The position numbers and the translations under genes were made by a program. Under the pieces are notes generated by a model, which ran no database searches, was not told the origin of the DNA, and saw nothing but the letters and a program-made list of their open reading frames with translations. Positions 1-64,000 of a stretch of DNA of 64,000 nt are shown here, in pieces. Source of the stretch: a virus (taxonomy: Duplodnaviria; Caudoviricetes); the IMG/VR virus record IMGVR_UViG_3300002835_000001, positions 32,001-96,000 of that record, one strand, 5' to 3'. Positions within the stretch are counted from its first letter, which is position 1. Every line of letters starts with the position of its first letter.

Positions 1-78
1 ACATTACATATGTTGATGACATTATCCAAACCAATATTAAAAAAACGATTAATAACGTACTCATTTAATAAAATTTAT

Positions 79-579
79 TTAACAAAAATCGTCTGAAGAT
101 GAAACTCTTAGTCCGTCTACAATTCTATCGTCATATTTTGGGTCATCAAAATATGAACCAGCACCTTTAGACCTTTCATTTTTTCGATATTCACGATTAA
201 CTACTAACCCATCAGGTTCACCCCATTCAAGTGCCATCGTTATAAATTCCTCAACATTAATCTCTTCTCCGTATTCATTAACAATACGACCCGAACGAAT
301 AAACTCTAATAGACTTTCTTTATCGTTATAGTATTTGTCTTTGTGAAAGTTCCAACAGAATTTCCAACCCATACTTCGTTTACCTAAATGTATATTTGTT
401 CCATCGATAAACATTTCCCAAGGTGAAAACCATTCCCAATCTTTTGTTGGTGAGATGTACTTCATTCCCCTTTCGAGGTTTTCCATTGACATATCCATTG
501 TTGTAACTTGTTGAATTAGAGTTTGTTGTTTCTTCAACATCTCTTCGTGTGTTGGTATTCTGTAGTAGTTTGTGCTCAT
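79..579 (-). CDS. hypothetical phage protein (166 aa)
   Basis: ORF track; preceded by a Bacteroidota-type promoter at 599-629; no family recognised. Confidence 0.75.
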   Translation of the reverse strand: MSTNYYRIPTHEEMLKKQQTLIQQVTTMDMSMENLERGMKYISPTKDWEWFSPWEMFIDGTNIHLGKRSMGWKFCWNFHKDKYYNDKESLLEFIRSGRIVNEYGEEINVEEFITMALEWGEPDGLVVNREYRKNERSKGAGSYFDDPKYDDRIVDGLRVSSSDDFC

Positions 580-598
580 CGTGAGTTAGTTTATAACA

Positions 599-629
599 CA
601 AAAATAAATATTATTATTGATATATCAAA
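599..629 (-). promoter_or_regulatory. Bacteroidota sigma70-type promoter (TTTG-N19-TATTTTTG)
   Basis: minus strand TTTG (626-629), 19-nt spacer, TATTTTTG (599-606), upstream of ORF 79..579; matches the -33/-7 consensus TTTG...TAnnTTTG. Confidence 0.6.
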
Positions 630-636
630 ATATTAC

Positions 637-665
637 AAAAAAAATCCCCCAAATTTCTTTGGGGG
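637..665 (-). terminator. rho-independent terminator
   Basis: hairpin CCCCCAAA-TTTC-TTTGGGGG (646-665) next to an A-run (637-644) that is a U-run on the minus strand; lies downstream of ORF 721..2109. Confidence 0.7.
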
Positions 666-720
666 ACTAACTGAAACCCTACGTAGGTCAGTCCTTGGAA
701 ATTACCAAGAAAAGGTTAAT

Positions 721-2109
721 TTATTTTTTTAATTGATTAATAATATCATTAACAATTCTGTTAACTTTACTTTCGTCTAATTTTGTTATCTTAGTTGTCT
801 CTTTCCTCGGTTTGAATATACGAGTCGTTAAATCTGGAATAGGATTATAACTCTGAATATCATTACTAACTTTTTCAAGTGCGGCTTCTAATGCCCTATA
901 AACTCTAGGATTCTTTAATATACTTCCGTTTGGTTCATATGTAAGTTCGGGTTTATCTTTACGTTCCTCAGTTTCGACACTTGCAAAGAAGTTTTTATCA
1001 GGATTTATCGGACCATAGGAATCTTCTCTAAACTTTTCACCGATTTCCGTTTTAATCTCAACAGTCCAAACATATTTCTGAATACCGGTATCATCATTAA
1101 CATATAACTTACCTGTAATTGTTAACCATGTGGTTAATAAATAATCTTGGTCTTCAACCTTATAACCACCCCTCTCATTTTTATGAATTGGGGTAAATGG
1201 ATCTTTAGCAAAAGATAAATCCATTTTAGCATTTTTTCTTTGTCTTGCCCAATTAGCGCTAATTGAATTGAATTGGCGAGCCATACCTTCAGGTTTTATA
1301 CCAAGAGAGGTTGTATCAGCTTCATCAAAAGGAACACCATTCAAATCTAACAACTTATCCGCGTTTTGTGCAAACCTAGCGAAGTCACGAAATGGCAATA
1401 TAGTAAATGATGTGAATTGAAAACTTTCATTTTCTTTCTCCGAATATCTATCAATATTTCTTTTTTGGTGTCCCGGATCTTGTGTTGGGTAATCTAAAGG
1501 AGCAAATCCCGACAATATCATTTTTTTATTTATTCTATCGTTTACTAAAAATTTGGTAACAGGTTTACGGAAGTCTCTTAATAATTTATTTCTTGAACTT
1601 ATAGGTACAGATTTCTTACCTGTATCTTTAAAAGGTATACCTGTTAATTCTTGATACTTTTCCCATCTTGGCGATGGCCCCTTTTTACCTTCAGCCGGAC
1701 CTAATCTAAAGTATTCTGGAACCTTACTAAATCCTAGTTCTTCAACTGTTATAAAAACAATTGGTCTATCTTCACCAAGATATGGATGTACCTTTGTTTC
1801 CAACCACTCTCGGTACTTTGGATCATTAATAATATCTTCTTTGGTTTTATTATGTAATAAATGAACCCCAACCTGCTCACCAGGTCTTTGGAATGGATTC
1901 ATAACATAAAATGACTGATGTTTAGGTTGATCCCCATCATAAGATATGGCTTTTTCAGCCGCGGGTTTTGAACCTAGTTTCTCAGCTTTTGGTCCCTCTC
2001 CTCTTCTTGCCCTTATACCTTGTAATTGGTCGTCAAAGGCCATTTCATCCATCTCAAAATGTGACTCTTGAATAATAGATAATAGATTTTGTTTTGATAT
2101 TTCTTTCAT
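721..2109 (-). CDS. hypothetical protein, possibly virion-associated (462 aa)
   Basis: long ORF; helical termini (LLSIIQES; LDESKVNRIVNDIINQLKK); TATTTAT motif upstream. Confidence 0.8.
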   Translation of the reverse strand: MKEISKQNLLSIIQESHFEMDEMAFDDQLQGIRARRGEGPKAEKLGSKPAAEKAISYDGDQPKHQSFYVMNPFQRPGEQVGVHLLHNKTKEDIINDPKYREWLETKVHPYLGEDRPIVFITVEELGFSKVPEYFRLGPAEGKKGPSPRWEKYQELTGIPFKDTGKKSVPISSRNKLLRDFRKPVTKFLVNDRINKKMILSGFAPLDYPTQDPGHQKRNIDRYSEKENESFQFTSFTILPFRDFARFAQNADKLLDLNGVPFDEADTTSLGIKPEGMARQFNSISANWARQRKNAKMDLSFAKDPFTPIHKNERGGYKVEDQDYLLTTWLTITGKLYVNDDTGIQKYVWTVEIKTEIGEKFREDSYGPINPDKNFFASVETEERKDKPELTYEPNGSILKNPRVYRALEAALEKVSNDIQSYNPIPDLTTRIFKPRKETTKITKLDESKVNRIVNDIINQLKK

Positions 2110-2176
2110 AATTAAGATAATTCCTTTGATATAAATATAAATTTTTCCAGAATAATCTTGTACCTTAGTCGGTTAA

Positions 2177-2416
2177 TTATTTTTTATGAAATAGGTCATA
2201 AAACATCTGTCTAACCTTTGAACCCAAATCTTGATTGTTTGGGTATAAGTTGATTAAGTACGTGGGAACAACCATCTGTTCTCGACTAATTTCTTTTAAG
2301 TGACAGGTTATACATAATTGACCCGAACCATCTTCATAGCCCACTCTTGAATCGACGTGTGTTGTAACGTCAATATTGGTTTCTTCACCGCAAAGGATGC
2401 ATTTTTCGTTTGACAT
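2177..2416 (-). CDS. small hypothetical protein with two CxxC pairs
   Basis: CILC ... CITC in 79 aa; possible Zn-binding. Confidence 0.65.
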   Translation of the reverse strand: MSNEKCILCGEETNIDVTTHVDSRVGYEDGSGQLCITCHLKEISREQMVVPTYLINLYPNNQDLGSKVRQMFYDLFHKK

Positions 2417-2479
2417 AACTATAATTTAGAGTACTAAAATAGTAAATATGTTTTAAAAATCCAAGAAAAAATATAAAAA

Positions 2480-3844
2480 TTATACTAAAGCCGCAACCCT
2501 TGGGCTGGCTCCCGAATTGTAACTTGCCACCACTTTCCCAACCAAGTCACCGGTTCCCCATGTTTTTAAAGACTCACATCTAGCAATGTTTGCAGCACCA
2601 ATGTCATCTTTAAGTCCATTAACAATACAATCGTATCTACCATTTTTTAAGGTTTTAATGGTTGCAACCATCCCATCTTCCAAAGATGTGTAGTTTCTAA
2701 CACCAGCACTATTCATTGTAGTTGAACCCGGCAAATTCCATGTTGTGTTGAATGGGTTATATTTTCCTCCGTTACCCTCCGCTTGTCTCCAAGCATACAT
2801 GTACTTCATATTCTCATCACTTACAGGTGCACCTAAGTTTTCTAATAACTTAGCGTAGAAATTTTTATCAGCCAAATCGGCAACATTTATTGTGTCAATA
2901 TTCTTTTTTAAATCTTCAGAAGTAACTCCCCTTTCTTTTAATAGTTCAATCAATTTTTTAAGCATCTCAGGAGTCGCTTTAACCATCGTTTCGGATGGTG
3001 CAGAACCTGAGACTCCTTCTTTATTAGATACGTGTAAATGATTATAGTGATTTCCTCCAGTATCTGTTTGCCATAATACGGCCTTTTGATTACCACCTTC
3101 AGCATTTAACGCGTAACCCATATTAAGCAACTCTTTCTGTACTCTATCGCCTAATTCTCTAAATTGTGGATTACCATTAGAACTATTCGATGCTCCACCT
3201 GCACCAATACCATCCAATAATGCAATATCAACAGCCGTATTTGTGGCGTGTCTACTAGGTTTTCCATTTATGGTTAAATTTCCGTGTCCAGATTTTGCCG
3301 TTGTTATTGTAACAACCACACCTGCGTTAGATGCTGCAGTTTGTAAATCGTCTAATAATGGTTGATTTAATTGGTCATTTTGGGTTCCGTCACTATCAAA
3401 TTTTACGTTAGAATAACTTGTGTCTCCGAGTCGAACAAACACCTCATTGATTGCAGTTTTAGTGTCACTACTTACTTTTTCATTTGTAAACTTATTGACT
3501 GCAGTTGCTGTTTCGGGTCCAAATAGACCATCCACCCCATGGTTAGGTAATTCATACCCTAATAAAATTAAACCGACTTGCATCGATTCAACTTCTTTTT
3601 GGAATGTCATAGACCCACTTTCCTGTTGGGAAATACCTTCACCTTCGGAGGCTTTTTGTAATGTATTATAGAACTCTTCTACGTCGGAAGAAACTAAGTC
3701 GGCCTTTTTGGGATCGTCTGTTTTTTCTATTCCAACTTTTTTTAATATATCATCTAAAAATCCTTGTCCCTGTTCCTGGAGTATTTTATTACCATACGTA
3801 ATTGAATGGATTCTTTCTAAATCTTCTCGTAGTGTCCTTTTCAT
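2480..3844 (-). CDS. multi-domain cell-wall hydrolase: peptidoglycan-binding + M15-like peptidase + lysozyme-like domain
   Basis: LILLGY...VDGLFGPETATAVNKF (PG-binding); SRH..AVD..HLHV (Zn-peptidase M15-like); AWRQAEG..YNPFNTT..GVRNY..EDGMVATIKTL (lysozyme-like). Confidence 0.7.
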   Translation of the reverse strand: MKRTLREDLERIHSITYGNKILQEQGQGFLDDILKKVGIEKTDDPKKADLVSSDVEEFYNTLQKASEGEGISQQESGSMTFQKEVESMQVGLILLGYELPNHGVDGLFGPETATAVNKFTNEKVSSDTKTAINEVFVRLGDTSYSNVKFDSDGTQNDQLNQPLLDDLQTAASNAGVVVTITTAKSGHGNLTINGKPSRHATNTAVDIALLDGIGAGGASNSSNGNPQFRELGDRVQKELLNMGYALNAEGGNQKAVLWQTDTGGNHYNHLHVSNKEGVSGSAPSETMVKATPEMLKKLIELLKERGVTSEDLKKNIDTINVADLADKNFYAKLLENLGAPVSDENMKYMYAWRQAEGNGGKYNPFNTTWNLPGSTTMNSAGVRNYTSLEDGMVATIKTLKNGRYDCIVNGLKDDIGAANIARCESLKTWGTGDLVGKVVASYNSGASPRVAALV

Positions 3845-3865
3845 AATAATATAAATACTCAGAAA

Positions 3866-4039
3866 TTACATAATCTGATTCTTATCTTCTTCATTTTCTT
3901 TATCACTCCCCCAATTTAAAAAATCTTCACCTTTATAGTCAGGGTGGTTCTTTTGCATGTAATCAATACCAACAACCCATCTCCATGAGATAAAACCAAT
4001 GACGATGAACATTATTCCAAAAACCGGTAAGTATTCCAT
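3866..4039 (-). CDS. small membrane protein (57 aa), not in ORF track
   Basis: manual translation MEYLPVFGIMFIVIGFISWRWVVGIDYMQKNHPDYKGEDFLNWG...; fills the gap between two minus-strand genes. Confidence 0.6.
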   Translation of the reverse strand: MEYLPVFGIMFIVIGFISWRWVVGIDYMQKNHPDYKGEDFLNWGSDKENEEDKNQIM

Positions 4040-4043
4040 ATTA

Positions 4044-4406
4044 TTATTTTTTAGTTATTCCGTGTTCTTTTGGTTTACCCTCATTATCAACACATACAAA
4101 CACAAGTTTATCGACAACAATAATTAATCTTTGTGTATCTTTATTTCTGACCATACACTTAATACTAATAGATGTTTTTCCAAGTGATATTAATTCACAA
4201 CCAATTTCAATAACATCACCTAGTTTTGCAGATGAAATAAAATCAATCTCACTCATTATTTTTGTTACAATATCTTTAGTATCAAGTTGACACATACAAA
4301 ATATTGAAGCCTCTTCATCAATCCACTTTAATAACTGTCCACCAAATAGTGTACCTCTCGAATTTAAATCTTCCGGTTTAATTAGTTTTCTAGTTCTGTA
4401 GTCCAT
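4044..4406 (-). CDS. acyl-CoA thioesterase (hotdog fold, YciA-like)
   Basis: KPEDLNSRGTLFGGQLLKWIDEEA ... LVFVCVD..GKP. Confidence 0.9.
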   Translation of the reverse strand: MDYRTRKLIKPEDLNSRGTLFGGQLLKWIDEEASIFCMCQLDTKDIVTKIMSEIDFISSAKLGDVIEIGCELISLGKTSISIKCMVRNKDTQRLIIVVDKLVFVCVDNEGKPKEHGITKK

Positions 4407-4989
4407 TATCTATTAAATATTTTATAATCTTTTCTTTTATTCCTGTTTGCTTAATCCCCTCAATACTTTTTGGTGTTAACACAAAGTTTGTTAAACCCCA
4501 ATCCATTTCCATCTCACCCCATGTTTCATTTGTTTGGGGAATACCCATATTCAAATCGTCGACCGCAACCCAATGAGTAATTTCAGGATGTTCCCGTAGA
4601 TATTGTTTAATCTCCAAGGAACGAGACTGTTCTAAGTCATATGTTCTTGACCAAGGAAAATTTTGTGGGACTTCACACTCACCTAAGTTTTTAGTGAACG
4701 ATATTGGTTTTTTTTTGAGTCCTTGTGACTCATAATATTCACCCATCTCCTCAACAGAGGCCCATCTTTTCCAATCAGATGAGACAACGATTTCAGCATT
4801 AGTTTCTTCCAGTATTTCATTTAGTATTTCAATTGCTTTCTTATTAAAATTATCAAAGCGTGCGTCAACGGGTAAAGATTCTACCGATTGACTTAACTTA
4901 CGTACTAATTTTTTTTGTTTTTTATGTCTTCCTCCCCATTCCGTTGATAGACATATGACACCGTCGTGATCAAGAAATATTATCTTCAT
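4390..4989 (-). CDS. HAD-superfamily phosphatase (Swiss-army-knife RNA repair-like HAD)
   Basis: IIFLDHDGVI motif I; IVVSSDW; WVAVDDL. Confidence 0.8.
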   Translation of the reverse strand: MKIIFLDHDGVICLSTEWGGRHKKQKKLVRKLSQSVESLPVDARFDNFNKKAIEILNEILEETNAEIVVSSDWKRWASVEEMGEYYESQGLKKKPISFTKNLGECEVPQNFPWSRTYDLEQSRSLEIKQYLREHPEITHWVAVDDLNMGIPQTNETWGEMEMDWGLTNFVLTPKSIEGIKQTGIKEKIIKYLIDNGLQN

Positions 4990-5389
4990 TGAATTGTGTT
5001 TTAATTACGTCATCAAGTTTTGTCTCAACCAAATCTTTTTTATTTTTTTTGGCTCTCGTTTTTCTAAACGGTTCCATAATTTTTTGTCTTCTTTTGTCCT
5101 TCAACTCCATTAATTTTTTATATGCCAGAACCATTTCTTCACATTGTTCTTTATTATACTCGTCGGTTACTTTATAAAATTTACCATCAGTACCATCCAA
5201 ATCATAATGTATATTCTTTTCATTTACAATATACGGTCTTTGATATGACACACCATTAATTGTGTCTATACAATTAACGACCCCGCAATATTTAATAACC
5301 CCTTTGTTAACACTACCGTATTTGGTGAATTGTATGTACTTATCACCTTCTTCAAACATAAATTTTTCATCGCTTCCTGTTGAGAACAT
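4970..5389 (-). CDS. hypothetical protein
   Basis: ORF track; operon-like overlap with neighbours. Confidence 0.65.
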   Translation of the reverse strand: MFSTGSDEKFMFEEGDKYIQFTKYGSVNKGVIKYCGVVNCIDTINGVSYQRPYIVNEKNIHYDLDGTDGKFYKVTDEYNKEQCEEMVLAYKKLMELKDKRRQKIMEPFRKTRAKKNKKDLVETKLDDVIKTQFNEDNIS

Positions 5390-5392
5390 AAT

Positions 5393-6073
5393 CTATTTAT
5401 TAAACTTCTTAAAATTACTTTTAAACTTTGATTCATATTTTTTTAACTCCTTCGTATCTAGTCCATTGTATAAACCTGTGGACATAAATGCTTGGATTTC
5501 GTCATTGATTATTTTTTTATCGTTGACATATCCCATCTTGATTAGTTTCTTTTTCAACTTTTCGTGATGAATTGGTTTAATACCTTTGATTATTTTGGTA
5601 ACTTCTTTTTTATATTCCTTGTCGGTAAAATACAATCCGTGTGCAATTTCATGATCCATCGTCTTTAAATCTTTACTACTTGCACCAATCAGATACCAAT
5701 CGGTTCGTCTTCCATCATTCTTTTCCGTTGCATCATTTGTACAATACCAATAGATGTCGTTCATGATCGAATCGTACTCAGTGTCTTTACAAAACTGATG
5801 ATGAGCAGATTGTAAAATGTTACAGGGAATATTATAACCAGACCAATCTTCTGGATATGTAAATGTTTTCTTTTTCCAAGCATCTTTATAGAATCTCATA
5901 TACTCCATCCAAGTAAAATATTTATTCCTGAATATTTTATATGGTGATTCGTAGAATTCTTGGTATCGACAGAACAACATCGCTCTATCGTAATCATCAT
6001 CAACGGTTACACAATATATTCTTGGTTTTATTTCTTTTACTTTACCCTTTACTAGTGGGTGTTTGATTTCCAT
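5393..6073 (-). CDS. hypothetical protein with HExxH motif (possible metalloprotease-like)
   Basis: DHEIAHG and downstream DEIQAF. Confidence 0.6.
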   Translation of the reverse strand: MEIKHPLVKGKVKEIKPRIYCVTVDDDYDRAMLFCRYQEFYESPYKIFRNKYFTWMEYMRFYKDAWKKKTFTYPEDWSGYNIPCNILQSAHHQFCKDTEYDSIMNDIYWYCTNDATEKNDGRRTDWYLIGASSKDLKTMDHEIAHGLYFTDKEYKKEVTKIIKGIKPIHHEKLKKKLIKMGYVNDKKIINDEIQAFMSTGLYNGLDTKELKKYESKFKSNFKKFNK

Positions 6074-6278
6074 GTACTTTGTTTTTATTAAACCAAATTA
6101 TGTGTGTCACCAATATTGCAAAATTTACAAATATAGTTGGGTTGTTTGATATGAGATATCCATAGAATATCCACATAACACAAGCAATTGAATTCACCAA
6201 TCTTAATTTCCACATTGTTTTAAATGTCATAGACGATAAAACAACTAAGGATGCAATCCACCCTATTAAATCAATCAT
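6042..6278 (-). CDS. YgjV-like small membrane protein
   Basis: IGWIASLVVLSSM..KLRLVN.IAC..WIFYG; three hydrophobic segments. Confidence 0.65.
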   Translation of the reverse strand: MIDLIGWIASLVVLSSMTFKTMWKLRLVNSIACVMWIFYGYLISNNPTIFVNFAILVTHIIWFNKNKVHGNQTPTSKG

Positions 6279-6373
6279 TTCAATTTATTTATTTGTCTCA
6301 GTAAATCAACCATACCAAAAACTGATGTTGCAGCAAAAAATATAAACCCAAAAATAATTAATAAATTTATCAT
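6275..6373 (-). CDS. small membrane peptide (32 aa), not in ORF track
   Basis: manual translation MINLLIIFGFIFFAATSVFGMVDLLRQINKLK; 4-nt overlaps with both neighbours. Confidence 0.5.
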   Translation of the reverse strand: MINLLIIFGFIFFAATSVFGMVDLLRQINKLK

Positions 6374-6573
6374 CTAATGTATTTAAATTTATTTCCCAAA
6401 TTATTAATAAAGTTTTCTTCTTCGACAGATAATAAATCTCTACACTTTGCAAGATTTTCTAAGCTTTCCCAAAATATTTGGTCATTGACGTTTGGTCTAC
6501 GAACACCATTTTTATTACTTTTAGTGTTTTGGTCTGGTTGGATGTGTCCTTCCTCAATTGAAAATTCTGGCAT
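6370..6573 (-). CDS. hypothetical protein
   Basis: ORF track. Confidence 0.55.
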   Translation of the reverse strand: MPEFSIEEGHIQPDQNTKSNKNGVRRPNVNDQIFWESLENLAKCRDLLSVEEENFINNLGNKFKYIR

Positions 6574-6629
6574 AATATTACGTTTTATTGTTTAATAAAA
6601 TATATGAAATAAAATTGAAAATAAAAAAT

Positions 6630-6959
6630 TTAGAGAGCAAAACTTTCTCCACATCCACAAGTGCGGCTTGCCTGTGGGTTAATCCAATTAAAACCTTTTC
6701 CGTTTAATCCATCGGAATAGTCTAATTCGGTACCATATAGATATAGAACTGATTTTTTATCTATAATCACCTTCAACGCGTTTAAATCAACGACTTCATC
6801 CATGTCTGTGATTGTGTCATCAAAATCCATCGCATATGATAATCCACTACAACCACCTCCTTTAACGCCAACACGAAGATAATGAGTATCAGGATTTATC
6901 CCCTGATTCATCATTAATTCTATAACATGTTCAAGTGCTTTATCCGATACTGTAACCAT
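6630..6959 (-). CDS. iscA: A-type Fe-S cluster carrier (IscA/HesB)
   Basis: LRVGVKGGGCSGLSY ... TCGCGESF; three conserved Cys. Confidence 0.95.
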   Translation of the reverse strand: MVTVSDKALEHVIELMMNQGINPDTHYLRVGVKGGGCSGLSYAMDFDDTITDMDEVVDLNALKVIIDKKSVLYLYGTELDYSDGLNGKGFNWINPQASRTCGCGESFAL

Positions 6960-6960
6960 C

Positions 6961-7269
6961 TTAATTATATTTTAAACCAAAGAATTCGTAGTTCTTATGA
7001 ACATACTCTTCATCACCTGCTTTTATTGCTAAATCTTCGTCCTCATAAATAGCACTAACGGGACATTCAGGTACACATGCACCACAATTGATACATATAT
7101 CTGGATTTATGTAAAGTTGTCCACCAGGGAACGCATCTTTACCTTGTTTCCCAACTTCCGAACCTGAACCCTCTATATCAATTGGTCCGTGAATACAATC
7201 AACAGGACACACATTTGCACATGCAGTATCCATACAATCAACACAAGCCCTACCAATGATAAAACTCAT
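6961..7269 (-). CDS. fdxA: 7Fe/8Fe-type ferredoxin (FdxA-like)
   Basis: CVDCMDTACANVCPVDCIH and CINCGACVPECPVSAI. Confidence 0.85.
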   Translation of the reverse strand: MSFIIGRACVDCMDTACANVCPVDCIHGPIDIEGSGSEVGKQGKDAFPGGQLYINPDICINCGACVPECPVSAIYEDEDLAIKAGDEEYVHKNYEFFGLKYN

Positions 7270-7736
7270 AACTTATTTTTTTGTTTGTTTTCTAAAATAA
7301 AATGTTTAACACTTTCTCTTTTTTCGTCATTAAAGATATCCTCGAATTTAATTTCTTGTAATCCTTGCTTCTTTCTATAGTCATTTATTGCGGATTTAAT
7401 AGCATCTTCAGCCAATACTGAACAATGTATCTTAACTGGAGGTAACGATAGTTCCTCCACTAAATCCATGTTATCAATCGTCAACGCATCATCGATACTC
7501 TTTCCTTTCAACCATTCAGTGGCTACTGAAGAAGAGGCGATTGCTGAACCACATCCGAAGGTTTTAAATTTTGCATCAACAATGATGTTGTCAATCACTT
7601 CTATTTGTAATCTCATGACATCACCACATTCAGGAGCACCAACCAATCCTGTTCCCACGCTTAACTTAGATTTATCCAAGGTTCCTACGTTTCTTGGATT
7701 ATTGAAATGGTCTATCACCTTATCTCCGTATGCCAT
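7266..7736 (-). CDS. iscU: Fe-S cluster scaffold IscU
   Basis: DHFNNPRNVG, GAPECGDVMRLQI, FKTFGCGSAIASSS, LPPVKIHCSVLAEDAI. Confidence 0.95.
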   Translation of the reverse strand: MAYGDKVIDHFNNPRNVGTLDKSKLSVGTGLVGAPECGDVMRLQIEVIDNIIVDAKFKTFGCGSAIASSSVATEWLKGKSIDDALTIDNMDLVEELSLPPVKIHCSVLAEDAIKSAINDYRKKQGLQEIKFEDIFNDEKRESVKHFILENKQKNKL

Positions 7737-7759
7737 AGTATTTGTTTATATGATAAATA

Positions 7760-8005
7760 TCAGTTAATTAGTTCGTCCGTATTGATGTTATGGTTATCTA
7801 ATATTTCGTGTATCTTTTCATACACCAATTCCAAAGCATCGTATTTGTCAATTTCTTTACCCTCCATTGACCATTCTAAACCTTTTTTAGTGTTATGTAC
7901 AATGTCCCATAGAGCCATTGCCATATCTAAAGATTTAACCGCTCTTTTGTGCTCCATAACATCGTCTGGATCACTCAAATCATATTCTAACGTCGCTTTT
8001 GCCAT
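7760..8005 (-). CDS. conserved phage hypothetical protein
   Basis: MAKATLEYDL ... ALWDI; ORF track. Confidence 0.7.
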   Translation of the reverse strand: MAKATLEYDLSDPDDVMEHKRAVKSLDMAMALWDIVHNTKKGLEWSMEGKEIDKYDALELVYEKIHEILDNHNINTDELIN

Positions 8006-8145
8006 AAGTCTTTAAGTTTTTTAGTTGGTCTTTTAGTTCTATAATTACCATTTTCAGTTTCTTCTAGTAATGGTGCTCTCCAAATCTCGTAAGCTATCCA
8101 TAAACCTATTACAATCATTAATAACGCAACATACATCATATACAT
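7987..8145 (-). CDS. small membrane-anchored protein
   Basis: likely start at 8145 (MYMMYVALLMIVIGLWIAYEIWRAP...) within track ORF 7987..8235. Confidence 0.55.
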   Translation of the reverse strand: MYMMYVALLMIVIGLWIAYEIWRAPLLEETENGNYRTKRPTKKLKDLWQKRR

Positions 8146-8149
8146 GTTT

Positions 8150-8473
8150 TTAGTTTGTGAAATATTGTGTTTTCCAAAACTGCCACCACTTCTTTTTTTG
8201 AACTGGTTTACATTCCGAAAATGGATTATTCCCAAATGAAACCGAGTTTGAATATTTTGAAGTCAATACATTTAAAAATATCTCATGATATTTTTTTGGT
8301 ACTTCATCAAAATCTGCACTTATATTAACATTTAAATACTTTGGTCCATCCTCCGTATAAATTGTAAATTGTTCATTCAAACTGACAATGGTGCTGGCTT
8401 TTATGTTTAAGTATTTTGTTCCACCTAAATTTAGGTCACCACTAATATGATTTTTAAACTCTTCGTCTGACAT
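8150..8473 (-). CDS. hypothetical protein
   Basis: ORF track; ends with KKKWWQFWK motif. Confidence 0.65.
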   Translation of the reverse strand: MSDEEFKNHISGDLNLGGTKYLNIKASTIVSLNEQFTIYTEDGPKYLNVNISADFDEVPKKYHEIFLNVLTSKYSNSVSFGNNPFSECKPVQKKKWWQFWKTQYFTN

Positions 8474-8475
8474 TT

Positions 8476-8739
8476 TTACTCTGTTTGTGTTATTAATATT
8501 AATTCAAATTCATCTGCTTCTTTTTTGTTTTGTTCTTTGAAGATTTCAAGAGCAATTTCATAGCGACTAACCTCAGTAAATTTAATAAATAATTCATCTC
8601 GTAAACTATCAATTTGTGCCGATGACGATATTTTAAGTTCTTGATACACCCTATCCTTTTCAAAGTATAAAAATGTCATCATAATTAACCCTAATAGTGT
8701 CATTACTAATCCCGCTCTGAATTTAGTTTCACTTGTCAT
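8476..8739 (-). CDS. membrane-anchored hypothetical protein
   Basis: N-terminal hydrophobic helix. Confidence 0.65.
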   Translation of the reverse strand: MTSETKFRAGLVMTLLGLIMMTFLYFEKDRVYQELKISSSAQIDSLRDELFIKFTEVSRYEIALEIFKEQNKKEADEFELILITQTE

Positions 8740-9038
8740 TAATCTAAGTTTTTAATATCAAATAATGTTTTTTCCACATCTTCTTTCGATAGATAACCAA
8801 GTACATCATTAGTAATTGATGTGTTGTAAGTTATTTGACCATCCTTCCCAAATACAGCCAATTCATATAAACCATCTTTTCCACCATACGTGTATTGGCT
8901 TCGAGCAATGCTAGCTCCGTAACCATTTGGAAATTGTACTATACATTGTTCCCCCATTCCCATTGGGTGTGGTTGAAAGTTGAGTTCTTTGAACACTATC
9001 GTGTCGAAATTGTTTGTTGGTCTTTCTGTTGTTTTCAT
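8739..9038 (-). CDS. conserved phage hypothetical protein
   Basis: FPNGYGASI..YGGKDGLYELAV motif, common in phage ORFs. Confidence 0.7.
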   Translation of the reverse strand: MKTTERPTNNFDTIVFKELNFQPHPMGMGEQCIVQFPNGYGASIARSQYTYGGKDGLYELAVFGKDGQITYNTSITNDVLGYLSKEDVEKTLFDIKNLD

Positions 9039-9083
9039 CTTTTAATTTTTTTACGAATGCTCGTGTTAAATAAAAATTCATAG

Positions 9084-9248
9084 TTAAAATATTTCTTCAG
9101 CAATACCTAAGACCTCTGCCAGTCCAAACAATACTGCTGCAATTTTTACGTCACCTTGAAATAGGAAAAAACAAGCACCAAACCTGATACCCGATTTTAC
9201 AATGCTAATCCAAAAATGACTATTTGATTTTGATTCTTTCTCTTGCAT
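9084..9248 (-). CDS. small membrane protein (54 aa), not in ORF track
   Basis: manual translation MQEKESKSNSHFWISIVKSGIRFGACFFLFQGDVKIAAVLFGLAEVLGIAEEIF; promoter directly upstream. Confidence 0.65.
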   Translation of the reverse strand: MQEKESKSNSHFWISIVKSGIRFGACFFLFQGDVKIAAVLFGLAEVLGIAEEIF

Positions 9249-9269
9249 GTTTTTCTATGTTTTATAAAA

Positions 9270-9300
9270 CAAATATATACAATCAAATTAATACCACAAA
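9270..9300 (-). promoter_or_regulatory. Bacteroidota sigma70-type promoter (TTTG-N19-TATATTTG)
   Basis: minus strand TTTG 9297-9300, 19-nt spacer, TATATTTG 9270-9277. Confidence 0.65.
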
Positions 9301-9333
9301 ATTTAAATGAAAATATTTTTTAACTATTGATTA

Positions 9334-10728
9334 TCAATAACTTAAGAAGTCGTATTTCTCTTTTTTCCACTCTATGTTGTGATATTTTTTCATTCTTTGT
9401 GTTAATATATCAATTACTTCATTATATGAATCGGAAACTTTTGTATTTGCCTTACCATATGATTGTATTAGATTACCTTTTCTATATTGTAGGTTAATCC
9501 TTTTTCTTCCATGATGTAAAGATATAAAAATATAGATAGATCCGTGAGGAAATTGTTTAGCCATACAATTCTTCATAGTAAACCCCTCAACCCTATAATC
9601 TTCTTCTGTCAACAATACGTTTGGTTTATAAATTTCACCATTAAGGACAATATCTGTCTCTACATCATTAACAATATCTGTCGGTATTGAGTACCTAACT
9701 CTATATCCTCTGGAGAAGTGTAATTTGTATCCTAACCAAGTCTCCATATGGTTTTCAAATTCATTATCATTCTTTGCCTTAAACTTTAAATCTATTTTTT
9801 TAGCTTCCAATAAATCTCGTATTGAAAATAACTTGTTTAACGAATAAATAAGTGTGTCCGATCTTAACGTTTCGGTTTCCCAATTATTGATAGCCTTTAC
9901 CATACAATCCTTCTCAGATTCATTTTTAAGTTGGTGTGTCTTTTTGTTTGGTGGTAAATCAAAACAATGATTTTCCCACACTATTTTTTTAATGTAGTCA
10001 ATGTAATTTTCACCGAATAACTTACAAATGTAATTTAAAGAACTAATGTGTATTGGTTTACCTTCGTATTTGTTTAATTCACCAATTAAGTATCTGGATT
10101 TTATTCCATACGAATCTAGGACAGCAGGTAGGAACTTATAATCGTTCTTTACTAACCATTTCTTTTTGGGGTAATCATTTTGTATATCGTAATATATTCC
10201 ATCATGAGATTTAATATTCTTACAATCCAAATGAAAATCAACCAACATATCGTACATTCGATTAAGTGATGGTTTATCGTACTCTTTATCTTTTAAAAAT
10301 AATGATGTGAATTTAGGTCTCAATACATTCATCATCATTTCACATATTGTATCTTGAGCTCTGTGATATTTTACTCCCCAGTATCCAATTCTTTTTTCAC
10401 CTCTAATAAATCCATTATCGGTTAACTCAAACAATAAATTAAAATCATTCTTTTTAGTTTTTGTTTTGTTGTTATATGATTTCTCGTTGGTTAAATTATC
10501 GTTGATGATTTTATATGTAACAATAACGTCTCCCGTAATCGTACTAAAGGATAGGTTATGGTAAAATTGAACTTTTTTTTTGTTACCATATCTTTGGTAT
10601 TCGAAATCAAACAATGAATCGTATATGATTGTGGTACCATCATAGAACAACTTTAAATCACAGGTAGATTTTGAATTGTACTTATCTTTCTTCTCTTGGT
10701 TGTATTTAAATAATAAATCCATATACAA
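9334..10728 (-). CDS. PcfJ-like domain protein
   Basis: C-terminal EG..MKNCMA...SL...RINL ...LIQSYGKAN pattern. Confidence 0.65.
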   Translation of the reverse strand: MYMDLLFKYNQEKKDKYNSKSTCDLKLFYDGTTIIYDSLFDFEYQRYGNKKKVQFYHNLSFSTITGDVIVTYKIINDNLTNEKSYNNKTKTKKNDFNLLFELTDNGFIRGEKRIGYWGVKYHRAQDTICEMMMNVLRPKFTSLFLKDKEYDKPSLNRMYDMLVDFHLDCKNIKSHDGIYYDIQNDYPKKKWLVKNDYKFLPAVLDSYGIKSRYLIGELNKYEGKPIHISSLNYICKLFGENYIDYIKKIVWENHCFDLPPNKKTHQLKNESEKDCMVKAINNWETETLRSDTLIYSLNKLFSIRDLLEAKKIDLKFKAKNDNEFENHMETWLGYKLHFSRGYRVRYSIPTDIVNDVETDIVLNGEIYKPNVLLTEEDYRVEGFTMKNCMAKQFPHGSIYIFISLHHGRKRINLQYRKGNLIQSYGKANTKVSDSYNEVIDILTQRMKKYHNIEWKKEKYDFLSY

Positions 10729-10758
10729 AATATATATGGATTTATTGACATTGTGTAG

Positions 10759-12663
10759 TTAAAATTGGGGTTCAAATAGTCTATCGAATGTACTTTGTGC
10801 TATTGGTTCTTTCTTTTCTGGGATTACCTCAATTCCATTAATTTTAACCGGTACCTTTTTACTTTCAATACAATGTAAAATTCCCATTCTCGCGTAGGTT
10901 GTTGCTTTCCTTTTCAATTGTTCAATAGCTAAAGCAATATCTGCGGGTGGTTGTGCATTACAGAAGTGTCTTGCCTGAATCATATTACCGGTTTGACAAT
11001 CAAACTCACAGGTTACTCTATCTTTACCATCGTCAGTTCTTACTGAAATAATAATTGACCTGTCTTTATCAGAATATGATGCCACACAATGATGCATGAA
11101 TCTACCCTCTTCATCGTATTCCTCTTCTCTTTTTAAAATGTGAGGATAATATTCGGGTGTAACCCACTCTGGTTTTGATTCATCATCACTTAAATTAATC
11201 TTAACTTTAATTGGTGATTCAACATCCTCAACCATTTTATCTGCAAATCGATATTCAATAACATAACCCTTTTTAATGAACTTCATCATTTTAGATAATT
11301 CAACATGTTCCTTATCAAAGTCATCAATGTTCTTAGCCCTTAGTTGTAAATCGGGAATGAATTCACGTAACTTTTTAATCATATTAAAATGGTCATGTAA
11401 ATCACCAACAAACCTCGGGTTAATTAATGTTTCTTTTTCATGAGTTAATATTATTCTTTGGTAACCTTTAACTTCACAATTTAAATTGTTAAGAATTTTA
11501 ACAATATTTTCTTTTTCGTTATTACTGATTTGAAACTCGTGGTTTTTAAATTCTTTAGCGAACTTAAATTTAGGATGTCCACCATCTGAATAACTACTTT
11601 CGTTTGATGTATTCAAAAAATGTCTCGTTTCAATGCTGCCAATGTATTTTGAGAAGTTATCACCAAAAAAATAACATAGACGAGCCAACGAATTAATATC
11701 CATTTTACTATTCTCGTGCATTAATTTAATTGTAATTTTAGATTTGATTTCAAATAGATCTAAAATTGATGCGATGAGTTTCCTATCGTTTTTCTTTAGG
11801 AATTTTTCAGTTGGGTAGTATTTCTTAATCCAATATTCGTAGTTGTTTGATACTTTAATTTTTTTCAATTCGACAAAACGTTCTAACATTAATTGACAGA
11901 ACCACGTACCATTAAAACTAAAATTTTGATTAAGATTGAATATTTTATCTATCTCATAAATAAAATCGGTATTATTAAATGTTTCATTATATTCTTTCAG
12001 AAGAACTGAGTCATCATCTAAACATTTTCTCATGTTTAAAATTCCACCATCTTTGAATTGCATATCCAAAAAATTGAAATTGTTAGTTCTAAATGTTTTG
12101 CTTGTTTTCTTACCACTTTTATTCATGCTAAGTGTGGTAAAATTACCTGTTTTAAGGTTGAAGGTTGCCGATTCAACACTTAATGATTTTCTGAAATAGA
12201 TGTTATTAAAATCTCTATGACTATGATTACGATAAACTTTTATTGTTATCTTATCTCCATGTTTTCTAATTGAACGTTCAATTGTGGTTACCGATATCTC
12301 ACTAAACGCATTACCATAGTGTCGTTTAATGTGTCTATCGTCTCTTGTTTGGAAGTTTCTAATTGCGTAGTTTATGGTTGTTGTTTCATTTGAACCTGTC
12401 TCACCATAAAAAAACTTAGTCTTTCTTTTACCCACTTTTTCGGGAAAGTCGACCATTCTACCAACTGAGGGGTCTCTTAAATTATTAATGAGAAGTTTGA
12501 TACCTGTTTTATTTTTTTGAAACATCTCCTCATCGTTATCGAAAGGTTGTTCCCAAATAGTGGACTTGGAGTTTATTAACTCTTTCCTATCAATTAATTT
12601 AGAATAATCCTTAAATACGGTGATGGTTGCGTAATTGAACCTTTGAGTGATAATGTCTTCCAT
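10759..12663 (-). CDS. PcfJ-like domain protein
   Basis: C-terminal EEGRFMHHCVASY..IISVR..RVTCEF..QARHFCN pattern. Confidence 0.7.
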   Translation of the reverse strand: MEDIITQRFNYATITVFKDYSKLIDRKELINSKSTIWEQPFDNDEEMFQKNKTGIKLLINNLRDPSVGRMVDFPEKVGKRKTKFFYGETGSNETTTINYAIRNFQTRDDRHIKRHYGNAFSEISVTTIERSIRKHGDKITIKVYRNHSHRDFNNIYFRKSLSVESATFNLKTGNFTTLSMNKSGKKTSKTFRTNNFNFLDMQFKDGGILNMRKCLDDDSVLLKEYNETFNNTDFIYEIDKIFNLNQNFSFNGTWFCQLMLERFVELKKIKVSNNYEYWIKKYYPTEKFLKKNDRKLIASILDLFEIKSKITIKLMHENSKMDINSLARLCYFFGDNFSKYIGSIETRHFLNTSNESSYSDGGHPKFKFAKEFKNHEFQISNNEKENIVKILNNLNCEVKGYQRIILTHEKETLINPRFVGDLHDHFNMIKKLREFIPDLQLRAKNIDDFDKEHVELSKMMKFIKKGYVIEYRFADKMVEDVESPIKVKINLSDDESKPEWVTPEYYPHILKREEEYDEEGRFMHHCVASYSDKDRSIIISVRTDDGKDRVTCEFDCQTGNMIQARHFCNAQPPADIALAIEQLKRKATTYARMGILHCIESKKVPVKINGIEVIPEKKEPIAQSTFDRLFEPQF

Positions 12664-12732
12664 TGGATTAAATTAATTTCAACAAATTTATGAAAAAAAA
12701 TAATAAAATACTTATATAAAAACGTAAATATT

Positions 12733-12867
12733 ATGGCAAAAGCTAAGGGTAAAGGTGGTGCATCTTCAATGAAGGTCACCTTCGGTAAAAGAAAAAATGG
12801 AAAAGCCCAAAAATCTTGGGGTCCAAAAGCTCAAAAACCGAAGAAATATAGAGGTCAAGGTCGTTAG
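12733..12867 (+). CDS. small highly basic peptide (44 aa), not in ORF track
   Basis: manual translation MAKAKGKGGASSMKVTFGKRKNGKAQKSWGPKAQKPKKYRGQGR. Confidence 0.65.
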   Translation: MAKAKGKGGASSMKVTFGKRKNGKAQKSWGPKAQKPKKYRGQGR

Positions 12868-13349
12868 TTAAAACGTCCAGCACCCTTATATGAACGAAGG
12901 TAACGGGGTTCGGATAAGCTACTTATCTTGACCCCTTCTTTTATATTTGCAGCATGTGAAAACATATCTTTTCCTAAATAAAGACCGCAATGCCACCCAC
13001 TTGGGCTATCTTTACTCATAAAAAATACAATATCCCCAACCATTAAACTATCCTTTTTGATTCTTGTGGTTTGTTTCCATTGTTCTGCACAATTGTTCCC
13101 TAATTTCTTTCCATAGACCTCCCAATATAGTTTTTTGGTATATTGTGAACAATCTATACCGTTTTTGGTTGATCCTCCGAATTTATATCTAATCCCGTAC
13201 CATTCCATGACAAATGATTCCAATCGTTTTAGTTTTAAATTAGTGGTGTCGTTCTTTAAATGAGTCACATAATCTGAAAATTGATTTTGTGCCATAGAAT
13301 TAATATTCAATGTGAACATTAATATTACTAAAATTTTAATTTCTTTCAT
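12864..13349 (-). CDS. NlpC/P60 (C40) cell-wall peptidase with signal peptide
   Basis: YKFGG..GIDCSQY (Cys), WHCGLY (His), FSHA; hydrophobic N-terminus. Confidence 0.9.
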   Translation of the reverse strand: MKEIKILVILMFTLNINSMAQNQFSDYVTHLKNDTTNLKLKRLESFVMEWYGIRYKFGGSTKNGIDCSQYTKKLYWEVYGKKLGNNCAEQWKQTTRIKKDSLMVGDIVFFMSKDSPSGWHCGLYLGKDMFSHAANIKEGVKISSLSEPRYLRSYKGAGRFN

Positions 13350-13584
13350 TTTTTATTATATTAATTGTTATTCCCGCAGACCCTGCACTCACATTGTAAG
13401 TATTCTGTCGGTTATCATTAATCCACCCATACTTCTTAAATCTGAATATTATTACCAATTTACCTTCAAAAACGGCATAAATTGCATTATCGGCATAATC
13501 AATCGATGGGTGTATAATATGTCCTAATTTCCATGACTCTCTAAATTCTTCTTCTAATTCGTCTGGTGTAATGTGGATAAACAT
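13336..13584 (-). CDS. hypothetical protein
   Basis: ORF track. Confidence 0.6.
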   Translation of the reverse strand: MFIHITPDELEEEFRESWKLGHIIHPSIDYADNAIYAVFEGKLVIIFRFKKYGWINDNRQNTYNVSAGSAGITINIIKNERN

Positions 13585-13585
13585 G

Positions 13586-14779
13586 TTAATTACTTAATGG
13601 GGCTTTTATTGATGGGTGTGATTCGTACCCCTCAATTATGAATTGATATGGTTGTGATTCTTTTATGTGGTCTTCAAAGGTATCCCTATGATGTTCAAAA
13701 TGTGCCAATTGTATTGGACTAAACTTTAGCACTGGCAAGTTCTTATATGGTTCTCTACCAATTTGTTCTTTAGCTTGTTCAATGTGGTTAGAATACAAAT
13801 GAACATCTCCTAAGTTACCTATTAGGTCTTCTGGTATCATATTAACTTCATTTGCAAGAATCTCTAATAACAAACCATATGATGCAATATTGAATGGTAA
13901 ACCTAAGAATGTATCGACTGAACGTTGGTTCCACATTAATGATATTGCTCGTTTAGGTATCCTATAAGATTCCAATTCCTCACTTAACCCGCCACCAAAC
14001 GGAACAATGTCATCTATCATTGATTGGAACTTCTCTTCTCCCACTTTTTTCTTTAATAAATCCCACATCTCTTCTCCAGTTAATTTTCTAGTGTAGAGTT
14101 GAAATCCGTAATGACAAGGTGGAAGAACCATATGTTCTAACTCACCGACATTCCAAGCTGATACCATCAATCTTCTACTATCGGGATTTGTTTTTAGTTC
14201 ATCAATTAAGTTTTGTATTTGGTCAATGCCTTCTTTCCATATTGAAGGGCCATCTAACCCTAACGGAGTAGTGTACTCACCTTCTCTCCACCTTCTCCAT
14301 TGTTTACCATAGATTGGACCTAACTCACCAAACTCTTTTGCAAACTCATTATCTATTTTAATTAGATTAATAAATTCCTCTTGTGTTAAAGGTATTAACA
14401 AATCCGAGTTACTGAATAGTTTTTCAATGTGGTCTTGCATTCCCATAATATCACCACATTTGTATCCATCAATAATTTCATTCACTTCTTTGGTATAATT
14501 CTTATAAGCATCCCCATTCCAAATGTTACAACCATTATCAACAAGATATTTGATGTTGGTGTCACCTTTTAAAAACCATAGTAATTCGGTTACCATTGTC
14601 TTCCATGCCATCTTCTTTGTGGTAAGTAATGGAAACCCTTGTGACATCTTGTGTTTAATTTGTCTACCAAATACTGAAATAGTTCCAGTACCTGTTCTGT
14701 CCGTTTTTACGACTCCATTATCTAAAATATCTTCTAATAAATCTTGATATCTTTTATCTAATCTATTCATGTTTACCAT
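13586..14779 (-). CDS. thyA: thymidylate synthase with insertions (start possibly 14770)
   Basis: DRTGTGT, FPLLTTKK, ELLWFLKG, LGPIYG.QWR, LPPCH, NQRSVDTFLGLPFNIASY, GDVHLYSNH. Confidence 0.95.
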   Translation of the reverse strand: MVNMNRLDKRYQDLLEDILDNGVVKTDRTGTGTISVFGRQIKHKMSQGFPLLTTKKMAWKTMVTELLWFLKGDTNIKYLVDNGCNIWNGDAYKNYTKEVNEIIDGYKCGDIMGMQDHIEKLFSNSDLLIPLTQEEFINLIKIDNEFAKEFGELGPIYGKQWRRWREGEYTTPLGLDGPSIWKEGIDQIQNLIDELKTNPDSRRLMVSAWNVGELEHMVLPPCHYGFQLYTRKLTGEEMWDLLKKKVGEEKFQSMIDDIVPFGGGLSEELESYRIPKRAISLMWNQRSVDTFLGLPFNIASYGLLLEILANEVNMIPEDLIGNLGDVHLYSNHIEQAKEQIGREPYKNLPVLKFSPIQLAHFEHHRDTFEDHIKESQPYQFIIEGYESHPSIKAPLSN

Positions 14780-15141
14780 TTTGGTGATTCTAACCTTTTT
14801 ATGTTATCTTGTTCGTCTTGTCTGCTGAAATTTTCTTTATGAGCTAAAATTCTGTGAAACTCTCTATATGATTGTGGTTGGTAATTTTTTAAATGGTCAA
14901 GCCCATATTCATACTCAAATAAAATTTCAGAATATCTTTTTTCTTTAGAATCAAATCCATCTGATTGCATTTTCAAATCCATTTGTAATTCATTAATTAC
15001 GTTTTGTAATGAATCTTCCTTACAGATTGTAGTTGTCACAACGGGTGTGGGTTTATCATTAAAATACATTAATGAAACACATACCCCAAATAAGGAAACA
15101 ATTGCCCCGAATGTTAATACACTAGTATCTCTATTTTCCAT
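14773..15141 (-). CDS. membrane-anchored hypothetical protein
   Basis: N-terminal hydrophobic helix. Confidence 0.65.
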   Translation of the reverse strand: MENRDTSVLTFGAIVSLFGVCVSLMYFNDKPTPVVTTTICKEDSLQNVINELQMDLKMQSDGFDSKEKRYSEILFEYEYGLDHLKNYQPQSYREFHRILAHKENFSRQDEQDNIKRLESPKW

Positions 15142-15379
15142 GTTTATATAATTCTTGTATTTGAATGCCCATCATATATGTTAACCATCTAACTGTTAAT
15201 CCCCAAGAAGGTGTGTAGACACCAGTTTCAAGGAACTCGGTTTTATTATAAAAAAAAACAATTGTTGGTATTAAAAACCAATGGTGTCTCTTCTTATAGA
15301 TAAAAAAATCTTTACAATATTTCTTTTTCATCTTCTTTTTTATTAAACAATGAATAAATCTTAGAACGATAATTTTCAT
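15131..15379 (-). CDS. hypothetical protein (true start probably the internal MKKKYC)
   Basis: ORF track. Confidence 0.5.
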   Translation of the reverse strand: MKIIVLRFIHCLIKKKMKKKYCKDFFIYKKRHHWFLIPTIVFFYNKTEFLETGVYTPSWGLTVRWLTYMMGIQIQELYKHGK

Positions 15380-15620
15380 ACTGAGTCATTGCAATCCATT
15401 TACCAATGACACTACCTAAAATGTAAAAAATGATTCCGTAAAAATCACCTTTAAACATACCATCCAACGAATAATATGCAGAACCTAAAGCCATTAGATT
15501 TATCCAAACACTATTGAGTAATAACGCTTTAAGTTTGTTTTCGTATGTATATTTTATCTCTAACACTTTGAAAATGTTAAACATAATTTGAAAAAATAAA
15601 ATTAATAAATAATTTTTCAT
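15312..15620 (-). CDS. small multi-pass membrane protein
   Basis: three hydrophobic helices; YILGSVIGKWIAM resembles UPF0316-type proteins. Confidence 0.6.
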   Translation of the reverse strand: MKNYLLILFFQIMFNIFKVLEIKYTYENKLKALLLNSVWINLMALGSAYYSLDGMFKGDFYGIIFYILGSVIGKWIAMTQYENYRSKIYSLFNKKEDEKEIL

Positions 15621-15796
15621 TTCTTTTTAGGTTTTCTAATATAATCTAACACAAGGTTAAATGAACCAAGTGATATGACACCCCAACCAAAATATTTCAC
15701 TAACTCGGGGTCGGCACCTTTAAGTCCATACTTCTGAACTAATATTCCAGTCAATATCATCATTATGTAGATAATTTCCTTAATCTTTATTTGCAT
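15617..15796 (-). CDS. small membrane protein (59 aa), not in ORF track
   Basis: manual translation MQIKIKEIIYIMMILTGILVQKYGLKGADPELVKYFGWGVISLGSFNLVLDIIRKPKKK. Confidence 0.55.
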   Translation of the reverse strand: MQIKIKEIIYIMMILTGILVQKYGLKGADPELVKYFGWGVISLGSFNLVLDYIRKPKKK

Positions 15797-15986
15797 CTTC
15801 TTTTAATTTAGTTAAACATTTATATAACGTATTGGCTTCCATTAGGTTAAACATCCTATTTTGATTACAGAAGTCCAACGCCTTTCCAATTATTGCCAAT
15901 GCGGATTCTTTATCGATATCGCGCACAAATTGATCGAACTCATCAATATCTTCAAATTCAATTAAACCACCGAATATTGTTTCCAT
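15780..15986 (-). CDS. hypothetical protein
   Basis: ORF track; promoter directly upstream. Confidence 0.65.
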   Translation of the reverse strand: METIFGGLIEFEDIDEFDQFVRDIDKESALAIIGKALDFCNQNRMFNLMEANTLYKCLTKLKEDANKD

Positions 15987-15990
15987 ATTT

Positions 15991-16022
15991 CAAATATATA
16001 AAATTCTTTTGGTAATTCCAAA
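15991..16022 (-). promoter_or_regulatory. Bacteroidota sigma70-type promoter (TTTG-N20-TATATTTG)
   Basis: minus strand TTTG 16019-16022, 20-nt spacer, TATATTTG 15991-15998. Confidence 0.65.
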
Positions 16023-16033
16023 TAATTATAGTT

Positions 16034-16399
16034 ATGTCAGTTCACATCAATAACAAAACATTTCAAGCTGAGTACTTATCTAACTCAGAAGATATCCGTA
16101 AGGGTATGATGGGTAGAGATTCATTAGAGGGTTGTATGGTCTTTAAAATGGGTAAGGGTCACCATTCATTTTGGATGAAGAATTGCCTTATCCCACTTGA
16201 TATTGTCTTCGTTCTCAATAATAGAATAAATCAAATTCATTCTAATTGTCCTGCACCTGACCGACATCGTATGAATCCACCGAAATACGCGGGTATTGGT
16301 GACCACGTCATCGAATTTCCTGCTGGAACTACAGAGGGTTGGAAAGTAGGTGATCGTGTTGCAATGTACCTTGGAACACCTCAGAATCCTGTTCGATAG
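16034..16399 (+). CDS. DUF192 family protein
   Basis: KGMMGR..GCMVF..HSFWMKNCLIPLDIVF..VIEFPAG. Confidence 0.85.
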   Translation: MSVHINNKTFQAEYLSNSEDIRKGMMGRDSLEGCMVFKMGKGHHSFWMKNCLIPLDIVFVLNNRINQIHSNCPAPDRHRMNPPKYAGIGDHVIEFPAGTTEGWKVGDRVAMYLGTPQNPVR

Positions 16400-17072
16400 T
16401 TACCTCATCCGAATACGGTTCAATATTTGAGAAATCATATTTTACTTTTGGTTTAGTCTTTTGGAATACCCAAAAATATGAATGGTATTTACGTGCATGT
16501 TCTTGTTTTGTCCACTTAGTCCCAAAACTATTAATTCTTAGGTTGGCCACCAAGATAAACAAATCCTTTGGATAGAATCCGAATTCCATTGCCATATCCA
16601 TAACCATTGAGTGTGTAAAGTGATTTTTTCCTCCTGATACGGTATCTTGACACTTAAACACCACAATTCCATCCTTTTCTGTGATTCTATACAATTCCTT
16701 TAAGGTATTATAATAATTTTTCATTAAATGACCATAAGTTTCATAACCTTCGTATCTTTTTGCTATGATCGAACTCCCATCTTTATTATCTTTGTAGGAT
16801 TTACCTGCAATTACAAATGGTGGGTCGTACATTACACTCTTCATTGAGTTATCATCGAATGGTAGATTTTCAGAACTAGCCCTAATGATGGTATCGTTTT
16901 TTGGAAAAAGGTCCGACTTATGTTTGGGTGCGGGTAGATTCTTCCAAAAATTACCTGTTGAGTACGTACAATCTAGGTCAAATTGTACTATGTTGTACAA
17001 CCCCATGATGTTTTTTATTACCTCATCGTTTGAATTATACACACTTTTTACGGGTTTAAAATCTTTTTCCAT
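16329..17072 (-). CDS. DNA amino-methyltransferase (N6-A/N4-C)
   Basis: DCTYSTG (motif I variant), DLFP, VMYDPPF (motif IV), GIVVFKCQD. Confidence 0.75.
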   Translation of the reverse strand: MEKDFKPVKSVYNSNDEVIKNIMGLYNIVQFDLDCTYSTGNFWKNLPAPKHKSDLFPKNDTIIRASSENLPFDDNSMKSVMYDPPFVIAGKSYKDNKDGSSIIAKRYEGYETYGHLMKNYYNTLKELYRITEKDGIVVFKCQDTVSGGKNHFTHSMVMDMAMEFGFYPKDLFILVANLRINSFGTKWTKQEHARKYHSYFWVFQKTKPKVKYDFSNIEPYSDEVTIEQDSEVFQGTLQHDHLLSNPL

Positions 17073-17162
17073 TTCTTTTTTGATTTAAATTTTATATATT
17101 TTTATTAAAGTTAAGAAATAAAAACCAATAAACCAAAATATTTATAAAAAAACACACAAACT

Positions 17163-17327
17163 ATGGGATGCGGATGTAAAAAAAGAAACGAAGAACAACC
17201 GATTGAATCGGTACCATTAACAATTAAAATTGAGGAACCGACACAAGATGTTCCCCAAACTGATGATATATTTTCGGTTAGAGTTGAATCAGCCCCACCA
17301 AAAAATAATCAACAACCTCAAGCGTAG
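17163..17327 (+). CDS. small MGCGC-motif protein (54 aa), not in ORF track
   Basis: manual translation MGCGCKKRNEEQPIESVPLTIKIEEP...QQPQA. Confidence 0.6.
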   Translation: MGCGCKKRNEEQPIESVPLTIKIEEPTQDVPQTDDIFSVRVESAPPKNNQQPQA

Positions 17328-17407
17328 GTAAAATATCGGATAGGACTATTTTGTTTTGTCCGATATTTTTTTTATACTTGATATATATAATTTTATATAT
17401 TATAAAC

Positions 17408-17605
17408 ATGAAAACAGAACAAAAACTAACAAGCGTCAATATATTGGATGATGTTTACAAAAAATTTAAAACTAAATCGATTGAGGGTTCTATTAATTTA
17501 CAAAAATTAGTGAATCGTTCTATGGATTTATACAATAAAGATGAAAACTTTAGAAGTACAATAAACAATCACGTTGGATTGGCGACGACAGGATCTAAAT
17601 TTTAA
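17408..17605 (+). CDS. small putative ribbon-helix-helix DNA-binding protein
   Basis: likely start 17408, MKTEQKLTSVNILDDVYKKFK..INLQKLVNRSMDLY (beta-helix-helix pattern). Confidence 0.55.
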   Translation: MKTEQKLTSVNILDDVYKKFKTKSIEGSINLQKLVNRSMDLYNKDENFRSTINNHVGLATTGSKF

Positions 17606-17606
17606 T

Positions 17607-18968
17607 ATGAAGAAGAAAAAAATACTTTTATTATCTGACGATTTAAGGATGACATCCGGAATTGCCACTATGTCGAAAGAAATTGTGATGGGTACCATTC
17701 ACAAATATGATTGGGTACAATTAGGTGCAGCGATTAAACATCCTGAGTTCGGTAAAATTGTTGATGTTAACGACGATATTAGAACAAGGACCGGTGTTAA
17801 AGATGCTAATTTGAAAATTATTCCGTATAATGGTTATGGTGACGTTGGTATTCTTCGTAAATTAATAGACGATGAGAAACCAGATGCCATTTTACACTTT
17901 ACTGACCCACATTATTGGCAGTGGTTATATGATGTTGAGCATGAGATAAGACGACACACTCCAATATTATTTTATCATATATGGGATGATTTACCGGACC
18001 CACAATACAATAGAGATGTTTTTGAATCTTGTGATTGGTTGGGTTGTATATCTAAACAAACGTATGGTATCGTACATCGTGTTGGTAAGAGAACTGATAA
18101 AGTAACATTTAATCCATTAAAGGATTGGCAAATTAGTTATGTTCCTCATGGTATTAATCCTGATTTATTTAAACCATTGGATAGAATATCGGATGATATT
18201 AATAATTTAATTCATGGTGATAAGAAATATGATTTTGTTTTATTCTTTAACAGCAGAAACATTAGAAGGAAACAACCAAGTGATGTGATTTATTCATTTA
18301 GATTGTTCTGTGATATGTTACCAAAAGAAAAGGCGGATAAGTGTTTGTTACTAATGCACACGAATCCTGTTGATGAGAATGGTACCGACTTACCTGCTGT
18401 AATTGATGCTGTTTGTAAAGATTACGACGTTAAGTTCACCAATTTAAAATTGGAACAAGATAAATTAAATGAAATTTACAATGGTGTTGATTGTACGATT
18501 AACATTGCAAACAATGAAGGATTTGGATTAACAACTGCTGAGAGTTTAATGGCGGGTGTACCAATCATTGTTAATGTTACTGGTGGTTTACAAGACCAAT
18601 GTGGATTTGATTATACAGAAGATGATTACATTAATGTAGGTACACTTCACAATAAAGAAGTACATGGTAACATAAATCATGGTGACTGGGTTGAACCTGT
18701 TTGGTCGTCAGCTATTAATTTGAATGGTTCGGTACTAACACCATATATCTTTGACGATAGAGTTAATGACAATGATGTTGCAAATGCCATCATGGAGATG
18801 TATAAAATTGGTAAGAAGAAAAGAAAAGAAAAAGGATTAAAGGGTAGGAAGTTTATGATTAACAATCTATCAAATAAAATAATGTGTGATAAAATGATTG
18901 AGGGTATTGAACAAACCTTAGAGAATTTTAAACCAAGAAGTAAATTTAATTTATACAAGATTATATAA
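17607..18968 (+). CDS. glycosyltransferase family 4 (GT-B)
   Basis: KILLLSDD..SGIA; NEGFGLTTAESLMAGVPIIVNVTGGL; likely start 17607. Confidence 0.85.
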   Translation: MKKKKILLLSDDLRMTSGIATMSKEIVMGTIHKYDWVQLGAAIKHPEFGKIVDVNDDIRTRTGVKDANLKIIPYNGYGDVGILRKLIDDEKPDAILHFTDPHYWQWLYDVEHEIRRHTPILFYHIWDDLPDPQYNRDVFESCDWLGCISKQTYGIVHRVGKRTDKVTFNPLKDWQISYVPHGINPDLFKPLDRISDDINNLIHGDKKYDFVLFFNSRNIRRKQPSDVIYSFRLFCDMLPKEKADKCLLLMHTNPVDENGTDLPAVIDAVCKDYDVKFTNLKLEQDKLNEIYNGVDCTINIANNEGFGLTTAESLMAGVPIIVNVTGGLQDQCGFDYTEDDYINVGTLHNKEVHGNINHGDWVEPVWSSAINLNGSVLTPYIFDDRVNDNDVANAIMEMYKIGKKKRKEKGLKGRKFMINNLSNKIMCDKMIEGIEQTLENFKPRSKFNLYKII

Positions 18969-18969
18969 T

Positions 18970-20217
18970 ATGAACAAACCATTTTTATTATTTAGAGGAC
19001 CAGTTAAAACAAGAAGTGGATATGGTGCCCACTCAAGAGATTTGTTACAAGCACTTTATGAAATGGATTTGTTTGAAATCAAGATTGATAGTTGTATGTG
19101 GGGTTCAACCCCGATGACGGCATTGGAAGATAATTTATTTCATAAATGGATTGAGTCTAATATTGTTAATCAATTAGAAAAAACACCAGACATTTACGTT
19201 CAAGTAACTGTTCCAAATGAATTCCAAAGAGTTGGTAAATTTAATATCGGGATTACTGCCGGCATTGAAACGACTATTGCGCCTAAGGATTGGATTGATG
19301 GTTGTAATAGAATGGATTTAATTGTTACAACATCCACCTTTTCAAAAGATGTTTTGTTACAAACAGTTTACAATGAGAATGAACAAAATACCGGTAAATT
19401 AATTAAACAACATAAGATTGAAAGACAAATAGAAGTTCTATTTGAAGGTGTTGATACCAAAATATACAACAACGTTTATAACAATATTGACATTGACATC
19501 AAAGAAGATTTCGCTTACCTATTTGTTGGTCATTGGTTAAAGGGCGACACGGGTCAAGATAGAAAAGATGTTGGTATGTTGATTAGATGTTTCGCTGAAG
19601 CATTTAAAGATGTTGAAGATAGACCTGCTCTCATCCTTAAAACATCATCAGCATCGTTCTCAATTAAAGAAAGAGAAAGTTTTAGAAAGAAGATAGAAGG
19701 GTTAGTGAGTGATTATAAAAATCCACCATCAATCTATTTGTTGTTTGGTGATTTAACTAATGATGAGATGAATAATTTATATAATCATCCTAAAGTTAAA
19801 TCAATGGTAACGATTACAAAAGGTGAAGGGTTTGGTAGACCTTTATTAGAATTTACAATGACAGGTAAACCCGTAATTGCATCAAACTGGTCAGGACATA
19901 AGGATTTCCTACCAATGGATAAAGCAATTATGATTGGTGGTAAATTAACCGAGGTTCATGAAAGTGCGGTTGATACTTTTATATTGAAAGATTCTAAATG
20001 GTTTACCGCAAACTACAACGAAGTGACTGAAGTTTTTAAATTGGTTTATAAAGACTACGATAAATTTTTAGAGAAGTCTATGATGTTGGGTGATGAGAAT
20101 AAAGAAAAATTCTCAATGGAAAAAATGAAAGAAAAGTTTAAAGATATTATTAATCCATTCTCAGTACAACCAAAAGAACAAAAACTTATACTACCTAAAC
20201 TTACTAAAATAAAATAA
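18970..20217 (+). CDS. glycosyltransferase family 4 (GT-B)
   Basis: SGYG..SR; KGEGFGRPLLEFTMTGKPVIASNWSGH. Confidence 0.85.
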   Translation: MNKPFLLFRGPVKTRSGYGAHSRDLLQALYEMDLFEIKIDSCMWGSTPMTALEDNLFHKWIESNIVNQLEKTPDIYVQVTVPNEFQRVGKFNIGITAGIETTIAPKDWIDGCNRMDLIVTTSTFSKDVLLQTVYNENEQNTGKLIKQHKIERQIEVLFEGVDTKIYNNVYNNIDIDIKEDFAYLFVGHWLKGDTGQDRKDVGMLIRCFAEAFKDVEDRPALILKTSSASFSIKERESFRKKIEGLVSDYKNPPSIYLLFGDLTNDEMNNLYNHPKVKSMVTITKGEGFGRPLLEFTMTGKPVIASNWSGHKDFLPMDKAIMIGGKLTEVHESAVDTFILKDSKWFTANYNEVTEVFKLVYKDYDKFLEKSMMLGDENKEKFSMEKMKEKFKDIINPFSVQPKEQKLILPKLTKIK

Positions 20218-20218
20218 G

Positions 20219-20482
20219 GTGATGAACTTTAAATTTTTTCAAGGGAAGACTAACTTGTTTTTAGAATTGGAACCAACACAAATATTAACATTAACACGAC
20301 CATCATTTACATCAGAGAATGTTGAGTTTTGTTTTCAGTTCGGGAACAACGAACCAGTTGTATTTGCAACAGGTCCTAACGAATGTAGTATACATTTGAG
20401 TCCAACTATTAGTAGTGAAATGTCATTCACGGATAATGATAACGTATTTAAATTATTTGCAAGGGAGAGACAAAATGATTAG
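20219..20482 (+). CDS. hypothetical protein
   Basis: ORF track; N-terminal NFKFFQG also seen in the next ORF (EFKFFHG). Confidence 0.6.
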   Translation: MMNFKFFQGKTNLFLELEPTQILTLTRPSFTSENVEFCFQFGNNEPVVFATGPNECSIHLSPTISSEMSFTDNDNVFKLFARERQND

Positions 20483-20729
20483 TGAATTTAAATTTTTTCA
20501 CGGGATAACAAAAAAGGGGATTAGAAGACTTCGTGCTACTTGGGGTCCTGATTTAATTGAAAGACGTGTCGATGTTGAAGGGGAATTAATAAGAGTAATG
20601 TCACAGGAAATTGCTAGAGGTATTGATAAGGAAATCATTAATACAATAGTAAGAAGAATAAATGGTGGTAGTAATCATGGTATTGATTATTTAAACCATT
20701 GGTTAAGAGTAGGGGAGAATAGAGCATGA
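20475..20729 (+). CDS. short protein containing a T4 gp23 major-capsid-like segment
   Basis: RRLRATWGPDL..VDVEGELIRVMSQEIARGIDKEII resembles gp23 RQLKAAYSIEL..DADAELSGILATEIMLEINREVV. Confidence 0.55.
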   Translation: MISEFKFFHGITKKGIRRLRATWGPDLIERRVDVEGELIRVMSQEIARGIDKEIINTIVRRINGGSNHGIDYLNHWLRVGENRA

Positions 20730-20816
20730 AATGTGAAAGACATATTTGGGATACGGAAGATAGAGAGTGGTGTTGGAAATGTGAGGAGTTAACATTAAAT
20801 GAAAATAAACAAAAAT

Positions 20817-21440
20817 ATGAAGATAAGTTATGCAATAACAGTTTGCAACGAATTGGAGGAGATAAAGAGATTGGTCCCCTTCATTCTGAAACACAAAAGA
20901 CCGATAGATGAAATTGTAATTCTGTACGATGAGAAGAATGGTAACAAAGAGATATTAGATTTTTTATTACCATATAATAAATTACCCAATGTTCAAACAT
21001 GGAGATGTTTCGATTGGAACAATAACTTTTCGGATTGGAAAAACATTCTTAATGGTTATTGTGAAGGTGATTACATTTATCAAATAGATGCCGATGAAAT
21101 GATTAGTGAGTATATGGTTAAGAATTTATCGGACATATTAGAAATGAATCCTGGTGTGGACTTAATATTTGTTCCAAGAATTAACACGGTTCAAGGTTTA
21201 ACCGATGAACATATTAAAAAGTGGGGGTGGAATGTGAATGAAAAAGGATGGGTTAACTATCCTGATGCACAGGGAAGAATCTATAAGAAAGGAATGGGTT
21301 GGTATGGTAAGGTTCACGAACGAATTTTAGGTGGTCAGAAATTTTCATCATTACCAACCGATGACGACGATTATTGTATACAACACCATAAGACAATATT
21401 AAGACAAGAAAAACAAAACAATTATTATAATACATTATGA
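20817..21440 (+). CDS. glycosyltransferase family 2
   Basis: ISYAITVCNE; YIYQIDADE (DxD); YGKVHE. Confidence 0.85.
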   Translation: MKISYAITVCNELEEIKRLVPFILKHKRPIDEIVILYDEKNGNKEILDFLLPYNKLPNVQTWRCFDWNNNFSDWKNILNGYCEGDYIYQIDADEMISEYMVKNLSDILEMNPGVDLIFVPRINTVQGLTDEHIKKWGWNVNEKGWVNYPDAQGRIYKKGMGWYGKVHERILGGQKFSSLPTDDDDYCIQHHKTILRQEKQNNYYNTL

Positions 21441-22174
21441 GAGTAGCAATTATTTGTATCGCCAAAAATGAAGACCAATATATCGAGGAATGGTCTAATT
21501 ATCATTTGAAATTAGGGTTTGATGATATCGTCATTTATCAAAACAACTGGAAGTGTAAACTAGAACACCCAAATATTAAACTTGTTAACTTTCCCGGTAA
21601 TCACGTACAAATGGAAGCTTATAATGATTTCATTAAGAATTATAAAAATGATTACGATTGGGTAGCATTTATTGATTGTGATGAATTTATACATTTAAAA
21701 AAACATTCAAACATTAAAGAATTTATTTCTGAATACCACAATGATTTTGGTATTTCAATGAACTGGTACATGTTTGGTTCTAATAATAAATTAGTTAGAG
21801 ATAATGAAAACAAAAATTCATTGATAAAACAATTTATATTAAGAGATAAAGATGTTAATCGTCATATAAAAACTTTATTGAATTTAAAAAGCGAATCAAA
21901 AATGTCTTTTCCACATAATCCAACAAATAAATTAATGGATACGAATGGGAAATTTTTCTATGGTCCGTTTAATGAGAATGGACCGACAGATGTCGTTCAA
22001 CTAAATCATTATTATTATAAAACATATGAGGATTGGTTAATTCTTTGTGAAAGAGGACAAGCCGATTATACCCCAACTAAAACCCCTAAATTATGGTTAA
22101 ACAATACACATGTTTTTTGTGATGTTGAGGATTATGGGGTTTATAACTTTATGTACAATAAAAATCAATTATGA
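21437..22174 (+). CDS. GT-A glycosyltransferase (GT2-like/GT92)
   Basis: IAKNEDQYIEEW..YHLKLGFD; WVAFIDCDEF; LNHYYYKT. Confidence 0.8.
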   Translation: MRVAIICIAKNEDQYIEEWSNYHLKLGFDDIVIYQNNWKCKLEHPNIKLVNFPGNHVQMEAYNDFIKNYKNDYDWVAFIDCDEFIHLKKHSNIKEFISEYHNDFGISMNWYMFGSNNKLVRDNENKNSLIKQFILRDKDVNRHIKTLLNLKSESKMSFPHNPTNKLMDTNGKFFYGPFNENGPTDVVQLNHYYYKTYEDWLILCERGQADYTPTKTPKLWLNNTHVFCDVEDYGVYNFMYNKNQL

Positions 22175-22785
22175 GTTATCAATATCCGAAAAATTTTAAA
22201 TATCCTAATGAGAGAATATTCTTTACTGACCACATAGACTTATGGGAAGATTCTTTAGGTCAATTAAAAAATAAACCAAACGTTACTTTAGAGATTGGTG
22301 CATTATATGGTGGTTCTTCTGTTTACATATTAGAAGAATATTGTAAGTTAGATGGGTCTCACCATTACATCATGGACATTAATACTAATGAGTTTATAGA
22401 AAACAACATCGAACCATATACTGGTAAGGTAAGTTATTTACTTGGTGAGTCCTCGGACGCGTTTAAAGTGTTGGAACACAATGGTTTTAATAAAGAATTT
22501 TTAGACCTGATATACATAGATGGTAACCATATGTCTAAGTATGTTTTAGAAGATGCAGTCAATGCTTTCTATTGTTTAAAAGACGGTGGGTATCTCGTAT
22601 TTGATGATTACGGTGGGGGTTGGGAGCAACCTAAACATATGCAAGTTAGGACTGCGGCGGATGCATTTATGGATGCATATATGAACCACTTTAAAATATT
22701 ACACAAAGGTTACCAATTAATTTTACAAAAAACAAACTATATTAACATAACTGAATTTAAAGAAAATTATTATAAAACATTATAA
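22171..22785 (+). CDS. class I SAM methyltransferase (Methyltransf_24-like)
   Basis: LEIGALYGGS; DLIYIDGNH; GGYLVFDDY. Confidence 0.85.
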   Translation: MSYQYPKNFKYPNERIFFTDHIDLWEDSLGQLKNKPNVTLEIGALYGGSSVYILEEYCKLDGSHHYIMDINTNEFIENNIEPYTGKVSYLLGESSDAFKVLEHNGFNKEFLDLIYIDGNHMSKYVLEDAVNAFYCLKDGGYLVFDDYGGGWEQPKHMQVRTAADAFMDAYMNHFKILHKGYQLILQKTNYINITEFKENYYKTL

Positions 22786-22823
22786 AATATCGAAAAAATT
22801 AACTATATTATAAAAAAAACACA

Positions 22824-24005
22824 ATGAAAAAAGAGATACCATTATTTAAGGTTTTTATGGCAGACACCGCAGCGGATAAAGTCGCCAAAGTATTAAACAG
22901 CGGATTTATTGGTCAAGGACCTGTCGTGGATGAGTTTGAAAATACACTTAGTCAATATTTTCAACACCCTTACATTTCGACATTAAACGCAGCAACATCT
23001 GCAGAACATTTAGCATTACATCTAATTAAGAAACCATTTAGATTTACAAAAGCAGATGGTTATGGTGTTAGAGAAAACGTGTGGGACGGTATGAAAGATG
23101 GTGATGAGGTTTTAACAACTGCATTAACCTGTACCGCAACTAATTGGCCAATACTTGCAAACAATTTCAAAATCAAATGGGTTGATATCGATCCTAAAAC
23201 TTTGAATATGGACATGGATGATTTAGAAAGAAAGATTGGACCCAAAACCAGAGCAATTATTGTTGTTCATTGGGGTGGGTATCCAGTTGATTTAGATAGA
23301 CTTAGACAAATTCAAGAAAAGTCTTTACGTATGTATGGATTTAAACCTGCGGTGATTGAAGATTGCGCACACGCTATGGGTAGTAAGTACAAAGGTAAGT
23401 TGATTGGTACACATGGTAACATTTGTACATTCTCATTACAAGCGATTAAACATATTACATCTGTTGATGGTGGGTTATTATTCTTACCTCATGAAGAATT
23501 AAATAGACGTTCTCGTTTATTAAGATGGTATGGTATTGATAGAGATTCACCAAGAAAGGATTTTAGATGTGAAGCAGATATCGAAGAGTGGGGATTCAAG
23601 TTTCATATGAATGATGTAAACGCAGCAATTGGATTGGAGAATTTTAAACACGTGGATAACATCATTGGTAAACATAAATCAAATGCGGCATTCTATGATA
23701 AAGAATTAAAGAACGCTAATGGTGTAACTTTATTAGAAAGAAATCCCGATATGGAAAGTGCGTTTTGGATTTATTCGTTGTTAGTTGAAAGAAAAGGTGA
23801 CTTCATGAAATATATGAAAGAATGTGGCATTGCCGTTTCTCAAGTTCACGAAAGAAATGATATTCACACTTGCGTAAAAGACTATCGTGCAATGTTACCT
23901 AACTTAGATAAAACTATCGGTAGTGTTATCTCAATACCAGTTGGTTGGTGGTTAACAGAAGAAGATAGAAAGTATATTGTAGATTGTATCAAAAAAGGTT
24001 GGTAA
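22824..24005 (+). CDS. DegT/DnrJ/EryC1/StrS PLP-dependent sugar aminotransferase
   Basis: GPVVDEFE; VHWGGYPVD; IEDCAHA; FSLQAIKHITSVDGG (Schiff-base Lys). Confidence 0.93.
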   Translation: MKKEIPLFKVFMADTAADKVAKVLNSGFIGQGPVVDEFENTLSQYFQHPYISTLNAATSAEHLALHLIKKPFRFTKADGYGVRENVWDGMKDGDEVLTTALTCTATNWPILANNFKIKWVDIDPKTLNMDMDDLERKIGPKTRAIIVVHWGGYPVDLDRLRQIQEKSLRMYGFKPAVIEDCAHAMGSKYKGKLIGTHGNICTFSLQAIKHITSVDGGLLFLPHEELNRRSRLLRWYGIDRDSPRKDFRCEADIEEWGFKFHMNDVNAAIGLENFKHVDNIIGKHKSNAAFYDKELKNANGVTLLERNPDMESAFWIYSLLVERKGDFMKYMKECGIAVSQVHERNDIHTCVKDYRAMLPNLDKTIGSVISIPVGWWLTEEDRKYIVDCIKKGW

Positions 24006-24970
24006 TGGAGAGAATAGTTGATGATTCATTTTTGAAATCTGATGTAACGGAGTTTGCGTTAGGTTATGATAAAGTTAAAAATCATACTTGGTATGATAAC
24101 TTAAACTACATGGTTGATTTATCTAAAAAATATTTCAATGTGGATGATTTTATTATGGATTATTCGTGTGGTACTGGTATTTTTTGTGAAAGGTTATTAA
24201 AATCTATGGTTGATTGTCCAAGAATTTTAATGATGGATTCATCACCAAAGTATCTTAAATTATCACATGATAAATTTGGTCGAAATCATAAATTTCATTT
24301 TAGAGTTATCAATTACCTTAAAGATGAAGGTAGACTACAAACAATATCGGAGGTCTTAGGTAAAGAACATGAACAATTATTAGATGGGATTGTTTGTACA
24401 AACGCAATTCACCTATATCCAACAATAGATGAGACAATTAAATCTTGGAATAAAATTTTGGTTAAGGGTGGCAAGTTGTTAATTAATTCAGGTAACATAT
24501 ATAACCCATTAATGGGTGAGGAAACTAAATTGATTGACCAAACAGTAAATGAGATATCTAAACTATCATTTGATATTGTGAGGAATAACCCAAAATACAA
24601 CAAGTATGTTGATTTAATAAGTGATTTTGACTATATTAATAAACATAACACACTTAGAGATAAATATTTTTTACCTATTAGACAAATTAATTTTTACACG
24701 GATGAGTTAATTAAAAATGGATTTAAAATAGTGGAAGTTAAAACTATCGATGTTGACGCTAGAGTTGATGAGTGGTTTGATTTCTTGAAAGTATATCACG
24801 AAGGTATAATAGGTTGGATTGGTGGTTCTAAAAAAATCACGGGTGTTAATCCAAGTGAGGATGAAGTTAACGACAGGATTGAGATTATAAAATTGGCACT
24901 AACAGAAATGTTTAATAACCAAAACGACTTTAAAGCGTGTTGGAACTATATAATTTGTGAAAAAATATGA
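24005..24970 (+). CDS. class I SAM methyltransferase
   Basis: IMDYSCGTG; DSSPKYL; DGIVCTNAIH; GGKLLIN; likely start 24005. Confidence 0.8.
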   Translation: MERIVDDSFLKSDVTEFALGYDKVKNHTWYDNLNYMVDLSKKYFNVDDFIMDYSCGTGIFCERLLKSMVDCPRILMMDSSPKYLKLSHDKFGRNHKFHFRVINYLKDEGRLQTISEVLGKEHEQLLDGIVCTNAIHLYPTIDETIKSWNKILVKGGKLLINSGNIYNPLMGEETKLIDQTVNEISKLSFDIVRNNPKYNKYVDLISDFDYINKHNTLRDKYFLPIRQINFYTDELIKNGFKIVEVKTIDVDARVDEWFDFLKVYHEGIIGWIGGSKKITGVNPSEDEVNDRIEIIKLALTEMFNNQNDFKACWNYIICEKI

Positions 24971-25536
24971 AATTAGGTTGGGACGAGGAGATTAAAAAAG
25001 AATTAGGATATTGTGGTAACAACGTTGTGATTGGTCATAATGTTGTTTTTACTAACCCTAAAAACGTTTTCTTAGGTGACAACGTTAGAATAGATCCATT
25101 TTGTTTAATTACAACAGCATTGGAAGTTGGTAGTTACGCTCAAATATGCTCACATGCAGTATTAGGTGGTGGTAACCAACATAAAATTACTTTAGGTAAA
25201 TGGAACTTCATAGGTTATGGTTCCAAACTATTCTGTGCATCAGAAGATTATAGTGGTGAGTTTGGTCCAGTAAATGAATATTGGGGTAACAATAAAATAT
25301 TTAGAGGTGATATCACTTTTAAAGATTATTCAGGAATTGCTTCTGATGTTATGGTTTTACCTGGCGTTACTTTTCCCGAAGGTTGTACCATTGGTGCTAA
25401 AAGTTTTGTATATTCAAAATCAGAACTAAAAGAATGGTCAGTTTATTTGGGTAGTCCATTAACATTTCATAAAGAAAGAAATAAAGATAATGTAATTAAT
25501 TTATCTAACGATTCAAATTTTATTAAGAACAAATGA
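24967..25536 (+). CDS. hexapeptide-repeat (LbH) acyl/acetyltransferase
   Basis: GNNVVIG..LGDNVRID..; VLPGVT..GCTIGAKS; YLGSP. Confidence 0.85.
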   Translation: MKLGWDEEIKKELGYCGNNVVIGHNVVFTNPKNVFLGDNVRIDPFCLITTALEVGSYAQICSHAVLGGGNQHKITLGKWNFIGYGSKLFCASEDYSGEFGPVNEYWGNNKIFRGDITFKDYSGIASDVMVLPGVTFPEGCTIGAKSFVYSKSELKEWSVYLGSPLTFHKERNKDNVINLSNDSNFIKNK

Positions 25537-26414
25537 GAAATTTTAAACAAAATCATGAGGAAATGAATTGGCCGTGGGTTGAATCTCCATTCTTCAATGA
25601 ATTAATTAAACATCAGGAATTAACTGACGAACAAAAAGAGTTGTCAATAAAATTTAACAGAGATGGATATGTTATTTTAGACTTAGGATTAACTGATGAA
25701 CATATTGACTCATTAAAAACTGAAATTGATACTTTAAACGATAGAGATACTGTTGTTACTCAAGCAGACGGATATCATTATTCAAAAGGTAAAAGAATAT
25801 TTGAAGGTTGGAAGGATAGTGAAATGTTACAATCCCTTTCTTTAAATCCTGTGGTTATAAATACCTTAAAGATGTTATATAAAAGGGAACCATATCCATT
25901 TCAAACGATTACATTTAATTATGGTTCTAATCAACCATTACATAGTGATTTAATTCACTTTGATTCAATGCCACACAGATGGTTAACTGCGGTATGGGTT
26001 GCTTTAGAAGATATGACAGATCAAAATGGTTCATTGGTATATGTTCCAGGTTCTCATAAACTACCCATATTTGACTTCTACGACCTTAAAGTTAAAGTTC
26101 CTGAATATGGTAAGCAATTTGATAGTTACGCCGAATATGAGGAGTTTATTAGACAATTAGTTGAAGCTCAAGAACTAGAAGTTAAACCTCTTATCTGTAA
26201 GAAGGGTCAAGCACTTGTGTGGTCAGCAAATTTAATACATGGTGGTGACATTATCAGAGACCCAAATAGTACACGATATTCACAAGTAACTCATTACTAT
26301 TATGATGATTGTGATGTTTACTATTCACCTATGTTTTCAGAATCATGGAAGGGGGATTTTAAAACAAAAGATTTAACAAGTAAAAATATTAGAGAACATA
26401 AACATAATAAATAA
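25533..26414 (+). CDS. phytanoyl-CoA dioxygenase (PhyH) family 2OG-Fe(II) oxygenase
   Basis: QPLHSD (HxD); WVALEDM..NGSL.YVPGSH; NLIHGG; R.S. Confidence 0.85.
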   Translation: MRNFKQNHEEMNWPWVESPFFNELIKHQELTDEQKELSIKFNRDGYVILDLGLTDEHIDSLKTEIDTLNDRDTVVTQADGYHYSKGKRIFEGWKDSEMLQSLSLNPVVINTLKMLYKREPYPFQTITFNYGSNQPLHSDLIHFDSMPHRWLTAVWVALEDMTDQNGSLVYVPGSHKLPIFDFYDLKVKVPEYGKQFDSYAEYEEFIRQLVEAQELEVKPLICKKGQALVWSANLIHGGDIIRDPNSTRYSQVTHYYYDDCDVYYSPMFSESWKGDFKTKDLTSKNIREHKHNK

Positions 26415-27343
26415 TGAGTGTAAAGATTGTGGGAATTGGGGCTTATGTCCCCGAAATAGTTTTAACAAATAAAGAGATTGAAAAAATGGTTGATACGGAT
26501 GACCAATGGATTCAAGATAATTTAGGTATTAAAGAAAGAAGAATTAGTGCCGATAATCAATTAAGTTCCGATTTAGCGGTGAAGTCAAGTATATCCGCAA
26601 TTCATGATGCGAACTTAACTGTTAATGATATTGATTTTATCATTATGGCAACGTCTTCACCAGATAGAATTAGTCCATCTACCGCTTGTTTATTACAAGA
26701 AAAGATTGGAGCATTTAATGCTGCCTGTGTTGATATTAATGCAGTGTGTCCGGGGTTTCTTTATGGATTACAAATTGCAAAAGGTTTACTATCTATAGGT
26801 CAATACAAAAACATATTACTTGTTGCCTCAGAAACATATTCAAAGTTAACTGATTGGTCAAGACGTGATTGTGTATTCTTCGGAGATGGTTCAGGTGCTG
26901 TTGTTCTTCAAAGAGACGAAACAAATTATTGTGAAATTGATTTATATGCTGATGGTACGGGTAAGGAAGCATTTACAGTGCATCACGGGGATTACTTCTC
27001 AATGATAGGTAAAGAGATTTATAAAGGTGGAACAACTAAGTTACCATCATCAATACAATCGTTGTTAGAAAGAACTGGTGTGGATAAAAACGATATTACA
27101 CATGTGGTTCCTCATCAACCAAGTATTAATATCTTAAAGAAAACTGCAGAGATATTAGATGTTGATTTTTCTAAGTTTGCAACATCAATGGGTGAATACG
27201 CAAACACTGCGGGTGCATCTATTCCCATTACACTTAATAAACTTTACGAACAAAATAAATTAAAGAAAAATGATTTACTATTACTAACAACAATTGGTTC
27301 AGGATGGGTTTGGGGTAGTGGATTAATTAAATGGACAAAATAA
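26414..27343 (+). CDS. fabH: 3-oxoacyl-ACP synthase III
   Basis: triad motifs AVCPGF (Cys), PHQPS (His), ANTAGAS (Asn); FGDGSGA. Confidence 0.9.
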   Translation: MSVKIVGIGAYVPEIVLTNKEIEKMVDTDDQWIQDNLGIKERRISADNQLSSDLAVKSSISAIHDANLTVNDIDFIIMATSSPDRISPSTACLLQEKIGAFNAACVDINAVCPGFLYGLQIAKGLLSIGQYKNILLVASETYSKLTDWSRRDCVFFGDGSGAVVLQRDETNYCEIDLYADGTGKEAFTVHHGDYFSMIGKEIYKGGTTKLPSSIQSLLERTGVDKNDITHVVPHQPSINILKKTAEILDVDFSKFATSMGEYANTAGASIPITLNKLYEQNKLKKNDLLLLTTIGSGWVWGSGLIKWTK

Positions 27344-27987
27344 TGAAAAAGATATTATTAGTTGGTGGTACTGGTGGGTTGGGAAATCAATTAACTAAAC
27401 ATTTAAGTTTAAGTTACACTTGTCTTTCTGTTGGATCTAAAATGTTAGATGTAACCAATGAAGAACAAGTAAAAGAATTTTTAGATAAAAATGATTATGA
27501 TATTATCATTTATCTTTCAGTAAAGAATATTGATGGGTTAATACATAAACAAACAAAAGAAACAACTGAATCACAATTAAACGTAAATCTATTTGGATTA
27601 TTGAATGTTCTTCGTCATTCTACTAATAAACTTAGAGAAAAAGGTTATGGTAGAATCATTTACATATCTTCGGTGTTATCTAAGAAACCAATTAGGGGTA
27701 CTGGTTTATATTCAGCAAGTAAAGCTTTCTGTGATAACCTTATTAAAACATACTCGTTAGAGAATTCAAAATACGGAATAACATCTAATTCTATTCAATT
27801 AGGTTATTTTGAGGGTGGGTTAACAGATAAAGTTCCCGTTGACATTTTACAAAATGTAAAAAATAGTATATCTTTGAAGAGATTAGGTAAGGTAGAGGAA
27901 ATGTCAAATTTAATCAAAACAATAATAGAGACCGAATATATTAACGGTACAAACATATCAATCACAGGTGGTTATGAAAATGAATAA
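27331..27987 (+). CDS. short-chain dehydrogenase/reductase (FabG-like)
   Basis: GGTGGLG; ISS; YSASK; RLGKVEE; YINGTNI.ITGG. Confidence 0.85.
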   Translation: MDKIMKKILLVGGTGGLGNQLTKHLSLSYTCLSVGSKMLDVTNEEQVKEFLDKNDYDIIIYLSVKNIDGLIHKQTKETTESQLNVNLFGLLNVLRHSTNKLREKGYGRIIYISSVLSKKPIRGTGLYSASKAFCDNLIKTYSLENSKYGITSNSIQLGYFEGGLTDKVPVDILQNVKNSISLKRLGKVEEMSNLIKTIIETEYINGTNISITGGYENE

Positions 27988-28711
27988 ATTTTTAATTATT
28001 TTGGCATATTATGAAAGACCAAAAATTGTATTAAACTCATTAAGATCAATTCTTGATATTGGTTATCCAGAATTTGAAGTACATTTTATTGACGATGGGT
28101 CGACTAATAGAGGTGAACCCGTAGTTAGAGAAGTGTGTTCATCGATTATTGATAAATTTAAATTTGATTACATCGACCACACCATTGAACAAAAGAAATC
28201 ACAAGGTGGTAGTATGCATGGTTTATTTTTAAATAAAGCAATTAATGAGAGTGATGCTGACCACGTAATAGTTTTATGTGACGATGATGCAATTTACCCT
28301 GATTTCTTAACAAGGTTGAATATTCACATCAATAAAGAAGAGAATAAAGATAAGAAATATTTCTATCATAATATGGTCTTATATGATTCTTTACTTGAAC
28401 CATACGAAAATGGTATTGAAAGAAAAGATTTTAGTTACTTTACAAACCAATGGAAAACTCCTATTAATTGTGCAGGTAAAGTGGATTCATCTCAAGTAAC
28501 ATATTCAAGACATGCGTTTGTTGAGGATGGTTTAACATACCCATCACCTCAAACATCTGGTTTAGATATGGCAATTTATCAAAAGATGGCTAGCTCATGG
28601 GGTCTATGTGAATATAGTGGTTTAATATCACAATTAAAATCAAATAACGCGGACAACTTGGTTTGGAAAGACAACACAGATATGATGTTCATCACAAAAG
28701 ATATGAATTAA
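27968..28711 (+). CDS. glycosyltransferase family 2
   Basis: LAYYERP; FIDDGS; LCDDD. Confidence 0.75.
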   Translation: MVMKMNKFLIILAYYERPKIVLNSLRSILDIGYPEFEVHFIDDGSTNRGEPVVREVCSSIIDKFKFDYIDHTIEQKKSQGGSMHGLFLNKAINESDADHVIVLCDDDAIYPDFLTRLNIHINKEENKDKKYFYHNMVLYDSLLEPYENGIERKDFSYFTNQWKTPINCAGKVDSSQVTYSRHAFVEDGLTYPSPQTSGLDMAIYQKMASSWGLCEYSGLISQLKSNNADNLVWKDNTDMMFITKDMN

Positions 28712-29820
28712 TGAATATAACATTTGTATTGGCAGTTTACAATAAATTAGATTTAACAACAGAATGTTATAATCGTTTACGTAATGTATACCCAACAGCA
28801 CCTTTAGTGATTAGTAGTGGTGGTTCATATGATGGAACCAAAGAATGGTTAGAATCATTGGAAGATAAGAACCTTTCTTTTATTCATGATGATGATAGGT
28901 TGACATTTTCTGAAACATATAATGCCGCAATCAAACTTGTTGATACAGAAAAACTTGTATTGATTCACAACGATATGGTAATCGGTGAACAGTTCTTAGA
29001 GAACTTAGATAAATTATTAGATGAGAATCAAAATACATTATTATCATATACAACTATCGAACCTCCAATTTTTAGAGGACATCAAAGAGCCGGTAAAGTA
29101 TTATTAGATTTAGGTTCAGGGTTTAATAACTTTGACCAATATCATTTTAATGTTTATGTGGACCAATGGAAAGATAGTAAGAATTTATACAATGGTGCGG
29201 TGTTCTTTATGAGTGGAACTAAAAAAATGTTTGAGGATGTTGGTGGGTTTGATGGTTTCAGTTTTGTACCTGCATTTTGTGAGGATGACGATTTCTTAAT
29301 CCGTGCGAAACTAAAAGGTTATAATTTAAAAACCTGCGATTCTGCAATCACCTATCATTTTGTTTCGCAGACATCAAGATTTAGTGATGAGTTTAAAAAA
29401 GATAGAATGTTATATGAGGTTTCATCTAATAGAAACTTTATTAGAAAGTGGGGTGTACCAATCTCAGCATTTAACGAACTTAGGTATTGGGAAGAGGATA
29501 ACTTTACTTATAAGACTTTTAATATGGGTTTAACCACTCGTAATAGAAATAGATTAATGGAAGTGGAACCATTCTTTGATAAAATCGATTTAGGGGAGAT
29601 TCCTGAGACTTATATTGAGAATGAACAAAAGAATACACGATACGATTTAAGGTCAAAATTTACCCTTACAGACACGGTTGACGTGATGATTACAGAAGTT
29701 GACCAGTTTACAGATGATGACATTAGAACTTTACATAAAATAAGGTTATCAATACCTTACTACGAACCTGGTGAATACCAAATAGGAAATATGATGATAG
29801 TTATTAAAAAAACTATTTAA
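28711..29820 (+). CDS. glycosyltransferase family 2
   Basis: FVLAVYN; LIHNDM; VGGFD..FCEDDDF; YHFVSQTSR; likely start 28711. Confidence 0.8.
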   Translation: MNITFVLAVYNKLDLTTECYNRLRNVYPTAPLVISSGGSYDGTKEWLESLEDKNLSFIHDDDRLTFSETYNAAIKLVDTEKLVLIHNDMVIGEQFLENLDKLLDENQNTLLSYTTIEPPIFRGHQRAGKVLLDLGSGFNNFDQYHFNVYVDQWKDSKNLYNGAVFFMSGTKKMFEDVGGFDGFSFVPAFCEDDDFLIRAKLKGYNLKTCDSAITYHFVSQTSRFSDEFKKDRMLYEVSSNRNFIRKWGVPISAFNELRYWEEDNFTYKTFNMGLTTRNRNRLMEVEPFFDKIDLGEIPETYIENEQKNTRYDLRSKFTLTDTVDVMITEVDQFTDDDIRTLHKIRLSIPYYEPGEYQIGNMMIVIKKTI

Positions 29821-38823: not shown

Positions 38824-39873
38824 TTAAATTAATGTTTTGTTAGTGTTATCTACAAACTCATATAGGTTATGAAATAGATTTTGATTTTTCCATATTTTAT
38901 TTAATTCTTTTTTAAATAAATGATGTTCAGGATGTTCGATATCCCATACTTGCTTTAATTTAAATTCACCTTCAGAGAATGTACCCCAATTAGTTATCTT
39001 ACCAAAGAATACGTTTACCTTTTTACCAAAAATAGAATACATCAGGTTATAAAATTCTTTCATTTCCATATAATTAGAATCTTGTACAACGAAGGATGTT
39101 TTCACATTTATTGGTAGAGTGCTTATGAATCTAAGATTACTTAATAAGTTCCCCCAATTACCCCCTAATCTTGTTTTATTTTCATAAGTGTCCTTTGTAC
39201 CCGCATCTATACTAATTTCACAAGTATGTACAAACTTATGAACATTTGGCATACTATCCCACATTTCTTTATTCCACATTGATGCATTTGTGTGAAGGTG
39301 TATAGATTTTAAATTTGGATATTTTTTGGGATTAAAATTTCTTAAATAATTTCTAAACCCAACCGACACAAAAGGATCTCCAGAACCTGTAATGTATAAT
39401 GTTTTTACGTATTGTGAAAAGTAATTATCAATATCTTCAATTGTCTTTTCTACTCGTTTTATACCTTTACTGTCTTCAACAATTAAATCTACCCTACATG
39501 ATGGACATTTGTAATTACAAGTCCTATCAAAATTCATTACCAAATAATCGGGTGTATTATTTGTTACAATCGGACTATTAATGTTTGAATCTGATTTTAA
39601 AGTAACAGGTCCTGATGTTACTCCGTAATTTACTAATTTACTTAAATAGGGACAAAGTTCTTTATTACAATACTTAAATGAACCATCTAATATAGAATTT
39701 CTAATATCAATAATTGGTTCGCTATTATAAACATCTTTTAATGGGATTTCACCAAGTTCTACTTTATTGGGTAACCAAGATGGACAGCACACAAAACAAA
39801 CATTGTTATGTATTTCTAACGATGTAAATGGTACACTACAAAAATAATTTTTTAAATCAATCTTATTACTCAT
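38824..39873 (-). CDS. radical SAM protein with N-terminal SPASM/Twitch-like Cys cluster
   Basis: FCSVPF..CC; RTCNYKCPSC; ITGSGDPF; HTN. Confidence 0.85.
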   Translation of the reverse strand: MSNKIDLKNYFCSVPFTSLEIHNNVCFVCCPSWLPNKVELGEIPLKDVYNSEPIIDIRNSILDGSFKYCNKELCPYLSKLVNYGVTSGPVTLKSDSNINSPIVTNNTPDYLVMNFDRTCNYKCPSCRVDLIVEDSKGIKRVEKTIEDIDNYFSQYVKTLYITGSGDPFVSVGFRNYLRNFNPKKYPNLKSIHLHTNASMWNKEMWDSMPNVHKFVHTCEISIDAGTKDTYENKTRLGGNWGNLLSNLRFISTLPINVKTSFVVQDSNYMEMKEFYNLMYSIFGKKVNVFFGKITNWGTFSEGEFKLKQVWDIEHPEHHLFKKELNKIWKNQNLFHNLYEFVDNTNKTLI

Positions 39874-41043
39874 TTAAATTAAAGTTTTAGGGATTGTTAG
39901 GTTTTCAACTTCATGGATTTTATTTAAAAAAAACTCGTTATATATTTTTTTTCTGTGTTGAAAATTAAAATATAATTCTTGGTTAAATCTACATATATCT
40001 AATACTTTGGGGGCGTCATAGATACTAGCCAGTTCTTCAGCGCTGTTTATAACTTGTGTTATTTTATCTTTACCTAACATCTCATCATAATCCTCATTAA
40101 TCACAGAATTAAATGTCTTGAATCCCATATCTCTTAAGGTTTTAAGATAGTGTTTAGATGGTGAATATATAACAAATGGGACACCTAAATAAATTGCTTT
40201 CCAGGTTTTTTCCGTCAGATGAATTGAATTTGAATATAACATTGTTTCCAATATAATATTAACTTTACTTTTATAATACCATTTGGGATTTATGGTGTAA
40301 AGATACTTTTCCATAACTAAATCAGCGCCATACATTACATCATCTTCTAACTGAATAGGGTTAAAGTTATCTACATCTATGTTTAATTCATTAAGTAATT
40401 CTTTATTTAATAGATTTTTATTTGTGCTATTTTTTACCCAGGAAAATCTAGTGTCATTTAACAACCCCATATGATATAACCTCTCAATTAATTTATATTT
40501 TTCATAACTCATTCTTCTATTTAAACATAAGAATTTTTTATCAGGTATAGTGTTAGGGTTTAATTCAGTTACATATGAATTTAAATGCTCATAGGTAGAT
40601 AAAAAGAAATTAGGAAAAAAACAGGTGTTTAATATAAAATTTCCATATTTTGTTTTACCCATACCAATTTTAGATGAATCGTTATTTACAATTATTAATC
40701 TGTTAAAATCAATTTTATTTTTTTTTAACAGATTAAAAAAATTCAAGGATAACTTATCCACCCAAAGTTCGGCTTCCCCGGAATTATTACACATAAAATA
40801 GAAATTTTCAGATTGTAATTTAATTAGTAACTCAATAAATTCACTAGAATGAGTATGCGCTATGTTTGGGTTATCGGAATTAGTCCATTCGGTTTCTAAC
40901 AAAAAAAATAAAAAATTTAATTTTGTGACATCTACCTTATCGGTGTGGATATTTTTAAATAAGATGTCACTATCTATTTTTTCGATTGAATTTCTAATAT
41001 TTGTATTTGGTAAGATATCACTATACCAAAATTGAATTTCCAT
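39874..41043 (-). CDS. hypothetical protein, possibly glycosyltransferase-like
   Basis: KKFLCLNRR; IILET..HLTEKTWK..PFVI..LRDMGFKTF..INEDYD. Confidence 0.55.
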   Translation of the reverse strand: MEIQFWYSDILPNTNIRNSIEKIDSDILFKNIHTDKVDVTKLNFLFFLLETEWTNSDNPNIAHTHSSEFIELLIKLQSENFYFMCNNSGEAELWVDKLSLNFFNLLKKNKIDFNRLIIVNNDSSKIGMGKTKYGNFILNTCFFPNFFLSTYEHLNSYVTELNPNTIPDKKFLCLNRRMSYEKYKLIERLYHMGLLNDTRFSWVKNSTNKNLLNKELLNELNIDVDNFNPIQLEDDVMYGADLVMEKYLYTINPKWYYKSKVNIILETMLYSNSIHLTEKTWKAIYLGVPFVIYSPSKHYLKTLRDMGFKTFNSVINEDYDEMLGKDKITQVINSAEELASIYDAPKVLDICRFNQELYFNFQHRKKIYNEFFLNKIHEVENLTIPKTLI

Positions 41044-41774
41044 TACAATAATGTTTTAGTTGTTTTTCTTTGGTCAAATTCTTTATAAAGATTATCATAT
41101 TTCTGTTTAAAATTATCATCGTTCTCCATTACTGAATTAAAATGTTTACTTGAATTTATTTTTTCCATTTTAAAATCTCTATTTAGTTTTTTTGACACCC
41201 AATTTTCTAATTCCATTAAATTATCAATATCAAACCAAATAATATTTGGATTGTCATTTGTGAGTTCAACTACTGGTGTAAATAATATATCTAACATATT
41301 TTTAGTATAGGGTTCTTTTTTTGAAATTTTTAACTTAGTTAAAAAATTATCAATAACTTTAGACCTATTTTCCAAATTATAAATGTCATTTGATGTGATA
41401 TTATCAAACATATCATTAGTTGTTAACTTTGAAAATTTATCAGCAATATCAAATTTATTTTTTCTGTATAATTCATCTATAATGTGTTTCCATAAAGATA
41501 AAAATCTATCATAATTGTTTCTTCTTATTGAAATAATTTGATTGTTTACACCAAATTTTTCTTGTAATATATATAATGATTCATGTGCGTGTGCTAAACT
41601 ATCCGCCAATTCTTCATTATTCATTTTTTCCCATTCATTTATTTTAATCAACTGATTATCAAGGTTTGAATTGAAATGTTCTATTGGTATCTTGTTTTTT
41701 AGACACGTAATCATAAATGATGTTGAAGCACATCTTGGTAAACTTATAAAAATAAATTTTTTATCTATTAACAT
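41043..41774 (-). CDS. sulfotransferase-like protein
   Basis: FIFISLPRCASTS (5'-PSB-like); RNNYDRFLSLW (3'-PB-like). Confidence 0.65.
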   Translation of the reverse strand: MLIDKKFIFISLPRCASTSFMITCLKNKIPIEHFNSNLDNQLIKINEWEKMNNEELADSLAHAHESLYILQEKFGVNNQIISIRRNNYDRFLSLWKHIIDELYRKNKFDIADKFSKLTTNDMFDNITSNDIYNLENRSKVIDNFLTKLKISKKEPYTKNMLDILFTPVVELTNDNPNIIWFDIDNLMELENWVSKKLNRDFKMEKINSSKHFNSVMENDDNFKQKYDNLYKEFDQRKTTKTLL

Positions 41775-42454
41775 TATATTAAATGATTTCCCTTTTCAAA
41801 TCTCTTTTCAAAATTTTCCCAAATGAATGATTTTAATTCGTCATTTACAATTATCTTATTTGGTCGTTTGGATGTTTTATTTGTGTGATTTATAATTAAT
41901 CTTTCTCCAAATCTATCTTCTATAAAATCTATAAATTTATCAATTTCACTAATGTCAAATTCGTAGGTACATTTTTTATTAGATTTGTAAAATCTTTGAG
42001 AGAGTAGAGTGTCAACCGCACCTCGAATTGGTAATTTACATTCAAAATTTTCTTTTACCAGTTTAAACCAGCATTTCCTAAATCCATCATAATCATTACT
42101 CACCAAATGTAAATTATTTAAAAAATCGGTATCAAATGTTTTATAGATATATTCATTATCAACATCCTCCCAATTACGAATTGCATTATATTCGCTTTCA
42201 AATTCTATATTATCCCAAATAAAATTTAAGGCACTTAACCATCTAAATAACCAATTACGAGTTATACAAACAGTTTCTTTATTACCCCATTGTTCTAAAC
42301 ATCGATTTAAAGGCGCATGATGGTGAGATGTTTTATCATTCTCATCAATTAATTCTAAATTTAATTTTGAGTTTCGTAATGAACTTTCAATGGAGTAACT
42401 AGCGCACTTTGGAATTGAAACCCAAATAAGTTCATTATTAATTAAATGAGACAT
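41774..42454 (-). CDS. sulfotransferase-like protein
   Basis: IWVSIPKCASYS; RNWLFRWLSA; HTNKT. Confidence 0.65.
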   Translation of the reverse strand: MSHLINNELIWVSIPKCASYSIESSLRNSKLNLELIDENDKTSHHHAPLNRCLEQWGNKETVCITRNWLFRWLSALNFIWDNIEFESEYNAIRNWEDVDNEYIYKTFDTDFLNNLHLVSNDYDGFRKCWFKLVKENFECKLPIRGAVDTLLSQRFYKSNKKCTYEFDISEIDKFIDFIEDRFGERLIINHTNKTSKRPNKIIVNDELKSFIWENFEKRFEKGNHLI

Positions 42455-42456
42455 TT

Positions 42457-42759
42457 TTATATAATTGTTTTAGTTGATTTAAACCCTTTTAAATATTCAT
42501 CTTCAACTTGTTTCCACTTTCCTAACGGACACGATCCCTTTTTATCTAAATATGTTTTGGGTGTGTATACTTTACCTTTTAATGGACAACCACATTCTCC
42601 ACATTTTAATGACCATTCTTTATTTTTATTTTTAAAAAATTCTTGTTTAGATGGACATTCTAAACAAATATCAAACCTACTATCTGCTAAGTTTTTTAAT
42701 TCATTAGAGTGTATAAGTGTATTGTACCACGCGATTGAAATTTCTTTGAAATCTATCAT
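42457..42759 (-). CDS. Cys-rich small protein (DUF6171-like)
   Basis: RFDICLECP..CGECGCPL..CPLGKW. Confidence 0.6.
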   Translation of the reverse strand: MIDFKEISIAWYNTLIHSNELKNLADSRFDICLECPSKQEFFKNKNKEWSLKCGECGCPLKGKVYTPKTYLDKKGSCPLGKWKQVEDEYLKGFKSTKTII

Positions 42760-42760
42760 A

Positions 42761-43333
42761 TTATAAGAGTGTTTTTTTGTAACTACTTTTTTCTTTTATT
42801 GCAACCCAATTAACTAATGTATATCTATTACCATTTTTAACACCAGTTACTCTGTGTTCAATATCTGATAAAAAAACGATAGTGTTACCTATTCCCTTTT
42901 CTACTTTCATTATTGAACCATCGGATAATTTTAATTCTAAATCACCTTCTTCATATTCATCATTTAGTTGTATAACTAAAGAACAATATCTTTCGTGTTG
43001 TGTAACTTCTTTTCCTGTAATATCTTTATGCCAAACAAAAAAATCACCATCTTTATATTCTGTGAATTGAAATTGACTATTTTTGTAATCTAAATCGAAT
43101 CCTTTTATGGTGATATTTTCATCTAATAATTTAGATATTTTTTCTAATATAAATGGAAATTTTTGATAATATGGATAAAACACCACATTTGATTTTCTGG
43201 TATCATAAGTTGGGGAATCATAACCAATAGTTTTTGCTGGATTTAGTATTAAATTTTCTAATGTGAAATTTAGAACTAAATTACATTCTTCTTTTGTTAA
43301 TAAATTTGATATAGATTTATATGTAAACGACAT
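42761..43333 (-). CDS. 2OG-Fe(II) oxygenase (prolyl-hydroxylase-like)
   Basis: QFTEY..FFVWHKD; IQLND.YEEGDL; EHRVTGV..GNRYTLV.W. Confidence 0.88.
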   Translation of the reverse strand: MSFTYKSISNLLTKEECNLVLNFTLENLILNPAKTIGYDSPTYDTRKSNVVFYPYYQKFPFILEKISKLLDENITIKGFDLDYKNSQFQFTEYKDGDFFVWHKDITGKEVTQHERYCSLVIQLNDEYEEGDLELKLSDGSIMKVEKGIGNTIVFLSDIEHRVTGVKNGNRYTLVNWVAIKEKSSYKKTLL

Positions 43334-43339
43334 AACTTT

Positions 43340-43870
43340 TTATATTAATGATTTTGTTTTTTTTGTTATATAGTTAACCGGCATCCAATGTAGAAAAAAT
43401 TGTAATACTCTTTGGGTTTCGTCGCATTCTAAAGGATTTCTCCAATGAACGTTTTTATCGGCATCAAATAATAATATTCCGTCGCCTATATTTGTGTGAT
43501 GTGAGTATTCTTCACCACCTATTTTAGCAAATAACGGCCATTCTTTGTTTATTGTTGACTCTAAACATATGGACATTGTTACACTTATATCTGTTCTATC
43601 TATATGTTTTGTTAAAAATGCACTATTGAAATACTCTCTGACATATGTGTTTACATTATCTAAATGTTCGATTTCATTATTGAATTCTAATACTTTTGGT
43701 TTTAGAATATCTAAATATTTATCAAAATTATATGAAGGTCTAAACCCAAAGGAAGCATTGGTATCTACTACTTTATCACCAGAAGCGTGATTTATCTTTT
43801 CAATATCAAATTGTTTAGATAAAAATACACATTCCTTCTTTGAAAGAATATTTGGAATGAAGTAAATCAT
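43340..43870 (-). CDS. 2OG-Fe(II) oxygenase-like protein
   Basis: R.Y..LTKHIDR..ISVT; GDGILF..HWR; QFFLHW. Confidence 0.8.
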   Translation of the reverse strand: MIYFIPNILSKKECVFLSKQFDIEKINHASGDKVVDTNASFGFRPSYNFDKYLDILKPKVLEFNNEIEHLDNVNTYVREYFNSAFLTKHIDRTDISVTMSICLESTINKEWPLFAKIGGEEYSHHTNIGDGILLFDADKNVHWRNPLECDETQRVLQFFLHWMPVNYITKKTKSLI

Positions 43871-43888
43871 AACCTATTATTTTTAGAA

Positions 43889-43978
43889 TTAACTATTTGC
43901 TGTTACAATTAAATTACCAATGGTAGTTAAAGTTGTGTTCAGTACGTTGATTTCTGTGTTTGTTATTATAGTTGCCAT
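43889..43978 (-). CDS. 29-aa Thr/Asn/Ile-rich peptide, not in ORF track
   Basis: manual translation MATIITNTEINVLNTTLTTIGNLIVTANS; fills the gap between the Hint protein and the oxygenase. Confidence 0.5.
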   Translation of the reverse strand: MATIITNTEINVLNTTLTTIGNLIVTANS

Positions 43979-44002
43979 ATTATTTTAATTTTTATTATTT
44001 TA

Positions 44003-45502
44003 TTAACTCCAACATATTCCTTGATAACCATTACATGTTGGACCCCATTGAGGACCACTACAATATGGTTCGTTTTTTGGACAAGTCGGACAAGTGCCCC
44101 CCCAACAACATCCCACTGGACAACCAGGTCCATTATGTTCAATCGAAACAAACGATTCATTATTTGTTGATGTGGTCTTAGTTAAAAATAAGTGTGTTCT
44201 TTCTACTGAAATAAACCAACCGGTAAATACTTTTTTAATTTGTGTAACAGATACTACTGTTTTTCTAACAAAATCCATTAACCCATCCGTTGTGTTTAAC
44301 AATAAAACCGCATCTCCAGATACCACATCAAATAAATTTTCAAATTGAACTTCATTATTTCTTTCAATCAAATACGAAGAAACTCCAGTATCCTCCCAAG
44401 TACTATTATCGTCAAAAGTTAATTGATAAAAATATGATAATTTATTAACTCTTTTTAATGCATTAATTTTGTTTGTTGAATATGTTGTACCACTTAGTAA
44501 TGTTTCATACGTTATTCCAAAATTTGCGGTATAGGATGCATTATCTGTACCATTTGGATTTGGTATATCAATTGTTTTAATTAAATCATCAACATTTAAA
44601 TCTAATGCGGTTTTAAATGTGCCGTCAGCCATTTCTACTAAATCAGTATCTAACAGTTTTGGTAACCAGTTACTATTTACAGAAGTTGTATAACTATCTC
44701 TATATTCTGAATTTATCTCATAAGTTTCTGAGTTATATTCTACATCAGTAAAAAATATATTTTCATTTAATTTAGTATATTGTCCTATATGAATTGATTG
44801 TAACGTCGGTGGGTATAATATGTTTAAACTTCTAACTACCTTTATGTGACCTTCGTAACTATTAGTGGTGTTACAGTAGTTTTCCATTAAAAAATATTCA
44901 GATGTAACATTTTCTAAAACCACATCTAATTCTTCTTGTGTTGTTACTTTATAAAATTTAGGATAAACCTCTTTATCATAGCCAGGATACCTTGATTTTA
45001 GAATAAAATTAGGGTGTACACCATTATCTGTTATTGTTGTTATAGTATTAATTAAAGTGTTGTTTTCATCTATGTAAGCAAATTGTGAACCGAACGATTG
45101 GGATTGGATAAGTTTCATAAATTCAACCTTATCTCTACAATAGGTATCATCTACCAACGCAGTTGTATCATATGCACTTCTGATAATTAATGTTTCATCA
45201 TTATCCTCTATAACTGGGATAGTAATCGACAAACCACCGATTGCGTGGTATTCATATGTAACGGAACTTCCTGTGTAGTGTGTTTCTAATGTTTTATGAA
45301 AATATTGAATATCCCCAACGTAATGTATATTTTGGAAATTATTATCAGTAACAAATTGGTATAAATTTGTTAAATCCAAACAATCCACATCATCTTCAAC
45401 TTTGGATGCGTTATCCCAACCAACTGCGGTGTTTATTTCGATGGGTTTTAAATTACCATCCTGATCGTACATAAAGTCCGAACCTATTAATACTGTTCTC
45501 AT
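44003..45502 (-). CDS. ATP-grasp-like domain + Hint domain + C-terminal Cys-rich peptide
   Basis: DFMYD.DGNLKPIEIN and FILKSRYP (ATP-grasp-like); LLDTDLVEMADGTFK..DLNVDD (Hint block A), FISVERTHLF (block F), IEHN (block G); 42-aa tail with 8 Cys. Confidence 0.7.
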   Translation of the reverse strand: MRTVLIGSDFMYDQDGNLKPIEINTAVGWDNASKVEDDVDCLDLTNLYQFVTDNNFQNIHYVGDIQYFHKTLETHYTGSSVTYEYHAIGGLSITIPVIEDNDETLIIRSAYDTTALVDDTYCRDKVEFMKLIQSQSFGSQFAYIDENNTLINTITTITDNGVHPNFILKSRYPGYDKEVYPKFYKVTTQEELDVVLENVTSEYFLMENYCNTTNSYEGHIKVVRSLNILYPPTLQSIHIGQYTKLNENIFFTDVEYNSETYEINSEYRDSYTTSVNSNWLPKLLDTDLVEMADGTFKTALDLNVDDLIKTIDIPNPNGTDNASYTANFGITYETLLSGTTYSTNKINALKRVNKLSYFYQLTFDDNSTWEDTGVSSYLIERNNEVQFENLFDVVSGDAVLLLNTTDGLMDFVRKTVVSVTQIKKVFTGWFISVERTHLFLTKTTSTNNESFVSIEHNGPGCPVGCCWGGTCPTCPKNEPYCSGPQWGPTCNGYQGICWS

Positions 45503-45528
45503 ATTTTCCTTATTTTATATATAAATAC

Positions 45529-45744
45529 TTATTTTTTATCTTTTACCCCAAACTTTATCCATCTATACCAAATCCTTTCATGTAGGTAATATTGAATAGG
45601 TTTGTATACCAATTCAGCCACGCCAAAAGTCACACCAATCTTAATTGAACCGCTTACCCACCACATTATAACAAATCCAATAAGGGTACTTACAATTCTA
45701 TATGAAATGGTTTTGGCTATGTGTCTTTTTCTTTCTACTATCAT
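45529..45744 (-). CDS. DUF2061 family small membrane protein
   Basis: RHIAKTISYRIVST..YYLHERIW. Confidence 0.85.
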   Translation of the reverse strand: MIVERKRHIAKTISYRIVSTLIGFVIMWWVSGSIKIGVTFGVAELVYKPIQYYLHERIWYRWIKFGVKDKK

Positions 45745-46124
45745 TATCCCTTTGTTTGATCATATTTAATTTCACCATCAGGTGTCATGTGACCAGTCCT
45801 AATGGCCGTTCCACTAATCGTCGATATCTCAGCTGGTGGTTCATGGTATATTACATCATAACCAACCCCTCTACCATAATTGATGCTATCAATATCTGGA
45901 ATAATAGATATTTGAATCTTCTGTGAATTTTCTCTAAAGAATGGTTCTTCACTTAGATCCATCATAACTTGCTGTGCTGTCTTGGGGTTATTTTCATCTG
46001 TGGGTACGTTCCGAATTGCAACCCACACATCTTTTCCTTTATCTAATTGTTGGTTAATAAGCCATTCGTGGCCCTTATGCCAATTTTGCCAACGTCCCAC
46101 ATACATTGCGTATTTTTTACTCAT
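45744..46124 (-). CDS. cytidylyltransferase-like (HxGH) nucleotidyltransferase
   Basis: GRWQNWHKGH; YGRGVGY; ISGTAIR. Confidence 0.8.
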   Translation of the reverse strand: MSKKYAMYVGRWQNWHKGHEWLINQQLDKGKDVWVAIRNVPTDENNPKTAQQVMMDLSEEPFFRENSQKIQISIIPDIDSINYGRGVGYDVIYHEPPAEISTISGTAIRTGHMTPDGEIKYDQTKG

Positions 46125-46555
46125 AATGATAATTTTTTTAACAGTTCATAATATGAATCTGTTTCGTTTTTTATTGTTGTGTCTATATCTATAAAATTTT
46201 CTAATGGTGGTTCATATTCCTCAACGTGGAATTGATTCCTACCCCTATCCTCTGTGGTGTGTACATAAATCTCAACAACCGATGTGCTGAATTTAAACGC
46301 CTCTCTTTGGTCTCTATATGGTGAAACTAGGGATACAATAACATTGTGCCCCTTACTATGCATGAATTGTGCGATGTATTGTGCTCTTTGAATATTTAAT
46401 CTTCTTCCTGTAATGGAATAGTCTTTATTCTTAAAGATGTCTCTTAGGTCATCCCCATCTATGTGGGTAACCTCATCTTTGGGGAAATGTTCCACCAAGT
46501 ATTTTGCCAAGGTTGTTTTTCCTGCTCCGGGTTGTCCTGTTAGCCAATATATCAT
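46121..46555 (-). CDS. cysC: adenylyl-sulfate (APS) kinase
   Basis: WLTGQPGAGKTTLA; IDGDDLR; VSLVSPY..RE; YE.P. Confidence 0.88.
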   Translation of the reverse strand: MIYWLTGQPGAGKTTLAKYLVEHFPKDEVTHIDGDDLRDIFKNKDYSITGRRLNIQRAQYIAQFMHSKGHNVIVSLVSPYRDQREAFKFSTSVVEIYVHTTEDRGRNQFHVEEYEPPLENFIDIDTTIKNETDSYYELLKKLSL

Positions 46556-46591
46556 ATTACTAATATAGTTAAAATTATTTGAAAAATCAAA

Positions 46592-46705
46592 TTAATGATT
46601 GTAAATAAATGGGTCTCTTTTACGTAATTCTTCTAATTTCTTCTTAAAACGTTTTTTACGTTTATAATCCTCAATTTTTGATTTAATCCATTTAAGTATA
46701 TTCAT
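46592..46705 (-). CDS. small basic protein (37 aa), not in ORF track
   Basis: manual translation MNILKWIKSKIEDYKRKKRFKKKLEELRKRDPFIYNH; directly downstream of the carbamoyltransferase. Confidence 0.6.
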   Translation of the reverse strand: MNILKWIKSKIEDYKRKKRFKKKLEELRKRDPFIYNH

Positions 46706-46709
46706 AGTT

Positions 46710-48374
46710 TTATTTATATATTAAATAATTACCAATAACTAATAAATCAATATCGGTATTAAAAAAGGTATACATTGCGTCTTTTGGTGTTAAGACCATA
46801 GTTTTATCTTTAATATTAAAAGACGTATTCAATAATATTGGATAACCAGAACACTTCTCAAACTCCATTAATAAGTCATAAACTAACATATGTTTGTATA
46901 CTGTTTGTATTCTTGCACTTCCGTCTACATGTGTAATTGAAGGTAGTTTATCTTTAAATTCTGGTTTTACCTGAACAATTTGATTCATATAAGGTACATC
47001 ATCAGTAACATCAAAAAAAACATGTTGTTTATCTTTTATAACCATTGGTGCAAATGGTCTAAACTCTTCTCTTTTTTTTACCAATCTATTAATTCTGTCT
47101 TTCATTTCTATTTTAGTTGGGTCAGCTAATATTGACCTATTACCCAATGCCCTTGCCCCAAATTCCATAGAACCTTGAAACCAACCAACTACTTTACCTT
47201 CGTTTAATTTTTTTGCAATATTTCTTACTAATGTTTCCTTAGACATAAATTTATAATACCGATTCCCTTTAATAGCTTCAAGTATTTGGTTCTCGTGAAA
47301 GTATGGGCCAATAAATGGGTTCTTATTAATTCTTTCTTTAAATTTATTGTTATTTATTAAATAATTAATACAAGCTCCTATTGCTGAACCAGCGTCAGAT
47401 GGGGCGGGTGGTATCCACAGATTATTGAAATGGCTATTTCTCACTATCTTACCGTTAGCGGTCCCATTATACGCACAACCCCCTCCTAATGATAAATTTC
47501 GATTATCATTTATCATATAAATCGATTTTAAGACCTCGAAAAGTATTTCCTCATATCTTTTCTGTACTGAGGCTGCTAAGTCTTTATAATGAGGTTCTAT
47601 CCCCCTTTCAGGATCCCTTGGTTCTATCTCCAGTAATTCAATTAACTTCTCATTAAACATTAACTTGTCAGATGTATTCCATGTGAATATGTCCATGTTA
47701 CAAGTTAGTTTACTATTCTTATAGTTAATTAATTTTCTAACTTTATCAATGTAAACATCTGGATTACCATAAGGTGCCAATCCCATTACCTTATATTCTC
47801 CTTCATTTGGCCTAAACCCTAAGAATGATGTCATTGCAGAATAAAATAAACCAATAGAGTGGGGGTATTCCGCCATTGATATTTTACTTATACCTTTTTT
47901 ATCTGCCAACGCCATGGACATTGTTTCATATTCACCAACACCATCTATGGATAAACAAATACCATTATCGAAATTTGAACTATAAAAAGAATAGTAGAGG
48001 TGAGAATCGTGATGGTTAGAATAAAATACCTTGTTACCATATTTTGGTAACAATTTATTTAAATTCCATATATTTTTTTTAATTTTAAAATATGATTTAA
48101 TTGAGTATATTGGATTAGTAAATAATTGACCTTTTATATTATTGATAACCCTCTTTAACTTTAATTTAGGGTTCTCGTAATAACAAATAGCCTCAACCTT
48201 ATCTTTGGTTAGTTTGTATTTTTTGTACACATAGTTTAATGAGTTAATTGGGAAAGAACTATCGTGTTTTATTCCTGTAAATTTTTCTTCTTCACAAGCG
48301 TAAACTAATTGTCCGTTTTTAAATAAACAAACGGATGAATCATGATAATATGCTGATATTCCTATTATATACAT
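46710..48374 (-). CDS. carbamoyltransferase (NodU/CmcH family)
   Basis: HDSS; EEKFTGIKH; HHDSH; IDGVGE; EGEYKVMGLAPYG; DAGSAIG; EFGARALGNRSILADP; RPFAP; VDGSARIQ; LLNTSFN. Confidence 0.95.
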   Translation of the reverse strand: MYIIGISAYYHDSSVCLFKNGQLVYACEEEKFTGIKHDSSFPINSLNYVYKKYKLTKDKVEAICYYENPKLKLKRVINNIKGQLFTNPIYSIKSYFKIKKNIWNLNKLLPKYGNKVFYSNHHDSHLYYSFYSSNFDNGICLSIDGVGEYETMSMALADKKGISKISMAEYPHSIGLFYSAMTSFLGFRPNEGEYKVMGLAPYGNPDVYIDKVRKLINYKNSKLTCNMDIFTWNTSDKLMFNEKLIELLEIEPRDPERGIEPHYKDLAASVQKRYEEILFEVLKSIYMINDNRNLSLGGGCAYNGTANGKIVRNSHFNNLWIPPAPSDAGSAIGACINYLINNNKFKERINKNPFIGPYFHENQILEAIKGNRYYKFMSKETLVRNIAKKLNEGKVVGWFQGSMEFGARALGNRSILADPTKIEMKDRINRLVKKREEFRPFAPMVIKDKQHVFFDVTDDVPYMNQIVQVKPEFKDKLPSITHVDGSARIQTVYKHMLVYDLLMEFEKCSGYPILLNTSFNIKDKTMVLTPKDAMYTFFNTDIDLLVIGNYLIYK

Positions 48375-48459
48375 TGTTTTCTATTGTATTTATAATAAAT
48401 AGTATCCTTATTTTTAGTTTCTTTCTACGGGTTTAAAATAACAATATCCTTACTGACAC

Positions 48460-49227
48460 CTATATTAATTTACTTTTTTTTGGTTCTTTATTGATGATTT
48501 CATAAACTTTTTTTGCCCAATATTCGTGAGCGTCTTCACCAAAATGTCCCCTTTTAGAATGTACGGACCATTTAAAATTGGTTTTATTAGTTAAATGTCC
48601 AAAAAAGGCTTGGTCGGTATTGTTAAACCCAATATGTTTTATTTTTTTAGTATCATCATATAACCAAAGATTATTAATGTATGATGAACTTAAAATGTGA
48701 TTTTTATCTACATCTTCTAAACTCAAAAAGGAATGTAACCCATTTAAAAATGTATATTTAATTTTAAAAGTATCTAAAAAAATAGATAAATTATTTACAT
48801 ATATTAAATTTTTTAAATTAGAATATAATATGTCATGAAAATAAACTATTGTATCTTTAAATTTTTGCAATTCCATTTTCATACCTGTTGAAGCGTATTT
48901 TAGATCATACGCTGGATTTATATTACTGACCTGATTAACGTCTGAAAAATATAATTCTTTTCTGTCAAATCCTGACCACATAACAATCACATGTAAATCT
49001 TCTATTTTACGTGATTTATTAATTAATACATTTTCAATTATCCAATCTTGGGTTGTTCTAAAAATGTATTCATTACTTGCACCTCCTACGGCAATATTAA
49101 CATATTCATCTCCAGTCATGTTGGATAAAAATTTACCCCACGATTTTTCATAACAAGATGGTTGATTTGTATATTCTATTTCAGAACCTGCGGTATGACT
49201 ACACCCATTAAATAACATTATCCCCAT
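48460..49227 (-). CDS. SGNH-hydrolase-like protein
   Basis: LFNGCSHTAG; NIAVGGASN; GHFGEDAH. Confidence 0.6.
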   Translation of the reverse strand: MGIMLFNGCSHTAGSEIEYTNQPSCYEKSWGKFLSNMTGDEYVNIAVGGASNEYIFRTTQDWIIENVLINKSRKIEDLHVIVMWSGFDRKELYFSDVNQVSNINPAYDLKYASTGMKMELQKFKDTIVYFHDILYSNLKNLIYVNNLSIFLDTFKIKYTFLNGLHSFLSLEDVDKNHILSSSYINNLWLYDDTKKIKHIGFNNTDQAFFGHLTNKTNFKWSVHSKRGHFGEDAHEYWAKKVYEIINKEPKKSKLI

Positions 49228-52200
49228 TATATTAAATTTCTTAAAATTGGTCCAGTGGCAATTGAGATTTTTTTAGATTTACTACGAAACTGTTCATGAA
49301 TTGTTTCTTTCACCAATGAATCTTTAGTTAACCATTTATATATGTTACCATTATTATTAAAGGTATCTTTAAATGACATGTCACCATGACTATTTTGTCT
49401 TTCCCATTTATATGTTTCTTCTATTTTTGGTGTCATTCCATAGTGTTTCATTTCGTGGCTAATGTTATATTGGTAATTACCCATATCATCAATTTCAAAT
49501 GAAATATTTGCAATATAATTAACAGATATACTACCCCATGATGTAATGTCTTTTTCTGGATCAAATGTTATATTAATTTTAAACCCTTTGAATATCCTAA
49601 ATAAACCATAGAATATTGGTAAAAATTCATTTGCAATGTTTGTACTTAAAAATGAGGTTGACATATCTTCAGTTATTAACTTGAAGTTAATGTTATCGTC
49701 TTGCGGTATATATTCATCAATATTGATGTTTGATGTCTCAAATGTAAAACATTCAGTAATATCTCCATGTCTTTGTGCATTTTCTACAACACTACCTGCG
49801 AAGTCCTTTAATATCTCTAACCAAATATGAAAACACTTAATTCTTACGAAACGATTTAATTGTGTATTTTTGTATCCATGTGTGTACCAATTACCAAATA
49901 CTTGATTGTCCCATATTCTTTCTTGCCAAGCTATTCCGTAAATGTCAAATCTTTCTTGTAAATCACTAAGTGCACTTGGTCCGCAACCCATACCCGGACT
50001 TAATTGATGGATATACTTTCTCACATTATAAATTAAAATATTACTATGATAATAATCGATATGTTCTTCTGTTGGGAATCCGATTAACCAATTAACGTGA
50101 GTCCAAATTTTTTGAGTCAAGTATGTGTCTTTTAGATTGCTTTCAATTTCCCAAATCTCAATTCTTTTTCTCATATCATTAAGAACCTTTTGACTACCTG
50201 ACTCAACCCCGTAACTTAATGCGGTACATCCCGAATCTGCAATCTTATTGATAAATTCTTTGGTCATTCTACCATCACATCTACTGTAACTATTCCAACC
50301 AATATCTAGTTTATTTTCAATAATTAAATCCACCAGTTTTTGAAAATTAGCAAGGTTACCATTTACCAAACTATCCACAAACCAAAATCTTCTAACACCA
50401 TATGTTTCAATTTGATACTTCATTTCCTCAACTACCCTTTTTGGTGTCATAGATCTAAATCTCCAAAAATAAGTTTCAGCACAAAAACTACATTGAGCAA
50501 CACATCCTCTTGATGTTTCAATACTAACACCATCTTTATGTAAATAAGATTCTAAATCGTAATCCGTAAAATCGGCATACGCTTTATCATCTAAATTTAA
50601 TCTACTATTTGAATCACCAATAAAAACACCTTCACTTGGTAATCTCTTTAAATGTGTTTCATCATTTAAAAAGTTTACAAAACTTTCTTCCGCTTCACCT
50701 TTAAAAAAGTAATTAACATACTTTGAAAATTGTGATGACAGTAACCACGCTTCGGTTGACACTGCTGGTCCGCCAACAACAATTGCAACATTGGGTAATT
50801 TCTCTTTTAATTTTTTTACCATTAATAGAGTTGCCTGACTGTTAGTGGTATACATACTGAACCCAATAACGGTTGGTTTATCTAATACAATTTTATCCAC
50901 CGCAGCATTTAAAAACGGTTCTATTTCTTTTAAAAGATACTTATTAAAAAACCAAGAATCTTCCCAATAGAAAAACTTCTCCGATCTCCAATAATCTTCT
51001 CCTGTCCTTTCAATTAAATTATGATATAATTGAACATTTAAATCATATACTTTACAGGCAAATCCTTCCTTTCGTAATGTACCAACAATCTTAGATAAAC
51101 CATATGGTGGGAAAATAACACCCCAACTTGGACATATCGCCATTACAACTCTCTCACGTCCCTCATTAAAATCTTTTAATGCTGTTGGTTCGTTAAAATT
51201 TTGATATTTTAATTGTCCATTAACACCTATATGTGCTGACGCATGATTCATCGGCATTTTAGTTGTTGATTGTACATCCCTTTCTAAAATATGTTTTAAA
51301 ATTAATTGGTCTCTATCCGCACCAATCGATTCAATTTGTTCTTTTAATTTAATTGACTCTTCATTAAAATATAATTTATCAATGAATGAACACGTTGGGT
51401 CAAATCCAACTAATACCGTGTTGTTAGGTAAGTTGTACATAAATTCATTATACTTTTCTTCAATTTTACTTAACCCTATAAATGAGTTGGTAAAATCGGT
51501 ACAATAAATGTTTGATATACTGATATAATTTTTTTGTCCATCGACTTTATCTAATAATGATTTAGGGTTTTGTATTAAATCAATATGTAATAATTCAACA
51601 TCTAACGTTCTAAATTTGTCTAAAAATTCATAAAATAGGTTTTCTCCCCCGAAGTAATCAAAAGTTCGATTTAAACTTAATAAAAAGTTATTTGTGAATT
51701 TTCCATCAATACCAAATACCTTTTGTCCCATTCCTAAAAAATGAAAAAAATTATTATCACTAAATTGGTTAATTAACAGTTTAATGTCTCGTATGTTACT
51801 TTTATAAATTAAATCAATCCACGCTAAACTCTTTTCATTAAAATCATATATGATTAATTTACCACCTTCTTTTAAATGATTACTCTTTAATGAATCTAAA
51901 AATTTAAACCCACCCGCAGGAACCGCAATTGTGTCAAACTTATTATTTTTATACCCATAGGTTAAATTCATATCTTCTGAATTTAATAACCATATTTGAT
52001 TTTTAATTGAATTTGGTATTTGTAATAGCTTAACTTGGTTTATGTTGAGGGTGGTATCAACTGTTTGTGTTTTTAAACATTCTAAGAATCTATCGCTGTT
52101 AGATTCGGGATAATAGTACGTTCTTTTATTTCTTATTGTTTCATTCCAATTGATGATATCAAATCCGTTCTTTAGTGATTCATTAATAAATTTCCACCCT

Positions 52201-52742
52201 TGCTTTTGGTGGTATTGTTTTTCGATTTGTCCCGTATTTTTAATCCATAGTGGTGTGTAGTCATCGTGAAAATTTTCAACACTTCTTTCTATTACAACTA
52301 AATCATCCTCCTCATATTCCCATCCACCATATTCGGGTTTACCTGCTTTTACCCAATTTTTAGTGTTAACTAACACAAATTGATGATGCAATTCATACCA
52401 AAGTTCTTTCCATTCTAATATATGACCCGCAGCCATATAATTTGGATTTTTAAGAATTTCATTTTTAATGTCAAATATTATTGAGCTATCAAAAATACGA
52501 ACTCCCGCCGCCATGAATAATATGTGGTCATATTTTTCATAATTCTCTTCTAATGCTTTATATATTGATTCACTTTCAAAAACGTCAATTGTTTTATTAG
52601 AAATTTCATTGATTCTATAGGAATAGAATTTAGTAAATTCAACCATTCTTTTAGATAACTCTTCGTTATGAAGTGTATCTGAAGGAAATATACAAATTGA
52701 AAGATTAATGTCGTTTATAAAACTATCGTGAATTATGTCCAT
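49227..52742 (-). CDS. 1171-aa fusion: unassigned N-terminal half + cobalamin-binding radical SAM enzyme
   Basis: PPYGL..L...G..DLN; VIGFS; IVVGGP; GEAE; SRGCVAQCSFC; SYGVESGS; IGFPTE. Confidence 0.85.
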   Translation of the reverse strand: MDIIHDSFINDINLSICIFPSDTLHNEELSKRMVEFTKFYSYRINEISNKTIDVFESESIYKALEENYEKYDHILFMAAGVRIFDSSIIFDIKNEILKNPNYMAAGHILEWKELWYELHHQFVLVNTKNWVKAGKPEYGGWEYEEDDLVVIERSVENFHDDYTPLWIKNTGQIEKQYHQKQGWKFINESLKNGFDIINWNETIRNKRTYYYPESNSDRFLECLKTQTVDTTLNINQVKLLQIPNSIKNQIWLLNSEDMNLTYGYKNNKFDTIAVPAGGFKFLDSLKSNHLKEGGKLIIYDFNEKSLAWIDLIYKSNIRDIKLLINQFSDNNFFHFLGMGQKVFGIDGKFTNNFLLSLNRTFDYFGGENLFYEFLDKFRTLDVELLHIDLIQNPKSLLDKVDGQKNYISISNIYCTDFTNSFIGLSKIEEKYNEFMYNLPNNTVLVGFDPTCSFIDKLYFNEESIKLKEQIESIGADRDQLILKHILERDVQSTTKMPMNHASAHIGVNGQLKYQNFNEPTALKDFNEGRERVVMAICPSWGVIFPPYGLSKIVGTLRKEGFACKVYDLNVQLYHNLIERTGEDYWRSEKFFYWEDSWFFNKYLLKEIEPFLNAAVDKIVLDKPTVIGFSMYTTNSQATLLMVKKLKEKLPNVAIVVGGPAVSTEAWLLSSQFSKYVNYFFKGEAEESFVNFLNDETHLKRLPSEGVFIGDSNSRLNLDDKAYADFTDYDLESYLHKDGVSIETSRGCVAQCSFCAETYFWRFRSMTPKRVVEEMKYQIETYGVRRFWFVDSLVNGNLANFQKLVDLIIENKLDIGWNSYSRCDGRMTKEFINKIADSGCTALSYGVESGSQKVLNDMRKRIEIWEIESNLKDTYLTQKIWTHVNWLIGFPTEEHIDYYHSNILIYNVRKYIHQLSPGMGCGPSALSDLQERFDIYGIAWQERIWDNQVFGNWYTHGYKNTQLNRFVRIKCFHIWLEILKDFAGSVVENAQRHGDITECFTFETSNINIDEYIPQDDNINFKLITEDMSTSFLSTNIANEFLPIFYGLFRIFKGFKINITFDPEKDITSWGSISVNYIANISFEIDDMGNYQYNISHEMKHYGMTPKIEETYKWERQNSHGDMSFKDTFNNNGNIYKWLTKDSLVKETIHEQFRSKSKKISIATGPILRNLI

Positions 52743-53415
52743 ATAATGTATTAGTGTAAGTTATTGAATCGTTTAATAATTTAGGATTAATCCATCCATG
52801 AACAATTACATGGTATCTATCTTCGTTAGAATTATTCCAAACCGCGTGTTCATTTCCTAAATCAAGGAATACACCTCTACCTTTTTTAAATGGGACTAAT
52901 CCATGGTCTTTAAATACGAACTGACAACCCTCAGGGTTGTTTATTGCTATATTAAGTGGTCCAAAAATTCTTCCTTTACCATCGGTGTGAGGCATAACAA
53001 ACCCGCCAGACTCTAACTTCATAATTCTAACTCTATCATATTGTTCATATCCTAATGATTTTATAAAGTTAGTTAATTTTGGGAGATATTCGCAAACATC
53101 GGTCCAATGATAATTCGCCTCTTCTTGCGTGTTGAATCCGTATCTGTCGAAGTGTTCTGTCTTAGTCGAATCGATTCCGTGTAACGTCACTGCGTTCCAT
53201 CCTTCGTGATTATATGATTTAAGTTTATCTTTATCCCTATGTTTGACAAAATATGTTTTTTCTAATAATTTAATTTCTTCTAACATCCCATCAAAATCAT
53301 TATCAAAATCAATCACAGAGTACGGCCAATTACAATTTGTATCAAATATATTTTCAGGTATACCATTAGATGTCCAACTATTAGTTAACGCGTCATCAAA
53401 AAAATTTTTTATCAT
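52723..53415 (-). CDS. aspartyl/asparaginyl beta-hydroxylase-like 2OG-Fe(II) oxygenase
   Basis: RVRIMKL..GG..PHTD; EHAVWNNSNEDRYH. Confidence 0.8.
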   Translation of the reverse strand: MIKNFFDDALTNSWTSNGIPENIFDTNCNWPYSVIDFDNDFDGMLEEIKLLEKTYFVKHRDKDKLKSYNHEGWNAVTLHGIDSTKTEHFDRYGFNTQEEANYHWTDVCEYLPKLTNFIKSLGYEQYDRVRIMKLESGGFVMPHTDGKGRIFGPLNIAINNPEGCQFVFKDHGLVPFKKGRGVFLDLGNEHAVWNNSNEDRYHVIVHGWINPKLLNDSITYTNTLYGHNSR

Positions 53416-54386
53416 ATTAATTTCTTTTTTACCAACTCTGGGCTTCTTTTACTTATCATAACATCTGTTGCACAATGACAAATATGCCATGGACAGGTAA
53501 TAGGACCAGTTGGCCATTTTATTTCCTCTAATTTATTAATATTACCAAGATTAAAACCAACACAATTACCTCGTTTTATTTCACCATCGGCAAAAATAAA
53601 TAAAGATTCTAATCCAATGTCACATTGATACCCAAAGAAATTACTTAATCCTTCATTAATGTAGTCAACAGCATCTGCTTTTGTATCAACGGTACCGTCA
53701 GATAAAATAAAATGTGCACCAATTAATGCTGTTTTATTAACTGTTGGTATTAATGTTTTTGTGTTAACTCTATTGTCACCTTTAAACCATTCTAATTGTT
53801 CTTCAGTATAAACCAACGTATCTCTATCGAGTTGGTCCCAATCAAGTATTTTTACTGCCTCCATATTAAAATATTGCATCACATCACTTTCCTTAGTTGT
53901 ATTAAACATATTAACGGCAACCTCCCAATGTTTTGGATCCATCATAATCCTTAAAGAACAATAACAATTATCTACAGATGCTTTAATTTTTTCAAGAACT
54001 TTATTCTTATCACCATATTGTGGATGATAAGAAAATACTATATAATTAACATATTTTGATAGTTCTGAATAATATTCAACATTCCTTGTCCCATTTGATG
54101 TTAAACCAACTGTACTTCCCTTTTCATGTATCATTTTACACAAATCAAGTAAAAATGGTGACATTGTTGGTTCACCTCCAGCGATTGATACGTGTATTTT
54201 TGGATATCTTACAAATAATTCATCGAAGAACTTTTTAACCTCCTCCCAAGTGTAACCATGATTATGTCCACTATGTAAAGCATCGACACAATAAGCGCAT
54301 TTATTAGAACATATTGTATTAATTACCCACGTTACCTGTAAAACGTCAGGATGGTTATTAATTACTTCATTTATTTTTACTCTCAT
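53412..54386 (-). CDS. radical SAM protein
   Basis: NTICSNKCAYC; AGGEPT; TSNG; C-terminal CPWHICHCATD. Confidence 0.85.
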   Translation of the reverse strand: MRVKINEVINNHPDVLQVTWVINTICSNKCAYCVDALHSGHNHGYTWEEVKKFFDELFVRYPKIHVSIAGGEPTMSPFLLDLCKMIHEKGSTVGLTSNGTRNVEYYSELSKYVNYIVFSYHPQYGDKNKVLEKIKASVDNCYCSLRIMMDPKHWEVAVNMFNTTKESDVMQYFNMEAVKILDWDQLDRDTLVYTEEQLEWFKGDNRVNTKTLIPTVNKTALIGAHFILSDGTVDTKADAVDYINEGLSNFFGYQCDIGLESLFIFADGEIKRGNCVGFNLGNINKLEEIKWPTGPITCPWHICHCATDVMISKRSPELVKKKLI

Positions 54387-55363
54387 TAATCAAAAATTTT
54401 AATACTTTCAATGCCGTTAACTTGTGAGAACACTTCTCTGTTCCATCTAGTCTTACAACTTTCATCTCCTATTGCCCACGCTACGGATGGTCCCGATGGT
54501 GTAAACCATTTAGAAACATCCGACTCAATTGACAACATAGAATCGTCAATAATTATTCTTCCCAATTTATATCTACCTAAAGATAATTTGTGCATGTTAT
54601 CAATCGGTACTTTTGATTGAACCTCTGGTGATAGAGATAAATACCAACCATAAAAACTCTCACGAATAGTATTGGTCATATCAGGACCAAAGTTCATCCA
54701 TGTTTCGGGAGCAAATCTAATTTGTGGTCTAACTTCATCACGTGCAATAACCTCCCAATCATTTTCAGGTGCTATTGATAGATAGTCTTTTCCTAATGTA
54801 TTATAACCACAATATAATCCACCCCATTCAAATCTATCTTCTAAAAATAACTTATCAATTTCAGTCACTGGTTCGTGTAAACCTGCAGGTAAGAAATCAT
54901 ATAAACAACTAAAATTTGGGAATTTGTGATGTAATCCATGTATGGCAGTTTCGATCATGTGAATAAATTCATTTAAAGATAAAAACTTATCGTGTAATTC
55001 ATATGACCACTTTTCTTTAGTTTGTAATTCTACGATTCTATCACCATACACTTCAAATTCTTCATGAAGATAGTTTAAAATAACACTATCTAATTGGTTG
55101 AAATCTGTGAACGTTGGTAGAACTTTATCATAGTGTTCATTAATAAAAACTAACACTCCGTTAATTTGTTCCATTAAATAACCAATGTTATTCATTTCAT
55201 TGTTGGTTATTCTGGCCTTAATTTCCATTTCTTTTTCTAAAGATTGTTTTGTCATAGATACCCATCTATCAACGACCGGATTTTGGTCATATAGATTATA
55301 CGCTACTGGTAATGTACCTCCGTCTTTTGTTGTAAATACAACTTTTAATACTGCCTTTGCCAT
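54386..55363 (-). CDS. hypothetical protein
   Basis: ORF track; LNYLHEEFE and YNTLGK motifs; no family recognised. Confidence 0.75.
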   Translation of the reverse strand: MAKAVLKVVFTTKDGGTLPVAYNLYDQNPVVDRWVSMTKQSLEKEMEIKARITNNEMNNIGYLMEQINGVLVFINEHYDKVLPTFTDFNQLDSVILNYLHEEFEVYGDRIVELQTKEKWSYELHDKFLSLNEFIHMIETAIHGLHHKFPNFSCLYDFLPAGLHEPVTEIDKLFLEDRFEWGGLYCGYNTLGKDYLSIAPENDWEVIARDEVRPQIRFAPETWMNFGPDMTNTIRESFYGWYLSLSPEVQSKVPIDNMHKLSLGRYKLGRIIIDDSMLSIESDVSKWFTPSGPSVAWAIGDESCKTRWNREVFSQVNGIESIKIFD

Positions 55364-55365
55364 AA

Positions 55366-56643
55366 TTAAAATAATTTAAATAATTCCTCGAAGGTTTTTT
55401 TATGATTTAGATTTCTATATAAATCTATTTTTATTAGGTATTCATCAAATTCCTTCATAAGTGATGAATTATCTTCTGAGTTCATTAAGTTAATCATTTC
55501 TGAAAAATTCCAAACATTTAGAATGTCTTTTTTTGATTCAACATAATCAGTTAACTTTTTAGTTATTACCTCTTTAACATGTTTGGGTAATATTTTTGTT
55601 GATAAGTAATTTGGTCCCCACAACACTCCTGTGTGGAATATGGTTTCGTGTTTTTTTCTTACAATTATCTTTTTATAATTTTGTGAATCCAACCAATCTG
55701 CAAACTCGGGTAGATAAAATATATTCAATGCTTGTACCGTATATAATATTTTAAAACTCATATTATCAGATGCATTATCGTCATACCTTCTTAAATTGTT
55801 TTCAATAACACTAAAGTTTGATGGATATCTAACATATTCTGTTACCTTATCAATACCGTCGATAGATAAAAATAACTCAACCTTTTTAAAATGTTTCCAT
55901 AACTCCATTAATTCCGGATCGTAGATGGTTGCATTTGTGTGATAGTTAACTTGTATGTTACCGGCATGTCCTCTCTTAACCATCTCTTTAATCATTTCTT
56001 TATGTTCCTTAATTAAAAGAGGTTCTCCACCTGCAAATATCATCAACCTCATATTACCACAACTCTCATAGAAATCCTCTAAAAATTCTTGTCTCTTATA
56101 CCACTCAAAATTATCAAGATTAATTGTTGATTTATGTTTCCAATCCCACTTAGCATTGGTTTCAAGTTCGTTAGATAACCTCTTAGCTTCATTCAACCAC
56201 TTAGAACTATCTTGTGGTCTACACATCACACATGCCAAATTACACGTGTTACCCAATCTAAAATCTAACGTATATAAATCATTATCAATAGTACCATCAT
56301 CGTGTGTGTTTCTTACAATTTCATCAACAAGTTCTTTAGTTAGTAAATCGTCCCATAGTCTATTCTCATTATTTCTGTGACTCTTAACTCCCACTTCTTC
56401 TTCTTTCCAACAAACATCACATCCTGTAAACTTTTTACCATTCAGTAAAGCCAATCTAGCTTCTTTAAAGTAATCACTATTCTTAGCATCGTTAATTGTG
56501 CTATGATTTAAATTAACTCCTGTGTTTGGTGATGATACACAACAAAGCAATGCCGTACCGTCAGTATATGTTGCGGTATGTACCCATGGTAAAACACAAA
56601 AAGTTTCACTATTATTTCTGTCCTTGTTTTGCATAATGTGCAT
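55366..56643 (-). CDS. Twitch-domain radical SAM protein
   Basis: FCVLPW..CC; LDFRLGNTCNLACVMC; AGGEP; HTN. Confidence 0.88.
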   Translation of the reverse strand: MHIMQNKDRNNSETFCVLPWVHTATYTDGTALLCCVSSPNTGVNLNHSTINDAKNSDYFKEARLALLNGKKFTGCDVCWKEEEVGVKSHRNNENRLWDDLLTKELVDEIVRNTHDDGTIDNDLYTLDFRLGNTCNLACVMCRPQDSSKWLNEAKRLSNELETNAKWDWKHKSTINLDNFEWYKRQEFLEDFYESCGNMRLMIFAGGEPLLIKEHKEMIKEMVKRGHAGNIQVNYHTNATIYDPELMELWKHFKKVELFLSIDGIDKVTEYVRYPSNFSVIENNLRRYDDNASDNMSFKILYTVQALNIFYLPEFADWLDSQNYKKIIVRKKHETIFHTGVLWGPNYLSTKILPKHVKEVITKKLTDYVESKKDILNVWNFSEMINLMNSEDNSSLMKEFDEYLIKIDLYRNLNHKKTFEELFKLF

Positions 56644-57937
56644 TTAAATGTTCATTTAATTCAACACAAACATCTTCAAATGTTTGTTTTCTATTCTTAT
56701 CTAATATTTTAGTATATGATAAGAAATTTTCTAAGTATAAATCGGAACCAGGTATTCTATCTTCTTTTAATAAATTGACAATCGCATATGTACTATTTTT
56801 GGTCATGTCATGTGATTCCACTTTATGTTTATTATTTTTTATATACGTTTCAAGTTTTAATCTTGCCGCATCTTTTATTTCCTGTGGTAAAATTTTAATA
56901 TCCAAATATTTTGGGTGTGTGTCAATTAGGAAATCAATAAAAATATTTCTACCAAATCTAACATTCACATCTGCAACATAATCAATAAGTTTATCTATAT
57001 CGAATATGTTGTATAATTGGACAACAGGTGATGCACCTAAATGTATATTTTTCATCGAAGCTAACTTCTCAAAATTAGTACTAATTTTCTCCCAATGTGA
57101 TGGATATCTAATGTAATTATTCATTTCACCGAATCCATCTAAACTTGCGTTTATATCGACTCTATCAAATTTAGACAATACATTAGTAAATTTTTCAGTT
57201 ACGTTTGAACAGTTAGTGTTGAAGAACATTACAATATCTTTTCTACCTTCTTCAATACACTTCTCCATGAAATAATAGTTATTCTCAATAAGTGTTGGTT
57301 CTCCGCCTGTCATGTACACTTTCTTAAGTGTGGGTATCATAGATTCAACCTGACTCCATAATAAATCACTCTCAAACCACGTATCTTGATTCTTTAAGTG
57401 AACCGGACTACCTCCATATTCTGATTTATAAACCCTTTGATATTCTTCGTCTTTGTCCCATAATTCAAAGTGTTCTTTGGCTATTGAACTAGAACTATAT
57501 GGGTTACACATTCTACATCTAAAATTACAAAGGTTACCCAATCTAAGGTCTAAATAAACGGGACTTGATTCAATTACACCATCATTTTCCATTGCTTCCT
57601 TAACCAAGGCGTCCATCTTATCTGCACCGATTCTCCAAATCCATTCTTTGGTCATCATATCTCTATAACCCTCCCTACCTATCTTATTTTGAAGGTCACA
57701 TTTCATACAGGCATCAACTTGTTCACCTGCAATCATTTTTCTTCGTACTTCTCTTACAGTATCTGAATTCCAAGCGTCTAAAAGGGTTGATGTTGAGGCG
57801 TGAAGTGTTTTTCCATCGGTCTGTAAGTCGGTATTGTTTGCACCTCCTTCGGCTATACAACAATACTTAAACTTACCGTCACTATTAACCATCGTACTAA
57901 CAAATGGTACAGCACAAAATGTTTTTGATTTTTCCAT
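56612..57937 (-). CDS. Twitch-domain radical SAM protein
   Basis: FCAVPF..CC; LDLRLGNLCNFRCRMC; TGGEPT; FNTN. Confidence 0.88.
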   Translation of the reverse strand: MEKSKTFCAVPFVSTMVNSDGKFKYCCIAEGGANNTDLQTDGKTLHASTSTLLDAWNSDTVREVRRKMIAGEQVDACMKCDLQNKIGREGYRDMMTKEWIWRIGADKMDALVKEAMENDGVIESSPVYLDLRLGNLCNFRCRMCNPYSSSSIAKEHFELWDKDEEYQRVYKSEYGGSPVHLKNQDTWFESDLLWSQVESMIPTLKKVYMTGGEPTLIENNYYFMEKCIEEGRKDIVMFFNTNCSNVTEKFTNVLSKFDRVDINASLDGFGEMNNYIRYPSHWEKISTNFEKLASMKNIHLGASPVVQLYNIFDIDKLIDYVADVNVRFGRNIFIDFLIDTHPKYLDIKILPQEIKDAARLKLETYIKNNKHKVESHDMTKNSTYAIVNLLKEDRIPGSDLYLENFLSYTKILDKNRKQTFEDVCVELNEHLNAHYAKQGQK

Positions 57938-58023
57938 ATATTCTATATTAATATATACATTTTAATTGAATTTATCAAGGAGTTAATTATATGATTTTTC
58001 TCACATAATTGGTCTGAAAACGG

Positions 58024-59421
58024 TTACTTTATGTTTTTTATGAATGTGATTAATTCTGGAAAATAATCCAAACAATTAATATTTCTTCTAATTTCATATT
58101 GTATTATAAATTCTTTGAAATTTATACGTTCTTTTGTTAAATCAACAATTGGTTCGTTGATAAAATATTCTTTTAATCTAGTTATTTTTTCAATCTCTTT
58201 AAATGAAAACCCCACATCGTCTATTGAGTGTGGTTGACTAAAATTTAAACTTATTTCACATGAATTATCTTTCATGTATTTTTCAAATTGTTCAAAATAA
58301 TCATGGTTTATGTAACCCGATAATAATTTAAAACTTAAAAACGATGGGTATCTTAAATAAGATGTATCCAAAATTATTGCAGAATTCCAATATCTATTGG
58401 GGTTGAAATGTTTTAATTTCAATTCATGTACTTTCTTAATCAGTTGGTTATATGAAAATATACTAAAGATATTAAATGTGGACATTACTACAACGGTAAC
58501 CTTATCCAATTTATGGAGAATTTTTTCTATGTTTGAAATTAAATTGTTAAAGTTCAAACCGTGTCTAATATATTCCGCTTGTTCACCATATGTGTCACAT
58601 GATGTGTAAATTATACACTCCTTTACTCTACCTTCATCTATTATTTTACCAACTTTTTCTATTAACTTATCTATTAGTTCGTCTTCAACACCTAAGTTAC
58701 TATTAATAGATAATTTAAGTTCTTTGTTTGGGGTTTCTTGTTCTAAAATAAAATCTATTACGTTCCAAAAATCTTTAGATAATAATGGTTCTCCTCCTGT
58801 CATTCTAAATGTGTCTAAATTACTATAAAGTTTTGGCCACCACTCCCAAAATGCATTAACGTATGGATTATTTTCTGAATGTTTATATGGTTTTGTTTTA
58901 TTTTTTTCAATTTCATCTAAACCATTAAACTCCATAGATGGTAATTTGTATCCACCATATTTGTTAATTTCTTCCATCCATTTAGATGAATATAAAGGAC
59001 CACAATAAGCACATTTAAAATTACATACGTTTGAAAAACTTACCTCTACGTATTTTGGTATATAATCTTCTCTCCAATGTAATTTACTAATATCTTCAAA
59101 GTGAGGTTCAGACCACGGTTCCGCCGATTTAAATATCCTATCTGAAAATGATGTTGAGTTGTCTTCGATATTCCAACAATATTGACATTCGGACGGGCGT
59201 TTACCCTCCAACATTTCTTTTCTAGCTTGTTTTTTTACCTTACTATTATGTAATGCTGTTGGGTTTCGTTCTAACTCCTCTAAACTTATTTTATGTGGTG
59301 CTGGATGGTGACAAGAATGTGTCATTCCGTTGTGCAAGTGCATAGTGACCTGAGTCCATTTCGCTAAACAGAATCCACAACCAATTTTATCCAACTTTAT
59401 TTTAGTTTCGTTAAAATTCAT
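58024..59421 (-). CDS. Twitch-domain radical SAM protein
   Basis: FCLAKW..SCHH; SNVCNFKCAYC; TGGEP; NSNL. Confidence 0.88.
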   Translation of the reverse strand: MNFNETKIKLDKIGCGFCLAKWTQVTMHLHNGMTHSCHHPAPHKISLEELERNPTALHNSKVKKQARKEMLEGKRPSECQYCWNIEDNSTSFSDRIFKSAEPWSEPHFEDISKLHWREDYIPKYVEVSFSNVCNFKCAYCGPLYSSKWMEEINKYGGYKLPSMEFNGLDEIEKNKTKPYKHSENNPYVNAFWEWWPKLYSNLDTFRMTGGEPLLSKDFWNVIDFILEQETPNKELKLSINSNLGVEDELIDKLIEKVGKIIDEGRVKECIIYTSCDTYGEQAEYIRHGLNFNNLISNIEKILHKLDKVTVVVMSTFNIFSIFSYNQLIKKVHELKLKHFNPNRYWNSAIILDTSYLRYPSFLSFKLLSGYINHDYFEQFEKYMKDNSCEISLNFSQPHSIDDVGFSFKEIEKITRLKEYFINEPIVDLTKERINFKEFIIQYEIRRNINCLDYFPELITFIKNIK

Positions 59422-60812
59422 TATTTCATTTTGACATTTATGAATTTAGTATTTGGATACAAGGTATCGTCTATATTATCAATATCTAAAACATCTAAAA
59501 TTTTGTTTAGTCCATCTTTTTTATAGTTTATCTTACCTTGTTGCATTTCGGTAACAAATCGTTTTTCGTTTCTTGCGGTTGTTTCACCTTTAGCCCATCT
59601 ACCGTTCATGAAACCTTCATCTACGTGTGGTAAACAATAAAATCTACCTTCTCTTCTATATGGTAATATATTTTCAACTACTTCAATATTTTCTTCAATC
59701 ATATTCACATTTGACACTTCTAATTGTTCGGAGAAATTATATCTTAAAACTAAATCATTCTCTCCATCAATTGCATCCATAACATTTTCTTTAAATGTAT
59801 TGAATATTTTAACATCAGCAATTTTACCTTTATATCTGGTATTTGTTTGATTACAAAACCCAAGAAGGAATGGTCTAATTGCGTCATGTGATCTTAAATT
59901 GTTTACAGGAAATGGTATTTCACTTTTAACACCATTCATTTGTGCTGTTAAAGTATCATTAATGTAAAAGAACACTTCATTTGTTTCACTTTTAAATGAC
60001 ATTGTTACCCAAGTCCATAAACCCTCAAACCTTTTTCCCCAATTATAATGTCTCATATTACTCTTATCAAACAATTGCATAGTAATTGCTCTTGAGTTGT
60101 TAAAAGACAATCCCCAAGTCCATGAACCATCTTTTCTAAGTAATGGGTATTCAATAAAACGTTTTTCCGCGTCTCCAACTAACCAAATTGGAACCTTCTC
60201 TGGTTGTTGTTCTGCATTAAAAAGTATTGATATTGTGTGGTCATTATGTAAACAGGAACTAATTTCTCTGTTTGTTTCTAATACAACTAATGTATCTTCA
60301 CCGTTGAATATTCCAACATTTTTATTTTCATATTTTTTAAAGACTTTGCCGGTGGTATAGTTTTCAAAATAACATCTCCAAAATAAATCATCGTCTTCTT
60401 GCCCCCAATCCCAATAATCGTTAGAATAACCATTTATATTATATGCTTGTTCTTTTGTGAATAGAACGACTCCACCAAAATATTGGTCATATCCTAAATT
60501 GTAATTATATTTAGATAACTTAGTTGCAATGTGTAACGGATCTTCGGTTGGGTATGAATAGTCACATTCCTCATGAGATAACATATCTACGTCATGCCAC
60601 GCAACATAGTCACATCCGTCTTCAAAAGCATGGTGTGCTGCGATGTTTTTCATGGCACCTCTGTTAAACAATTTATCGTCTACTTGATGTCCAACATAAA
60701 ATGTGTGGTCAATACCTTTCTCAGTTAAATGTTTTGATAGATGTGGTATTAATCTTTCAATGTGTTCTTTTCTGTTTCTATATGGTATACAGATTCCTAA
60801 TTTATGACTCAT
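59421..60812 (-). CDS. GT7 (beta-1,4-galactosyltransferase-like) with inserted LamG-like domain
   Basis: IPYRNR; FNRG; HDVD; YFGGV; NGYSN.YW.WG.EDDDL; insert WTWVTM..FYIND..YKGKIADVKIFN. Confidence 0.8.
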   Translation of the reverse strand: MSHKLGICIPYRNRKEHIERLIPHLSKHLTEKGIDHTFYVGHQVDDKLFNRGAMKNIAAHHAFEDGCDYVAWHDVDMLSHEECDYSYPTEDPLHIATKLSKYNYNLGYDQYFGGVVLFTKEQAYNINGYSNDYWDWGQEDDDLFWRCYFENYTTGKVFKKYENKNVGIFNGEDTLVVLETNREISSCLHNDHTISILFNAEQQPEKVPIWLVGDAEKRFIEYPLLRKDGSWTWGLSFNNSRAITMQLFDKSNMRHYNWGKRFEGLWTWVTMSFKSETNEVFFYINDTLTAQMNGVKSEIPFPVNNLRSHDAIRPFLLGFCNQTNTRYKGKIADVKIFNTFKENVMDAIDGENDLVLRYNFSEQLEVSNVNMIEENIEVVENILPYRREGRFYCLPHVDEGFMNGRWAKGETTARNEKRFVTEMQQGKINYKKDGLNKILDVLDIDNIDDTLYPNTKFINVKMK

Positions 60813-62230
60813 ATCGATACTGTTACGTGTGTTTCGTTGTTCACCTTGGCGTGTCCAATTTCTTTATATTTACAATTATTTAATCCATCTTCTTTTGTAT
60901 TTTTAGAACCTCTCAAAAGTTCATTATAATATTTCATTTGATTAAATCTAGTGGTTTGTTCCTTCCATGAACCATTTACAAATCCATTTTCCTCATGAGG
61001 TGTTAATCGAAATGTGCCGTTTCTTCTATGAGGAATAAAAACACTTTTTGTTTCTTCAAAATCATAACTTACAATTTCACAATTGTGAATTTGACCATTA
61101 TTATTGTTTCCCGATAAATCAAATAATTGATATCCCTTTATAAATTTAGCGTCATAATATAACTTTAAATTGTCCGTAGATTTATATTCACCAAATTCTT
61201 GAGTTAATCCAAAATTTTTATTTTTTGATATTTCAAGTATTTCATTTTTTTCCAAAATCTTATCAAATACTGCAAATGAATTAATTAATCCACTAAAGTG
61301 TTTTGATTCGTCTTCTTTTTCGGGATTACCAATACCCATATAGAATTTTTTTTGTCTTTTATAATTAAACAATTCATTTACATATGTTTTTGAACCGATT
61401 AATTCACCGTCTTGATAAACATTAATAATTTTTTCGTCTGGATTAATTGTAACGCACATATTTGTTTTGTAGTTAACTTTCTTTTCTGAATTAACGTATA
61501 TTACATTTAGTTCGTCATCATAAATCTCAAAATTATATCTACCATATGAATTATAAGATATTAATAAGTCGGCACCCGGTACACAAAATGCGGCATATGT
61601 ATCGTCATATTTCTCATGATGACATTTAATGTCATCAGGATAAAAAGATATAAAAATGGTAAATGGTTTACCCTGACATATAATATTATTACCTTCAACA
61701 TATGAGTTGTGTCCGTTAAATTTTAATGCTGCGGTGTTACCACCCATCATTTTAATTTCTTTGGTATCTAACGGTAAACGATTTAGAATACATCTAAATA
61801 ATAAATCATCGTCTTCATAACCCCACCCCCAATATTCGTTTGAGTACCCATTAATTTGTTCAAACATATCAATTGGAATCATAGTAACACCCCCAAAGTA
61901 TTCGTCGAATAATGTTCTTTCAAAATTTTTGGGTGATATAAAATTTGTGGCTAAATGTAATGGCTTGTTTGAATAAGAATAATCAACATCAACCGGTACC
62001 ATGTCAACGTCATGAAATACAACGTAATCACATTTTAATTTCTTTGCATAAAGAAATCCGATGTTTAATAATTTACCTCTATTAAAATTTTTAGCATCGT
62101 CTTGTTCGACTATAATTAACTCATAATCAATTCCTTTATTTTTTAAAAATAATTTAATACGTTTTTTAAAAATAATTAAATGATCATACCTATTTCGATA
62201 TGGAACGATGATACCCAATTTTTTATTCAT
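60809..62230 (-). CDS. GT7 (beta-1,4-galactosyltransferase-like) with inserted LamG-like domain
   Basis: VPYRNR; FNRGKLLN; HDVD; YFGGV; WGWGYEDDDL; insert LKFNGHNSYV..VYQDG..FSGLINSFAVFDKIL. Confidence 0.8.
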   Translation of the reverse strand: MNKKLGIIVPYRNRYDHLIIFKKRIKLFLKNKGIDYELIIVEQDDAKNFNRGKLLNIGFLYAKKLKCDYVVFHDVDMVPVDVDYSYSNKPLHLATNFISPKNFERTLFDEYFGGVTMIPIDMFEQINGYSNEYWGWGYEDDDLLFRCILNRLPLDTKEIKMMGGNTAALKFNGHNSYVEGNNIICQGKPFTIFISFYPDDIKCHHEKYDDTYAAFCVPGADLLISYNSYGRYNFEIYDDELNVIYVNSEKKVNYKTNMCVTINPDEKIINVYQDGELIGSKTYVNELFNYKRQKKFYMGIGNPEKEDESKHFSGLINSFAVFDKILEKNEILEISKNKNFGLTQEFGEYKSTDNLKLYYDAKFIKGYQLFDLSGNNNNGQIHNCEIVSYDFEETKSVFIPHRRNGTFRLTPHEENGFVNGSWKEQTTRFNQMKYYNELLRGSKNTKEDGLNNCKYKEIGHAKVNNETHVTVSI

Positions 62231-62470
62231 TTACTTTTTCTTTGGTTTGTCTTCCCGATTCTCATCTTTAGATGTCGATTCAACCTCATTTTCTAACACC
62301 GATTTATGCCATTGATGTAAATAAAATTGGATTCTACTGCTCCAATCTTCTTTGTCAATCTCTTCAAACCAAATTGTTAATGCATCCATTGAATTGGCAA
62401 TTTTTTCTAGTGCCTTTACTTTACGTTGTTCTAAAAGTAATTGTTCCGTTTTTTCTTCTTTTTCTGTCAT
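62231..62470 (-). CDS. hypothetical protein
   Basis: ORF track. Confidence 0.6.
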   Translation of the reverse strand: MTEKEEKTEQLLLEQRKVKALEKIANSMDALTIWFEEIDKEDWSSRIQFYLHQWHKSVLENEVESTSKDENREDKPKKK

Positions 62471-63318
62471 ATTGATATTATTTTTTTAATTAATTTATTC
62501 CATTGTTTATATCTTTTAAATTCGGGTTCTCCGTATGAATGTTCAATCATAAAATCTTTATGGTTAACATCAATTTTAAATTTACTTTTTCTTAAACTGT
62601 GGTACATCGTCGCATATTCATTTGAGTATGCATATTCTTGTTTCACATCAGCAACTGATTTAATCCTATCAATACAGGTTTTATCCCACTTGAAGTGGTG
62701 TACTTGCACATATTCATTTGGATTAATTAGTGGGTGGTTCCATCCTTGCCATTTCCAAGTTGTTTGTCCATCAATTTTGGTATAGTGTTGACCTGATGTA
62801 ATTTCAATATGTCCTTTCATTACGCATATCTTATTAGGACATGCTTTACTCATTGGGTATCTAAAAAATCCCATAACGGGAAATTGTTCAAATATCAGTT
62901 TGTCTTCTTTTATTTCAGAAAACTCTCCATCTTCACCTATTCTATCAATGAATCCACCTCTAACAACATCCCACCCATTCTCATCACAATTACTAATTAA
63001 TTTTCTTAAATCATCTTCAGGATATAAATGAAATTCATCAATGTCGGCAACTACCCACCAATCATTTGGTTGTGTGTTCTTAACAAAATTATATAATTGT
63101 GTAACCTTCTCCCAATCAAAAACTCTATTCTTAATAACCTTAATAATTTTTACATTATCATGATTATCAATCAGTTCTTTAACTTCATTACCTAATAGCG
63201 GGTACATCTCGGTTTCATAAACGGCAATGTTTATTTCATCAACATATTTTTTATAATGATTAATAAAATGTGGTAGTAAATTTGTTCCGTGACCTATAAC
63301 AGTAACTAATCGAATCAT
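62467..63318 (-). CDS. GT-A glycosyltransferase (GT2-like)
   Basis: LLPHFINHY; WWVVADIDEF; VHHFKW. Confidence 0.75.
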   Translation of the reverse strand: MIRLVTVIGHGTNLLPHFINHYKKYVDEINIAVYETEMYPLLGNEVKELIDNHDNVKIIKVIKNRVFDWEKVTQLYNFVKNTQPNDWWVVADIDEFHLYPEDDLRKLISNCDENGWDVVRGGFIDRIGEDGEFSEIKEDKLIFEQFPVMGFFRYPMSKACPNKICVMKGHIEITSGQHYTKIDGQTTWKWQGWNHPLINPNEYVQVHHFKWDKTCIDRIKSVADVKQEYAYSNEYATMYHSLRKSKFKIDVNHKDFMIEHSYGEPEFKRYKQWNKLIKKIISI

Positions 63319-64000
63319 TTTTTCTTATTAATAATGGTTATACCACTTGATGATGGTTTATCCATTAATATACGAAAATTATGTAAATTAATCAAATTAT
63401 AGTCGGTATTTTTTTCAAGTTCTTTAACAAACTTTGCCGGACCATTAAATTTATGGTGGTCTTTTTTTGAATCTTCGGAAACAATTAACGTTTCTTCATA
63501 GTTCTCATCTGTATCGTGTATAATTATTATACCATTATCTGACATTATCTTTGAATATAATTCAAAATCGGTTTTAACTCCTTCATATGAGTGGTCACCA
63601 TCAATGAATAGTACGTCTATTTTAATATCTTGTCTAACAAAAAAATCATAATACGCGTCGACAGAAGTCGATTTAATAAACCTCGGATAAAAATTTGTCC
63701 TGTAGAATGATTCTTCATTATCCAAATCGTTTGGACCACCAATACCATTGCAAGCGTCAACAACGTAAGTAACCCCAATGTTACCCCAATTATAGTCTCC
63801 ATTTCCTTCAAATATATTTTGTTTATGTAAATCAATTCTCGCTTGTGTCATGATTCTTGGTATAAACCCTCCTCCTGACCCTATACAGACGCAAATTTTA
63901 CCTCTCATGTGTTGGATGATAGAATATACCAAAAGGCCGTCACCCATGTGTAAATCGGTTGCACCGTGTGTCCAACGATATGGTACCGGTTCATCACCAT
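63315..64000 (-). CDS. class I SAM methyltransferase (Methyltransf_24-like), 5' end outside window
   Basis: VCIGSGGG; DVLFIDGDHSYEGV..DF; GIIIIHD; frame stays open to the window edge (GDEPVPYRWTHGATDLHM). Confidence 0.8.
   Translation of the reverse strand, partial: GDEPVPYRWTHGATDLHMGDGLLVYSIIQHMRGKICVCIGSGGGFIPRIMTQARIDLHKQNIFEGNGDYNWGNIGVTYVVDACNGIGGPNDLDNEESFYRTNFYPRFIKSTSVDAYYDFFVRQDIKIDVLFIDGDHSYEGVKTDFELYSKIMSDNGIIIIHDTDENYEETLIVSEDSKKDHHKFNGPAKFVKELEKNTDYNLINLHNFRILMDKPSSSGITIINKKK

Follow-up and report, generated by a model that had tools for sequence, protein, structure and literature searches.

The three-part gene and its family

The locus is occupied by a single open reading frame on the minus strand, which encodes an ATP-grasp-like ligase domain, a Hint domain and a short cysteine-rich tail, here termed the cargo. 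It belongs to an uncultured phage from lake water and lies within a stretch of 64,000 nucleotides that was analysed as a whole and is referred to as the window. An earlier note on this DNA had placed the boundaries of the parts exactly, with residues 282-457 at 44132-44659 and the tail, residues 458-499, at 44006-44131, followed by the stop codon. The features of the gene are listed below.

44003-45502, minus strand: open reading frame of the three-part protein, 499 amino acids, stop codon at 44003-44005
44669-45502, minus strand: residues 1-278, circularly permuted ATP-grasp ligase domain of the glutathione synthetase, GspS and YgiC-like kind, from the model and fold matches
44132-44659, minus strand: residues 282-457, degenerate Hint domain with only the C-terminal cleavage residues H437, H456 and N457, from profile and model
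44132-44137, minus strand: codons of H456-N457, invariant in 62 of 62 homologues
44132-44134 and 44129-44131, minus strand: codons of N457 and G458, which flank the predicted scissile bond N457/G458
44006-44131, minus strand: residues 458-499, hypervariable cargo of 42 amino acids with eight cysteines, from identity, dN and cysteine counts
44075-44077, minus strand: codon of K476, the sole lysine of the cargo, in the motif C-P-K, invariant in alignment A1

The family comprises 781 clusters at 90% identity and 253 clusters at 50% identity, and looks phage-borne. Eighty of its loci come from IMG/VR, whereas the GTDB genomes contributed a single 2-kb contig, and the neighbouring genes at family loci include those for the tail sheath, gp32 and UvsX. 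Related loci were searched for with a closer alignment (A1) as the query. Column statistics are based on a second alignment (A2) of 62 diverse homologues with a mean column identity of 27%, and the locus statistics for the partner, F3, the oxygenases and the other neighbouring genes refer to 82 loci.

Single-sequence searches with the target protein returned no Pfam family at E values up to 10 and no match in PHROGs or the PDB, and none of 50,697 deposited phage genomes was matched by tblastn. No Rfam family was found in the whole window at the gathering threshold. Contigs from RNA libraries do not cover every part of the window, and the uncovered parts are no sign of silence. Literature searches on Hint domains with ATP-grasp enzymes in phages, and on Hint domains with cysteine-rich phage proteins, yielded no description of a ligase–Hint–cysteine-rich peptide layout. 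An intein that had been suspected in an oversized thymidylate synthase was ruled out, two plain insertions being found instead.

The ligase, Hint and cargo segments

The N-terminus had been likened in the earlier note to an ATP-grasp domain of the glutathionylspermidine synthetase type, and the structural model leads to the same group of enzymes. The domain is modelled with a pLDDT of 94.6 and its best structural matches are YgiC (7uka; Z 8.1, 196 residues aligned, rmsd 4.2 Å), GSS22 (5oeu; Z 7.9) and GspS (2io7; Z 7.7), where a Z of about 8 represents a fold match of moderate strength. Foldseek returns eukaryotic glutathione synthetases (E 1e-5, probability 1.0), and residues 2-246 of the target align with residues 120-452 of glutathione synthetase. 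The alignments to YgiC, GSS22 and GspS all begin at residue 1 of the model, as expected of a permuted topology; with the classical ATP-grasps RimK, LysX, Ddl and GshB the alignment does not start before about residue 55. The chain also opens with the Mg-binding E-x-N hairpin, as in permuted ATP-grasps.

Residues E22, N24, R108, D118, P181 and R224 are invariant among the 62 homologues of A2, whilst D9 and K169 are each kept in 61. The Mg-binding motif, D9...E22-x-N24, combines an acidic residue with E-x-N, and the E22-x-N24 region aligns at a sub-threshold level (E 0.28) with the Mg-binding motif E-F...E-M-N of biotin carboxylase. K169 within F-I-L-K, together with an L-x-E-Y motif, fits the usual ATP-binding lysine and hinge pattern, an assignment made from the sequence pattern. 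The Pfam models GSP_synth and GSH_synth_ATP gave no match to the target at E values up to 10. Judged from sequence and model, this is apparently an active carboxylate-amine ligase belonging to the permuted ATP-grasps.

The domain shares its permuted topology and its acidic and asparagine Mg ligands with glutathione synthetase, GspS, YgiC/YjfC and the fungal enzyme Cp1B of the E-64 pathway. The chemistry of this permuted clade is the ATP-dependent formation of an amide from a carboxylate, often that of a peptide C-terminus. Cp1B is itself an amide-forming ligase (PMC12568646). At about 278 residues, as opposed to 370-600, the target domain is smaller than these enzymes, to which it is about 10-12% identical with Z values of 7-8, and unlike GSS, GspS, YgiC and Cp1B it is fused to a Hint domain and a peptide. 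Lower in the list of fold matches, at Z 5-6, are ArgX/LysX, RimK and the tubulin tyrosine ligase-like enzymes (TTLLs), in which an ATP-grasp links an amine to the carboxylate of a protein or peptide, although these have the classical non-permuted topology.

The Hint fold, previously proposed for approximately 44132-44659, is borne out by profile and model alike. Searched against the PDB, a profile of the 62 homologues has the KlbA intein (2jmz) as its best match (E = 2.2e-6, positions 287-446); the VMA intein, BIL2, PolII inteins and Hedgehog come next. In the AF2 model that contains the Hint (pLDDT 87.8), residues 282-457 align with many inteins, with BIL2 and with Hedgehog from their first residue to their last (Z 12-15, rmsd 2.5-3.0 Å, 135-150 residues aligned). 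The Mtu RecA, Ssp DnaE and PI-PfuI inteins are among these in-register matches, and BIL2 (6tmm) superposes with a Z of 14.9 and an rmsd of 2.6 Å over 145 residues. Foldseek places the Hint model at E values of 1e-7 to 1e-5.

The roles of Hint positions B:7/B:10, F:13, G:6 and G:7 were taken from PMC4031507, according to which C-terminal cleavage is possible on its own. The target has no Cys/Ser/Thr nucleophile at intein position 1, where the intein alignment puts K282, the lysine that the earlier note had located there; across the 62 sequences this column holds K in 23, H in 19, I in 7 and L in 5. Nor does the target have the block B Thr-x-x-His, the histidine of which had been reported as replaced and falls, in the KlbA alignment, on G373 in a variable column without His. 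The absence of both leaves room for the C-terminal reaction alone. The residues for that reaction are kept: at the block F column of H437, 24 of the 62 sequences have H and 22 have D, and the terminal dipeptide, H456 (G:6) and N457 (G:7), was rightly singled out and is found in every homologue of A2. Position +1 varies (Y, A, F, L, G and others): of 212 tails, only about 24 have C, S or T there, and two have Cys. Conservation ends at this dipeptide, as homologue matches stop at query residue 457-459 with differing cargo beyond, and distant homologues of 997-1667 amino acids match query residues 1-459 only. Given a lysine at the Cys1 position, no block B Thr-x-x-His and retained Asn-cyclisation residues, a cut between N457 and G458 is therefore expected, and self-cleavage at N457 is considered quite likely.

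The tail holds eight cysteines in 42 residues, compared with three in the preceding 457 (binomial p = 3e-10). Pairwise identity drops from 0.72 and 0.65 upstream to 0.35 in the tail, where dN, at 0.20, is four to five times higher than the upstream values of 0.04-0.05; in one pair of homologues the bodies are 92% identical and the tails 28%. The cysteine number is even in 169 of 170 short tails, counts of 6 and 10 being common, so that the tail is, as the earlier note had anticipated for homologues, hypervariable and yet cysteine-patterned. At least one lysine is present in 173 of 174 short tails and exactly one in 136, arginine is absent from 124 of the 174, and C474, P475 and K476 are invariant in A1. 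The commonest segment after the His-Asn is a peptide of 30-60 amino acids with an even number of cysteines and almost always exactly one lysine, and most members have a cysteine 2-5 residues past the dipeptide. The tail is modelled by AF2 at a pLDDT below 50, and a feature search with the 42 residues gave no usable match.

In other members the His-Asn is followed by a different segment: a large domain with BACON, a further canonical Hint, or a cysteine-rich peptide with a Peptidase_S74 chaperone. Some are nearly without cargo, having tails of 5-7 residues, so that the module must serve some purpose besides a fused cargo; 'peptide maturation' is also a poor fit for cargos above 1000 amino acids. 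When its position is judged against single-Hint relatives, the second canonical Hint sits between the cysteine-rich part and the terminal lysine, and from its sequence it looks like a BIL-type or mini-intein insertion; the idea that it proves a two-sided excision of the peptide was dropped.

Two natures had been suggested for the product, RiPP-like or metal-binding. The first stands as an analogy only, whilst disulfides are more likely than metal binding, given that all but one of 170 tails have an even number of cysteines. As the protein lacks a signal peptide, such bonds would have to await lysis or export.

Companion genes

The genes around the target are listed below. The micro-ORF, the zinc-ribbon-like partner, the single tail lysine and the members with large or almost no cargo had no place in the earlier note.

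45529-48374, minus strand: upstream untagged block with a DUF2061 membrane protein, a 126-amino-acid HxGH nucleotidyltransferase-like protein, APS kinase and carbamoyltransferase, from Pfam
43889-43978, minus strand: micro-ORF of 29 codons, ending A-N-S, which starts 25 nt past the target stop
43340-43870, minus strand: F10, tagged protein of 176 amino acids, ending K-T-K-S-L-I, found at 32 loci
42761-43333, minus strand: P4H-like 2OG-Fe(II) oxygenase of 190 amino acids, ending K-K-T-L-L (PF13640, E 5e-12)
42457-42759, minus strand: six-cysteine zinc-ribbon-like partner of 100 amino acids (about 95 in the family), ending K-T-I-I, found at 81 of 82 loci
41774-42454, minus strand: F3, sulfotransferase-like protein of 226 amino acids, with a paralogue at 41043-41774
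38017-39873, minus strand: F6 (268 amino acids) and the radical SAM enzyme F7 (349 amino acids; Radical_SAM PF04055, E 9e-8), both tagged

A micro-ORF of 24-30 amino acids is found 9-51 nt past the target stop in nearly every distinct locus. It carries the motif I-G-x-L-I-[VI]-x-x-[NH]-S, and the product of the one at 43889-43978 looks like an amphipathic helix. At the cargo-less locus L087 there is a version of 41 amino acids that ends in N-A-H-S.

The partner directly adjoins the target in distant members, even on a 2-kb contig, and the partner-like neighbours of the two-Hint and BACON variants match it with hhalign probabilities of 99.7% and 99.6%. Its invariant residues are W11, A25, R28, C35, C53, C56, C58, K63, C77 and W82. 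Matches to zinc-ribbon and DC1 domains are weak, and a Pfam search gave only noise. A supposed relative in Roseobacter phage CRP-143 (E 3e-4) is spurious, as the match spans three annotated genes. Complex prediction with the whole target and the partner gave a median score of 0.17 against a mark of 0.32, which speaks neither for nor against binding. In the LysW-LysX/ArgX system a small zinc-ribbon protein, LysW, works with its ATP-grasp, and the partner may be compared with it; the partner, however, lacks the acidic C-terminal tail of LysW and ends instead in a basic-hydrophobic tag.

A C-terminal tag, K-x-[TS]-L-[IL], is common to the neighbouring tailoring enzymes. It is carried by 90% of F10 members, a family with no significant match in Pfam, and its frequency is 0.33 in F6 and 0.68 in F7, which occur at 43 and 42 of the 82 loci, respectively. 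The P4H-like oxygenases are present at 71 of 82 loci, usually in 2-4 copies each. F3 is found at 64 of 82, in the gene order target–partner–F3; it has no match in Pfam, and a feature search that points to viral clusters bearing Sulfotransfer_2 provides a lead only. Genes of the upstream block occur at 31-43 of 82 loci with a tag frequency of 0, and their order is kept at locus L001. Of the tailoring cluster described earlier, the P4H-like oxygenases, F3 and one radical SAM enzyme travel along with the family, whereas the B12-radical SAM and SPASM enzymes mostly do not.

Proposed maturation route and its alternatives

Each structural claim of the earlier note is supported, and the idea that enzyme, autoprotease and cysteine-rich core form one self-processing chain, with the cleavage predicted from retained residues, is the best reading. 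A self-processing three-part precursor consisting of ligase, releasing Hint and cargo, served by companion proteins, is favoured on balance. The Hint would cut N457-G458 once, through an asparagine cyclisation driven by the block F His/Asp, the penultimate histidine and the terminal asparagine, and would free a 42-residue peptide with eight cysteines and a single lysine. This cargo would be the fast-evolving business end of the protein, and is probably disulfide-bonded on reaching an oxidising environment.

The ligase would act in cis on its own cargo, since every member retains the ligase–cargo fusion and one lysine is kept amid the variation, and it would form an amide to the epsilon-amine of that lysine or to the freed alpha-amine. 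That the ligase activity is directed at the cargo is viewed as a nearly even prospect, leaning towards doubt. The most likely carboxylate donor would be the conserved C-terminus of the micro-peptide, although this assignment is tentative. The zinc-ribbon-like protein would be an obligate helper, and the tagged oxygenases, the sulfotransferase-like proteins and the radical SAM enzyme may decorate the product. A comparable arrangement exists in the borosin (omphalotin) precursors such as OphMA, in which an N-terminal modifying enzyme is followed by its own C-terminal core peptide, which is modified before release. In the borosins the enzyme is a SAM-dependent methyltransferase and release depends on a separate protease, whereas the target has an ATP-grasp enzyme, presumed to work in cis, and a built-in Hint as the releasing 'protease'. 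The full scheme would be an ATP-dependent peptide conjugation in phages, in which the carboxylate of the micro-peptide or of a K-x-[TS]-L-[IL] tag is joined to the lysine or N-terminus of the cargo before the Hint releases the conjugate; it is regarded as rather speculative and, in its entirety, somewhat unlikely.

A different logic is provided by polymorphic effectors, in which HINT acts as a releasing peptidase (PMC3482391). The ATP-grasp-Hint would here be a carrier and release device for a variable C-terminal toxin or other anti-host or anti-competitor effector, and the substrate of the ATP-grasp, a small molecule or a target in the host, would have nothing to do with the cargo. The order of conserved N-terminus, Hint and exchangeable C-terminus follows the polymorphic-toxin template (PMC3482391), near-identical bodies are found with swapped cargo, and one homologue has a weak PT-HINT match (E 3.4e-4). 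As in the target, the pretoxin-HINT (PF07591) and A-type BIL domains precede an exchangeable C-terminus for which autoproteolytic release has been proposed (PMC3482391; PMC4031507), and they share the terminal His-Asn and the absence of a +1 nucleophile. The target is set apart from them by its lack of Cys1 and of the block B Thr-x-x-His, by the absence of any Pfam Hint model match to its sequence, by its phage rather than bacterial setting, and by fusion to an ATP-grasp ligase in place of secretion, RHS or filament modules. Its N-terminus is an ATP-grasp strand, with no secretion or trafficking domain or signal peptide, and no toxin domain was detected. Moreover, the adjacent small genes are helpers conserved across the family and do not co-vary with the cargo as immunity genes do, and the single conserved cargo lysine and the constant fusion to the ligase suggest that ligase and cargo are connected chemically. 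Such an effector system is consequently held to be unlikely.

Equally improbable is that no cleavage occurs, and that the Hint is a degenerate spacer in an intact protein whose tail forms a metal-binding or disulfide-stabilised tip, for instance of a virion-associated adhesin. Hint domains without catalytic residues are known as scaffolds, a tail sheath gene directly follows that for the BACON-bearing homologue of 1667 amino acids, and the Peptidase_S74 chaperone present in some members is typical of tail fibres. A mere spacer does not sit well with the invariance of exactly H456-N457 in a Hint whose other columns average about 27% identity, with the retention of the block F His/Asp or with conservation that stops precisely at N457. 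Simple metal clusters are made less likely by the parity of the cysteines, 6 and 10 being common numbers.

GSS- and GspS-type enzymes activate the C-terminal carboxylate of a peptide, and the ATP-grasp could in principle activate that of the cargo and join it to the freed N-terminus to give a cyclic cystine-rich peptide, in line with the many tails that end 0-3 residues from the last cysteine. Head-to-tail cyclisation is nevertheless very unlikely, as cargos of 100-1200 amino acids and tails of 5-7 residues do not fit, and both the conserved single lysine and the conserved micro-peptide are left unexplained. Class 2 (KlbA-like) splicing, whereby a downstream cysteine would attack the N-terminal junction and the Hint would be excised with joining of the ligase to the tail, has in its favour that the best sequence match is the KlbA intein, likewise without Cys1, and that most members have a cysteine shortly after the His-Asn, but the rarity of C, S or T at +1, the missing block B Thr/His for activation of the N-terminal bond and the want of a conserved extein junction make it scarcely credible.

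To return to the self-processing precursor, if the Hint cuts as predicted it would represent a natural and widespread single-turnover module for C-terminal cleavage, favoured by selection across hundreds of phage lineages for the release of a cysteine-rich peptide that diversifies rapidly. C-terminal-only cleavage is the reaction that engineers obtain by mutating Cys1 of inteins. The ligase fusion, the single lysine, the micro-peptide and the zinc-ribbon partner point to an undescribed route of peptide maturation or conjugation, which could also explain the C-terminal tag common to unrelated tailoring enzymes of these phages. Were conjugation to be true, isopeptide chemistry of the ubiquitin or Pup kind would have been reached by a new route, and the outcome would be a hypervariable, disulfide-rich and decorated peptide for the host surface or against host defences. 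Possible uses include a compact self-releasing tag and a library of natural disulfide-rich scaffolds. For the phages themselves, the system offers a testable entry into the role of the many small 2OG oxygenases found in aquatic phages.

The gene and its viral setting

The features to which the following sections refer are:
44003–45502, minus strand: target gene, with a ligase domain (residues 1–278), a Hint domain (282–457) and a C-terminal tail or cargo (458–499)
43889–43978: micro-ORF beyond the stop codon of the target
42457–42759: partner gene, encoding a zinc-ribbon-like protein
31198–31288, minus strand: tRNA-Arg (CCG), the only tRNA in the window

The target ORF is real and encodes 499 residues. 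As a single sequence the protein has no match in Pfam, PHROGs or the PDB sequence set, so that all further inference is carried by its homologues and by models. A word-indexed search at E ≤ 1e-3 returned 781 family clusters (90% identity), most of them 485–502 aa long with 96–100% query coverage, and exhaustive HMMER searching of 50%-identity representatives gave 253 family clusters, 96 with E ≤ 1e-30. The family looks viral. IMG/VR contigs of up to 335 kb supplied 80 loci, and a search of 185,579 prokaryotic species, with one representative genome each, found the family on a single 2-kb contig. Relatives of the target adjoin a tail sheath gene and genes for gp32, UvsX and RNase H, and by feature search the neighbouring proteins fall into Uroviricota clusters. 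The gene is absent from all 50,697 deposited phage genomes searched. At least 14 metagenome runs from lakes or freshwater contain near-identical DNA, and in four freshwater metatranscriptome runs there are short contigs that match the target in parts (44081–45498), several with 0–1 differences, a weak hint of transcription as such RNA libraries can carry DNA. One 211-kb IMG/VR contig bears two target–partner pairs (L038 and L064), about 38 kb apart and 47–52% identical to the query.

A permuted ATP-grasp ligase and a reduced Hint domain

Residues 1–278 are modelled with a pLDDT of 94.6. The best match in an exhaustive structural comparison is E. coli YgiC (Z 8.1), followed by nematode and plant glutathione synthetases (Z 7.4–7.9), glutathionylspermidine synthetase (Z 7.7) and the E-64 ligase Cp1B (Z 7.0). 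With all of these the alignment begins at model residue 1, whereas with the classical ATP-grasps RimK, LysX/ArgX, Ddl and GshB it begins only at about residue 55, and it is on this basis that the modelled domain is placed as a small member of the circularly permuted ATP-grasp clade. Foldseek likewise returns eukaryotic glutathione synthetases (E 1e-5, probability 1.0), with glutathione synthetase residues 120–452 corresponding to residues 2–246 of the target. The Mg-binding hairpin (D9, E22-x-N24) comes first in the chain and resembles, below threshold, a biotin carboxylase motif. Conservation of this hairpin, and likewise of K169, R108 and R224 across a diverse alignment of 62 homologues, argues for an active enzyme.

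Residues 282–457 are identified as a Hint domain by two independent routes, a homologue profile and a structure model. The profile, built from the same 62 homologues (23–78% identical to the target), has the KlbA intein 2jmz as its top PDB match (E = 2.2e-6, positions 287–446), ahead of the VMA intein, Tetrahymena BIL2, PolII inteins and Hedgehog. The AlphaFold2 model of the whole target (pLDDT 87.8, pTM 0.84) is disordered only at residues 461–499, and with it Foldseek finds inteins, BIL2 and Hedgehog (E 1e-7 to 1e-5). VIA-align superposes residues 282 to 457 on the first to the last residue of many inteins, with Z 12–15, rmsd 2.5–3.0 Å and 135–150 aligned positions. This bears out the earlier note, made from the sequence alone, in assigning a lysine (K282) to the Cys1 position and in taking N457 as the terminal asparagine.

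In inteins, Cys1 and the block B Thr and His act in the N-terminal acyl shift, whilst the F:13 residue, the G:6 His and the G:7 Asn act in Asn cyclisation, and C-terminal cleavage is possible alone (PMC4031507). Among the 62 homologues, K, H, I or L occurs at position 282, and either His or Asp at H437 (block F position 13). The KlbA alignment puts the block B His at G373, a variable column in which no sequence has His. Over the full length of the protein just eight residues never vary, namely E22, N24, R108, D118, P181, R224, H456 and N457. With the residues of the N-terminal shift lost and the +1 residue after the H456-N457 pair non-nucleophilic in most members, an intein is ruled out, and the domain looks like a Hint pared down to the C-terminal cut.

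Cargo, companions and surrounding genes

The longer distant homologues, of 997, 1129, 1232, 1585, 1627 and 1667 aa, align to the query only up to residue 457–459. Amongst about 100 representatives, the commonest segment after this point is a Cys-rich peptide of 30–60 aa. Others have hundreds of residues with BACON domains, a Cys-rich peptide followed by a Peptidase_S74 intramolecular chaperone (family member P0244, 25.3 bits against a cutoff of 22), merely 5–7 residues, or a Cys-rich part followed by a canonical Hint with Cys1, T-x-x-H-P and terminal HN that scores above the PT-HINT and Intein_splicing cutoffs. This extra Hint follows the Cys-rich part and precedes one or two terminal lysines, which single-Hint relatives bear directly on the Cys-rich part; it is therefore read as a BIL-like insertion and not as another means of release. 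At locus L083 (150–7562) the gene for the 1667-aa BACON-bearing member is followed by the partner gene and then at once by a tail sheath gene, and from this neighbourhood large-cargo variants may be tied to the virion.

Mean pairwise identity among 110 close homologues is 0.72 for the ligase domain, 0.65 for the Hint and 0.35 for the tail, or 0.225 for the tail without its cysteines. In one pair the identity is 92% as far as N457 but only 28% in the tail, suggesting cassette exchange. In pooled Nei-Gojobori comparisons of close pairs, dN/dS is 0.14 (ligase), 0.12 (Hint) and 0.32 (tail), and dN is 0.20 in the tail against 0.04–0.05 upstream, indicating a tail that changes fast but shows, on this crude estimate, no positive selection overall. 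The Cys count is even (4, 6, 8, 10 or 12) in 109 of 110 close and all 60 distant short tails, which favours disulfide pairs over metal clusters. Lysine is present in 173 of 174 short tails, the exception being a truncated entry; 136 have exactly one, and 124 lack arginine. It lies mid-tail (C-x-K; C474-P475-K476 in the target) or at the extreme C-terminus, and is found also in cargo-less members and in the C-exteins of the extra Hints.

Clustering into families covered the ORFs from 82 loci. The partner, of about 95 aa, is present in 81, with six conserved cysteines in a zinc-ribbon-like pattern and ten invariant residues, four of them Cys. It directly adjoins the target in distant members and flanks the two-Hint (hhalign 99.7%) and BACON (hhalign 99.6%) variants. 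In nearly every distinct locus a micro-ORF of 24–30 codons, with a conserved I-G-x-L-I-[VI] core and [NH]-S end, lies 9–51 nt past the target's stop, and a 41-aa version stands beside a cargo-less member. That member (L087, 4001–9401), whose 7-residue tail has 4 lysines, is also surrounded by a SET-domain protein, three 2OG oxygenases and a biotin/lipoyl-domain protein. Next in frequency come P4H-like 2OG oxygenases, found in 71 of the 82 loci with several copies per locus, then a family of sulfotransferase-like proteins (64 loci) and a radical SAM enzyme (42 loci), together with carbamoyltransferase, APS kinase and a nucleotidyltransferase-like protein; a SET-domain protein or Trp-halogenase-like enzyme is present in yet other loci. 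Trp-halogenase-like flavoenzymes adjoin family members in L086 (4718–9788, also with a radical SAM enzyme) and L089 (1234–4897), which suggests that tailoring sets differ between lineages.

Unrelated enzyme families around the target, at 38017–54386 of the window and in loci L003–L082, have in common a C-terminal tag, [KR]-x-[TSN]-[LI]-[LIF]. It is carried by 33–90% of members of the partner, 2OG oxygenase, sulfotransferase-like F3, radical SAM, F4, F6, F10 and F17 families, and by none in the carbamoyltransferase, APS kinase, F5 and DUF2061 families of these loci.

Elsewhere in the window, a minus-strand run at 49227–59421 holds radical SAM genes, including those for a 1171-aa B12-binding protein and a SPASM-domain protein, and an Asp/Asn beta-hydroxylase-like gene; these are probably outside the core system, since only 0–8 of the 82 loci have them. 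A 1450-aa ORF (33609–37961, minus strand) has almost no counterpart in related loci and belongs to no Pfam family. The thymidylate synthase (13586–14779, minus strand) has 397 aa against a usual 265 or so, with two insertions (about residues 89–144 and 231–278) and no intein. The tRNA-Arg sits where a plus-strand glycosyltransferase block gives way to a minus-strand block.

Proposed release and ligation

Of the proposed steps, the one with the best support is a single cut at N457|G458 by Asn cyclisation, which would free the cargo. Enzymes of the permuted ATP-grasp clade work by activating a carboxylate, which is often the C-terminus of a peptide, and handing it to an amine. A similar step, in which a carboxylate would be activated and passed to an amine, is suggested here by three observations: ligase and cargo are constantly fused, the active site looks intact, and one lysine is retained in a peptide that otherwise varies freely. 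The most attractive acyl donor would be the conserved C-terminus of the micro-peptide, with the tag-bearing proteins as an alternative. No paper on a combination of ATP-grasp and Hint was found in the literature; the parts are of known kinds, a permuted ATP-grasp ligase and a Hint releasing domain, the latter of the same kind as that which performs release in polymorphic toxins (PMC3482391).
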